From positions 8,979,230-9,043,229 of the forward strand of contig SMSO01000032.1 in assembly GCA_004764695.1 (NCBI GenBank): DNA of 64,000 nt. Reading direction: 5' to 3'. Positions 1-64,000 of this stretch are shown one piece after another. The translations under genes were made by a program, and so were the position numbers. The notes beneath the pieces were generated by a model. It saw nothing but the letters and a program-made list of their open reading frames with translations, had not been told where the DNA came from and made no database searches. Positions within the stretch are counted from its first letter, which is position 1; each line of letters opens with the position of its first letter. This DNA is from Schizochytrium sp. TIO01. Taxonomy: Eukaryota; Protista; Bigyra: Labyrinthulomycetes.

Positions 1-225
1 GCTTCGCAGGCCAAGATTCGTATGGCACGAGAGCGAGAACGCAAAATCCGTGCTGGAGCTGCAACAAGAGTTCAAGCGGCAGTAATAGCCCACCGAGCAA
101 AGCGCAAGACTGAGATGCTTAAGCGTAACCAGCAGACAAAACAAGCCCAAGAGCAAGAAGTTCAGCAAGAGCGCCAAGCTCAAGCACGCCGCATCATTCG
201 TCCAGCTGGTCCGAATTGGTATTAG
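1..225 (+). CDS. 3' end of a gene running in from the left edge; charged/Gln-rich coiled-coil-like C-terminus
   Basis: Frame 1 is open from base 1 (ASQAKIRMARERERK...RPAGPNWY*) with no upstream stop in the window; composition is coding-like. Confidence 0.6.
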   Translation, partial: ASQAKIRMARERERKIRAGAATRVQAAVIAHRAKRKTEMLKRNQQTKQAQEQEVQQERQAQARRIIRPAGPNWY

Positions 226-729
226 GTCCCAAGTCTATTCATCGAAACAGTATCCTCTGGTGATTTGAGTGTAAGCATGATTCTCCAATGTACCTCCCAT
301 GCTGTATGTTGGGTAGCAAAGACGAGTCCTTTTGCTCATAAGGTATTGCTCAAGATGTTGGCGTTGTCTGAACAGTTCTTCTTACCTAAAAAATTAATAT
401 CACCAAATCTGCTACACCTTCGCATTCAGATATAACAATATCTTAATTCGTAACTTTGCGGATAGGTCCAAAAATGCTCCTTTCCTGACTATTTGTGGAT
501 AATGAGACAGTGTCATGCGCAGCAACTGCATTGTGTCTATCGAAAAGAAGATATTGCAATGCCTTTTACCAAAGCCTCATATAGTTTTCGTAAACATAGG
601 ATGCACGAAGTCGTACAAATATATTCTAGTGAGGAAGCATTCTGGCTGGAGTCAGTACTCAAGTCAAAGGATTGATAGGACATTAACTCTAAGAACTGGA
701 AGTGGACCCCTTTCAGAGCACTACTGTAA

Positions 730-1150
730 GAGTTGCCTCGTCTCAAAGGGGATCAGAGCCTAGCTGCAGCGTTATATCACAGAGCGTCTCCTCGTTAGTC
801 AATACATTGTGGTCACTAACGAAAACCACACGAACTTCCTTCGCGACAATACAAAGCTTTGGACAGTCCCTAACGTTGTATTTACGGTCCTCAAAGAAAC
901 AAAGCAAACCCACGAAACGCTTCCTCAATCGTTCAATAGCACATTGACACCAGATACTCTGCTGCAACGTACGTGTATACATTTTATTCCCAGACAAGTC
1001 TCTTCACACAGTCAATCTCCTACGCAGGTTTTGTGACGACCTCTACGCGAACGAAAACCGTACCTTTCTCCATCACTAGAGTCCATTTCATAATGTTGAA
1101 CAAGCACTTAATCCTTGCCATCTAGAGCTAAAGCTCTTTTGACTCTTCAA
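730..1150 (+). pseudogene. Degenerate copy of a dispersed, formerly coding sequence (partner at ~38020-38475)
   Basis: Collinear similarity with 38020-38475, e.g. ACGAAAACCGTACCTTTCTC vs ACGAAAACCGTCCCTTTCTC. Peptide match LQRYITERLLVSQYIVVTNENHTNFLRD vs LQLYTIDHLLCSQYIAFPNKNLLDFLRD. Both copies are broken by stops or frameshifts. Confidence 0.5.
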
Positions 1151-2235
1151 TCTATGGCACGTGAGAAGCAATGACTCGAAAGAGTTTGTCTCGATGCCTT
1201 CCCACGGCGATCCTGCTTCTCACTAGCTAGAGGAGTACCCTACATATTCTCTCAAACAATCCATGAAGATCAAATCACATCAACCTTCTTACATAGGGTA
1301 CCCAATCCTTAATTAAAAGTGAGCCTATCTTCACAACTTGCTCCCATTAACATGAACTAAAGACCTTCGATCCAGGGCACAAGTAAATACCAACTGAAAG
1401 TGTTGATTCTACGAAGTAATATTCTTTCTTTTTCTTTTCTTTTTTTTAATTCAAAAGAAAATGTCCTGGACAGTATGAAGGTCATTCCGCCTCGTATAGA
1501 TTTTCTCTACAGAGTTTGCTTCAAAGATAGGCCAGCCGATCCGTGTGCTTCTATATTCTGAAATGGCTTTGCTGCCATAGCGAGCGATGCTCAGATCGCT
1601 TCTCCAGCGCAAGTGAGTCTGCGCATAATGTACAAAAAAGCTGTGCAAGTCCTTTTTCTGGTACTTTTCCAGGGACATGGAGCTGGGTGGGAACTACCTG
1701 CAACGCAAAGATCCCTCCCATAAGTCGCAGGATATTGTGTCAGTCGCGAGGGGAGGCTAAGGAGGCACTGCGTTGCAGTTTCTGCAATGTACATTGGCAG
1801 AGGGTCGAGGAAACCTGGTCTCGAAATAAGATTTTTCTTCTTCGTGAAATCCCTCCGTTGGATTGTCTTCGAAAATGAATGATAAGCCAGGTTTAACACG
1901 AGGAAAGGTTTCGGTTCCAAAGGATAATAATCTAACTTTTTCTCTATTGTAGATACCCCCTAGGTCCTAGAAAAGCGGATGAATATCCACACTCAAGGTT
2001 GAGACTTTGTTGTTCCCTGTATTGAAACCTGGTATCTGAGGATGCTATGATGGCAAATGAGACGGTACTAAGTACAACCTTATGCCTAGGTTTTGTTCCT
2101 GCTGAAGCGGGTGCATAATGCATCTGGCCCAGTCCGACAGATTAAAAGGGATGCTCTATGTACAAGCAAAACCCTTATATCTGCAAACTTCAATTTCTAG
2201 TAGCTCGTTGGACCTAAGCGCGAGACTAGAATAAA

Positions 2236-5200
2236 ATGCTTGGACAGAATAATGATAAAGAACAAGAGGATCTCTGCATCCATGTCTCTAGTGGAGAACC
2301 TGCTACAAAAAGTTCTTCCAGTTTATTTCTTTCAGACGAAGAGAGTATGGACTATCCTGTTCAAAATGACACTGATCCGGAGTGTAGTATAAAGCGAGTG
2401 TCTGATGCTACATTCTTGAACATGAAGCCAAGCGTGGATAGTACTAGCAGCTCCCATGCTGATGATGAAGTCAATCGCGTGCGCTGCATGCTTAATCGAC
2501 TTCAACAAGAAGCTGATAAACAGCACAAAGAAACTCCTGAGGATGAAGATCCTTCTCTTTCGATCGCATTAACTCCAGCGGAGATTAAACTTCTCACATC
2601 TTTGCTAGACCGCGGGTACCTTCGACTGCCACATGAAACCTTGCGTCACTCTCTGCCTCCACGCACCCGGAAACTTACAGCAATACAGTACTCTATGATT
2701 CTTTCACGCGTACGTGGAGATGGTCATTGGCCTGTTAATGTGGGTTTTCGAAACCTTGAGTACATAATCAAGGTACCTAAAGCTGACGCTGGAATTCCTA
2801 CGGTTGGATCGACACTCTATAAAGTGGTTGCACCCCTGGTGAATCTATTTTATAGCAAGACCAAAGAGTCAATTGAGATCCCGGTACTGTGCAAGGTATC
2901 AGGCGCATTTGAGGCAGGAACATCAACACTTGTACTTGGTCCTCCTGGATGCGGTGTGACATCTTTATTTAAAGTTCTAAGTGGTAGAGCCAAAGTTGGC
3001 GGGCGGTATAAACTCAAGGGAGAGCAGTTTTACTCTGGTTTTCGCCCTGAAGATCTACATTTGCGCAAGCTAGCCATGTATGTAGACCAAATGGACCAGC
3101 ATACAGCTGTATTGACAGTGCGCGAAACTTTGAAATTTGCATATGAATGTTTTGGAGGGGCTCAGACGGCAGTCCGCGTAGTTGCATTTCCAGGCACGAA
3201 TCAAGAGGCTACCGAAGAAGAGAAAGCTAGAATCATCGAACAGCTCGAGAACTACCCCGATTTCATTATTCACAACCTTGCACTGGACCGTGCCGCTGAT
3301 ACTGTAGTAGGAAACCCTATGCTCCGTGGGGTTTCTGGTGGCGAGAAGAAACGTGTGACATCTGGTGAAATGTTAATGGCAAGGCGCCCTCTCACATTTT
3401 ACGATCAAATTTCTACTGGTCTAGACAGCGCAGCTACTTTTGATATTTGCCGGCGAATCACTAAAGTGGCTCAGACGCTTCATCTTACACCAGTTGTATC
3501 TCTCCTTCAACCCCCACCAGAAGTGTATGATCTTTTTGATGAAATCCTTATTCTCGCCCTTGGATATGTCGTGTATCATGGCCCGCGCGAAGATGTCCTA
3601 CCTTACTTTTCTAGTATTGGTTTCGAGTGTCCATTTGATCGTGACATTGCTGACTTTATCCAGGAGGTAACAACTTCAGCGCGAGTTAAATACCAAGTGA
3701 AGAATGATGCACCGCAAAATGAACAAGAGATGGCCTTTGCATGGCAGATCTCCTCATATTCAGAAGCCAAGCGCAGAGCAGTAGACAGATATTGCAATCC
3801 TACTAACAAAGTTGACAGTGCAACACGAGCCCTCCTGTATGATAAAAGCACTGATGTTTACGCAAATCCATTTTGCAAAGAGTTTCAGTTGGTTCTCCGA
3901 CGACAAGTACAGTTGGTGCTTCGAGATCCAGCATTTATCAAAGCTCGGTTTATGCAGTCTATCATCATGGGTGTTCTGATTGGTACGGTGTTTATCCGCA
4001 TTGATCCTGCATTGCCTACGAGTATTGATGCCATCAACGTGACACCCATTACGCAGCGTTATGGTGTGATGTTTTCTACACTTATGCAATGCACATTTGC
4101 AGGTATGGCTCAAGTCCCTATTGTTCTGGGGCAAAGGCCTGTCTATTACAAGCAAAGCTCTTCCTTCTTCTTTCGCACAGTAAGCTATGTACTTGGTGAA
4201 GTTGTTTCAGTAATGCCGATAGCAATTGTAGAGTCCATCTTGCTTGGTCTTCCAATGTTTTGGATTACCGCAATTGTTCCCTGGGGAGCAGACTCACAGA
4301 CTGGAGATTCGGATGTGGGTGCATGCTTTGTCATTTTCCTTTGTATTATGATCATTCTGAACATTTCTTTTGCCTCGTTTTTGCGTGCTGTAGCAACCTT
4401 TGTACCAACGCCAGGCATTGGGCAAGCCATTACTGGCATTTGCGCCTCTGCTGCAATGATTTACAGTGGCTTCGTTGTAGTACGCAGTGCAATGCCCCCA
4501 TGGTTCGTATGGATTTACTATCTTTCCCCCATTGCATGGGCCTATCGCGCAGCTGTGATTACCATTTTCTCGTCCAAAGCATTCACACCGGAGCAAACCG
4601 CATTTGCGCTTGAGCTGTTTGACTTTGAACAAAATGAGGAATACATTTGGGCTGGCGTTCTAATGCTTATTGGATATACCTTTGTAAATATTGCGCTCAG
4701 CTATATTGGTTATTCGCATTTTCGTTACGACTCTTCAGCCCGCCAGACGAAAGTTAATCTACTTTCTGAAGGTGTGCGAGATGCTAATTTGATTAAAAGA
4801 GGGGATCGGCGCATGGAACAACGATTGGATGAGGATGCACAGTCAACAGCAGAAGAAGTTCTGCCTCAATATGATCTTACCAGCAGACATAAATTGCGGA
4901 TGGAAAGTTCATTGCAGAATGACAATTTTATCCCCGTGGACTTAGTCTTTCGAAACCTGTGGTACTCGGTCCAAGGACCAGATGACAAGAAGGGTAAATA
5001 TTCGCTTGACTTGCTTAAGGATGTGTCTGGTTTTGCTGAAGCAGGTACACTAACTGCTTTGATGGGCAGCAGCGGTGCTGGAAAGACTACACTGCTTGAT
5101 GTGCTTGCATTGCGTAAAACGAGTGGACTTACGCAAGGGCAAGTGCTCGTCAATGGACATCCTCAAGAAAAGATAACATTTTCTCGGATTGTGGGCTACG

Positions 5201-6891
5201 TAGAACAGAATGACATCCATAGCCCATTTGCTACTGTGGAAGAGGCACTGATTTTCTCTGCTACCCTTCGTCAGTCAGCAAACCTTCCTCGTGAAGCAAA
5301 GGAGAGCTTTGTAGAAGGTGTGATTGCAACATTAGACCTATCAGACATTCGGGATTTCAAGATTGGCTCTAAATTCTCTGGAGGGCTGACAACAGAGCAA
5401 GTGAAACGTGTTACAATTGGCGTGGAGTTGGCTGCAAACCCAGCAATTGTTTTTGCAGATGAGCCCACCTCAGGTCTTGATGCAAATTCAGCGCGTGCAG
5501 TCATGATTGGGCTTGAGCGCATTGCTCGAGCAGGTAGAACAGTAATTTGTACTATTCACCAGCCGTCCAAAGATATTTTTCTAAAATTTGATCGCTTATT
5601 ACTGCTACAGCGAGGCGGTGAAATTGTATATTTTGGGGATCTAGGTGAGAGGGCATGCCATTTATTGAATTATCTAGCAGGTATTCCAGGGACACCTCAA
5701 ATTCCCAACGCACGGTACAATCCAGCAACGTTCATGTTAGAGGTGATAGGTGCAGGAGCAAACTCCCAACGGAATACCGAAAGGATTGTTGACTTTGCCT
5801 TGGAGTATCGGGAGAGCCAGTTGTTTCAAGATGCAGAAGCAAAGATAAGCAGCATAATTGACAGCAACTTGGACAACCGGGCAGCAATAGCTTTTGATCA
5901 AAGCTTTGCAAGTAATTTCTCCACGCAGCTCGAACAATTAACCAAGCGTTGGCTGCGAGCCTATTGGCGAAACCCTGGATATAATACTACGCGAATCACT
6001 ATGACTGTGTTCATTGCAACATTTTTTGGTTTGACATTCTTGCAGCAAGCCAAAGAACTTAATCGTACGCAGGATGTTCAAAGCTTTTGTGGTCTGTTGT
6101 ACATTGCCACTGCCTTTACAGGCGTCATTGCAGTCAATACTGCGATTCCTACGATTATGGAGGAACGAGCTCCATTCTATCGTGAACGTGCAGCTTCGTA
6201 TTATGGAGTTGCACCCATGATTTGTGCTATTACCTCTGCAGAGGTTCCGTATGTTATTGCGGGAACAGTAAGTTGGTGACGTGCGTCGTGCTTAGAATTG
6301 CAAAACTTGCAAATGGCTGGATTTTTTGCTAAACTCACAACATTGAACTCACCATTACCTTGTCCGAATGTTTTGTATGACTCACAGCTACTTCACATTC
6401 CTATATTTTACTTCCTTGTCCATTTTTGGTACAACGTGAGAGCGTTTTTCCTTTATTGGTTTGTCTATCTCATGTACATGCTGGTGATGACCTTTTGGGG
6501 ACACTTTCTAGCCAGTGTTTCTCCAAACCAGCAAGTGGCAGCAATCATAGGCTCCATTTCATTTGGGCTTTGGGTCTTAACTGCTGGTATGGTGATTGCA
6601 GTAAAGGACATCCCTAAATTTTGGTACTGGTTGAGTTGCATTAACCCGATTCGATACGCATTCAATGCTTTGGTAGTTATTCAACTAGGGTGCGAGAGTT
6701 CAGAAGATAGCGATGCACCTGGGTGCGCAGCCCTCCCGAATGGAATTACAGCTTGGGCATTTGTGCAAGATAACTTTGGGTTTGAAGCTAATGACTGGGT
6801 GTATTGCTTGAGTGCGCTTGTAGGCTTTCTCGTGGGGTTTCGAGGATGCACAATTCTGGCTTACAAATACGTTTCTTTTCTTCGCAGATAA
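2236..6891 (+). CDS. Full-size PDR-type ABCG transporter (NBD-TMD-NBD-TMD), ~1511 aa; exons 2236-6267 and 6388-6891
   Basis: Motifs LGPPGCGVTS, RGVSGGEKKRVT, DQISTGLDS, LTALMGSSGAGKTTLLDVLA, DEPTSGLD, CTIHQPS, YNPATFMLEV, ERAPFYRERA. A GTAAGT donor at 6268 and CTCACAG acceptor ending 6387 join the two ORFs in frame (120-nt phase-0 intron). Confidence 0.95.
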
Positions 6892-7171
6892 TTCAAGATT
6901 CTAAGTTTTATCATACTCCTTTTCTTAATTTCTTCCCTACCATGATTGGTTTTTCCTATGCCATGTCTGGTACGCTATTTGAAAATGGCCTGTAGTCTTT
7001 TAGCCTCTTACAAAAAGAGAAGAGGAGGGTGGAAATCTATTTCTTTTGTTCTTTGCATACGTGGCATGTTCACTTCACTGTTGCTGCTATTTACTCATTT
7101 ATTTTCACACAAGAATTTCTGTAAAGCACTCTGTTTTGTTTTTCCAAGGCATTCTTTGTTATGATGCAAGG

Positions 7172-8086
7172 CTATGCTATTTGCATAGCTTTGCCTGCTC
7201 GTCCATCAGGGTCCCCCCCCATTGTTGTCGCTGTTGCTTGTGCTGAATTTGATGAGGAATGTTGAACCCTTGATGGCACTTTGGTTTCTATACTATCTTC
7301 AGGAGACGGGTCTAGAGCATACAAACCAATGTAAGACATGAGAGCAATGATACAAATGAATTGAGTAGAACTACGCAGTAAATTGGAGGGTTTGCAGTCA
7401 TCATATTTCCAGAGTTTGGTAAATTCTGGGTCTCCTTCAAGTACCATTGATTCGCAGTAGTTTTGGTCATTTGTTATCTCAGTACAGTCTACAATAGAAA
7501 GTCGAACCCATGGGCACACAATGCCGAGGCCCACTGGGATATAGAGAATAAAACTGAGAACAACTACTACTACCACGAGTTGACGGAAAAACCAGAGAGA
7601 CTTAAAACGGGGATGTAAAGAGTATAGTTGACGATATATAAGCATGCTGAAGCCAGTGTGAAAAACAATGAAAATAAAGAATACATAGGCTGAGTAGTTG
7701 TGAATGTCAGGATAGCTGCTTGTGTCAAAAATCGCAAGGAGAAAGCCCCCAACCGCCGCAATGCCACCAAAACAAGATGCCAATAGGTTTTGCCACTTCA
7801 CTGGTCTTTCGGGCATCCAGGCCTGCACATATTTATATTGCAAGACCATCAAGACCCCTAGCATGATACACGCAATAGAAATGAAGATGGAAAACACATA
7901 ATACCCAGGTTTATCACGGCCAGTGTCGGAGAAGTATGGCATTGGTAGGCCACCTGTGTAAGTATCGCGCACGGATGCAATGGATATGCATACTATATAG
8001 GCAAGAATGACTCCCGTGGGGCAGACTGATGCAATTGCTGCGCGGGCATTTATGTCTCTCCTTTTGATGACTTCGTTGGGACTCAT
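7172..8086 (-). CDS. Frag1/DRAM/Sfk1 (TMEM150-like) multi-pass membrane protein, paralog A
   Basis: PYFSDTG motif after TM1, FDT..YPDIHNYSAYVFF motif and about 6 hydrophobic segments. First ATG at 8086; the ORF-track start at 8104 is a GTG. Confidence 0.85.
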   Translation of the reverse strand: MSPNEVIKRRDINARAAIASVCPTGVILAYIVCISIASVRDTYTGGLPMPYFSDTGRDKPGYYVFSIFISIACIMLGVLMVLQYKYVQAWMPERPVKWQNLLASCFGGIAAVGGFLLAIFDTSSYPDIHNYSAYVFFIFIVFHTGFSMLIYRQLYSLHPRFKSLWFFRQLVVVVVVLSFILYIPVGLGIVCPWVRLSIVDCTEITNDQNYCESMVLEGDPEFTKLWKYDDCKPSNLLRSSTQFICIIALMSYIGLYALDPSPEDSIETKVPSRVQHSSSNSAQATATTMGGDPDGRAGKAMQIA

Positions 8087-8189
8087 TCCTTCCCAACTGA
8101 CCACCTGTACTTTGCCCTCTTCGGAATGAGTTGATGAGTAGTTGCTTCACGCCACCTGTGACCGCCAAAGTTGCGAGGAGAGTGACTTG

Positions 8190-8230
8190 TGCTTTGCTTT
8201 GCTTTGCTTTGCTCTGGTGTTGCTTTGCTT
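8190..8230 (-). repeat. (GCAAA)n microsatellite in the probable 5' UTR of DRAM paralog A
   Basis: GCTTT repeats on the + strand, about 100-140 bp upstream of the start. The same motif lies upstream of the LEA-like gene. Confidence 0.7.
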
Positions 8231-8834
8231 TGGTGTTGCCTGTAGCATTTCCCCGCGAGCTGTGTGCACGGCTGTTGGAGTCCCAAGTTCGTGATGCCGA
8301 CTTCCATGATCATGAATATTTGCTAATGATGACCTCTAGGCATGTACTTACTAGCGGCATCAGGTAATACCTATGCCATATCCACAGTATTGTGCTTCTA
8401 CTACCGTATCTGGTGTCATGTAGACGACATACTGATTGGGTAATTGTTTTGGCTTGAGTTTTTACCAAGCTAAAGGATTTCATGTCATTACCTCTGACTA
8501 GTGGGAGTGTTGAAGCCACAGAGTTCCAGGAGAAGACATGTGAAGCATGTGCTAAGTATTCTGTAGTACACTCTGCAAATGTAGTAAAAGGAGAAACAAA
8601 AGAACAAATTAAAATATAGGTGTAGTACAAAGGCTATGTTTTGAAAAAGAGAAAAGGTTACTATTCATTTGCCACATGGATGGCCATCTGCTTAATCAGA
8701 GATCTGTGAAGATGAAGCAATTAAAAGCTCACCAGGGACACGAGAGTCTCGCAGAAATCACTCCATATAGTTCTGATTAATAAAATTCATAGGTATCTCT
8801 CACTCTGACATTTGCTTGTAGTCTTGGGTTTAAG

Positions 8835-9650
8835 TCATTTGGCAGAGTTATATTCTTCATTGTCCTTGACCTTCGTTTGGGGCGGATAAGGGTCTGCAGA
8901 GTAAAGGCCGACGAGAATTAGGACGGATACTATGCACACAAACTGAGTTGCAGAGCGCATTGTATTAACTTCAGTACATCCATCATAATTGAAGAGGATG
9001 GTGAGTGAAGGGTCATCGGCTTTAACCTTGGACTCACAATAATCCTTGTCACCAGTAAATGAAATGCAGTCGGCCATAGTGAGCCTAGTCCAGTCGCAAA
9101 TCAAACCAAGGCCAATTGGGATGTAGCAGAGAAAAGCTAAGAAAAATATTGTCGTCAAAACATAGCGAACGATGGTGATCTTCTTGAAGTTCTCCGGGAA
9201 CTTGATAGAGAGAACCCTGTAGATAGTGATGCTTATGATCGCGTGGATAACGATGAGAATGAAGAAAATGTACGCTGAGTATGAATGAATTGCACTGTAT
9301 CGTGATGTATCAAAAATTGATAGCATCGCGCTACCGATTGGGGCAATCGCCCCTGCAATCGTTGCAGTATAATTTCTGCATGTTACCTCCCCGTTGTTAA
9401 GCCATTTGTTGATGAAAAAGAATTGCAAGATCATGAAGGGAATCATGAGGATGCTTGAAACCGTGTTAAGTGTAGCAAACACATAGTAGGCGGGTTTATC
9501 GCGACCTGTGTCAGAAAAGTAGGGGAATGGCAAGCCTCCAATGTACGTGTCCTTCCCAATTGCAATGCTAATGCACGTGATGTAGGAGATAAGCAGCAGT
9601 CCTGCCGATGAGGCTGCCAAAACCCGGCGTGCAAGCCATGCGTCCACCAT
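8835..9650 (-). CDS. Frag1/DRAM/Sfk1 (TMEM150-like) multi-pass membrane protein, paralog B (271 aa)
   Basis: Full-length homology to 7172-8086 (DTYxGGLPxPYFSDTGRDKPxYYVF; IFDTSxY; YIPxGLG; RSxTQFxCI). AAGATG start context. Confidence 0.88.
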   Translation of the reverse strand: MVDAWLARRVLAASSAGLLLISYITCISIAIGKDTYIGGLPFPYFSDTGRDKPAYYVFATLNTVSSILMIPFMILQFFFINKWLNNGEVTCRNYTATIAGAIAPIGSAMLSIFDTSRYSAIHSYSAYIFFILIVIHAIISITIYRVLSIKFPENFKKITIVRYVLTTIFFLAFLCYIPIGLGLICDWTRLTMADCISFTGDKDYCESKVKADDPSLTILFNYDGCTEVNTMRSATQFVCIVSVLILVGLYSADPYPPQTKVKDNEEYNSAK

Positions 9651-12600
9651 CTTAAGCTATGGCCCTGTCTTTAGCTCGAACCCTTTTGTCAGACTAGAAC
9701 TCAATATAGGTCTGGACTTCGAAGCAGCACATTTGTCAACGCGGTTCACCTTATGGCGGCCTGCTTTAACGCTTACTGTAGACAGTAGGTAGTTGCTATG
9801 CAGTACCCAAGTAAAAGTTAGTTTGTAAAGTTTACACTTTTCAAGAAAGCGTCATTTTACCGTATAATATCTAGTCAAGTTAAAAACTAGGAGCTGTTTT
9901 ACTCTCTTTGGATCAGGTGAGTTACCTTTTCAAGTAGTAGTTGTGATAGGAGGGGGTACCTACCTACGACTCTCCCACACTCTGCTCCAGCGCCAAAGAT
10001 TTGCAGAGCTGTCGATTTACAACTTGCCTCCTGAGCTAGAACAGAACCACAGCACTTCATGCACTTCATGCACAAACAAACAAAGAATCAAGCAAAGAAT
10101 CAATCAATCCAACGGGCACGACTCGAAGAGCCAGGTTGCAAACGACGCATAAAGTCAGTCGAGTCTTCGTCTCTGAAAGCGCAACGATGCTCCTCAGAAT
10201 ATATATATCATACCTGAGGGACGCACGTCTCTTTTTCAATTTCCAATTAAAACAAATAAAGAAACAAGCACAGGCTATGCATCATTTCAGTAAAGGCAAT
10301 GATCATTGACGGTTTGGCGAAAAGCAAAAGCAAAAGCAAAAGAATGGCGACAGTCGAATGAATGCAAAAACAAAGAAGGAGAAGGAGCACAACGTCTTGC
10401 TTGATTGATTGATTGAAGCAGCACCGCCTGCGTTGACGAGAGCTCCTCCCACGCTCGTTACGTGGATACCGTTGCGGGCCAGCTCCAGTTTGGTGCGGAC
10501 CGGCGACGTCCCTCCCTGGCTGGCTGGCTCAGCTGTCTTCAAGCTTGCTTCCAGTGGGGCATGGACTGCGCTGCGCAGAGCTGATTGAAGGAGAGACTGC
10601 CAAGATAAATAAAAGAATTAAGCGGATAGCGAACATGGGTCCGCTCCAATTGTTTGCACACCTTTTCGAGGCTTAAGTGGGTATTAATACACGTTTACTG
10701 GGACCACTGTGCTCTCTCTGTTCGTCAAAGAGGCTGCTTTATAATTTGCCTATTCAGGAAGGACAGAGAGCTGAGAAAGCGCCTGCCTGCGTTCTGATGG
10801 TGGTGGGATAAGTACGGCGGTCCTCTCGTCGATACGGAAGGCCGCGTGGGCGCAGCTCAGCTCAGGCCGCGTAGCCAAGGGAGGAGTGAGTGAGTGAAGG
10901 CAAGAAAGAAAGAACATGAAAGCCTTCTCTTCTGTGCTGAGTTCCGAAGCTTTCTTTCACTCTGAAGAGGAAGAGCGCCTCACTTTCAACCATTTCTTTC
11001 TATTTTGATTAAATAAAACATATCTTGAAATGGCATTATCAATATTACTTTAAACACGAAAATTAAAACCAAGAACCTCGAATACGTATATGCTTTTGCT
11101 GGGCTGTTACTTTTGAGGAAAACGGATAGAGTGTAACATGATAATGGCATGACGGAGGAGGCGCCGCCTGCATTACGGAATGCATGATTTGGGAGATGGT
11201 TTTCTCGTTTTGATAAAGGCGTATCTGCCATTTTAAAAAGCCATTGATGACTTCATTTTAAAAAGAGATATGAAGTAAAATAATAAAATTGAGTATGGTC
11301 GATGGAACGTTAGGTGCTCATAGAGTACTCCTAGAGGCAGAGCCTTCAAAGAAAATCCAAGTTGGAACCTATTTTGGAACGCTGGAGGGGTACGCGCGCT
11401 CGAAAGGGATGGAGAAGTCAGAAAGGGAAAAAGATGGGAGACAGACGCCTTTGTTGATGAGGTGAGCGCTTCATCGTGGACTTCTTCAGACAGAGCCTCT
11501 TTCCTGAGAGACGGCTGCTTAGGCCCTCTGCCGAAGCCTGCGTAGTCCGTTTCTTTGCTTGGCCTTCCGGAAATAATCCATGCGTGAAAATGACGCTTTA
11601 CAAATTACGCCTGATTACCCACTTTTTAATATGTTAATTTCATTTTAAAAATTAACTTGAATGGTAATAGGTGTATCATGATGAAGATGGGAGAAGTATA
11701 AAGCGAAGGTCAATCAACAACAGACGCACAGACAGATGATAAAAAGACGTGTGCTCGACCTTCATGTTCACAGGAACTACAGCAGATGCATCGTAACTAG
11801 TACCAGGTAGTATATCAATACTCAAGGCCGCTCCTTTTCATCCTTTTCGCCGAGATGATCCTTACTGGAGAAAAACTTATATGTAGGCATATATATGTTC
11901 CACTTCAAAAGACATGGATGGCTATATAATGAGAAGGCCCAGTGTAGAAAAACTGTGGCTTCCCACTGGAGCGTGCTCTCATGGCGTGCGATACATTTTG
12001 TCTTCTGTTTTTTGAAGAGTTAGTTTCTCAATGAGTGGTGGTGTGCTTTCGAGTCCCAGCTGCAAGCTATGATGTGATTCGGTCTACGAGTCGCCAACTA
12101 TTTGTAGGTGTCTTGTGCGTCGCTCCCAGAGCTGCTCGGAATGAATTTTAAAGAGCTATAAACGAGGGGTAGTTTTACTTTCGGCAGGTTGGTTTGCCAA
12201 CGTAGGTGCATCCAACCGGAAATTCATAATCCAACAAAAAGACTGATGTTTTGAAGTTGACTTGGATGATAGGTACTATCTACCAAATCACATACCTAGG
12301 CACCTTACGGCACACCATCGAAACCTGTGCTGAAGCAAACGTTGATCAAGCATCACCAAGAGGATGAAAAGAGACAGCTCTGCCATGCGACTCATGTCCT
12401 TAGGGACAGAGAAATAATTAGTTCAACTATGTTGATTCATTTACAAAACACGGCCACAAAACTCAACAGTCTGATGCAGAGTTAAAAGGAAAGCTGACAT
12501 CCATGTTCTCGTCACAAGTAGAATACTGCTATTGCAATCTATTTCATATAAGAAAGTCATCAGTAAATTGCCAACCGAAATGTCTTGCCATTTATGGACT

Positions 12601-13936
12601 TTTTATTTGGCCAGGCATAGTAGGCGTAGGCAGAAGAATCTCAAGTCAGTCCTGTAGCGAGTCACAAAAGCTGAATGGTTGTGAGTGCCTGATGGTCTCC
12701 AGAATGAAAACAAAGAAAACAATTAAGACAATATCACCCCAAGTGGAATGAGTCTCCAGCGTCCATGAAAATGGCTTCTTCTTCTATTTAGATAAATGCA
12801 AGCAAAAAGCAAAACATTTCGCGAAATTGTGGGCGATAATAACACAAATAAGAGGAAAACGAGTGAGCAATGGGTGAGATAGCTGCAACTTTATTGAAGC
12901 ACAAGTCAAGATTTGAATCACATACATGATTGTGACTGTTTCTATAGGAAGAAAGTCAAGGTGAAGGGCATGATCAACTACAATTTTGTAGTCCAAAAAG
13001 ACCTTGGAAGGCAATAGGAAGTCGTGAGATATTTCTACGTTTGTGAAAAACTTTGCAGAGGATGCGAACGTCCACTAGGGCGAGCTAGAATATAAGAACA
13101 CCGGTGTTGTGACTAGCAGCATTGAAAGTTTGCTATTCTCTCAAATCAGCAAAGCAAGACCGCCTACATCATCTAAAGTGAATTAGAATAGTAAAGTGCG
13201 TATTTACTGGTATATACTGGCTTGGACATGCCCAATCTAAACCTCAGCACTGTCGACAGCTCATTATCAGCTTAGTCCAAAGTCCTAGTTATCCTTTTAT
13301 TTCACCTCTCCTCATGGACGTCGCTGCGCTACATGTGTAGCTCCGATACGCAAGCTGCCATTTCTGAAGGCCTCGCAATTTACGCCAACTTGCAGTGACT
13401 GAGAAAGAGAGTCGGGATAAAACCTTGCGAGCTTGAACTCGATATCTAGAACTCGGCAATCTGCTGAACATAACAAAAGAAAAATGCTCAATGATTTCTT
13501 GTGTTTTAGGTTTCTTAGAAATTTCAATTTCATTCACCAGTCTGCTAAACGCAACTTCCGCAACGTGCACGCTCAGCTCGGTCGATTCTGATTGTTCTAC
13601 TTACATCTCAAAAAAGGAAACGTTGCAAAAACCCAATATATAGAGTTGGGGCGAAACAAAATGAAGAAGTGAGAGATCTATATATCTATAGAATTCCATC
13701 AGACAATTGCTAGGAGATATGAGCATCCATATTAACGAAATACAAATAATTTGTTGGCAATCAACCAATTAGTAAAACGTGTTCTTAGAGAAGATGCCAA
13801 TGGTGAGTCGGGATTCCTGGCAGTACAACTTGCTGTATATGAAGAAGTGAGAGATCTATAAATCTATGGAATTATACAATTATATGGGACTAAAGAGCCA
13901 AAAACTGGGCTAGCAGCAGGGCGAATGGAGGATGAT

Positions 13937-14791
13937 TTAGTTGTCGGTCTTTTCCTTGACCTTGTCGGCGGCGTCGTTGACAGTCTCCTTGGCAGATTCC
14001 TTGCCGTCCTCGAACTTAGACATGATGAAGTCCTTCTTCTCCTGGAGGTTCTCCTGGACGTTCTCGGCGGTCTCAGAAGCGTACTCAGCAGCCTCGTCCT
14101 TCTTCTCGAAGAAGGTCTCCTTGACGCTCTCAACGGTCTCCTTGACATACTCGATGGCCTCGTCCTTCTTCTCAAGAAGCTCATCTGCCTTCTCCTGGGC
14201 AAACTCGGTCCAGGTCTCAGCCTTCTTGTCGGCCTCGGCCTTGATCTCGTCCTTCTTGTCAGCAGCCTTGTCAGCAAGCTCGCTGGCCTTATCCTTGGCC
14301 TCCTCGGCCTTCTCGGAGGCAGCGTCCTTGAGCTCCTCCTTCTTCTCGGCAGCCTCGTCAGCCTTCTGGGAAGCGGTCTGCTTGATGTCCTCAGCCTTGT
14401 CGGCGGCGTCGCTCTTGAGCTCCTCCTTCTTCTCGGCGGCCTCGTCAGCCTTCTGGGAAGCGGTCTGCTTGATGTCCTCAGCCTTGTCAGCGGCGTCGCT
14501 CTTAACGTCCTCGGCCTTGTCAGCGGCCTTGTCAGCCTTCTGGTCAGCGTCCTTCTTGAGCTCCTCCTTCTTGTCGGCGGCGTCGTCGGCAAGCTCGCTG
14601 GCCTTGGTCTTGGCCTGCTCAAACTTCTCCGAGGCAGCGTTAGCAGCCTGGTCCTTCATCTCACCGGCACGGTTGGCAGCCTCGGATGCGTTTTCCGAGA
14701 CGCGGTTCTTGGCGGCCTGGGCAGTCTCGGCGATGTCGTTGCCGGTCTTCTGGAGCATGTCGCCCACGTTCTGGTTGTCGTTGTAACCCAT
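13937..14791 (-). CDS. LEA-like hydrophilic Ala/Lys/Glu/Asp-rich repeat protein (284 aa)
   Basis: No Cys or Pro; amphipathic KAxE repeats; near-exact 87-bp (29-aa) internal duplication KAEDIKQTASQKADEAAEKKEELK; strong G/C-ending codon bias; AAGATG start context. Confidence 0.85.
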   Translation of the reverse strand: MGYNDNQNVGDMLQKTGNDIAETAQAAKNRVSENASEAANRAGEMKDQAANAASEKFEQAKTKASELADDAADKKEELKKDADQKADKAADKAEDVKSDAADKAEDIKQTASQKADEAAEKKEELKSDAADKAEDIKQTASQKADEAAEKKEELKDAASEKAEEAKDKASELADKAADKKDEIKAEADKKAETWTEFAQEKADELLEKKDEAIEYVKETVESVKETFFEKKDEAAEYASETAENVQENLQEKKDFIMSKFEDGKESAKETVNDAADKVKEKTDN

Positions 14792-14839
14792 CTTGATAAC
14801 TTGGTTCTTGTTTTCTTTCTACTACTGTTTGCTAGCTTC

Positions 14840-14930
14840 GCTTTGCTTTGCTTTGCTTTGCTTTGCTTTGCTTTGGCTTGTTCGAGTTTTGGTTTTGCTT
14901 TTGCTTTTGCTTCGAGTTTTGCTTTTGCTT
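14840..14930 (-). repeat. (GCAAA/GCAAAA)n repeats in the probable 5' UTR of the LEA-like gene
   Basis: GCTTT and GCTTTT runs on the + strand, 50-140 bp upstream of the ATG at 14791. Confidence 0.75.
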
Positions 14931-15310
14931 CGTCGGCCCATGCATTCATCATCGCACTGCTTCCTCAGCCGGATCAAGCCCTCTCCCCTCCCTCCTAGGA
15001 CCCTACCTACGTCTCCCTCTACCACCAGGACGACCCGCTTTTGTCCCCTGCCTTAGCTATCCAAACCACTAGGAGCCCCTAAGGGTACGCCCATAATCTG
15101 TCTCTGATGCTCACCCGAGCGAAAAGAAGAGATCTTCATATCTCGGAGTCCTATTGGGCGCCTAACCTAAACCGTAGCAGGGGGCACGGGCCTAGTGTCT
15201 GAGCGCCGAAGCTGAGGGTTCTACCAAGTTTCGCAGCAAATCTTCGGGAAAGAAGAACTCGCGTGGGGTTCTCAGAAGAAGAACTCTTGAAGCAAGGGAT
15301 TAAGGAAGCA

Positions 15311-15348
15311 AGTCAGTCAGTCAGTCAGTCAGTCAGTCAGTCAGTCAG
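15311..15348. repeat. (AGTC)9 microsatellite
   Basis: Directly visible. Confidence 0.95.
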
Positions 15349-18300
15349 ACCTCTGCGCAGCGCCGGGAGGGCCTGGCTTGTGCGACAGAACCCGCGCTGG
15401 TGATGTCGCTCAAGTTTCTGCTGAGAGCGAGTTTCGCTGGGCTTTTCGTTGAAAGGTCGGCGCCTAGCGCACATGTCGATCTCGAAGCGAGGTCCTCCTC
15501 TGTATGCATGTTTACGAATGTAATGCATGGAGTTGTATGCATGGTTTGCATTGGTATGGATGTGTATGAATGCGAATGAATTCGTTGTTTGTAAATGTAA
15601 TATGTATGTGGTGTATATGTATATATATTTGTTTGTAATGCGGAATGCATGTGTATGTGTGTATGTGTATGTAGGAGGTACCTAGTGGCTGGAAGGTCTG
15701 AAAGCGAAGAGAAGAGCAGGAATTGCAGCTCGAGTCAGCTCAGCACCGTGACTGCAGCGGCCCTCCTGAGCTTCTTTCCTTCAAGTTCGTGCTGCTTGCG
15801 TGTGCTCCAGGCTGCTGCGAGCGGCTTGAGCTTGCTCCAAAATGCAAGGCAGGAGGACTCTCGGCTGCCAAGTCATCCCAGAGAGCTTCTTGAGGGCCCT
15901 TGAAGTCCTTCAGACTTTTTGAAGTCCTTTAGACTCTTCGAAGTCCTTTAGACTGCTTTGCGGCGGCGAAGCGACTTAGATTCTTGCCCTCGAGCTGCTC
16001 GCGAAACAACCCCACAGTGTGGTTGTCTGCCTCACTGAGTACACACGTACACACGGCACTAGCTAGCCATAGCTAAAGCTACGGCGCAAAGGTGCCGCTC
16101 AAGTTCTTTTGCTTGCAGCACCAGACGATACAAACGAAGCCTGCAGGTGTCAGTCTAGCTCCAAGCTGAGAGTCTCCAGCTGCAAGCAGCAGGCGCCTGG
16201 CTCTTGGCTCTTGGCGGCACTCAGGCGAGAAAGCCGTCGTAAACACTCAGCAGCTCCAAGCTCAGCGAACCAGCAAAACCTGAAGCTGCTAAGGCAGCCA
16301 GATCAGCCGGTAGCACCGCCAAGCAGGAGACACCGCCTAGTAGTAGCCACCTACCTACCGCCTAATGCGCCCGGTTCGCACGCGGTTCTTCAGAGAACGC
16401 CCGCCTGAACGCTCCCCGCAACTGTGGGCCCACAGCCATGGAGACCCATCAAGGGGGTCCCCCAGGGCTTCGGCGGGCCTTCCTGAGGAACGAGAACGCT
16501 GACGCCGAGGAGGAGGACGTTGAAGCGCAGACCTGAGAGCGAGGCTGCAGCGGAGACCTGCGGCGAGAGCGCCCAGAGGCAGGCGCAGGGTGGAGAGCGC
16601 CTTGGCGGGACAGCGCGCGGGTTCTTGAAGAAAGCGAGGCGAGTCTGACTCCTCTTCGGGACGAGAAGCTTGGCTGCTTGAGAGCCTGCCCACCCTGCCA
16701 TGGCTTGCAGGGCTTGCAGGGCTTGCAGGGCTTGCAGGGCTTGGCCTAAATAGATAAGATGGTAGGCCTGGAGAGGCTTGTGGAAAAGCTGAGGGTGGCA
16801 GCAGGGGCGGATGCGTGGAGCCCTTGGGCGGAGTTGTTGAGTCCTGCTTCTTTGTGTGCAGCCTCTAGAGGCAGCTAAAGCCGAAGCAGGAGTCAGTGGG
16901 TGTTGTTGGTGAAATGCGCAGGTACCTATGAAGCTAGTTCAACTCAGGAGGCTGCTGTTGAACGCATGCTGGAGGGAGGCCCTTACTCCTCGAGGTGTCG
17001 CTGTAGAGTGACTTAGATTTCTTTTGATCCGAGACCGGTAGCAAGTACCAGAACTCGTGGGTCTTTGGTGCCAGACAGCGAGCTTTCCGTCGGCAGGTCA
17101 GTGTTCACTCGTTTTGGAATCGGGCGCCCAAGCTCGCGTAGCTTCGTTTGTCATACGATATAGATCAGCGGCTGACGACGATGCAGTAGCTTAGATCTGC
17201 CCACAAAACAAATTGCCGTGACGTCGCATCTGGGTTCCTGTTGCCGAATAAATCGCAGCGGTCAGGCCGCTCTCAAAAGTCATCTTTGAAGCAGGTAAGA
17301 GGTTCGACGTACCACTGGTTTACATAAATTATGAGAGAACATTAAAAGTGAGTTTGCGTTCCGACAGCCAGAGCTTCAGATTTTCATCTTCAAGTTGGAT
17401 GTTTAGATGTAAAAGTAGTTTAAGAATAATCACCATGCTCCAAGGCTGCACCCAAGGTTCCCGAGCTCGAAACACTGGCAAAAATTGCGTATGCAGGCAC
17501 GTAGTGGGTTCCTAATATTTTTAAAGGAGCTGAGTCTCAGCCAATTAACCCAGCGGGATCTCCTTTGTATTGTTGTTTGAATCTCAAGGATTCTAATTCC
17601 ATCAAAACCTGAGCTTCGAAGGTATCGCTTGTATCAAGCGCACTTTGAAGTTGTAACTACTGCACCCTGTCTTTTCGGTTAGGAAGTCTGAGCGTCTGCT
17701 GTCACGGTACATTAAAGTAATAATCGACATCAATCAAAATCAAAGGAATATTTGAGGGTCAGTTATGATTTGAAGAACCTAGGCTCGCTTGCAACTTAGG
17801 CGCTATATGTAGAGTGCTACTCTTGCATCTCATTACGCACGAATATGTTTTCGCTACTATAGTCAACCTGTTTGCTTTCTTCCTTCCTTACTTTCTTGTT
17901 GGCTAGCTTGCTTTCTTGCTGGCTAGCTTGCTCATGTCCAGCTGTATGACCCATACGATCTTAGTCTCATAAATTCCTCTTCTTCTGAGAGTTTCTTTCT
18001 CGTCAAAACTTCTCAGATTCATCTCTTGTTCCTTTGGGTAAATTTTTACTATACTAGCTCTGGCTACCATCACACTCAAAGGATGCTTCGCGAGCTTTCT
18101 AAGACACAAACCACGTAGGAAGCGAGCACTGCATGAAGCAATTGTCAAAAAGTCAAGCGAGTCGCAAAGATACTGAACTATAGACACCTATATTAACATC
18201 CACTCATCGTTGTTAACACTTTGCTTTTTATAGCAAGCTGACACTGTATATGTATCATGGAAAAAAGCTCATGCTAGGTAAGATGTGATGCTCGCACCGT

Positions 18301-19272
18301 TCAAAGTTCACCGCAGATAGTCTCATCGAGAGACTGGGCGTGTAAACTGACAAGTATTAGAATCAATAAACCTGATAGATTTTGTCCTAATGATATCAGA
18401 AATACTGTGGAGCCGAAGAGTTTGAAACAATCCTACTCGTTTGAAGTGCATATGTAAATTTTTATGGAGTGAATCTAAAACACAGCTTGCTATAAGTACT
18501 ATAAGTAGGTTGTTCGGGCAGTAGTATGAATATCTTTATTTTCTAAAGATGCTCTGCTTGCCGGTTCGTATTTTCGAATGATTGACCGAGCAACTACCAT
18601 GTATTGCATGCCTTCGTTACTTCGAGTCTCTCTCAGCTCTTTGAACGTCGAGGATATCACGGAAGGCCATATCAAAACATCAGCACTATTCTAAAACTCG
18701 GAGAACCGTTCCGTCTAAGCTTCATCCTATACATCATCTCATGATCAACATAGTGGCATCATGGCAAAGCAGAAGTCCAAGTATTGTTTACGAGTATTGA
18801 ATGTGGTGCAGCCTATTTCTAAAAAGCAATTACTGATATCTCTGCCTTACAGTAATTGGACCCACTCTTCAAGTATTCGGCCGACGAGAAGCCTGATGCT
18901 ACCTCTTAGGTCATGGCCCTCCTGGCCCTTTGCCTCACGTAGTAAACAAGAAGCAATAATGAAAAAAAAAAGAGAGTGCATACAAGTATTGCTATATAAT
19001 AGAAGATCGAAAGGTACCAGCCCCTGACAAATTTATCAAGGTCGATAACGACTTTATTCGATACACATAACGTTCATCTTGTGTTTGTCTGATAACAATT
19101 ATGTTGATGATAATGGAGATCACAGTCACGACAAAACAGTGTAGACCAACAATTGGTTTAAACTCTTAACAAGTGCTGATGAGAAGCTGCCAAAAAGATT
19201 GTTAGAATGCATACTAACGTGAGCACGAAAAAAAGAAGAAAAAAGTCTATAGTCCCTACGCTAAATATTGCC

Positions 19273-19833
19273 TTAATTTGAGGTTATCCGGTTCTCCAGC
19301 GCTCCCTTAGGAAGAGTTGATAAGGCTGCTGCACCCATGAAGTCTTCGAAGGCTTTATTTATAAGAATTCTCGTTGAGGAGTCAGTTCCTTCGCTTAGGT
19401 ACCATTTCAGCGTGGGGGGTGGTCCAGAAGACGATGGTGATTTGCGAGAAATTATACATAAGTGCTTCACGGCCACATTGTCCTTTTTCCATACAGTGTC
19501 CATGTCCATGAAGGCAATTCGCTTGAATGGCTCAATTCGGCTTACATCAAAGCCTTGTGGTTCTGCAAGTTGGGCTAGAGCAGCCTTGTCGACCACTGTA
19601 TAGACAGCTTGAGATGTAACAACATAAATCTCGGATTGCATTCTCATATTGTCAAGCTTAGACTTTGGTGATCGCAAAAAACCAAAGCAGCCTCCCCCCT
19701 TTTGGTCAAGAGCCTTTATTTTGTGCTCTGCAGGGTTGAAGGCATCAATTACAGCCTCTCCGTTCGCCGAAAGCGTGCTGCCTAGGATCTCAGAGACCCG
19801 AGACATGAGCTCCGGGCTGGCGCAGCGGCTCAT
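19273..19833 (-). CDS. Hypothetical 186-aa protein, possibly PH-like fold (myosin TH1-like)
   Basis: Clean ORF from the ATG at 19833. The segment IYVVTSQAVYTV...KRIAFMDMDTV resembles the PH/TH1 strand pattern. The fold call is inference only. Confidence 0.65.
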   Translation of the reverse strand: MSRCASPELMSRVSEILGSTLSANGEAVIDAFNPAEHKIKALDQKGGGCFGFLRSPKSKLDNMRMQSEIYVVTSQAVYTVVDKAALAQLAEPQGFDVSRIEPFKRIAFMDMDTVWKKDNVAVKHLCIISRKSPSSSGPPPTLKWYLSEGTDSSTRILINKAFEDFMGAAALSTLPKGALENRITSN

Positions 19834-22800
19834 ACTTGCTAGGTGGTCCACCAACTACCTAGGTACTAGGTCCTGCTTTGTCCCCTTCGAGCGTGCTCAC
19901 GTGCGATGAATGCCTTAGTCCCTTTGCCAAGAAACGTGCCCGCGCGCCCTTTTCGTCTTCAAGGTCCGTGTGCTTGTATTTATCATGCGTAGCAACCCAA
20001 TTCTGACGCCCCGCTGTGCGCACGAGCAAGCTTTGACGAGTTCTATCTCTGTTCGTCTTCTTAATGGATGTCTCAAGTCACCTCTTGTGTGCATGATGGG
20101 ATGGTGATCATCGTCATTTTGTCGGTGATCACTCAATCAAAAATGGAGTGTGCACCAATTCTTGCATCTACGTACCTACTTATGTATCATTATTACTACT
20201 ACTTCTATTAGTACTTTTATTACCACTATGTACTGCTAGCGGGTTTGCGAGTAGAAGGTAGCTACGCAAGACTATAACCTATAACAGCCAGTAATGCTAC
20301 CAGGACCAGGCCCAATAGCCATATACACTATTCGGTAACTATGTTAGCAATAGTAATACTGTTATCCCTCTAGTCTTCGACTAAGTATTATTACTTAGGT
20401 AGCTGGTATCAGGTAAATGTAAGACGTCCTACTGTTGGCTATCACCAGCGCCAGCGAGGGGGTCTAGATCTCTCTTTAAGGTCAAAAGTATCCATGCAGC
20501 CATGCGACAAGATTTCTAGAACAGCTGGCGCGACATAATATAGCGCGCCACCCATAACCACTGCAGAAGTGTTGATTCGAAATACTTGAAAGAACCTTCA
20601 CTCTGAAGTTCCAACACAACAAATTCTCTGGTGACATAGTGCAATTGAACTACATATTCCATATAGGAAACATACCCAACTCTGCTGGCGTTGAGCTAAC
20701 ATTTCATCTGTGTTCTTTTACATCATACCTTTCCTAGAAATTATTAGTCACTAACCGAAGCTCAAAATATAATTTAAGGCCACGCTCGTTAAATCCCCCT
20801 TTTGATGACAATCGTGTCCTGAGTACCTTCGTTGCCAAGGTGTCTCAAGATTTAGAAAACAGTCTTGAAAGTAAAGACGAACCTGACAACATTCAAATAG
20901 GTGCCCTCAATGTCTACAGAAAATTAAGTTCTTAACCTCAGCGACAATTCGGCGAGTTTTATTTTGCGCATAACAGACTTAGGAACATAAAAAGAAGCAA
21001 AAGACACGACGACGAGCTAGCAGAGGAAATATAAACTAGAACTGAGAGACATCCTATTAAGCTTTGAAGACTTCCTTTCGTAGGTAGAAATTCAATGAAA
21101 ATTTTGCATCATTCAATTGTCCAACGTAAGTCTCATATTTTCATTTCAGAGATAAATCATACTTTACAATAGAAGAGACTCAAAAGACATGTAAACTCTC
21201 GAATAATACAATTGAATTATGTGCGGGACTGATCATCTCAATGTGTTGGACACAAGACCAAAGCCAGACATGGACCTTATTAGCACTTTCTGAATGTTAA
21301 TTCTAACTAACTAATCTTCTCCTTCATCTCTCTACCTACGCTATCTCTTGGTGATCGCCTCACGCTAACTTGCAATCATTACATTTGTGAATGCTATCGA
21401 CACCCACAAGGATTCAAACAACAAAATCAAAGTTGCTTCAAGTCTTGCAGCTGACCTTCACCTAATGATTTTGATATTCTGTACGGCATCTCATCCAAGA
21501 CTACTTCAACTCTCTATTCGGATTTTATTAAAAAAAACAAAAACAAAAAACTTCACATAAGAACTACAAGGACCTGCGGAAACTGCTTAGGAATTATGTA
21601 AAACCCAGCTAAGCGTTTTAAAGCGGCTGCTATCGATCGTTCTTTGCCACATTGTAGTCCAATAATAATGATAATAATAATAATAATAATAATAAACAGT
21701 TTTCAAAGAAAGAAAGAAGGATCATCAAAGAACAAGTATAATATGAATAGTATAGGTGATACTTCTAAGGGGGGGAAGTTACCAGTGAAAAACAAAACAC
21801 TTTCACTAGTCAGAAGCAACTCTTAGCAATCCTTTAACTTGAGTCAAGAAAACAATTTCTCATCAAAAGTATCAGTGGTACCTACTTCTAGGATTTGATT
21901 GGCCCGAAATATAAGAACTAGATAGGTAGCACTACTAAGAAAACCTCTGGATAGAAGCATTACTAGTAAAGCTGCTGTTATTATTGTTGATGTTACTATG
22001 ATTGGTTTTGGTAGTCAAGCACCTGTACCAAGTAGGCCAACGTTTACTTCCATCTCAACATTGTGCCTTGCTTACCCGGTTTTCATGTAGAAAGATGGGA
22101 CGCCAACGCCAACCAACGTTGGGATATCGCTACTACTGACTGTAGTATTGCTGCAGACAAGTAGCAGTAGTAGCCTTCTTCGAGTGTCCTTGTTTCGTTT
22201 CTCTGAAAAAGTGGGAGAGAGCACCCATAACTGCAGGTAAAAAGTAATAAAAGTGAGGCGAAAGTGAGTTGAAAGACACCTCTTAAAGTGCGACTCTATT
22301 TTTTTTTTTTTTAATTAAAATATTACAAAAGAATCTGAACAAATAATCTAATTTATTCTATAGTTTGTTTCGTTAGTTTGAAGTTTAATCCTGATCCTGA
22401 TCCATCACTATACATACATATACATATAGTTGGCCTTATCCTCGATTCCAGGGGCAGCGTCGATGAAGCAAGCAAGGTTTCGCAAATCAGCGAAGCCTGT
22501 ACGCGCAGGCGAAGGGAATAGGGACAGGTGCGAGTAAGCCTGGTCCCCACGAGGGGAAGTAAAGTAGTTCAGGCGCATGCACCGGGACTGGATTTAACTT
22601 CTTCGATGGGTCGGATTTTCTGGTTTCGTTCAGAACAAGAGCGCCAGCATAGCACGTAACGGTAAAACGAAGGAGCCCCTCCCTAGAATCTAACTCCTGT
22701 GTAATTTCGGGGAGGGTCGAAAGTGCGGGGACGCCACTTTTCTTGTGGGTTGTGACAACAGCCGAGGGGTCCTCGCAAAAAAAAACGAACCTCCCAGCGC

Positions 22801-23980
22801 TGCCACCGAATCACTTGAACACGGTAGAGGCCCAAAAGTGCCGGTCTTTCGCCCTGAACGAACCATAGAGAAAGTGCCGGCACGGGGTAAAGTGGCAGGT
22901 TGGGGCCGCTTTGGCTTGGGGAAATGCAAGGTTTCACTAGCTAGGTGAACAGTAGCCTGTGACTGCGAGTGAGGGCGTTAGAGTGGAGATGCAGAGCAGC
23001 ATGGTACTGGGCCCAAAGTATCACCGTTGAGCATTCATTGTATCGCGCCAGCCTGGTCGGGGGAGGGGCTAAAGTTCCTCTCGCTCATTTGTTTTCAGCT
23101 GGTAGAGGGGTACGCGCGAAACTGGCAGCTTAAAAATTGGGAAAGATACGCCATGAGGAAAACTTGTTTTTGAAGCAGGGCTGACAGCAAAAAAGAGCTT
23201 GCAAGTCTCGCTTTATCGGAGCGCTAGAATAACGTAAGTGCCATTGATAAGTTGGGTGGTTTATTGCAATCTACCCTCAACTGCCGACGTTCGAACAATG
23301 ATTCTAGTTACATTAAAAGGAGCAAAACACGATACATGGGCTTCATAGAAATAATCCAACATCCGCTTTGGTGCCGATCACAAGCACCCCTAATACTATT
23401 TTTTGTTCTCAAAAACATGAATGTGCCTGCAACTGAGCAAAATCTTAAAATCTTTAACACTAGGTATGACTTACACCAGCCCTTTTGTAACGGCAACAGG
23501 AAATGCCAAAGCCCAGATGATATAAATCCTCGCACTGGATTACGACTAGCTCTTTCATCACGCCAAGGACATTGCAATGTGTTTTACCCGAACCTTTGTT
23601 TCCGACGGATCTTCCAATACTGACTACTCAGTGTACCCTACGAAATACAGCAGTACCTTAAGACGGATGTACAGGACCTATGCAAGCCACATTCTTCAGT
23701 GCGCATGCACAGCACTTGCTCTTTGTGAGAGCAAGTACAAAAATTACGTTACCGAATCCTATTCTAATGCATGTTTTTAGTTTTGGGCTCCTTCAGAGTG
23801 CAGCCCAACATGTTTATATATTACATCAAACGAAAATTTAAAAGTATATGAACCTTTTTTTAGGTCTTTCTTTATGTTTTACTTGATTTTGTCGTAGAAG
23901 CAAGGTTGATCATGGTTTGGAAATCAAATGGTATCAGCAAACCCGAAAAGGTATCTGATCGATTTAGCCCCACGCGAACC

Positions 23981-26900
23981 ATGAGAACCACTCAAGGATG
24001 GCATGTATTTGCCTTCGTTGCTCTTGTGACAATTTGCGCAGTGACAGCTGATCGAAATGCGGAATTCTCTGCTACAGAACATGTCTCAATGAATGACTCC
24101 AAGCATAAACTAGAGAAGTGGCGGAAGCTAGATTCTTATCCCTCTGATTTGTGCAGCTGTAGCAGTGCTACAATAAAAGTAAGATGCGATGATAATCTTC
24201 AGTTTCGGCAGTACGAAATGACAAACGGTGTTTACACCGAAATACCTAGCGACCGCAGTGGTACTTGGGATTATCAAGATTGGACGACCACGTATACCAA
24301 AACGATCGAACTCTCTGGGCAGACGCATCTGGAGTTTGAATGTCAAGATTCTGGCGACACAGGAGGATTTGTAGCCGAAATCGAAGCATGTGGTTATACT
24401 TACATAACAGATCGAAGTGTTGTTTTTGACAGTAACCCAGATCCATATGGGTGGTTCATTAACCCTGAAAAGTCTGATAGTAGCTCTACAGCAGGACTTG
24501 TCTACACGCAAATGGGAACTGGCGTTTGGGGGACTCGGGGTTCTGGCCTCACAAACACAGACGCATACTGGGTCTGGAATGGCAAAACCTACAACACAAT
24601 CACCTTTGGATTCAATCTGGAATGTCCTAACCAGGAATGTACCAGCGCGACTATCGAGGCACGCTGTGATGATAACCTGCGCTTTCGGCAGTATGAGCTT
24701 TCAAGCGATGGACTGTTCGTAGAGCAGTCGAGTGATCGTACAGGAGAGTGGGATAGCACCAGTTGGATTACTACATACGTCAAAACAATCGGCATTACAT
24801 CAAACACCCATCTTGAGTTCGAGTGCAATGATAATGGATCTGTTGGAGGTTTTGTTGCTCTTATCAATGCATGTGGCAAACGATATGTTACAAGCCAGGC
24901 AACAATCTCGAATGCTAACCCGAATACCCTGGAGTGGTACATTATTCCTTCACTCACAGATGAATCCACTAACGCTCTGGTCTACACCCAGAATGGTGAA
25001 GGTGAGTGGAGCTTAGCTGATAATGTACTCACAGACTCTGATACATACTGGGTATGGAACGGTGAGCTCTTTAACACAATGACGTTTGGTTTCGACTTTG
25101 GTCGTGCACGTCAATTTACACCCGCGCCAACATTTTCCCCGACCCCAGAGCCGACTCCAAGACCAACACGCTTTCCGACGCGAAGACCAACTCCAGCTCC
25201 TACCGTTTGTACCAGTGCGACTATTGAGGCACGCTGCGATGATAACCTGCGCTTTCGACAATACGAGCTTTCAAGCGACGGCTTGTTCGTAGAGCAACCA
25301 AGTAATCGTACAGGAGAGTGGGATAGCACCAGTTGGATTACTACATACGTCAAAACCATCGACATTACTCCAAACACACATCTTGAGTTCGAGTGCAAAG
25401 ACAATGGATCTGTTGGAGGTTTTGTTGCCCTAATCAATGCATGTGGTAAACGTTATGTTACAAGCTCTGCAACAGCGTCGAGTTCTAACCCTAACTCCCT
25501 GGAGTGGTACATTATCCCTTCGCTCACAGATGAATCCACTAACGCTCTCGTCTACACCCAGAATGGTGAAGGTGAGTGGAGCTTAGCGGACGATGTACTC
25601 ACAGACTCTGATACATACTGGGTATGGAACGGTGAGCTCTTTAACACAATGACGTTTGGTTTCGACTTTGGTCGTACACGTCAGTTTACACCTGCGCCAA
25701 CGCTTTCCCCGACCCCAGAGCCAACTGTGGCCCCTACCGTTTGCACCAGTGCGACTATTGAGGCACGCTGCGATGACGATATGCGCTTTCGGCAGTATGA
25801 GCTTTCTGACGATGGCCTGTTTGTAGAACAACCAAGTGACCGTACAGGAGAGTGGGACGACTCCGACTGGACTACTACATATGTCAAAACAATCGACATT
25901 ACTCCAAACACACATCTTGAGTTTGAATGCCAAGATAGGGGATCTGTTGGAGGATTCATTGCTCTTATCAACGTTTGTGGTAGACGTTATGTTACAAGCT
26001 CTGCAACAGTGTCGAGTTCTAACCCGAACTCCCTGGAGTGGTACATTATCCCTTCACTCACAGATGAATCCACTAACGCTCTCGTCTACACCCAGAATGG
26101 TGAAGGTGAGTGGAGCTTAGCGGATGATGTACTCACAGACTCTGATACATACTGGGTATGGAACGGTGAGCTCTTTAACACAATGACGTTTGGTTTCGAC
26201 TTTGGTCGTACACGTCAGTTTACACCTGCGCCAACGCTTTCCCCGACCCCAGAGCCAACTGTGGCCCCTACCGTTTGCACCAGTGCGACTATTGAGGCAC
26301 GCTGCGATGACGATATGCGCTTTCGGCAGTATGAGCTTTCTGACGATGGCCTGTTTGTAGAACAACCAAGTGACCGTACAGGAGAGTGGGACGACTCCGA
26401 CTGGACTACTACATATGTCAAAACAATCGACATTACTCCAAACACACATCTTGAGTTTGAATGCCAAGATAGGGGATCTGTTGGAGGATTCATTGCTCTT
26501 ATCAACGTTTGTGGTAGACGTTATGTTACAAGCTCTGCAACAGTGTCGAGTTCTAACCCGAACTCCCTGGAGTGGTACATTATCCCTTCACTCACAGATG
26601 AATCCACTAACGCTCTCGTCTACACCCAGAATGGTGATGGTGAGTGGAGCTTAGCGGATGATGTACTCACAGACTCTGATACATACTGGGTATGGAACGG
26701 TGAGCTCTTTAACACAATGACGTTTGGTTTCGACTTTGGTCGTACACGTCAGTTTACACCTGCGCCAACACTTTCCCCAACTCCAGAGCCTACCCCAGAG
26801 CCTACCCCAGAGCCTACCCCAGAGCCTACTTTAGCACCAACACATGATCCTACGAGAGCTCCGACAGACAAACCAACAGATTCTCCTACTCAAGAGCCAA

Positions 26901-28096
26901 CTGCAGCTCCTACATTTTGTACCAGTGCGACTATCGAGGCACGCTGTGATGACGATATGCGTTTTCGACAATACGAGCTTTCTGACGATGGCCTTTTTGT
27001 TGAGTTGCCGAGTAACCGTACAGGCGAGTGGGATAGCTCCGAATGGCCGATTGCCTACGTCAAGACAATTGACCTAACACCAAACACGCATCTTGAGTTT
27101 GAATGCCAAGAAGCTCGGGGCTCTGTTGGAGGTTTCATTGCTTTGATCGACGCATGTGGCACGCGATATGTTACGAACAACGCAACTGTGTTGGATTCCA
27201 ACCCAGATTCTCTGCAGTGGTACATTATCCCTTCACTCACAGATGAATCCACTAACGCTCTCGTCTACACCCAGAATGGTGATGGTGATTGGACCTCAAT
27301 GGATGATGTACTCACAGACTCTGATGCATACTGGGTATGGAACGGTGAGCTCAACAACACGATGACGTTCAGCTTCGACTTTGGTCGTGCACGTCAGTTT
27401 ACACCTGCGCCAACACCTTTGCCAACTCCAGAGCCTACCCCAGAGCCTACCCCAGAGCCTACTTTAGCACCAACACATGATCCTACGAGAGCTCCGACAG
27501 ACAAACCAACAGATTCTCCTACTCAAGAGCCAACTGCAGCTCCTACATTTTGTACCAGTGCGACTATCGAGGCACGCTGTGATGACGATATGCGTTTTCG
27601 ACAATACGAGCTTTCTGACGATGGCCTTTTTGTTGAGTTGCCGAGTAACCGTACAGGCGAGTGGGATAGCTCCGAATGGCCGATTGCCTACGTCAAGACA
27701 ATTGACCTAACACCAAACACGCATCTTGAGTTTGAATGCCAAGAAGCTCGGGGCTCTGTTGGAGGTTTCATTGCTTTGATCGACGCATGTGGCACGCGAT
27801 ATGTTACGAACAACGCAACTGTGTTGGATTCCAACCCAGATTCTCTGCAGTGGTACATTATCCCTTCACTCACAGATGAATCCACTAACGCTCTCGTCTA
27901 CACCCAGAATGGTGATGGTGATTGGACCTCAATGGATGATGTACTCACAGACTCTGATGCATACTGGGTATGGAACGGTGAGCTCAACAACACGATGACG
28001 TTTGGTTTCGACTTTGGTCGTGCACGTCAATTTACATCTGGGCCAACGACATCCCCTACTGTCATGCGCCGCGCGCTGCGGAGTGTACAGGTTTAA
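23981..28096 (+). CDS. Secreted protein with 7 tandem ~160-aa lectin-like beta-sandwich domains (ADEL/CBM67-like pattern) and Pro/Thr linkers
   Basis: Signal peptide MRTTQGWHVFAFVALVTICAVTA. Seven repeats of CxSATIxxRCDD...LEFECxDxGxxGGFxA...YxT...W...QxGxGxW...DxYWVWNG. PTPEPT linkers; no TM anchor. Repeat periods of 534 bp and 633 bp. Confidence 0.88.
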   Translation: MRTTQGWHVFAFVALVTICAVTADRNAEFSATEHVSMNDSKHKLEKWRKLDSYPSDLCSCSSATIKVRCDDNLQFRQYEMTNGVYTEIPSDRSGTWDYQDWTTTYTKTIELSGQTHLEFECQDSGDTGGFVAEIEACGYTYITDRSVVFDSNPDPYGWFINPEKSDSSSTAGLVYTQMGTGVWGTRGSGLTNTDAYWVWNGKTYNTITFGFNLECPNQECTSATIEARCDDNLRFRQYELSSDGLFVEQSSDRTGEWDSTSWITTYVKTIGITSNTHLEFECNDNGSVGGFVALINACGKRYVTSQATISNANPNTLEWYIIPSLTDESTNALVYTQNGEGEWSLADNVLTDSDTYWVWNGELFNTMTFGFDFGRARQFTPAPTFSPTPEPTPRPTRFPTRRPTPAPTVCTSATIEARCDDNLRFRQYELSSDGLFVEQPSNRTGEWDSTSWITTYVKTIDITPNTHLEFECKDNGSVGGFVALINACGKRYVTSSATASSSNPNSLEWYIIPSLTDESTNALVYTQNGEGEWSLADDVLTDSDTYWVWNGELFNTMTFGFDFGRTRQFTPAPTLSPTPEPTVAPTVCTSATIEARCDDDMRFRQYELSDDGLFVEQPSDRTGEWDDSDWTTTYVKTIDITPNTHLEFECQDRGSVGGFIALINVCGRRYVTSSATVSSSNPNSLEWYIIPSLTDESTNALVYTQNGEGEWSLADDVLTDSDTYWVWNGELFNTMTFGFDFGRTRQFTPAPTLSPTPEPTVAPTVCTSATIEARCDDDMRFRQYELSDDGLFVEQPSDRTGEWDDSDWTTTYVKTIDITPNTHLEFECQDRGSVGGFIALINVCGRRYVTSSATVSSSNPNSLEWYIIPSLTDESTNALVYTQNGDGEWSLADDVLTDSDTYWVWNGELFNTMTFGFDFGRTRQFTPAPTLSPTPEPTPEPTPEPTPEPTLAPTHDPTRAPTDKPTDSPTQEPTAAPTFCTSATIEARCDDDMRFRQYELSDDGLFVELPSNRTGEWDSSEWPIAYVKTIDLTPNTHLEFECQEARGSVGGFIALIDACGTRYVTNNATVLDSNPDSLQWYIIPSLTDESTNALVYTQNGDGDWTSMDDVLTDSDAYWVWNGELNNTMTFSFDFGRARQFTPAPTPLPTPEPTPEPTPEPTLAPTHDPTRAPTDKPTDSPTQEPTAAPTFCTSATIEARCDDDMRFRQYELSDDGLFVELPSNRTGEWDSSEWPIAYVKTIDLTPNTHLEFECQEARGSVGGFIALIDACGTRYVTNNATVLDSNPDSLQWYIIPSLTDESTNALVYTQNGDGDWTSMDDVLTDSDAYWVWNGELNNTMTFGFDFGRARQFTSGPTTSPTVMRRALRSVQV

Positions 28097-29679
28097 TAAA
28101 ACGTTCGCAATTTGATTTGGTATGAAGTTCTGAACTCAAGCTCCCATAATCACAAACAAAATCTTTTCCTTTTATCATTTCTTCTTTCCATCCAATTTAT
28201 CCTATGACAAAATTCTCAAGCCTGTTAAAAGTTCTTTTCGAGCCAATTTGCGCTGAAAGTGCAGTCACACTTGCAAATGTATTGCATAAAAATTCAATGC
28301 TGCAATCTTTTGTGTAAGTTGTGAAATGTGCAATTGCCCTTTACTTACTTTTCACGTCCACCTTCATCGACAGGCTTCACTTCATCGCTTCATCTGAGTT
28401 TGCCATCTTCTTGTCAGTACGAGCTAATCTGCAATAACCTGTTATGAGGGCGTGTTATTTCGAAGAAGGTGTTGTGTCTGTGATACTACACGTGTCCCTA
28501 CTTTGATGAAGTCCTTGTGCAAATTAGGAGAACGCAAAACTCTACAACTTTTAAAATGCTGGAAATGAACTGTGCTTTGCCCTCAACGAAAACATAAACA
28601 GACAGTCGCTTTCCAAATCAGAGCTATTGAGATCTATTAAAGATAGTTTTTAAAAAGTATTATAATAAAGATCACTTCGAGACGGCGTACCTCTCTATAT
28701 AGAGTTTCTGATACCTTGCGGTGTTGCTGACTGAACTATCGAAGGAACCGAGAGAGTAAAACTAAGAAGAATTGGCATACAATAATAAACTTAATGTGTT
28801 TCATCGGCCTGAAAAAATAGAGTTGAGAAAGCATATATATATATATATATATATCATCAGTCAAATGTTAACGAATCATTACTCTATTCTAATTTATGTT
28901 CAATATTATGTTATGTTTTAGTATTTCCCCTCACGGAGAACCTTGCATGGCTACACATTATACATTTGATCCTGTTGGCAGACGTCGGTACTATCTGGAG
29001 GAGAGCAACTGCTTTCTTGCTTCTAGTCAACAACACTTAAGCAAAAGATAATCATTACAAACTCGATTAGTTTATTCCGATCTGGATTTTGCGCCAGCAA
29101 TATCCGGTGTTAGCAAAGGTGACAATAAGTCTTTTAGAACGAGTCGAGGATTTCTATCCTGAATATTCGTATTCCAGTAATCACGAAGACGCTCTGCTGG
29201 AGCAACTGCCACGCCTCATGAACATGCTCGAATGAACCAGCCAAAACTAGATCTTGCCCAAGCCTTTTTAAGCAGATTCTCACATAAGCATGACAGGCAT
29301 CTGCATCCTGAGAACTATACTCAAGACACTATTGCAGAATAGCGTGTGCTGTGAAGCGTGGAGAGGTAGTCTAACAAGGATGACGAACTCAGGAGAAAGA
29401 GAAAGAGGATGATATACGAGTTATTGGGGTTCCGGGTCTGCATACAGGCAGGGATGAATATGTGGACAGGAGAGCTTGACTTGAAGCAGAAATAAAGGCA
29501 GAAGCAAAAGTTAGGATTCCCTATACCTCAACAACACAATTCGTAGAATGAATGATTACACGATCCCAAACAAATGAAGTTACCCCAATCCATTCAAACC
29601 GCGAGGCTCCGTAGCAAACCTGGCGCCATCAAAACCATCTTGCTCGCTCTTGGGCTCTGGAGAAGGCTCGCTTTAGGGT

Positions 29680-30105
29680 TGGTCGTGACTCCTAAACAAT
29701 TGAAAGATAGGCTAGCATTCAGAAGGTTGAACGAAGAGGATGCTAACTCTCTCAGAAAACTAAGCTTGTGAATGAGTTAGGTAAACTAAGCGGGGACTAA
29801 GGAGTCCTGCTAGGTGAAGACTCTGGTGGCTGTGAGTAGCCGGGTTTTGGGGGTACGCTTGTCCGTGAGACTTCTTCTTTGAGAGGTGTGGATGTGCCAG
29901 TTGCACGATAACGTGCACGATAAGAGGAAATCTTTTATGTCTAAAAGATTTTAGATTAACAGGTTTTTCTTTTAAATTTTCTTTTTAATGAAAATAAAGT
30001 TTTAACTTGAAAGGGGTGAAGTTTTCTCTGTCTTTTTTTTTTCTTGATAATGTAAGGGCGAATGCATTCATTTGGCAACTTGTATAGGAATAGCCTAGAG
30101 GGCTC
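29680..30105. repeat. Dispersed repeat copy A (partner at 47592-48085)
   Basis: Collinear shared blocks GATAGGCTAGC.TTCAGAA, GAACGAAGAGG, AGAAAACTAAGCT, CGTGCAC.ATAAGAGGA, TTTAACTTGAAAG, GGCGAATGCATTCATT, CAACTTGTAT, CTAGAGGGC. Confidence 0.8.
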
Positions 30106-31744
30106 CACAAGTTGACTATGGGTGAGTGAATCGCGGAGCCTGTCTGCCTCGTCGTGAGAGTGCTGACGCGCTCAATATAGTGGCGGAAGACTTTGCGAGC
30201 ACTGTGTATCAATCGGTGTGCGAACTGAACTGGCCATGTTGAACAAGCGCACTTGAATTCAACTTGAAAAGTGTGGGGTCTCCCACATTCTCTTGCACCC
30301 ACCTCTTCTACACACACAAAACAAGGTTCACTCGCTCACTTCACTACAATGTTTACTCTGAAGTCCGAGCCCGTCTCTGTGAGGCCGGGTCTCTCAGCTT
30401 GTGCTGGTCCACCAATCCAGCTCACTTCTCTGTTTTCTAAAAAGGGGCGCACGCCAACAATATCTGATAATGCGACGACGATCAATCGTATTAAAAACAA
30501 AAAGCAGTACTAGGTAGTACTTTAAGACTAGAACGTAACACTTATTTTAGGGCGCATCTGAGTCTGTCATGCTGATGTGAGCGTCCCCCAAAAAAACTCG
30601 CGAGGGGGGCGGAGAGAACATTGGAGAGAACAGGCGAAAATCTTGGTAAATTATACTTCAAAAACATTGTGCTGGCGAGCTTTCTAATATGCATTTTATA
30701 AAATAAATGGCTTTGACTGTGGGACATGATGTGACATTTTTAGCTTTAAATATAAAATCTCTATGAACTTTGTTACTGGTTTTAGCAAGAACACACTGAC
30801 GACTCTCCTCTGCTTCCACTGAAAATAATGACACTGGCTCTTCTCACAAGGTAAATGCAGTAGAGCTTATAATTGTACAACAATGGTTTTATTTGTATAT
30901 TTAAACCGCATAGAAACTAATACCAGACTATTCTCAACAATTTGCGAACCTTGGCAAAGCTACCTAGGTTTCTGCGCTTGAGCAATCAGCATGCGTATTG
31001 CTGATTGAATATCAACCGGAAAGTCTTCAAAATCTGCAATTTGAGAATTGCTACTACTTTGTTTGTGAACTCTACATAGCAAATATTCAGTTATGTGAAG
31101 TAAATTGGGATAGATCTTAATGGTTTTACTCAAACATGTGATGTTTGAGTAAACTAGCCAGGGATGAAGAGGCCAAAATATCAAGTTGAACTGTGACTCT
31201 TGGTTGGTTTAGAACAGAACATTGCTCTGGAACATTCCATATACACTCCATAGTACCTCATAATCGTTCTAAGCACGAGTTTTTTACTCAGTTGGAAGAA
31301 AGACTTTCGTCAGCATGGTAGTCGAGCCGATTAACATGTATTGCGCAACATCTTAGTCCGTGTCATCACGATCATGATGAAAGTTTTAATTCTTTTTCTT
31401 TATTTTTTTTTTAAGTAAATAAATAACCATTGGTTTAAAAAACGAGCCCAGTACAGTCACTCAATGGTGGGAGCTTGAAACGAGCTGTTCTGCATTTGGG
31501 GCTATTAAAATAAATCAACTGGAGACGAGAGTTGATAGCCGACAAGCGCATCGTACCAATGTTGCTAGTAAGAGGATATCTAAATTGATATTTCAACTGG
31601 AGTAGAGTTTCAACTTTTAAAACATTGTTCACTCGCTACAAATATGCTTAAAATCTCTGCTGTCAAAATACCTTCACCCTTTTTGTTTTTATTTTATTTT
31701 ATTTTATTTTATTAACTAAATAAGTATATATATATTAACAGATG

Positions 31745-32437
31745 AATTTATAAACAGGTCGAGCAACATGTTAATGGTCAACCTCTTTAACGAAGACAGC
31801 GTGCTCAAAAGTGATCCTTTGTTTTCTGGTCCAGTTTGCAGTACAAATATATCAAGTATTGCTTGTTTAACAATGATGGAAGAAAGTAATCCTAATCGCT
31901 ATCTTGCACAAGGGCCACTATGAGCAATGAACTGAGTGTGGCTCTAAAGTTGCACCCTCGAGTAGTTCACTATTGGGCGTGCGCTTCAGAAGTATAATGA
32001 GTACCTCCCATCCAGTACGTATCATTCTCCAAGACGAATCGCAAAGTGGTAGATGGGGTGCGCACATTATTCATTTTCATAACATGTATATACATAAATG
32101 AATAAACAAATTGAGCAACATGTTGATGGTCAACACCTTCAACGAAGACAACATCCATAGAGTGTACTGAAAAATGATCCTTTGTTTTCTGGTCCAGTTT
32201 GCAGTACAAATTTATCAAGTATTTGCTTGTTTAACAATGATGGAGGAAAGTAGTCTTGCACACGGGCCACTATGAACAATGCACTGAGTCCGAGAGTGGC
32301 TCTAAAGTTGCACCCACGAGTAATTCACTATTGAGCGTGCGCTTCTATAATGAGTACCTCCCACCCAGTATGTGTATCACTCACCAAGACGAATTGCAAA
32401 GTGGTAGATGGCGTGCACGCATTTTCCATTTTCATAC
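31745..32437. repeat. Tandem duplication of a ~350-bp non-coding segment (2 diverged copies)
   Basis: TGATCCTTTGTTTTCTGGTCCAGTTTGCAGTACAAAT at ~31812 and ~32175. GTGGCTCTAAAGTTGCACCC and CAAAGTGGTAGATGG occur in both copies. Confidence 0.85.
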
Positions 32438-33040
32438 TAATACGCAAAAAAAAAAATTAAATACACATCATTGGCTAGTGATTTGAAAAATAAAAATAAA
32501 AATAATTAGCAGGATTAATTCTTAAAATGTGTGCATTCTACATATAACTAATGGAAGGTAGTACGAGCATAAAATGATTCTATATAGGCCTCTACGTATG
32601 TAAATCCTACCATTACCAATTCTCTGGGACCCACTCCGTACTACCTACCTATGTCCCAATCCAGTGAGAGTGTCTACAGCTGAACCTTTGCTGCCGGGCC
32701 TACTAGGTATAGGTACTTTTTTTTTTTAATTGTAAAAAATTGAAAAACAAAAGACACCAAAGAAAGGCTCGAACTTTGAGTGAGGGATGGGGTATTACTA
32801 TCATTAGTTGCCGAGTTACTAGTGGATTAAATTTAAAAGTATATAGCCTACCCTAAGGAGCAATGCACCACCATCGAGGTGTTGTGCACCAAGTTACCTT
32901 GAAATCGTCAAATTTAGAAACTTTCGACGCAATGCAAAACACCAATTGCCCACGCCCACGCTGTACCTAGAGTTGGCAGGACCACTTAAGAAACAGTCGC
33001 ACAGAGTTGTCCACCATCATACTAACCTGTAGGTCGCAAG

Positions 33041-36000
33041 ATGGCGAAACAGCGAAAAGCCCTGTCCTCTGTTCTTGCCCTTGCAGCTCTCCTTTGCCTG
33101 ACCATACCCAAGTCCTTGGCAGCAAGCTGCACTGTGACCTCTACAACAACTGCGCCAGCATATCCTAGTGACTCTGGCTTCGACACGTCCAAACTTATTA
33201 GTATCGCAAAAGCTACAGAAGTTGTTCAGCTTCGAGTGACACCAAATTCCCCTCCGGATGGCTGGAACTCACGTACGAGCTGCCCTTTTGATGAAGACGC
33301 TGATGAACTCCTACCTTGGGAAGATGTATCAACATGGGGCTCAGCTGTCCCGGCAGACGGTGAAGACGTAACCTTACCCGAAAACTCACGGGTGCTCATC
33401 AGTGGCTGCTCAGTCTCTGCCGATACAGTTTATGGGCTCATCACAATTCCTGCAACTTCGGAACTTGTGTTCGCAGATGAAGACATTATGCTCAACACTA
33501 CTGGCATCAGTGTTGATGGCAAGCTTGTACTAGGCTCTGAAACATGCCGATTGCATAGTGATATCTCCATCACTTTGCATGGGTCCAGGCCGTCCTCATT
33601 TCCAGTCTCGCCGCACTATAAAGGCATCACTGCTCAGGGCAATGGTGTGCTTGATGTACACGGCTCTATCTTTCATCCCACCTGGTCCCGGCTTGCTACT
33701 ACAGCCTCCGCCAGTGACACACAAATCTACTTGCAACACAAGGTCAACTGGCAAGCTGGCCAACAAATCGTTGTAGTAGCGACTGAACTTAAGGATTCGA
33801 GAGACTGGCACCATAACGAGGTTCGTACGATCTCGAAGGTAGAGATTAGTGGGAAATTCTCCCGTATTACGGTTACCGAGGCATTGAATTACACCCACTA
33901 TGGAGGATCGGAGTACCAAGCCGAAGTTGGCCTGCTCTCGCACAATATCATCATCCAGGGTGATATTACTTCTGAGGGCACTGATTCAGATGATGATATT
34001 TGCTACAACAGCGAGTATGGTAGCTACCCTTGCATTGATAAGCATCTTACAGGTTACGGTGGGCACACGCTCGGTAATGGAACAAATGCGACCGTGCGAT
34101 TCGAAGGTGTAGAGCTGTATCGCATGGGTCAAACAAACGTGTTGGCCCGGTATCCATTCCACTTTCACCACATGGGTGAAGGTGGTGTAGACTCGTACCT
34201 GAAGCACTCAAGTATGCATCACACTTTCTACCGGTGTGCAACGATTCATGGGACAAATCACTCTTTGATTTCAGATAACGTTGCGTATGATGCGATTGGT
34301 CATTGTTTTTATAGTGGTGAGGACGGCGTAGAAGAGAACAACACTCTCGCGTACAATCTTGCTGCGCATGTTCATTTTCTTGGCTATCCTCAGAGAAGTG
34401 GCAACCAATACATGAATACGGTAATACAAAACTCTACGTTAACACAACCTGCAGATTTAACAGCTAGCCCCTTTTACATTACACGTGCATACAATCGCTA
34501 CTACGGCAATGCTGCTTCCGGAGGATATTCGGGCTTTGCTATAGTACGGATGCCCGCCCCTATCATGGATTACCGGGATTGGGACTTTCCAAAAGGAGGT
34601 TTACCTGAAAATCGACCATTCTTGGAGTTTGATGGAAATACGTGTCATTCTTCTGGATTTTGGTGGAATTCAGCAGCTTGTATTTATGTGGGTGGACTGC
34701 TAACACATGTTAATAGTTCGAGTTCTCTTTTGCAATATAATCCAGGCCGGACTACATCAAGCCGAAATACCGTGTGTGACCTTGGAGATGACGCTTACTC
34801 ATGCCCACTTGCGATGAATAATACGAAGGTATTTCTAAGCAACTGGGGTGTAACCAACTGGGGAAAACGAGGAACCTTTAATTCAATGGAGGTTCACGAT
34901 ACTACACGCCCAGTAGGTGTTCTTGGTGAGCACTTTTTGAACAATATCCTTTTTGTCTGCCGCTCTGGAAACTTCGAACCCGTTCAATCTGGAACAGACA
35001 AGTACTCCAAACGCTGGTTCTACTCGAGTTATGTTGGATATGAAACCTATGATGTAGATCAACGTCATATTATTGATGGCATAATCATGCGGAAATGTGG
35101 CAACCCGGAAAGGGACTCGCCAATTTGGCGCTTTGCGACGCATTCTGATCAATATGTACCAGGTTTTCAAGAGGTCATAAATGATGTTACATATGACCAG
35201 TGTAACAAAACAGTTCTCTTTAGTGAGACAGTCTCCGCTTACCTCTCTGTTAGCGGATACCTTGCAAATCTGTTAGATGCGGATGGATCTTTGAGTGGTG
35301 ATGGAAATGGCCCTCGCATTGTTGGTTCAGGTCGTGAAGGCATTGAATTCTGGGAGCTTGACGATAATTGCACATTGATAAATGACTATTACTCTTGCGA
35401 CGCCATTTCTCCAATTACAGGAAAGAAGAGAGGCATTGCTAGTTTCACAGTTCAATTCGATCCTACATTGGTAGAACAATTTTCAGAGGTCAGTATATGC
35501 AGTAATGGAGCGTACAAGTCCATTGACTGCCCTCGGGTAGGATCGGTAATGCGAATTGGCCAAGAAGGAGAGCCTAGTGAAGTTGGCCTTCCAATTGAAG
35601 GTAACGCAGTTATCTCGGGTGCCACTGGCGGATTTGGCTTTCTCCTTCTCTTTGATTCGGGTAGTCCTGTTGAGGCTGTGTTTCTCAAAGCTCAAATTGA
35701 TGAAGACGATCTTCTTATCATTGCCATGCCATACCCGGCAGGTTCAGTGTTTAATATGACCTATCGGTCTGCTTATTGGTGCTATCAATGGCATTCGCTC
35801 GACTACTGCGAGCATAATTTTTCGTCCGCTGCTTCACTCCAGGCAGTTATCAATGGCAACGGAGATCTCTACTACTTTGATACTAGTCGTGGGTTGTTAT
35901 TCTTCCGTTACGTACAACAGAGTCCTCATAGAGCTGATTATTCAGAGTCTCCAGCATATGGACAGCTTGGGCTGTCATATTATGAGCGAGCTGGATTTCG

Positions 36001-36382
36001 CATTCCTCCCGCTACAACTTTTGGAAATCTTACTCTAACAGTTGACTGCACTCTGAACGAGACAGATACAAACTATTGTCAGTTGTCCAAACACCATATC
36101 GATGGAATTTGCGAAGACTATGGATTTAGCTCTGATAGCTCAATCGTTGCCTATGATTCCTGTCAAAGCTCTAGATCTTCATCAAGTGTAGCCACTGAGA
36201 GCACAGGTTCTGCTCAAACTCTATATATTGCTATTCCAGTTGCAGTTGTTTGTGCTCTCACCATGTTAGCAGCCGTGGCCGTATTTATGATCATTCGTAG
36301 GAAGAGGCAACTTCATCGAAGTCAATCCGGAAGCGTTGTTATCAAACAAGGCAATGTTGTAGACAAGCCAGATTATTCATAA
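33041..36382 (+). CDS. G8-domain plus beta-helix type-I membrane protein (CEMIP/TMEM2/fibrocystin-like family), 1113 aa
   Basis: Signal peptide; G8 start W...TWGSAVPADGEDVTLP; TWSRLATTA; AEVGLLSHNIIIQG; GVELYRMGQ..LARYPFHFH; IHGT; GHCFY..EDGVEENN; C-terminal TM segment followed by RRKR. Confidence 0.93.
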   Translation: MAKQRKALSSVLALAALLCLTIPKSLAASCTVTSTTTAPAYPSDSGFDTSKLISIAKATEVVQLRVTPNSPPDGWNSRTSCPFDEDADELLPWEDVSTWGSAVPADGEDVTLPENSRVLISGCSVSADTVYGLITIPATSELVFADEDIMLNTTGISVDGKLVLGSETCRLHSDISITLHGSRPSSFPVSPHYKGITAQGNGVLDVHGSIFHPTWSRLATTASASDTQIYLQHKVNWQAGQQIVVVATELKDSRDWHHNEVRTISKVEISGKFSRITVTEALNYTHYGGSEYQAEVGLLSHNIIIQGDITSEGTDSDDDICYNSEYGSYPCIDKHLTGYGGHTLGNGTNATVRFEGVELYRMGQTNVLARYPFHFHHMGEGGVDSYLKHSSMHHTFYRCATIHGTNHSLISDNVAYDAIGHCFYSGEDGVEENNTLAYNLAAHVHFLGYPQRSGNQYMNTVIQNSTLTQPADLTASPFYITRAYNRYYGNAASGGYSGFAIVRMPAPIMDYRDWDFPKGGLPENRPFLEFDGNTCHSSGFWWNSAACIYVGGLLTHVNSSSSLLQYNPGRTTSSRNTVCDLGDDAYSCPLAMNNTKVFLSNWGVTNWGKRGTFNSMEVHDTTRPVGVLGEHFLNNILFVCRSGNFEPVQSGTDKYSKRWFYSSYVGYETYDVDQRHIIDGIIMRKCGNPERDSPIWRFATHSDQYVPGFQEVINDVTYDQCNKTVLFSETVSAYLSVSGYLANLLDADGSLSGDGNGPRIVGSGREGIEFWELDDNCTLINDYYSCDAISPITGKKRGIASFTVQFDPTLVEQFSEVSICSNGAYKSIDCPRVGSVMRIGQEGEPSEVGLPIEGNAVISGATGGFGFLLLFDSGSPVEAVFLKAQIDEDDLLIIAMPYPAGSVFNMTYRSAYWCYQWHSLDYCEHNFSSAASLQAVINGNGDLYYFDTSRGLLFFRYVQQSPHRADYSESPAYGQLGLSYYERAGFRIPPATTFGNLTLTVDCTLNETDTNYCQLSKHHIDGICEDYGFSSDSSIVAYDSCQSSRSSSSVATESTGSAQTLYIAIPVAVVCALTMLAAVAVFMIIRRKRQLHRSQSGSVVIKQGNVVDKPDYS

Positions 36383-38019
36383 TTGTTTAAGTTGTTTTAA
36401 TTTTGATATATTTCCAATTTAAAAATAATTTTAAAAAAGCACATAGAAATGACTTTGAACTAATGATGATTCTTTCAACTTGTTCGGCTTTTTAACATTA
36501 TTATCTGAAGTCTTGAAGTTGAACTCAATCCCCCCTCTTTAATTAATTAAAATAAGGAGATTATAGTCCCTTTCTCTAATATTCCATATAGGGTATATCC
36601 TCATTAATTCTACTAGGTAGTACATTCTTAAAGATTTAGATTTACAAAAAGTGAATCTTACAATTCGCATTCTAGACTTTTGCATACTAATAGATATTAG
36701 ATCTGAAAAAGTTCCATGAATACCTAGATACTATTACTATGAAGATTATATAATTTAGATATGGGGAGCGGACTTCGATCATAGTGTGTAGCTTCTAAGT
36801 GAAGGCACGAGTACTAAATCCCTACTGAAAGGTGATACTAATTAGCGTGAGGTTGACTGTAAAGATGAGGGCTAGAAGCTTGATGAAGGTTATAAGAAGG
36901 TTGATTTAAGTGTTAGCGAACTGCTGTCCTGAAGAATGAATTCCAGGACAGATGGATTCATGTAGTAATTAGGGAGATTAAGACATTCTTGAATGTGGTT
37001 AGAGATAATCGATGGGGTTAGGTTATCCAACCTTCTCCAACCATCGATTCAAGCTAAAACAAGCTTGGGTGTCGGTGATGTGTATTCACACTTCCTAGTT
37101 CTTGGCTTCAGCAGCTGGCTGCCTATTCTTGTTCTAATGTAAACCTTACCTCTATTGGGTTTTACAAAGGGACGCCAAGAACTCTAGCAATGTCTTGTCC
37201 ACTAGTTCCTTCGATTGGAGATCTCAGCAATCCCCCGATTTGGAATTTGATTAATATCTATCTACCGGCTACCTGTACTGGGTTGTTTAAATAATAATAT
37301 ATTTCCTCTCTTTTTCCCTTTTTCCCTTTCATTATTATTATTATTTAAATCTAAAGTGCGCTTCTCAAGCACTTCATTGGTAGAATCTTTGAGTAAAAAT
37401 AGCATCTGCGGATCAATTAACTTGCAATATATAGAGCCACAAAGTAAGTTCCGCAGCATTACGACACCCTCAAGTATGGCAGTGATATCTACCCTTCGGG
37501 TAGTCTATTGCCCTCTAAGGCACAGCCACGATGTGACTATCATGTCATCCAAAAGCAAATTAACAATATGCAGGAACTCCTCTAACAAATCGTGATCTCG
37601 AATTAAAACAAATCGTGATCTCGAATTAAATTAAACAGGGGTCTATGACCCTACGACTTTGCCGAAATGTTCCTTCTCCTCCACTTAGTGAGGTCAGTAC
37701 TGTCGCGAAAGTCAGGGTCGTCTCGCAAAACTAAGTTGATGTCTATTCGACTCCGGGACTCTTATCGACGGCTTGTTGTCACCTTTACGTCAGAATACAC
37801 ATCATTCTTTTCAATCTTCAATACTTTCAGCCCCACGCAAATCCGTTTGGAGTTCGTTCCTATACCTCAGGATGACGAGCATTGCGGCAACTTCGGGATA
37901 GTCCGTAACTTTAAATATTGCACATCACGGATGGCTATCCGTTCAAACAGGATCTTCTCCAGGACATTCGATTGAACAAAGGTATCACGGTTGCAGTGAA
38001 TCGAATATGTACAAACAAG

Positions 38020-38475
38020 AAACTCGTTTCCTCGTCACCCTCGACTCATCAGAGACCAAGGCTCAGCTCCAACTTTATACCATAGACCATTTGTTATGTA
38101 GTCAATATATTGCGTTCCCTAACAAAAACCTCTTGGACTTTCTTCGCGACCCTGAGCCTTTCCTGACTGTCCAGACCAAACCTTATAGCGGTCCCTAACA
38201 TCGAAGTTACGCATTGCCCAGTACTCACAGAAAAAAGAAAGCCCATCGAAATGCTTTGCCTGATATCCAACAGAATATTGACACCAAAGACTCCGCTTCG
38301 ATGTTCTTATATGCAATTACGTTCCCGGACGCCACTCTCCACACAATCTCCTATGCATTTGCTGCCCAGAATCTACGTAACCTCTCCAAGGACGAAAACC
38401 GTCCCTTTCTCCTCCAAAAGAGTCAATGCCATAATGTTGCCACCTGGATCTGAAGCTCTTTTGGCCCTTCAAGAT
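38020..38475 (+). pseudogene. Degenerate copy of a dispersed, formerly coding sequence (partner at ~730-1150)
   Basis: See the 730-1150 feature. Fragmented ORFs 38007-38198 and 38214-38453 align with fragments near 760-1100. Confidence 0.5.
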
Positions 38476-39384
38476 AAAATGCATAGGAAATAAGTATTCC
38501 GAGGGAATTTATCTCATGGTGATCGCGCGTTCGAAGTACCGAGTCTTAATAATACCCTATCCACTATCTAGAGGTACCTATCTCTCAATACCTATCTCTA
38601 CTTACTTCGCTAATCATGAAATCTTCTTTTAGTTATTAGGCACCCATACGCGTTACTTAACTTTATCTTAATTTTTAAACCCACGTCAGACCCGCCCACC
38701 CTACTATTCCTATCTAATGAAAAACGTTCATAAAGTTGAAAAATAAAAGCTTGCAATCATTTCCTTGCTTTCTTTCGGACTATATCCTCTTTATATATCG
38801 CTATTCCAGTCACATTGTTTATTCAACATGGTAGGTACTCTTACTCTTGGTCTGTTAGTGAGAAAGTTACTCAAAGAAACTCTAATGAATGCTAAAAGCA
38901 ATAGAACTATTCGAACAACACTCTCAACTGAAACTCAAAGTACTATGTGAAGTGTATATGCTAACGAACTGAGTGAACACGCACATTTTTTTTTTGGGGG
39001 GGGGGCAAGGTGAAACTAATAATGAGTTGAGAAAAGGTTTCGATCTGTGCCAAGCCTAATTTAAAAGTAAGCCTCAACGGATATATTTGAGGCGCTTTGA
39101 TTTTTAGAGTAAAAGAGCCTTTTAGTTTTCAATAGTACCTATATCTACTTCGTCCCTAAACGAGAACTGTACTTGTCTAGAACGTGAGTACGCAAATACG
39201 GAAAAAACCTTGTAGACCTTACCATTGACCTGCAGCTTCGAGTGCAGCAGGTCTTAAACGCTCTGTGAAGACTGACCGTGTTCATCGATTTAGCTGAAGA
39301 CTGCAGCGTAAGCTCGTCAAGCAGTGATTCATTGCTCGAGTGGCTTTCAGGTGCTGACCGCATCACAGTACTACAGACTTCAAG

Positions 39385-42300
39385 ATGTCAGATCATCCAA
39401 GGGTCGTGTATGCGCTTAACGAGCTTCAGAAAGGCGCTACAGAATTAAAGTAAGTTCATGTATTACCTTCTCTGTTTGCGTAACACAATGAAATCCTGAA
39501 AGCCAACCTAGATCACTCACGTCCATGCATGTGTGCATACATCTAATGCAATATAATGTATTGCTTGCCATCATTCAATCAACTCGACAGTCTTTCAAGG
39601 AGTAATATCGGCTCAGAGGGCGCCAAGGCAGTGGCTACGGCGCTGAAAGAGAACCGTTCGCTGACATCACTTGAGTAAGTTGTCTAAGCAGTAGCTCGTG
39701 GACTTGTTCGTACATGGTGCTTGCTTCGTTGTTTGGTGGGTGGTTTTGGTCGGTGTTGTTTTGCAAGTTTATGCAATCCGTTGTTTGTTTGTTTCTTTGA
39801 TGGATGGATGGATAAGTTGTCTGTTTTAGTGAGTATACATCCATCGAACAAAGAGCAAAATGACAACGCAACAAAGATAAATCCTGAAAGCCAACCTAGT
39901 TCACTCACGGCCATGCATGCATGCGTGCGTGCATCTATTGTAATATGTAACGTGTAATGTATTGCTTGCCATCATTCAATCAAATCAACAGTCTTCAAGA
40001 CAACCGCATCGGTTTTGAGGGCGCCAAGGCAGTGGCTGCGGCGCTGAAAGAAAACCGGTCGCTCACATCACTTGAGTAAGTTGTCTACGCAACACCGCAA
40101 CTCGTGGACTTGTTTGTACATGATGCTTGGTTTGTTGTTTGGTGGGTGGGTCGGTGTTGTTTTTCAAGTTTATGCAATCGCTTGTTTGCTTGATGGACGG
40201 ATGGGTTGTCTGTTTGAGTGAATATACATCCATCGAACAAGGAGCAAAATGACAACACAACAAAGATAAATGCTGAAAGTCAACCTAGATCACTCACGTC
40301 CATGCATGTATGTGTGCATCTATTGTAATATGTAACGTGTAATGTATTGCTTGCCATCATTCAATCAAATCGACAGTCTTGGAAGCAATCGCATCGGCGA
40401 CGAGGGCGCCAAGGCAGTGGCTGCGGTGCTGAAAGAGAACCGGTTGCTGACATCACTTGAGTAAGTTGTCTACGCAACAACGCAACTCGTGGACTTGTTT
40501 GTACATGATGCTTGGTTTGTTGTTTGGTGGGTGGGTCGGTGTTGTTTTTCAAGTTTATGCAATCGCTTGTTTGCTTGATGGATGGATGAGTTGTCTGTTT
40601 GAGTGAGTATACATCCATCGCACAAAGAGCAAAATGACAACACAACAAAGATAAATCCTGAAAGTCAACCTAGATTACTCACGTCCATGCATGCATGCGT
40701 GCATCTATTGTAATATGTAACGTGTAATGTATTGCTTGCCATCATTCAATCAAATCGACAGTCTTGGAGGCAACAAAATCAGCGACGAGGGCGCCAAGGC
40801 AGTGGCTGCGGTGCTGAAAGAGAACCGGTCGCTGACATCACTCAAGTAAGTTGTCTACGCAACACCATAGCTCGTGGACTTGTTTGTACATGATGCTTGG
40901 TTTGTTGTTTGGTGGGTGGGTCGGTGTTGTTTTGCAAGTTTATGCAATCGCTTGTTTGTTGATGGATGGATGAGTTATCTGTTTGAGTGAGTATACATCC
41001 ATCGAACAAAGAGCAAAATGACAACACAACAAAGATAAATGCTGAAAGCCAACCTAGATCACTCACGTCCATGCATGTATCCAATGTAATGCATTGCAAT
41101 GTAATGTATTGCTTGCCATCATTCAATCAAATCGACAGTCTTAGAAGCAACGATATCGGCTCAGAGGGCGCCAAGGCAGTGGCTGCGGTGCTGAAAGAGA
41201 ACCGGTCGCTGACATCACTCAAGTAAGTTATCTACGCAACACCATAGCTCGTGGACTTGTTTGTACATGATGCTTGGTTTGTTGTTTGGTGGGTGGGTCG
41301 GTGTTGTTTTGCAAGTTTATGCAATCGCTTGTTTGTTGATGGATGGATGAGTTATCTGTTTGAGTGAGTATACATCCATCGAACAAAGAGCAAAATGACA
41401 ACACAACAAAGATGAAATCCTGAAAGCCAACCTAGATCACTCACGTCTATGCATGCATGCGTGCATCTACTGTAATATGTAACGTGTAATGTATTGCTTG
41501 CCATCATTCAATCAAATCGACAGTCTTTTCGACAACTATATCGACTCAGAGGGCGCCAAGGCAGTGGGTGCGGCGCTGAAAGAGAACCGGTCGCTGACAT
41601 CACTTGAGTAAGTTGTCCACGCAACACCGCAGCTCGTGGACTTGTTTGTACATGATGCTTGGTTTGTTGTTTGGTGGGTGGGTCGGTGTTGTTTTGCAAG
41701 TTTATGCATTCGCTTGTTTGTTTGATGGATGGATGATTTATCTGTTTGAGGGAGTATACATTTATCAAACAAAGAGCAAAATGACAACACAACAAAGCTA
41801 AATCCTGAAAGCCAACCTAGATCACTCACGTCCATGCATGCATGCGTGCGTGCATTTATTGTAATATGTAACGTGTAATGTATTGCTTGCCATCATTCAA
41901 TCAAATCGACAGTCTTTCCTACAACTATATCGGCTTTGAGGGCGCCAGGGCAGTGGCTGCGGCTCTGAAAGAGAACCGGTCGCTGACATCACTCAAGTAA
42001 GTTGTCCACGCAACACCGCAGCTCGTGGACTTGTTTGTACATGATGCTTGGTTTGTTGTTTGGTGGGTGGGTCGGTGTTGTTTTGCAAGTTTATTTATGC
42101 AATCGCTTGTTTGTTTGATGGATGGATAAGTTGTCTGTTTGAGTGAGTACACATCCATCGAACAAAGAGCAAAATGACAACACAACAACGATAAATCCTG
42201 AAAGTCAACCTAGATTACTCACGTCCATGCATGCATGCGTGCATCTATTGTAATATGTAACGTGTAATGTATTGCTTGCCATCATTCAATCAAATCGACA

Positions 42301-45300
42301 GTCTTGTTCGCAACCATATCGGCTCAGAGGGCGCCATGGCAGTGGGTGCGGCGCTGAAAGAGAACCGGTCGCTGACATCACTTGAGTAAGTTGCCTACGC
42401 AACACCGCAGCTCGTGGACTTGTTTGTACATGATGCTTGGTTTGTTGTTTGGTGGGTGGGTCGGTGTTGTTTTGCAAGTTTATTTATGCAATCGCCTGTT
42501 TGTTTGATGGATGGATGGATGGATGGATGGATGGATGGATGGATGGATGGATGGATGGATGGATGGATGGATGGATGGATGGATGGATGGCTAAGTTGTC
42601 TTTTTGAGTGAGTATACATCCATCGAACAAAGAGCAAAATGACAACACAACAAAGATAAATGCTGAAAGGCAACCTAGATCACTCACGACCATGCATGCA
42701 TGCGTGCATCTATTGTAATATGTAACGTGTAATATATTGCTTGCCATCATTCAATCAAATCGACAGTCTTGGAAGCAATCGCATCGGCGACGAGGGCGCC
42801 AAGGCAGTGGCTGCGGCGCTGAAAGAGAACCGGTCGCTGACATCACTCAAGTAAGTTGTCTACGCAACACCGCAGCTGGTGGACTTGTTTGTACATGATG
42901 CTTGGTTTGTTGTTTGGTTGGTGGGTCGGTGCTGGTTTGCAAGTTTATGCAATCTCTTGTTTGTTTGATGGATGGATGGATGGATGGATGGATGAATGGA
43001 TGGCTAAGTTGTCTGTTTGAGTGAGTATACATCCATCGAAGAAAGAGCAAAATGACAACACAACAAAGATAAATGCTGAAAGTCAACCTAGATTACTCAC
43101 GTCCATGCATGCATGCGTGCATCTATTGTAATATGTAACGTGTAATGTATTGCTTGCCATCATTCAATCAAATCGACAGTCTTTTGTACAACGATATCGG
43201 CGACGAGGGCGCCAAGGCAGTGGCTGCGGTGCTGAAAGAGAACCGGTCGCTGACATCACTTGTGTAAGTTGTCTACGCAACACCGCAGCTCGTGGACTTG
43301 TTTGTACATAATGGTTAATTTGTTGTTTGGTGGGTTGGTCGGTGTTGTTTTGCAAGTTTATGCAATCGCTTGCTTGTTTGATGGATGGATGAGTTGTCTG
43401 TTTCAGTGAGTATACATCCATCGAACAAAGAGCAAAATGACAACACAACAAAGATAAATCCTGAAAGCCAACCTAGATCACTCACGTCCATGCATGCGTG
43501 CGTGCTTCTATTGTAATATGTAACGTGTAATGTATTGCTTGCCATCATTCAATCAAATCGACAGTCTTCAAGACAACGATATCGGCTCAGAGGGCGCTAA
43601 GGCAGTGGCTGCGGCGCTGAAAGAGAACCGGTCGCTGACATCACTCAAGTAAGTTGTCTACGCAACACCGCAGCTGGTGGACTTGTTTGTACATGATGCT
43701 TGGTTTGTTGTTTGGTGGGTGGGTCGGTGTTGTTTTGCAAGTTTATGCAATCGCTTGTTTGTTTGATGGATGGATGGGTTGTCTGTTTGAGTGAGTACAC
43801 ATCCGTCGAACAAAGAGCAAAATGACAACACAACAAAGATAAATGCTGAAAGCCAACCTAGATCACTCACGTCCATGCATGCATGCGTGCATCTATTGTA
43901 ATGTGTAACGTGTAATGTATTGCTTGCCATCATTCAATCAAATCCACAGTCTTTTCGACAACGATATCGGCGACGAGGGCGCCACGGCGGTGGCTGCGGC
44001 GCTGAAAGTGAACCGGTCGCTGACATCACTCAAGTAAGTTGTCTACGCAACACCGCAGCTCGTGGACTTGTTTGTACATGATGCTTGGTTTGTTGTTTGG
44101 TGGGTGGGTCGATGTTGTTTTGCAAGTTTATGCAATCGCTTGTTTGTTTGATAGATGGATGGGTTGTCTGTTTGGGTGAGTATACATCCATCGAACAAAG
44201 AGCAAAATGACAACACAACAAAGATAAATGCTGAAAGCCAACCTAGATCACTCACGTCCATGCATGTATCCAATGTAATGCATTGCAATGTAATGTATTG
44301 CTTGCCATCATTCAATCAAATCGACAGTCTTAGAAGCAACGATATCGGCTCAGAGGGCGCCAAGGCAGTGGCTGCGGCGCTGAAAGAGAACCGGTCGCTG
44401 ACATCACTCAAGTAAGTTGTCTACGCAACACCGCAGCTCGTGGACTTGTTTGTACATGATGCTTGGTTTGTTGTTTGGTGGGTGGGTCGGTGTTGTTTTG
44501 CAAGTTTATGCAATCGCTTGTTTGTTTGATGGATGGATGAGTTGTCTGTTTGAGTGAGTATACATCCATCGAACAATGAGCAAAATGACAACACAACAAA
44601 GATAAATGCTGAAAGTCAACCTAAATCACTCACGTCCATGCATGTATCCAATGTAATGCATTGCAATGTAATGTATTGCTTGCCATCATTCAATCAAATC
44701 GACAGTCTTAGAAGCAACTATATTGGCTCAGAGGGCGCCAAAGCAGTGGCTGCGGCGCTGAAAGAGAACCGGTCGCTGACATCACTATCGTAAGTTGTCT
44801 ACGCAACACCGCAGCTGGTGGACTTGTTTGTACACGAGGCTTGGTTAGTTGGTTGGTTCGTTGCTTCGTGGGTTGTCTAGTGTGTTATTTTGCCGATGTT
44901 TTTCTTCGCGCCATTGCAAGTTTGTTGTGGAATTGTTTGTTTGGTTGATTGTGGATTTAAAAAAGTGCACGATAGTATCAGCGACTAAATGAAACTGTAC
45001 TGGCAATACTGTGGGTGCCTTTTGATGACGTGAAATTGTTAACTGACGAACGGAGTTGATGTCATTTGGTTTTTACTGATCCTTAGAATGTCCGATGGGT
45101 TGACGGATGAAATGTACAAGGAGCGCCAGTTTAATAAAGAAATTTATTCTGCAAAGGCAAGAAGGAAAATGCTTGAACAGATATCTCGTGAGCTTCGTTG
45201 TATACATGTTATAAACAATGTATTTAGTCTGCCGTTTTCAGTGAAGCGTAGTCTTCTTACACAAGCTTGGCCTGCTAACAGCTCTGGTGAGCTGAGTTCG

Positions 45301-45423
45301 AAAGAGGACTATCTTGCTGCCCAGAAAGTAGAGCTTGATTTGCTGGAAGCTGCAAACGTTGCCTTTCGTGGAGCATTGGGATGTCTAGGCCCTTATATTT
45401 TGAATAAAAATAGTTCTAAATAG
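39385..45423 (+). CDS. 16-exon ribonuclease-inhibitor/NLRC3-type LRR protein (525 aa): short N-cap, 14 x 28-aa LRRs each on its own 84-nt exon, and a ~112-aa C-terminal domain
   Basis: Exon 1 is 39385-39449 ([22 protein letters not shown]; CAAGATG start, GTAAGT donor). The 84-nt LRR exons start at 39591, 39992, 40377, 40762, 41139, 41524, 41913, 42302, 42767, 43180, 43565, 43950, 44328 and 44706, all with CAG acceptors, GTAAGT donors and phase 2. The last exon is 45087-45423 (TACTGAT branch site, TTAG acceptor). Total 1578 nt, in frame with no stops. Consensus [27 protein letters not shown][D/N]. Confidence 0.92.
39491..44835 (+). repeat. Tandem array of 14 exon+intron cassettes (period 377-465 bp, mode 385)
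   Basis: Start-to-start periods are 401, 385, 385, 377, 385, 389, 389, 465, 413, 385, 385, 378, 378. Introns are near-identical, and length differences come mostly from a GATG microsatellite. Confidence 0.97.
42506..42590. repeat. (GATG)~21 microsatellite expansion inside an LRR-array intron
   Basis: Directly visible; other introns carry about 2-9 copies at the same site. Confidence 0.95.
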
Positions 45424-58075: not shown

Positions 58076-61000
58076 CTCACAAGGGACAATATTTCATTAA
58101 CCACTAAAGATACTAATCATCAGGTGGTACCGTTGGAAAGCTGTTAAGATTTACAATAGGCGAGATGTGTTTTCTCAGGCGAAATATGTTTAAAATTTAT
58201 TTTTATTGACTTTGAATGTTATTTCTTGGTCTCTCATATTATTAATAGGGGGAGGGAACAAGTTTAGTAGTGTTGTAACTCTATGCATATAATAGACAGA
58301 ACTTTGCTACAAACACCGTCGGATAGCTGAATAATAGTTAAAGTGGGTGCATTTGATTTATGAGAGAAAATCTTCTTGCAAGCCTGAGAAAAGAAGCTCT
58401 AAGTTGGCACTCTATTTGTGAGCAGCAAAATGATTAGTATAAGGTTCAATTTCTCAACAACGGGGAAAGATATTACTCATCAGGTGGTGCCGTTGGAAAG
58501 CAGCTTTAATTGGCAACAGGGTACATGTGTTTTCTCAGGCGAAATCTTTTTAAAATTTATTTTTACTGACCTTTGAAAGTTATTTCTTAGTCGCCCATAT
58601 CATTAATAGGGAGAAAGAACTGAGTTTAGTAGTGCTCTAACTCTATGAATAGAATAGAAAGAACTTTGCTATAGGCACCTCTTAGTAGAACACGAATTGC
58701 TGAGATGCCCGAATTTGATTTATGAGAGAAAAGCTTCTTGCAAGCTTGAGAAAAGAAGCTCTAAGTTACTACTCTGTTTATTGGCAGGACAGAGAATTAA
58801 TGGTTAGTATAAGATTCATTTTCTTAACAACGGGATAATATATTAATTATTGAAGTGTACCATTGGAAAGCTGGTTGAATTTGCAACAGATTGAATGTGT
58901 TTTCTCAGAAAAAATACTTTAAACATGCATTTTACGGACCTTTAAAAGTTATTTTTTTTTGTCTCTCATGTTATTAATAGGGGGAAGGAACTGGGTTAGT
59001 AGTGTTGTATCTCTATAAATACAATCGACAGAGCTTTTCTACAAACATCATTCGATAGTTTATGAAGTGTTAAGATGAGTGGATTTAATTTATGAGAAAA
59101 AATGTTCTTGCAAGCTTGAGAAAAGAAGCTCTAAGTTGTCACTCTATTTGATAACAAAAGAAATAAATAAATGATTAGTATAAGATGCATTCTCTCAACA
59201 ATGGGGAAAGATATTAATCATGGAGTGATACTGTTGGAAAGCTGTTAAGAACTACAACAGGTTAGATGTGTTTTCTCAGAAAAAATACTTTAAACATATA
59301 GTTTTACTGACCTTTGAAAGTTTATTTTTGGTCTCTCATATTATTAATAGGGGGAAGGAACCGAATTTAGTAGTGTTCTAACTCTATGAGTAGAATAAAT
59401 AGAACTTTTCTACAAACACAATTCGATAGCTCAAGAATTGTTGAGATGGCCGCGTTTGATTTATGAGAGAAAAGCTTCTTGCAAGCTTGAGAAAAGAAGC
59501 TCTAAGTTGTCACTCTATTTGATAACAAAAGAAAGAATAAAATGATTAGTATAAGATTCATTTTCTCAACAACGGGGAAATATATAAATCATGGACTGGT
59601 ACCATTGGAAAGCGGCTTGAAATTGCAACAGGTTAGATGTGTTTTCTCAGAAAAAATACTTTAAACATATAGTTTTACTGACCTTTGAAAGTTTATTTTT
59701 GGTCTCTCATATTATTAATAGGGGGAAGGAACCGAATTTAGTAGTGTTCTAACTCTATGAGTAGAATAAATAGAACTTTTCTACAAACACAATTCGATAG
59801 CTCAAGAATTGTTGAGATGGCCGCGTTTGATTTATGAGAGAAAAGCTTCTTGCAAGCTTGAGAAAAGAAGCTCTAAGTTGTCACTCTATTTGATAACAAA
59901 AGAAAGAATAAAATGATTAGTATAAGATTCATTTTCTCAACAACGGGGAAATATATAAATCATGGACTGGTACCATTGGAAAGCGGCTTGAAATTGCAAC
60001 AGGTTAGATGTGTTTTCTCAGAAAAAATACTTTAAACATATAGTTTTACTGACCTTTGAAAGTTTATTTTTGGTCTCTCATATTATTAATAGGGGGAAGG
60101 AACCGAATTTAGTAGTGTTCTAACTCTATGAGTAGAATAAATAGAACTTTTCTACAAACACAATTCGATAGCTCAAGAATTGTTGAGATGGCCGCGTTTG
60201 ATTTATGAGAGAAAAGCTTCTTGCAAGCTTGAGAAAAGAAGCTCTAAGTTGTCACTCTATTTGATAACAAAAGAAAGAATAAAATGATTAGTATAAGATG
60301 CATTTTCTCAATAATGAAGCAATTTATTAATCATGGAGTGATACCATTGGAAAGCTGCTTGAAATTACAACAGGGTAGATGTGATTTCTCAGAAAAAATA
60401 CTTTAAACATATAGTTTTACTGACCTTTGAAAGTTTGTTTTTTGTCTCTCATATTATTAATAGGGGGAAGGAACCGAGTTTAGTAGTGTTTTAACTCTAT
60501 GAGTAGAGTAAGCAGAACTTTTCTAGAAGAATCATTCGATAGCGCATGAATTGTTGAGATGGTAGCATTTGATTTATGAGAGAAAACCTTTTATCAAGTT
60601 TGAGAAAAAAAGCTCTAAGTTGTTACTCTATTTGATAACAAAAGAAATAAATAAATGATTAGTATAAGATGCATTTTCTCAATAATGAAGCAATACATTA
60701 ATCATGGAGTGGTACCGCTGGAAAGCTATTTAAATTTACAACAGGGTAAATGTGTTTGCTCAGGTGAAATATTCTTAAACATATAGTTTTACTGACCTTT
60801 GAAAGTTTATTTTTGGTCTCTTATATTATTAATAGGGGAAGGAACTGAGTTTAGTGACAAGCGATAGCGAAGGTTGGTGACAACAAAGATCGGTTTAAAC
60901 TTTAAGGCTTGTTGCTCTGCAACTTAGTTTCGGGTCTGCTGCCTTCGAAGACTTTCTGCTTCGATTTTGCAGCATATAACTCGGACTCCTAGTGTTTACG

Positions 61001-63430
61001 CAATGTATTCACTAGTGCCTCGGACTTCTATTGTTTACCCAATGTAAACATTAGCAGCCATTTTCTTTTCCCTCTCTCTGAGAGAAACTGGTCGGCTTTT
61101 GGAAGAAGACTCCTAGCCAGAGTCTTAGTCCAAGTACAAGCCGTCCCGCGTTGATCAACAAGTCGAACGCCATCTGTCGTTCTTCCCGTGGCCAGCGAAT
61201 CAACCGTCCGTCGTTCACCTCAGGTCCCCCCTCTACTTAAGAGGGGACCTGAACTTTCTGAGGCACACGGCTCACCAGCACCTCTTGCGTCAGACGTTTG
61301 CGCAGTGCCTCACTAGCCAGTCCAACAGTCGACCAGGTACTCAACTTACCTGCCGACTCTCTGACTGGCTCTCGTGGCACGGAACCGGGTAACGGGACAG
61401 CAGCCCCGCAGGGACGTTCCTCTCTGTGCTCCGACATTTAGTAGTGTTCTAACTCTATGAGAAAAGTAAATAGAACTTTTATAGAAGAATCAATCGATAG
61501 CAAATTCATTGCTGAGATGCCCGCATTTGATTTATGATTGAAAATATTTTTGCAAGCTTGCGAAACGAAGCTCCAAGTTGTTACTCTATTTATTGGCAGG
61601 ATAAAGGGTAAATTGAATAGTATAAGATTCAATATCTCAACAATGAGATAATATATTAATCATCGAGTGGTATCATTGGAAAGATGCTTAAATTTACAAC
61701 AGGATAGGTGTGTTTTCTCCGAAACAATACTTTAAACATATAGTTTTACTGACCTTTGAAAGTTTATTTTTGATTTCTCATATTATTAATAGGGGAAAGG
61801 AACTGGGTTTGGTAGTGTTCTAACTTTATCAATAGAATCGACAGAGCTTTACTACAAGCACCATTCGATAGCTCATAAATTGTTAAGATGCGTGTATTTG
61901 ATTTACGAGAAAAACTCTTCTTGCAAGCTAGAGAAAAAAAGCTTCAAGTTGTCACTCTATTTGTGAGCAGGATAAAGAATTAAATGACCAGTATAAACTA
62001 CATTTTCTTATCAACGGGGAAAGATATTAATCATGGAATGGTACCGTTGGAAAGCTGTTTTAATTTACATTAGGGAAAATGCCTTGATTTAGAAAATGAA
62101 ATAACGATTATGTTTTTACTAACCTTTAAAAGATATTTTTTGGTCTCTTATACTATTAATATAAAAACAGAACTGAGTTTAGAAGTGTTGTAACTCTATG
62201 AAAAGAATGAACAAAACTTTTCTCCAAGCATCACCAGGTAGTGCAATGAGTGTTGATACGTCCGCATTTGAGTTATGAGAAAACTTCTTCTTGCAAGCTT
62301 CAGAATAAAGCTCCAAGTTGTTACTCTATTTGTTAATAGAACAAGGAATAAAATGATTAGTATAAGACTCATTTTCTCAACAACAAGGATAGATATTAAT
62401 CATGGAGTGGTACCGTTGGAAAGCTGTTTCAATTTACATTAGGGTAAATGTCTTGATTTAGAAAAATAAAATTATGGTTATGTTTTTACTGACCTTTGAA
62501 ATTTATTTTTTGGTCTTTCATATTAATAATAGGGGGAAGTAACCGAGTTTAGTAGTGTTCTAACTTTATCAATGTAATAGCCAGAGCATTACTACAAGCA
62601 CAATTCGATAATTCATGAACTGTTAAGGTGCCTGCATTTGATTTAGGATAAAAAATATTCTTGCAAGATTGAGAAAAAAACATCAAACTTTCACTCTATT
62701 TGTTAGCAGGATATATAACAACATGTTTAGTACAAGATCAATTTTCTCAACAACAGGGTCATATATTAATCATCGAATGGTACCCTTGGAAAGAAGCGCC
62801 AATTTGCAACAGGTAAGATGCGTTTGCTAAGAGAAATAAAAATTTTATTTATGTTTTTACTGACTTTCAAAAGTTATTTCTTAGTTTTTCATATTAATAT
62901 TAAGGAGAAGGAACCGAGTTTAGTAGTGTTTTAACGCAATCAAAAACGTAGGTAGAAGTTTTCCACAAGAACCACTCGGTCGCTCGTTCATGGCTAAGAT
63001 GGACACATTTGATTGATGAGAGGAAATCTTCTTGCAAGCTACAGGGAACAGGTCTTAGTTATCACTCTAATTGATAGCAGGCTATAGAATTAAATGGTTA
63101 GCATAAGATTCATTTCCTCAACAAATGAGTCACCTATTAATCATCGAATAGTACTATCGGAAAGCTGCTGAAATGTACGACAGGAAACCTATCTTGATTA
63201 AGAAAACTTAGAATTCTATTCAAGTTTTTATTGACTTTGAAAGTTATTTCTTAGTTTCTCATACTAAGAACGAGAAAAGGAAAACTTTGAAGTGTCATAA
63301 CTCTATCAATGAAATAGGTAGAACTTTTCTACAAGCACCACTAGAACGCTTCACAATTCATCGACGATCAACATTGAATTGTGGTGAAAAAATAGTTCTA
63401 CAAATTAGACAAAGGACTTCCATCATATTA
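58076..63430. repeat. Subtelomeric tandem repeat family 3, ~371 bp x ~13
   Basis: Marker GGAAAG (in GGTACCATTGGAAAG-like context) at ~58135, 58495, 58865, 59236, 59607, 59978, 60349, 60720, 61678, 62049, 62418, 62788, 63159. Central units are nearly identical and flanking units are diverged. Confidence 0.96.
60855..61436. mobile_element. 582-bp GC-richer TG...CA insertion with 5-bp TSD (solo-LTR-like)
   Basis: Interrupts a 371-bp unit at GAG-TTTAG-TAGTG. TTTAG is duplicated at 60850-60854 and 61437-61441. Starts TGACAAG and ends CCGACA. Unit spacing increases by ~587 bp (582+5). Confidence 0.85.
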
Positions 63431-63569
63431 TATACTGTTCTTATTGAAGTCTCCCATATCCACGAATGTCAGCAGGCGCTTAAAAACTTTTTATTTTTAA
63501 AAGAAAATATTTTTAATTCTTCATAAAATTTTTTATTGTAAAACCATTAAAAGATATGATGAATGATAG

Positions 63570-63997
63570 TAGGTAAGGTTAGGTAAGGTTAGGTAAGGTT
63601 AGGTTAGGTAAGGTTAGGTAAGGTTAGGTAAGGTTAGGTAAGGTTAGGTAAGGTTAGGTAAGGTTAGGTAAGGTTAGGTTAGGTTAGGTTAGGTTAGGTT
63701 AGGTTAGGTTAGGTTAGGTTAGGTTAGGTTAGGTTAGGTTAGGTTAGGTTAGGTTAGGTTAGGTTAGGTTAGGTTAGGTTAGGTTAGGTTAGGTTAGGTT
63801 AGGTTAGGTTAGGTTAGGTTAGGTTAGGTTAGGTTAGGTTAGGTTAGGTTAGGTTAGGTTAGGTTAGGTTAGGTTAGGTTAGGTTAGGTTAGGTTAGGTT
63901 AGGTTAGGTTAGGTTAGGTTAGGTTAGGTTGGGTTAGGTTTAGGGTTAGGTTAGGTTGGTTAGGTTAGGTTAGGTTAGGTTAGGTTAGTTAGGTTAG
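63570..63997 (+). repeat. Telomere: proximal variant (TAAGG-TTAGG)n then pure (TTAGG)n
   Basis: Mostly alternating TAAGG/TTAGG to ~63673, then TTAGG to the window end; the G-rich strand runs 5'->3' outward. Confidence 0.98.
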
Positions 63998-64000
63998 ATC

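Follow-up and report, generated by a model that had tools for sequence, protein, structure and literature searches.

Tandem arrays of exons of exactly equal length, each encoding one leucine-rich repeat (LRR) and separated by phase-2 introns, together with ectopic recombination near chromosome ends, are a kind of system already known from Tetrahymena and from brown algae. In Tetrahymena, as far as the text available to us describes it, the exons measure 90 nt, near-identical exons occur in different genes, and there are thousands of these genes in dispersed positions. The youngest lie in pericentromeric and subtelomeric regions, the LRR genes are linked to the REP retrotransposon, and unequal crossing over together with ectopic recombination has been proposed; the available text covers the shuffling of whole exons. 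According to the accessible parts of the work on Ectocarpus, a stramenopile like the organism studied here, one LRR is encoded per phase-2 exon and these exons are shuffled. They are of the 72-nt plant type and accompanied by a ROC-COR or NB-ARC signalling domain, with LRR-only loci described too; inverted or dead exons are found in the introns, and the selected sites lie on the concave face of proposed immune receptors. The idea that unicellular eukaryotes and algae diversify receptor repertoires by recombination has existed since this work. The var and VSG families and the lamprey VLR are subtelomeric or cassette pools made mosaic by ectopic recombination or conversion, and their products are surface proteins that are expressed under allelic exclusion or assembled in a programmed way.

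A further description concerns a comparable chromosomal place. In the LORE-TEARS of Aurantiochytrium limacinum, the Group 0 elements are presented in the preprint text available to us as spacer repeats without GenBank similarity, possibly related to chromosome-end maintenance (bioRxiv 10.1101/2023.06.15.545109). About nine units of ~385 bp lie upstream of the 18S gene nearest the TTAGG telomere and are placed between 18S and 5S, the latter being present at 30 of 37 ends. Their neighbours are a single rDNA unit of ~5.5 kb and repeats of ~406 and ~366 bp. Figure 2 of the preprint plots mapped exons; the words "LRR" and "leucine" have no occurrence in its main text, while exons in Group 0 may already be mentioned in the supplement or in the journal version. 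LRR or leucine likewise do not occur in PMC12606086.

Positions 39385-45423 of our window, by which we mean the whole analyzed stretch of 64,000 nucleotides from Schizochytrium sp. TIO01, hold one intact in-frame gene on the + strand, composed of a short first exon, 14 LRR exons and a helical tail exon. The open frame runs over 525 codons across 16 exons, with neither stops nor frameshifts in the LRR exons. The first exon (39385..39449) starts with ATG, comprises 21 codons and 2 nt, ends in a phase-2 donor and lies within single-copy DNA; inspection by eye revealed no obvious signal peptide in it. Multi-copy DNA begins in intron 1 (39450..39590, 141 nt), of which the repeat unit covers only the last ~109 nt. 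The LRR exons and the 13 introns between them occupy 39591..44789, the period of 385 spanning 39491-44857. Each of the 14 exons is exactly 84 nt long, is in phase 2 and encodes one 28-aa LRR of the ribonuclease-inhibitor type; they start at 39591, 39992, 40377, 40762, 41139, 41524 and 41913 (exons 1-7) and at 42302, 42767, 43180, 43565, 43950, 44328 and 44706 (exons 8-14). The 13 array introns are GT-AG, phase 2, 293-381 nt long and 94% identical. The last exon (45087..45423) is multi-copy and encodes a tail with three predicted helices, so that the LRR block is preceded by 22 aa and followed by 111 aa.

Exact-length tandem exons, phase-2 introns and spliced joints identify this locus as a one-exon-per-LRR array. 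It works like the arrays of Tetrahymena and Ectocarpus but is a member of neither, its exons measuring 84 nt compared to 90 nt and 72 nt. Compared to Tetrahymena, blocks within the exon are likely exchanged here and the gene would have a fixed place beside the rDNA. In contrast to Ectocarpus, the repeats have 28 aa and are of the ribonuclease-inhibitor type, a nucleotide-binding domain is lacking, no inverted copy of the unit was found in the 64-kb window, and the introns are near-uniform. The joints were observed in public runs, which are from other strains or species and available as contigs only; none is on record as RNA, and the RNA-like status of some is our guess (X15 is flagged as probably DNA). 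In four RNA-like runs 14 of the 15 joints listed connect an exon end to an exon start, compared to none of 15 in four DNA runs, and an exon end is joined to position 45087 in three RNA-like runs. In the transcript-derived P0004 an intron tail of the array type, a single LRR and the last exon are combined in frame. Exon skipping was not accepted as an explanation for joints of non-neighbouring exons, because paralogues share blocks. Consensus rows with loose ends from several contigs, which may be chimeric, were left out of the counts.

The array is part of a subtelomere that carries rDNA, and it lies 4.3 kb before the 18S gene. A single 18S-5.8S-28S rDNA unit (49157..54684, + strand) is transcribed toward the telomere and followed by tandem repeats of 412 bp and 370/371 bp (55674..63340), which correspond in size and place to LORE-TEARS groups 1 and 2, and by the TTAGG telomere repeat (63570..63997, + strand). 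The 5.5-kb length of the rDNA unit and the distance of 8.9 kb to the telomere fit the description in the available preprint text. Differences concern the units, which consist of an intron and an LRR exon here and are not so described for Group 0, their number (14 compared to about nine), and 5S: it belongs to the Group 0 layout, whereas we found no 5S gene in the window at gathering score and none in 28000-49100 at E 1. From period, position and neighbours we infer that the array is a counterpart of LORE-TEARS Group 0; its DNA has likely been described before as spacer, and the presence of other copies at chromosome ends would follow from the preprint. If the match is true, the chromosome-end spacer, published as non-coding, represents a multigene family whose LRR proteins are hypervariable. 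A high-copy repeat was also observed at 36.7-37.5 kb. Ten short intergenic ORFs, among 15 ORFs scanned, showed no transposon family.

An earlier note on this DNA had described the cassettes as mosaics, and all block pairings listed there are present in the sequence. QD is paired with R/F in exon 2 and with D/S in exon 11, FD with Y/S in exon 6 and with D/D in exon 12, and RS with D in exons 5 and 13 and with Y in exon 14; the GSNRIGD heads of exons 3 and 9 are identical. A short intron variant is found at 41074..41101, 44263-44290 and 44641-44668 (+ strand), in each case beginning 65 nt upstream of an RS exon. It is confined to the introns in front of exons 5, 13 and 14, a pattern with a chance of 1/286. 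Intron 1 indeed contains just the 3' portion of the unit, unit nt 183-301 aligning with nt 33-141 of the intron. The last intron holds the 5' part as claimed, with a match of 68-72 nt instead of the proposed ~45 nt.

The mosaicism exceeds chance. Among the informative sites, 308 of 703 pairs are incompatible. Incompatibility grows with the distance between sites (p 5e-5, near neighbours). After collapsing sites the distance signal has p = 0.001-0.005 with 21 markers and 0.006-0.14 with 16 markers; with 11 coarse markers it is not significant (p about 0.3), coarse merging losing it. The Hudson-Kaplan minimum is eight events, assuming no recurrent mutation. Clonal simulations, in whose model selection is not included, matched the observed incompatibility in 0 of 300 cases for the whole unit; for the introns alone, where the test is weak, they did so in 12 of 300.

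The diversity is concentrated in codons 2, 3, 5, 8 and 28. Mean pairwise difference is 0.37 in the hypervariable head, which spans nt 5-25 of the exon with codons 2, 3, 5 and 8 (for example 41143..41163, + strand, in exon 5), compared to 0.057 in the introns and 0.043 in nt 26-81 of the exon. Within the 21-nt head 42 of 47 pairs of sites in different blocks are incompatible, compared to 6 of 19 pairs within blocks (permutation p 0.0007), so that blocks 3-6 nt apart are uncoupled. None of 500 clonal simulations reached this contrast. Recombination or gene conversion at the sub-exon scale is thereby supported, and with it an uncoupling within the 25 variable nt.

That mosaicism is only mimicked, with point mutations recurring and selection converging at hot codons and no recombination inside the exon, appears very improbable to us. 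This reading would agree with the codon 5 variants D/Y/H/N being one base apart, with the absence of selection from the simulations, and with the codon level, where the head needs only about two extra events (one extra step for codons 2-3 against 5, one for 5 against 8, and none for 2-3 against 8). The contrast between and within blocks argues against it, as do the long shared patches in introns and codon 8, where only three codons (7, 5 and 2 copies) recur unchanged although they differ by 2-3 bases. For the five variable codons, chosen after inspection of the data, pN is 0.544 and pS 0.461, and for the framework 0.04 and 0.115; a ratio of only 0.544/0.461 counts against a selection reading.

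The longest exact tracts measure 202, 183, 118 and 117 nt, all shorter than one unit. Unit 5 is chimeric relative to units 6 and 13, because the 5' part and middle of its intron equal intron 6 (40854..41036 = 41231-41413, 183 nt, + strand) and its 3' intron and head equal those of unit 13 (40987..41188 = 44176-44377, 202 nt, + strand). The tract shared by introns 5 and 6 is a run of 54 markers, with 0 of 300 permutations as extreme, and a globally significant tract exists in only one of 78 unit pairs. The proposal that cassettes move as units of upstream intron and exon is borne out by units 5, 13 and 14, which are 97% alike over the full unit; the shortness of the exact tracts speaks against it, as does the lack of an overall correlation between upstream 3' intron and exon head (Mantel r 0.07, p 0.31). 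Mantel tests reached p < 0.05 in one of 21 cases in one set and in none of 10 in another. The mechanism put forward in the earlier note is therefore partly supported.

Could the exchange be confined to the array and its allele, copies elsewhere being separate genes that exchange no blocks? Units 6 and 13 of the array itself suffice to build unit 5, the clearest chimera, and the first exon is locus-specific. Nonetheless, we regard this as unlikely. The heads of exons 1, 4, 7 and 8 have no close partner in the array (exons 4, 7 and 8 differ from the nearest head at 4-6 positions), and many heads absent from it occur in the same exon frame in contigs of public runs. Contigs match the stretch at at least 95% identity by the thousands per DNA run (7,538 of 9,286 in X1), which together with these other heads fits homogenization across loci. 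Relative to one haplotype, depth is 0.95-1.23x in the bin upstream of exon 1 and 43-170x in the last-exon bins, and for the array it amounts to 4,000-15,000 raw unit-equivalents. Summed depth on the array is hundreds of times that of the single-copy flank. One must keep in mind that these figures are no copy numbers, that short overlapping contigs overcount and that other strains contribute. Given the heads beyond the array and this depth, the small allele pool that had been assumed is not supported. The exact exon pattern had no match in metagenome and viral contigs.

A further reading is an artefact, in which assembly or polishing merged reads of many paralogues into chimeric units. The region is multi-copy, and the best DNA run contains 0.64 of the sampled words. 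We nevertheless consider this the least probable reading. All 14 exons are in frame, the longest exact repeat has only 202 nt, and independent contigs vary at the same head positions. Flanking contigs in X1 show no differences up to 39517, among them one of 1144 nt (38374-39517) at one-haplotype depth (382). In X2 and X6 the alleles of the first-exon region are diverged (43 letters, 22-24 gaps).

A programmed or somatic diversification, in which growing cells rewrite the heads out of a pool of donors in the manner of lamprey VLR or trypanosome VSG, would be in agreement with the uncoupled blocks, the subtelomeric site and the large pool of variants. Mosaics arising from pools are indeed a shared trait; an obvious signal or anchor is lacking here. 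Such a program is clearly improbable, however, since the gene is complete and not an empty cassette. Neither the incomplete germline gene nor the single expression site of such systems was found; the frame is complete and many different heads occur in RNA-like contigs. The non-coding 371-bp repeats at the same end, which share no candidate exon, are mosaic too (p 0.001-0.003), and an LRR-specific machinery is therefore not needed.

The encoded protein is an LRR protein of the ribonuclease-inhibitor type with 28-residue beta-alpha repeats; this class is characterized by beta-alpha repeats of 28-29 residues that have an LxLxxNxI core. Pfam LRR_6 was found on two single exons (E 0.0064 and 0.14, both below the curated cutoff), and on P0008, a relative with the same tail, at E 1e-23. 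The P0008 model has a beta-alpha LRR fold resembling tropomodulin, NOD2 and ribonuclease inhibitor. The repeat is common to LRR_6, tropomodulin, NOD2 and NLRP, but NACHT or another known domain is absent here, the framework is near-identical between repeats, and the helical tail is its own. No Pfam family was found in the 22 aa ahead of the repeats or in the 111 aa behind them; the nucleotide-binding domain of an NLR or ROCO receptor (NB-ARC, NACHT or ROC-COR) is thus lacking in both flanks. In LRRs of the ribonuclease-inhibitor type the end of the beta-strand and the following loop form the ligand face.

We regard it as probable that this intact LRR array gene has had its mosaic units remodelled by ordinary homologous recombination with many copies, in addition to selection. 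Unequal crossover and conversion tracts shorter than a unit would yield mosaic units, with near-identical copies, likely at other chromosome ends, as partners. Equal exon length and phase 2 would keep any exchange in frame, the near-identical introns may provide the homology, and tract ends or patchy mismatch repair could uncouple heads a few bases apart. At five positions predicted to lie at the surface, selection has likely preserved old alternative codons. The product is predicted to be a cytosolic 14-repeat horseshoe with its variable residues at the beta-strand end and following loop; these residues lie on the predicted ligand face, and the family would therefore act as a repertoire of binders. 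Judged from sequence, the predicted recognition proteins would form a varied set from reshuffled heads, and might act on foreign proteins that change fast, for instance those of resident viruses, in the role of a sensor, decoy or adaptor. More tentatively, a variable LRR gene may at nearly every chromosome end begin in chromosome-specific DNA with its promoter and first exon and continue into the rDNA-telomere block that the ends share. Each end-to-end exchange could then rewrite a binder and patchy conversion recombine single codon blocks, giving a standing, fast-renewed cytosolic receptor repertoire against resident mirusviruses within the published spacer. If the match to Group 0 is true, the family would belong to a protist in industrial use that is genetically tractable and harbours persistent mirusviruses; one telomere-to-telomere assembly could then suffice to read the entire variant pool, and clonal cultures to follow it.

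The 111-aa tail has no Pfam family, its best match among PDB sequences has E 0.87, and the protein Atlas gave no usable match. Its structure model is weak (pLDDT 69, pTM 0.34); Foldseek found no match to it, and the best VIA-align hit (Z 6.0) reflects generic long helices. A likeness to F-box or SOCS-box, seen by eye, was dropped, with no Pfam match and a spacing that does not agree with those motifs. The tail profile search returned P0002 only, the search of representative proteins three matches and that of longer proteins none; a locus from the tail profile (L001) was dropped as an unrelated charged ORF without LRR. Six close tails look mosaic (107 of 435 pairs incompatible), which may stem from transcript assembly and was left out of the evidence for recombination. 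These transcript-derived paralogous tails (P0001, P0004 and P0009-P0012) are 70-79% identical.

The LRR exon array (39491-44857, period 385) lies 4.3 kb upstream of the 18S gene and forms the body of a gene in which 14 repeat exons, each exactly 84 nt long, stand between a first exon with the ATG (39385-39449) and a last exon (45087-45423). All splice sites are GT-AG and all are in phase 2, leading to a product of 525 codons without a stop; each repeat exon encodes one LRR of 28 residues (Pfam LRR_6, single repeats below cutoff). In four public sequencing runs from other samples, which we guess to be RNA-derived, 14 of the 15 joints listed (133 further joints exist) lead from exon end to exon start, and the joint into the last exon at 45087 is among them. 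Four DNA runs show none of this kind among their 15 listed joints (132 further). In the transcript-derived protein P0004 the intron tail of the array, a single LRR and the last exon follow each other in frame. The LRR family is therefore transcribed and spliced, and we infer that this very copy is expressed. Introns 9 and 10 alone carry an expanded GATG microsatellite (42506-42590, 42967-43003).

An earlier note had described the units (intron plus exon, numbered by exon) as mosaics, and all block pairings it listed in non-adjacent units are found in the sequence. The short intron variant it reported occurs exclusively before exons 5, 13 and 14 (chance 1/286). Among the 13 full units 308 of 703 informative site pairs are incompatible, and neighbouring sites are more compatible than shuffled orders (incompatibility 0.108 vs 0.489, p = 5e-5). 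If sites are merged, this distance signal holds with 21 markers (p 0.001-0.005), is weaker with 16 and gone with 11. The alternative of clonal descent along one tree fails: with a poorly alignable variant block taken out, 0 of 300 whole-unit simulations on the fitted tree reach the observed incompatibility (0.58 vs 0.34); for the introns alone 12 of 300 do so. The mosaic array is a real feature, and homologous recombination as its origin is well supported.

The same note proposed that each upstream intron moves together with its exon, which stands in part. Units 5, 13 and 14 are 97% alike overall, fitting whole-unit copying. Against movement as cassettes only, the longest exact tracts measure 202, 183, 118 and 117 nt, the closest partner differs between segments in most units, and the 3' part of the upstream intron does not track the exon's hypervariable 21 nt (exon nt 5-25, “head”) overall (r 0.07). 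Unit 5 has its 5' and middle intron in common with unit 6 and its 3' intron and head with unit 13, the sole globally significant tract among 78 unit pairs. Hence exchange also occurs below cassette size. Within the head 42 of 47 site pairs are incompatible between codon blocks vs 6 of 19 within blocks (p 0.0007; 0 of 500 simulations). Shuffling at this finest scale is thus supported, though with few independent events, because at codon level roughly two additional events suffice, and a single-base change could account for one of these.

The 371-bp repeats of the same chromosome end are mosaic too (p 0.001-0.003); mosaicism is therefore a property of this subtelomere. A candidate exon common to these repeats was not found. 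Their most variable 21-nt window reaches 2 times the median, compared to 6.5 times in the LRR units, and the concentration of variation in five codons sets the LRR gene apart. The heads differ from each other by 0.37 on average, compared to 0.057 for the introns and 0.043 for exon nt 26-81. The LRR framework is conserved (pN 0.04, pS 0.115). Codons 2, 3, 5, 8 and 28 (pN 0.544, pS 0.461) differ at approximately ten times the intron level, which fits old alternatives being retained while the flanks were homogenised; as for positive selection at these codons, pN/pS by itself is no proof.

In the predicted structure of P0008 (pLDDT 77), a relative with the same tail, the positions matching the five codons would lie in the beta strand and immediately behind it, and the model resembles tropomodulin, NOD2, NLRP and ribonuclease inhibitor. 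We take this strand face to be the ligand face. The Ectocarpus LRR work is consistent with such a placement, and a receptor role of the family is a prediction. For the 111-aa tail three helices are predicted with weak confidence, and it gave no match in Pfam, PDB or Atlas. No nucleotide-binding domain was found in the product, which therefore is neither an NLR nor a ROCO protein.

Toward the telomere follow a single 18S-5.8S-28S rDNA unit (49157-54684), itself oriented toward the telomere, tandem repeats of 412 bp and 370/371 bp on its telomere side, and approximately 430 nt of TTAGG repeats closing the window. This layout agrees with the chromosome ends of Aurantiochytrium limacinum, as far as given in the main text of a preprint (bioRxiv 10.1101/2023.06.15.545109): TTAGG telomeres, an rDNA unit of 5.55 kb whose distance to the telomere is ~9.4 kb, the LORE-TEARS repeats of Group 1 (~406 bp) and Group 2 (~366 bp) following it, and those of Group 0 (~385 bp, ~9 units) preceding the 18S. 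The window thus probably comes from a thraustochytrid of this kind. The LRR array is likely identical with Group 0, a repeat published as spacer. The words “LRR” and “leucine” are absent from that main text, and our literature search found neither “LORE-TEARS” beyond the preprint nor a description of the LRR array; the supplements and a journal version may bear on both points. Within the 371-bp repeats a 674-nt exact duplication (59255-60300), of a kind absent from the LRR array, represents either recent expansion or assembly collapse. A GC-richer insert of ~580 nt (60860-61440) breaks the same repeats; a Pfam scan of its ORF gave no match.

The array seems to belong to a larger pool. In X1, a DNA run from another strain or species, a 1144-nt contig spans 38374-39517 with 0 differences at one-haplotype depth, which marks the promoter and the first exon as specific to this locus; in X2 and X6 this region is present as diverged alleles. 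Last-exon bins reach 43-170 times one-haplotype depth, and the array 4,000-15,000 raw unit-equivalents, or 500-1,900 after division by 8 for contig overlap; these are depth figures and not copy numbers, but genes in the tens and units in the hundreds would agree with a single array at each chromosome end. Different chromosome ends are likely to exchange sequence. The RNA-like contigs carry heads absent from the window's array, and six transcript-derived tails are 70-79% identical, a variety partly accounted for by between-strain difference. P0002 and P0008 are older relatives with diverged LRRs and the tail in common at 36-38%.

Arrays of exact-length phase-2 LRR exons with shuffling are already known from Tetrahymena (PMC6564038) and brown algae (PMC3341825, PMC11378527). 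Compared to what the consulted parts of these reports describe, the present array differs in that its exons are 84 nt long and of ribonuclease-inhibitor type, its introns are homogenised, codon blocks are shuffled within the exon and the tail is private; these features are new, as is the likely identity with a published spacer.

Two kilobases upstream of the LRR gene, 36726-37467 is a dispersed high-copy repeat: summed contig depth is very high in all four DNA runs, many unlike loose ends occur near 37157 and 37229, and a Pfam scan of two overlapping ORFs found no family. An intronless ORF of 1118 aa with G8 and CEMIP domains (33026-36382) is present as two haplotypes ~6% apart in X1, X2 and X6, which suggests diploid or hybrid strains. 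This G8-domain gene and the LRR gene are flanked by 29700-30100 and 47650-48085, which are 68% alike over 443 nt and represent a worn repeat or element end. The 1410-aa ORF at 23864-28096 consists of some seven nearly identical domains, all with cysteines, and of PT-rich linkers between them; it probably encodes a surface protein that has undergone internal duplication. On the minus strand, 13937-14818 encodes a charged, alanine-rich ORF of 293 aa built on 87-nt repeats and LEA-like in appearance.

Follow-up and report, generated by a model that had tools for sequence, protein, structure and literature searches.

Positions 39385 to 45423 of the window (the whole stretch of 64,000 nucleotides that was analysed) probably hold an intact protein-coding gene on the forward strand, with a product of ~525 residues made up of an N-terminal cap, 14 leucine-rich repeats (LRRs) of the ribonuclease inhibitor (RI) type and a 111-residue tail. 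Taken as a whole, the reading we favour, and consider probable, is that of a cytosolic RI-type LRR binding protein which evolves by the exchange of exon-intron cassettes between chromosome ends together with diversifying selection. The host, deposited as Schizochytrium sp. TIO01, is an Aurantiochytrium limacinum-like thraustochytrid and the array is the one published for A. limacinum as the LORE-TEARS Group 0 "spacer", a point that the earlier note on this DNA had missed.

The gene comprises 16 exons, namely an ATG exon, 14 LRR exons that each measure exactly 84 nt, and a terminal exon of 337 nt (Table 1). The reading frame is open from the ATG through all 16 exons, the junctions throughout are of the AG/GTAAGT type (CAG before and GTAAGT after each LRR exon), splice sites are intact at 15/15 introns and every intron is in phase 2, with the split junction codon (D/N/V) also moderately variable. 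This is the intact spliced ORF of 14 exon-intron cassettes that the earlier note had described, and all 14 variable LRR heads read exactly as it listed them. Analysis of the array with TRF gives a period of 385 bp with ~90% matches, in which the cassette introns vary in length from 293 to 381 nt whereas the length of the LRR exon is constant. The same holds across other loci, with 132 of 134 distinct cassettes, sampled from the fetched loci by anchoring on the intron and independently of frame, being exactly 84 nt long and open. Exon 1 encodes a degenerate half-repeat, the N-terminal cap, which ends with a strand-like T-E-L-K ahead of the first head. Its DNA is unique in the genome, all non-self matches being confined to query positions 389-491, at the common cassette-intron 3' end in intron 1, and exon 1 of the paralogue C18 is also 65 nt long, of equal phase (MSD.P.VV.AL..LQ.GAT.L) and 75% identical at the DNA level. 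No additional open frame was found within the span from the ATG exon to the stop codon, nor from there to the 18S gene.

Table 1 Exon-intron layout of the LRR gene and associated features. Coordinates are those of the window unless a contig is named; joints are exon ends joined to other LRR exons in contigs of the RNA-like runs
Feature	Coordinates	Strand	Remarks
Exon 1	39385..39449	+	65 nt: ATG + 21 codons + 2 nt; GTAAGT donor
Intron 1	39450..39590	+	141 nt; last ~100 nt are the common cassette-intron 3' end
LRR exon 1	39591..39674	+	head LSRSNIGSE; Pfam LRR_6 E=0.0064
LRR exon 2	39992..40075	+	head LQDNRIGFE; joint at 40075
LRR exon 3	40377..40460	+	head LGSNRIGDE; Pfam LRR_6 E=0.00042
LRR exon 4	40762..40845	+	head LGGNKISDE; joint at 40845
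LRR exon 5	41139..41222	+	head LRSNDIGSE; recent duplicate of exon 13
LRR exon 6	41524..41607	+	head LFDNYIDSE; joints at 41607
LRR exon 7	41913..41996	+	head LSYNYIGFE
LRR exon 8	42302..42385	+	head LVRNHIGSE; joints at 42385
LRR exon 9	42767..42850	+	head LGSNRIGDE; joint at 42850
LRR exon 10	43180..43263	+	head LLYNDIGDE
LRR exon 11	43565..43648	+	head LQDNDIGSE
LRR exon 12	43950..44033	+	head LFDNDIGDE
LRR exon 13	44328..44411	+	head LRSNDIGSE; Pfam LRR_6 E=0.00018; PDB RI-like LRR chains E to 5.8e-12; joint at 44411
LRR exon 14	44706..44789	+	head LRSNYIGSE; joint at 44789
Last intron	44790..45086	+	297 nt, GTAAGT..TTAG
Last exon	45087..45423 (stop included)	+	111-aa tail, predicted helical
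18S gene	49157 (start)		
Telomere repeat	63570-63997		
Roc / TIR_2 matches after sister array, C35	2643891/2645484		
Roc / TIR_2 matches after sister array, C30	10754/12329		
Roc / TIR_2 matches after sister array, C32	41154/39531		

The LRR exons encode 28-aa repeats of the RI-like (RNI-type) class, which is defined by 28-29 residues per repeat, the pattern LxxLxLxxN/CxL...G...L and a solenoid of strand-loop-helix units. Single exons match Pfam LRR_6 at E values of 1.8e-4 to 6.4e-3, a lone repeat scoring below the whole-protein cut-off of 23.4 bits for this family, and one LRR exon compared with the sequences of the PDB matches RI-like LRR chains, NOD2 and RI included, through many of their repeats (Table 1). 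An AF2 model of a natural paralogue (P0008, pLDDT 78), whose tail is ~36% identical to that of the present gene, shows regular E5-loop-H13 units, and Foldseek relates it to the LRR domains of tropomodulin, NLRP1, NOD2 and RI at E values of 1e-9 to 1e-6; leiomodin and axonemal LRR proteins are also among the best sequence and fold matches. In this model the variable positions lie at the final residue of the beta-strand, within the beta-to-alpha loop and where the helix begins, which agrees with the predicted placement of the variable residues at the binding face. Pfam searches of exon 1 and the tail returned no domain; the gene carries no NACHT or NB-ARC domain such as would make it an NLR with a STAND NTPase in the same protein, it has no Roc domain after the LRRs, which are followed directly by the 111-aa tail, and no death or signalling domain was found in it with Pfam. 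A hydrophobic N-terminus was also looked for and is lacking, in agreement with the earlier note, in which the gene was said to have no signal peptide and no NACHT or ROC domain.

The suggestion that a few head codons differ more than the introns, and do so under diversifying selection, is borne out by the diversity values. Codons 2, 3, 5 and 8 of each exon (LxxNxIGxE) have a nucleotide diversity of 0.574, against 0.058 for the introns and 0.071 for the near-invariant remainder of the exon, with a dN of 1.1 at the variable codons and a dS of 0.12 and dN of 0.04 elsewhere. Across 174 exons the variable codons reach 0.58, the interleaved synonymous third positions 0.077 and the flanking intron 0.11-0.16; the variable codons are thus ~10 times as diverse as the introns and as the synonymous sites between them, and 138 of 176 heads are distinct. 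Since dN/dS at the variable codons is ~1 with both rates saturated, the case for positive selection is made by the contrast with neighbouring silent sites and not by within-codon omega. The head patch spans 25 nt, and the synonymous third positions of its conserved codons are less diverse than the intron. Because these interleaved sites are quiet, selection is indicated to act on amino acids and hypermutation of the whole patch is rejected, while relaxed constraint as the source of head variation is rejected in view of the silent sites beside the heads, which are ~7 times less diverse. Comparison of codon classes therefore indicates that selection on the amino acid maintains the differences at 4-5 residues of each repeat.

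A further claim of the earlier note, that the cassettes are reshuffled as modules, is supported by comparison with other chromosome ends. For 10 of 13 introns the closest relative lies on another chromosome end, with up to 99% identity, and introns 96-99% identical to those at other ends carry different flanking heads; differences between heads track differences between flanks weakly (rho 0.20). The full-length comparison with a sister gene, made with the single gene C18, shows a tail that is 99.4% identical and a downstream 1 kb that is 97.6% identical against 76% for the upstream region, and the homogenised block, coming from the rDNA side, takes in the tail and reaches into the array. These alignments indicate that 385-bp exon-intron cassettes pass from one chromosome end to another and are homogenised among them. 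Conserved introns might also owe their similarity to structured or ncRNA-bearing sequence, an explanation we rejected as an Rfam search of 28000-49200 yielded nothing at E≤0.1 and RNA folding of two introns yielded z-scores of -1.96 and +0.09, hence no consistent structure.

The array is separated by 3.7 kb from the 18S gene downstream of it and by 18 kb from a TTAGG telomere, and downstream of the LRR gene come the 18S, 5.8S and 28S genes, further repeat arrays and then the telomere. LORE-TEARS were described for A. limacinum MYA-1381 as spacers lacking similarity to GenBank sequences and with a possible role in chromosome-end maintenance, with no mention of coding capacity or LRRs (10.1101/2023.06.15.545109), and in the literature searched we found no use of the term beyond this preprint. 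The present array shares with Group 0 a tandem unit of ~385 bp upstream of a telomere-proximal 18S gene, and further arrays, of ~406 and ~366 bp, that separate the 28S gene from the TTAGG telomere are a shared feature as well; a motif scan of the telomere-side 412- and 371-bp arrays of the window detected no RI-type LRR exons. There are 14 units at this end compared with ~9 typical of Group 0 in the preprint. Group 0 lies between the 5S and 18S genes, whereas this end has no 5S gene within 21 kb upstream and none was found in the whole window; the 5S gene is missing at 7 of 37 chromosome ends in the preprint (10.1101/2023.06.15.545109).

At least 389 cassettes of this kind are present in the genome, along with about 100 copies of the 111-aa tail exon (104 matches), and the gene belongs to a family of roughly 100 members that share this tail beside subtelomeric rDNA, which the earlier note had likewise missed. 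Sister arrays lie directly upstream, and in the same orientation, of open frames containing Roc and TIR at three loci (Table 1). The tail, which has a conserved terminal motif LGxLGPYI, is represented by only 3 clusters among 1.84 billion representatives and by this measure is lineage-specific. Its predicted structure consists of three helices. No PDB structure was matched by Foldseek at E≤0.001, an ESM Atlas search with the tail returned no usable match, and from the VIA wide search only generic helical hairpins were obtained (Z≤6.5, under the chance level of the tool for helical models), among them the MLA10 coiled-coil, whose Z of 6.3 is not meaningful.

Evidence of splicing at the predicted sites comes from the family and not from the locus at 39385-45423 itself. 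Contigs assembled from RNA-like runs join seven of the LRR exon ends (Table 1) to TCTT followed by a foreign head and the constant part, and in run X19 one contig connects an LRR exon with the start of the tail exon. That runs X15, X16 and X19 are RNA is our guess, and intron sequence is present in them too; such exon-exon joints are absent from the DNA run X2. In addition, P0004, an MMETSP transcript from a paralogue, links an LRR exon with the tail exon at precisely the junction that was predicted. A homologue search with P0004 returned MMETSP ORFs that were tail-only and no further spliced transcripts. The 16-exon structure that the earlier note proposed to check with transcripts agrees with the family junctions in the RNA-like contigs and P0004, while for this locus the unique exon 1 region has zero depth in runs X15, X16 and X19.

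The evolutionary mode is one already described for fungal NWD repeats, which the earlier note had missed. In Podospora anserina the near-identical WD repeats of the NWD/HNWD genes (het-d, het-e) evolve in concert, both inside a locus and across loci, diversifying selection acts on four interaction-surface positions per repeat and a large pool of repeats provides a supply of mutations that are then reshuffled; these repeats serve allorecognition and RIP may contribute (Paoletti, Saupe and Clave 2007, PMC1805685). Here likewise 4-5 positions per repeat vary and the nearest intron relatives lie at other loci, so that concerted evolution goes together with few diversified positions, their placement on the surface being predicted from the P0008 model. 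The Podospora genes differ in having WD40 repeats in one exon with a STAND NTPase and a HET domain, whereas the present gene has RI-type LRRs, one per exon, includes the intron in the homogenised unit, is subtelomeric and rDNA-linked and has no NTPase. The LRR-ROCO genes of brown algae (Ectocarpus), stramenopiles like the present host, have one-LRR exons of constant length that are shuffled, show positive selection at concave-face sites and were proposed to be immune receptors (Zambounis et al. 2012, PMC3341825; Teng et al. 2024, PMC11378527). The comparable features here are 14 exons of 84 nt in phase 2-2, intron relatives elsewhere with unrelated heads and paralogous arrays that precede Roc-containing open frames. 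In contrast, the brown-algal genes have 72-nt exons, 24-aa plant-specific-type LRRs and an attached ROC-COR with no linkage to rDNA or telomere, against 84-nt exons, 28-aa RI-type LRRs and a helical tail in place of ROC-COR here, and the introns here are 94-99% identical genome-wide.

The 28-aa RI-type repeats (LxxLxLxxNxIGxxG) also resemble those of vertebrate NLRC3/NOD-type LRR regions and of ribonuclease inhibitor, and NOD/NLRC3 genes have one repeat per 84-nt exon. The present gene differs in lacking a NACHT domain, and we know of no vertebrate case in which such repeats are homogenised with their introns or show a four-hypervariable-codon pattern in a clonal background. Lamprey and hagfish VLRs, which are secreted or GPI-anchored and built of another LRR class, are incomplete in the germline and somatically assembled from flanking cassettes; they share with this gene a cassette-built LRR solenoid with diversity on concave-face residues. 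The gene described here is, unlike a VLR, complete and open in the germline.

The array could instead be primarily a structural subtelomeric/rDNA spacer serving chromosome-end or nucleolar maintenance, with a frame that is incidental or belongs to a decaying pseudogene. The fixed positions of the units relative to rDNA and telomere and the maintenance role proposed in the genome paper (10.1101/2023.06.15.545109) would suit this, as would the homogenised block on the rDNA side and the zero depth over exon 1, yet we consider it highly improbable given that exon length and frame are kept in nearly all sampled cassettes while introns gain and lose bases, that variation is codon-specific with quiet silent sites between, that every splice site is kept and that spliced family transcripts exist. 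Coding and chromosome-end maintenance may nevertheless be combined in a dual role. It is very unlikely that head diversity stems from a programmed mechanism, whether targeted hypermutation or somatic/mitotic cassette copying as in lamprey VLRs, such that clonal arrays differ. Heads uncoupled from the flanking introns and for the most part distinct, a subtelomeric position that favours ectopic recombination and symmetric exons would all accord with such a mechanism; however, synonymous diversity between the variable codons is below that of the intron, which speaks against patch-wide mutagenesis, the recent duplicates (exons 5 and 13) have identical heads and the germline gene is complete.

A real and diversifying gene might also bind ligands other than those of pathogens, in self/non-self or mating recognition among conspecific cells (as with fungal het genes), in the inhibition of a diversifying set of endogenous or secreted nucleases or toxins (as with RI) or in docking to variable cytoskeletal partners, and this we hold to be unlikely. 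The closest mechanistic parallel, Podospora NWD, is one of allorecognition (PMC1805685), the matches take in RI, tropomodulin/leiomodin and axonemal LRR proteins besides NLRs, and the gene lacks a death or signalling domain; against this, though not decisively, paralogous arrays lead into Roc+TIR modules of the kind found in immune-type sensors and the host has mirusvirus-like elements, one of which is integrated beside rDNA/LORE-TEARS blocks (10.1101/2023.06.15.545109).

Under the favoured reading of a cytosolic LRR binding protein diversified by cassette exchange and selection, the product would act as a cytosolic binding module in which the concave and ascending-loop surface would be adapted to variable ligands, probably biotic ones, with the tail, or the ROC-TIR module in paralogues, as the putative output or assembly part. 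The family would then constitute a germline-encoded recognition repertoire, and a role in immunity may be suggested for it. All exons being symmetric (phase 2-2), the frame survives both rearrangement and the skipping of exons. A more speculative extension, which we think unlikely, is that the rDNA-linked subtelomeres act as a diversity generator in which the recombination that homogenises rDNA and its flanks at about 50 ends would also shuffle LRR cassettes among about 100 genes, while mitotic recombination or exon skipping could leave clonal lineages or single cells with differing receptor sets, an adaptive-like, contingency-locus immunity against the mirusviruses of this host.

Chromosome-end repeats published as "non-coding" are thus re-read as a large protein family of recognition type, with spliced transcripts seen at the family level. 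Besides fungal NWD and brown-algal ROCO genes, this would be a third independent lineage, with a new type of repeat, in which homogenised repeats carry a few selected hypervariable sites, and the physical tie of the repertoire to subtelomeric rDNA suggests a concrete source of the exchange. As Aurantiochytrium is culturable, transformable and hosts mirusvirus-like elements, the idea of an LRR immune repertoire in a protist is directly testable in this organism.

Reading of 39000-46000 combined with a pattern scan recovered 14 segments, all exactly 84 nt long with CAG before and GTAAGT after them, which are all open when read from the second base and reproduce exactly the 14 variable heads (LxxNxIGxE, at the start of each LRR exon) listed in the earlier note. 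At the joints of LRR exons the codon is split as GA/T, AA/T or GT/T, two bases in one exon and one in the next, giving D, N or V, and as the first base of each LRR exon completes the codon of the exon before it all introns fall in phase 2, which makes every exon symmetric. The ATG exon and the tail exon share this phase, and the intact spliced ORF with 14 exon and intron cassettes proposed previously stands. The repeat unit of the array is 385 bp (Tandem Repeats Finder), with introns that vary from 293 to 381 nt through indels such as (GATG)n expansions while LRR exon length is constant. Of 134 distinct cassettes from the retrieved loci (L001-L067), sampled by their intron ends without reference to frame, 132 have an open exon of 84 nt. 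The other two measure 85 nt from acceptor to donor, with one additional base within or close to a G run, and represent genuine frameshifted exons or else homopolymer errors of the long-read assembly. (GATG)n microsatellites reach 21 copies at 42506-42590 (intron 8) and 9 copies at 42967-43003 (intron 9), and the G-run motif GGTGGGTGGGTCGG occurs on the coding strand of every intron; both are possible recombination or G-quadruplex sites. The gene has 15 introns whereas the neighbouring long ORFs are intron-free, among them a 1113-aa protein whose sequence carries a hydrophobic stretch at the N-terminus and another near the C-terminus.

Features of the LRR gene, its surroundings and related loci (plain coordinates refer to the window; C30, C32 and C35 are other contigs of this genome)
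Feature	Coordinates	Strand	Remarks
ABC-2/ABC_tran transporter, full-size	2236-6279		intron-free long ORF
1396-aa protein with DUF7045	23906-28096		intron-free long ORF
G8/CEMIP beta-helix protein, 1113 aa	33041-36382		intron-free long ORF
Exon 1	ATG at 39385, 65 nt	+	ends at GTAAGT, phase matching LRR exons
Tail exon	TTAG acceptor at 45086, stop 45421-45423	+	111-codon open frame
18S	49157-50942	+	Rfam
5.8S	51027-51177	+	Rfam
28S	51332-54684	+	Rfam
412-bp array x2.8	55674-56828		
371-bp array x7.4	58106-60855		
370-bp array x4.9	61518-63340		
(TTAGG)n telomere repeat	63570-63997		
Array + Roc/TIR_2 frame	C35:2637023-2645810		same orientation
Array + Roc/TIR_2 frame	C30:5777-12637		same orientation
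Array + Roc/TIR_2 frame	C32:39531-45221		same orientation

Within the gene nucleotide diversity is 0.574 at exon codons 2, 3, 5 and 8 of the head as against 0.058 in the introns and 0.071 in the remaining exon, in agreement with the claim that the head codons diverge more than the introns do. Nei-Gojobori estimates for the four variable codons are saturated for both dN (1.11) and dS (1.01), and the other 23 codons of the LRR exon give a dN of 0.041 and a dS of 0.124. When 174 distinct exons drawn from many chromosome ends are compared, diversity in the variable codons is 0.58 at positions 1 and 2 and 0.53 at position 3, against 0.077 at the third positions of the interleaved conserved codons (L1, N4, I6, G7, E9) and 0.11-0.16 in the 40 nt of intron flanking each exon. 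Head variability could reflect a mutational hot patch or relaxed constraint, however as the interleaved third positions and introns are quiet the excess is codon-specific, which rules out both and requires selection on amino acids. Head positions 2, 3 and 5 have an entropy above 3 bits and position 8 has 1.8 bits, all others staying below 1 bit. Among 176 heads there are 138 different ones, with many S, G, Y, R, D, N and W residues.

Sequence searches were run exon by exon, with single LRR exons matching Pfam LRR_6 and PDB matches of one exon falling on ribonuclease-inhibitor-like (RI) LRR proteins, NOD2 and RI itself. A fold model was made for a natural family member, P0008 (267 aa, six RI-type repeats and a tail of the same family), from a small alignment (pLDDT 78, pTM 0.69). 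It has regular five-residue strands and 13-residue helices, and its Foldseek matches are LRR domains, those of tropomodulin, NLRP1, NOD2 and RI. When the motif is transferred to this model the junction codon and position 2 fall on the exposed residues of the strand S-L-x-L-x, the loop from strand to helix takes positions 3 and 5, and position 8 is the first residue of the helix. The variable positions are thus predicted to form the concave face of the solenoid and its ascending rim, and the expectation that they line or flank this face is borne out in the paralogue model. We take them to coincide with the hot-spot residues through which RI binds RNases.

Compared with a partial sample, 10 of the 13 introns resemble most closely an intron at another chromosome end, with identities up to 99.0%, and near-identical introns at different ends are flanked by exons with unrelated heads, as expected from the modular reshuffling put forward earlier. 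Within the gene head and flank differences correlate only weakly (rho 0.20, p 0.11). A recent duplication accounts for exons 5 and 13, whose heads are the same and whose flanks are almost identical, and in exons 3 and 9 one and the same head occurs between diverged flanks. This pattern marks concerted evolution, both inside and among loci, together with diversifying selection. Podospora NWD genes likewise combine the two in their WD repeats, with four selected surface positions per repeat as in the LRR gene (Paoletti et al. 2007, PMC1805685).

The genome (64 Mb, 37 contigs) contains sister loci, with at least 389 cassette matches to a single query cassette and 104 tail-exon matches, about 60 of them open over the full length. 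No Pfam family matched the tail, and a profile of 17 tails retrieved just three clusters among 1.84 billion representative proteins, all from MMETSP transcriptomes or JGI data. Modelled alone the tail forms three helices (pLDDT 69) with no specific fold match in structure searches. The 5' end of the LRR gene is unique DNA in the genome. A fully read sister gene on contig C18 has a first exon of 65 nt with the same phase and a similar peptide, and none of its 12 heads occurs in the LRR gene. Identity between the two is 76% upstream and 75% in exon 1, then reaches 91% across the last intron and 99.4% across the tail exon, with 97.6% over the following 1 kb on the rDNA side; the gene thus straddles the border between chromosome-specific DNA and a homogenised rDNA-side block. 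Some arrays and tail exons lie deep inside multi-megabase contigs (C30:5479274-5483807 (+), C30:5516579-5521112 (-), C31:3164094-3168642), some in mirror-image pairs and some with scores identical to copies on the small contigs C5 and C19, which points to joined chromosome ends or assembly redundancy.

Splicing was assessed by comparing a 6,000-nt stretch with contigs of four runs, three RNA-like (X15, X16, X19) and one DNA (X2), the run types being guesses. Many RNA-like contigs leave the gene at exact predicted exon ends (40075, 40845, 41607, 42385, 42850, 44411, 44789) and continue with TCTT, a head absent from the LRR gene and then the constant exon part. These joints, which are not found in X2, are places where two exons of a paralogue meet and the intron is gone, and in one RNA-like contig an LRR exon is joined to the tail exon start at 45087. 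The MMETSP transcript ORF P0004 runs from an intron end through an LRR exon into the tail with the last intron removed exactly at the predicted site. In its first 12 residues it translates the 3' end of a cassette intron, so the transcript is spliced at the last intron and starts in or retains the preceding one, which means that splicing was partial or that the assembly broke within the repeats. The RNA-like runs also hold intron contigs and depth is not comparable between bins. The RNA check of the 16 exons proposed in the earlier note was thus answered in part, with family junctions at the predicted sites and zero depth over the unique first exon in the three RNA-like runs, which establishes splicing for the family and not for the LRR gene itself. 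X2, probably from another strain, contains the unique 5' region in a copy that is 95% identical and has an intact exon 1.

Elsewhere in the genome cassette arrays lie, by coordinates, directly upstream of open frames of 854-867 aa in the same orientation that match Roc and TIR_2, and on C35 a second array follows the frame and ends in a tail exon at 2654514-2654846. Unlike these kin the LRR gene has no Roc/TIR_2 module; the earlier note had likewise given it no ROC domain. The arrays preceding Roc/TIR_2 frames bring the family near to the LRR-ROCO genes of brown algae, where a 72-nt exon encodes each 24-aa LRR and undergoes shuffling and alternative splicing, with positive selection on the concave face (PMC3341825, PMC11378527).

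The rRNA genes (Rfam, 49157-54684) are on the strand of the LRR gene and a complete chromosome end (49157-63997) lies downstream of it; scanning for the motif turned up no LRR frame of RI type in the telomere-side arrays of the window. This rDNA, array and telomere layout agrees with the chromosome ends of Aurantiochytrium limacinum MYA-1381 described in a preprint (10.1101/2023.06.15.545109), where the ~385-bp unit upstream of 18S is named LORE-TEARS Group 0, is said to be without similarity to GenBank and is proposed to maintain chromosome ends. The text of the preprint makes no mention of LRRs or coding capacity for LORE-TEARS, and our literature search found neither the term in other papers nor a link between Aurantiochytrium and LRR families. 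The usual order in the preprint is 5S, Group 0 and then 18S, with a minority of ends lacking 5S; Rfam found no 5S gene in 28000-49200, so this end lacks one within 21 kb upstream, and none precedes the LRR gene there.

The earlier observation is confirmed and its interpretation holds in the main points. The favoured mechanism is the exchange of LRR cassettes in the germline among subtelomeres, with diversifying selection acting at the amino-acid level on the binding surface of a putative cytosolic RI-type LRR protein. The selection pattern, the ROC-TIR kin and the mirusvirus-like elements of the host (10.1101/2023.06.15.545109) suggest that the product may recognise biotic ligands. Fungi and brown algae already provide examples of this evolutionary mode. 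New here are the class of repeat, the fact that introns belong to the homogenised unit, the lineage-specific tail and, above all, the identity of the gene array with a published class of non-coding spacer at every rDNA-bearing chromosome end.
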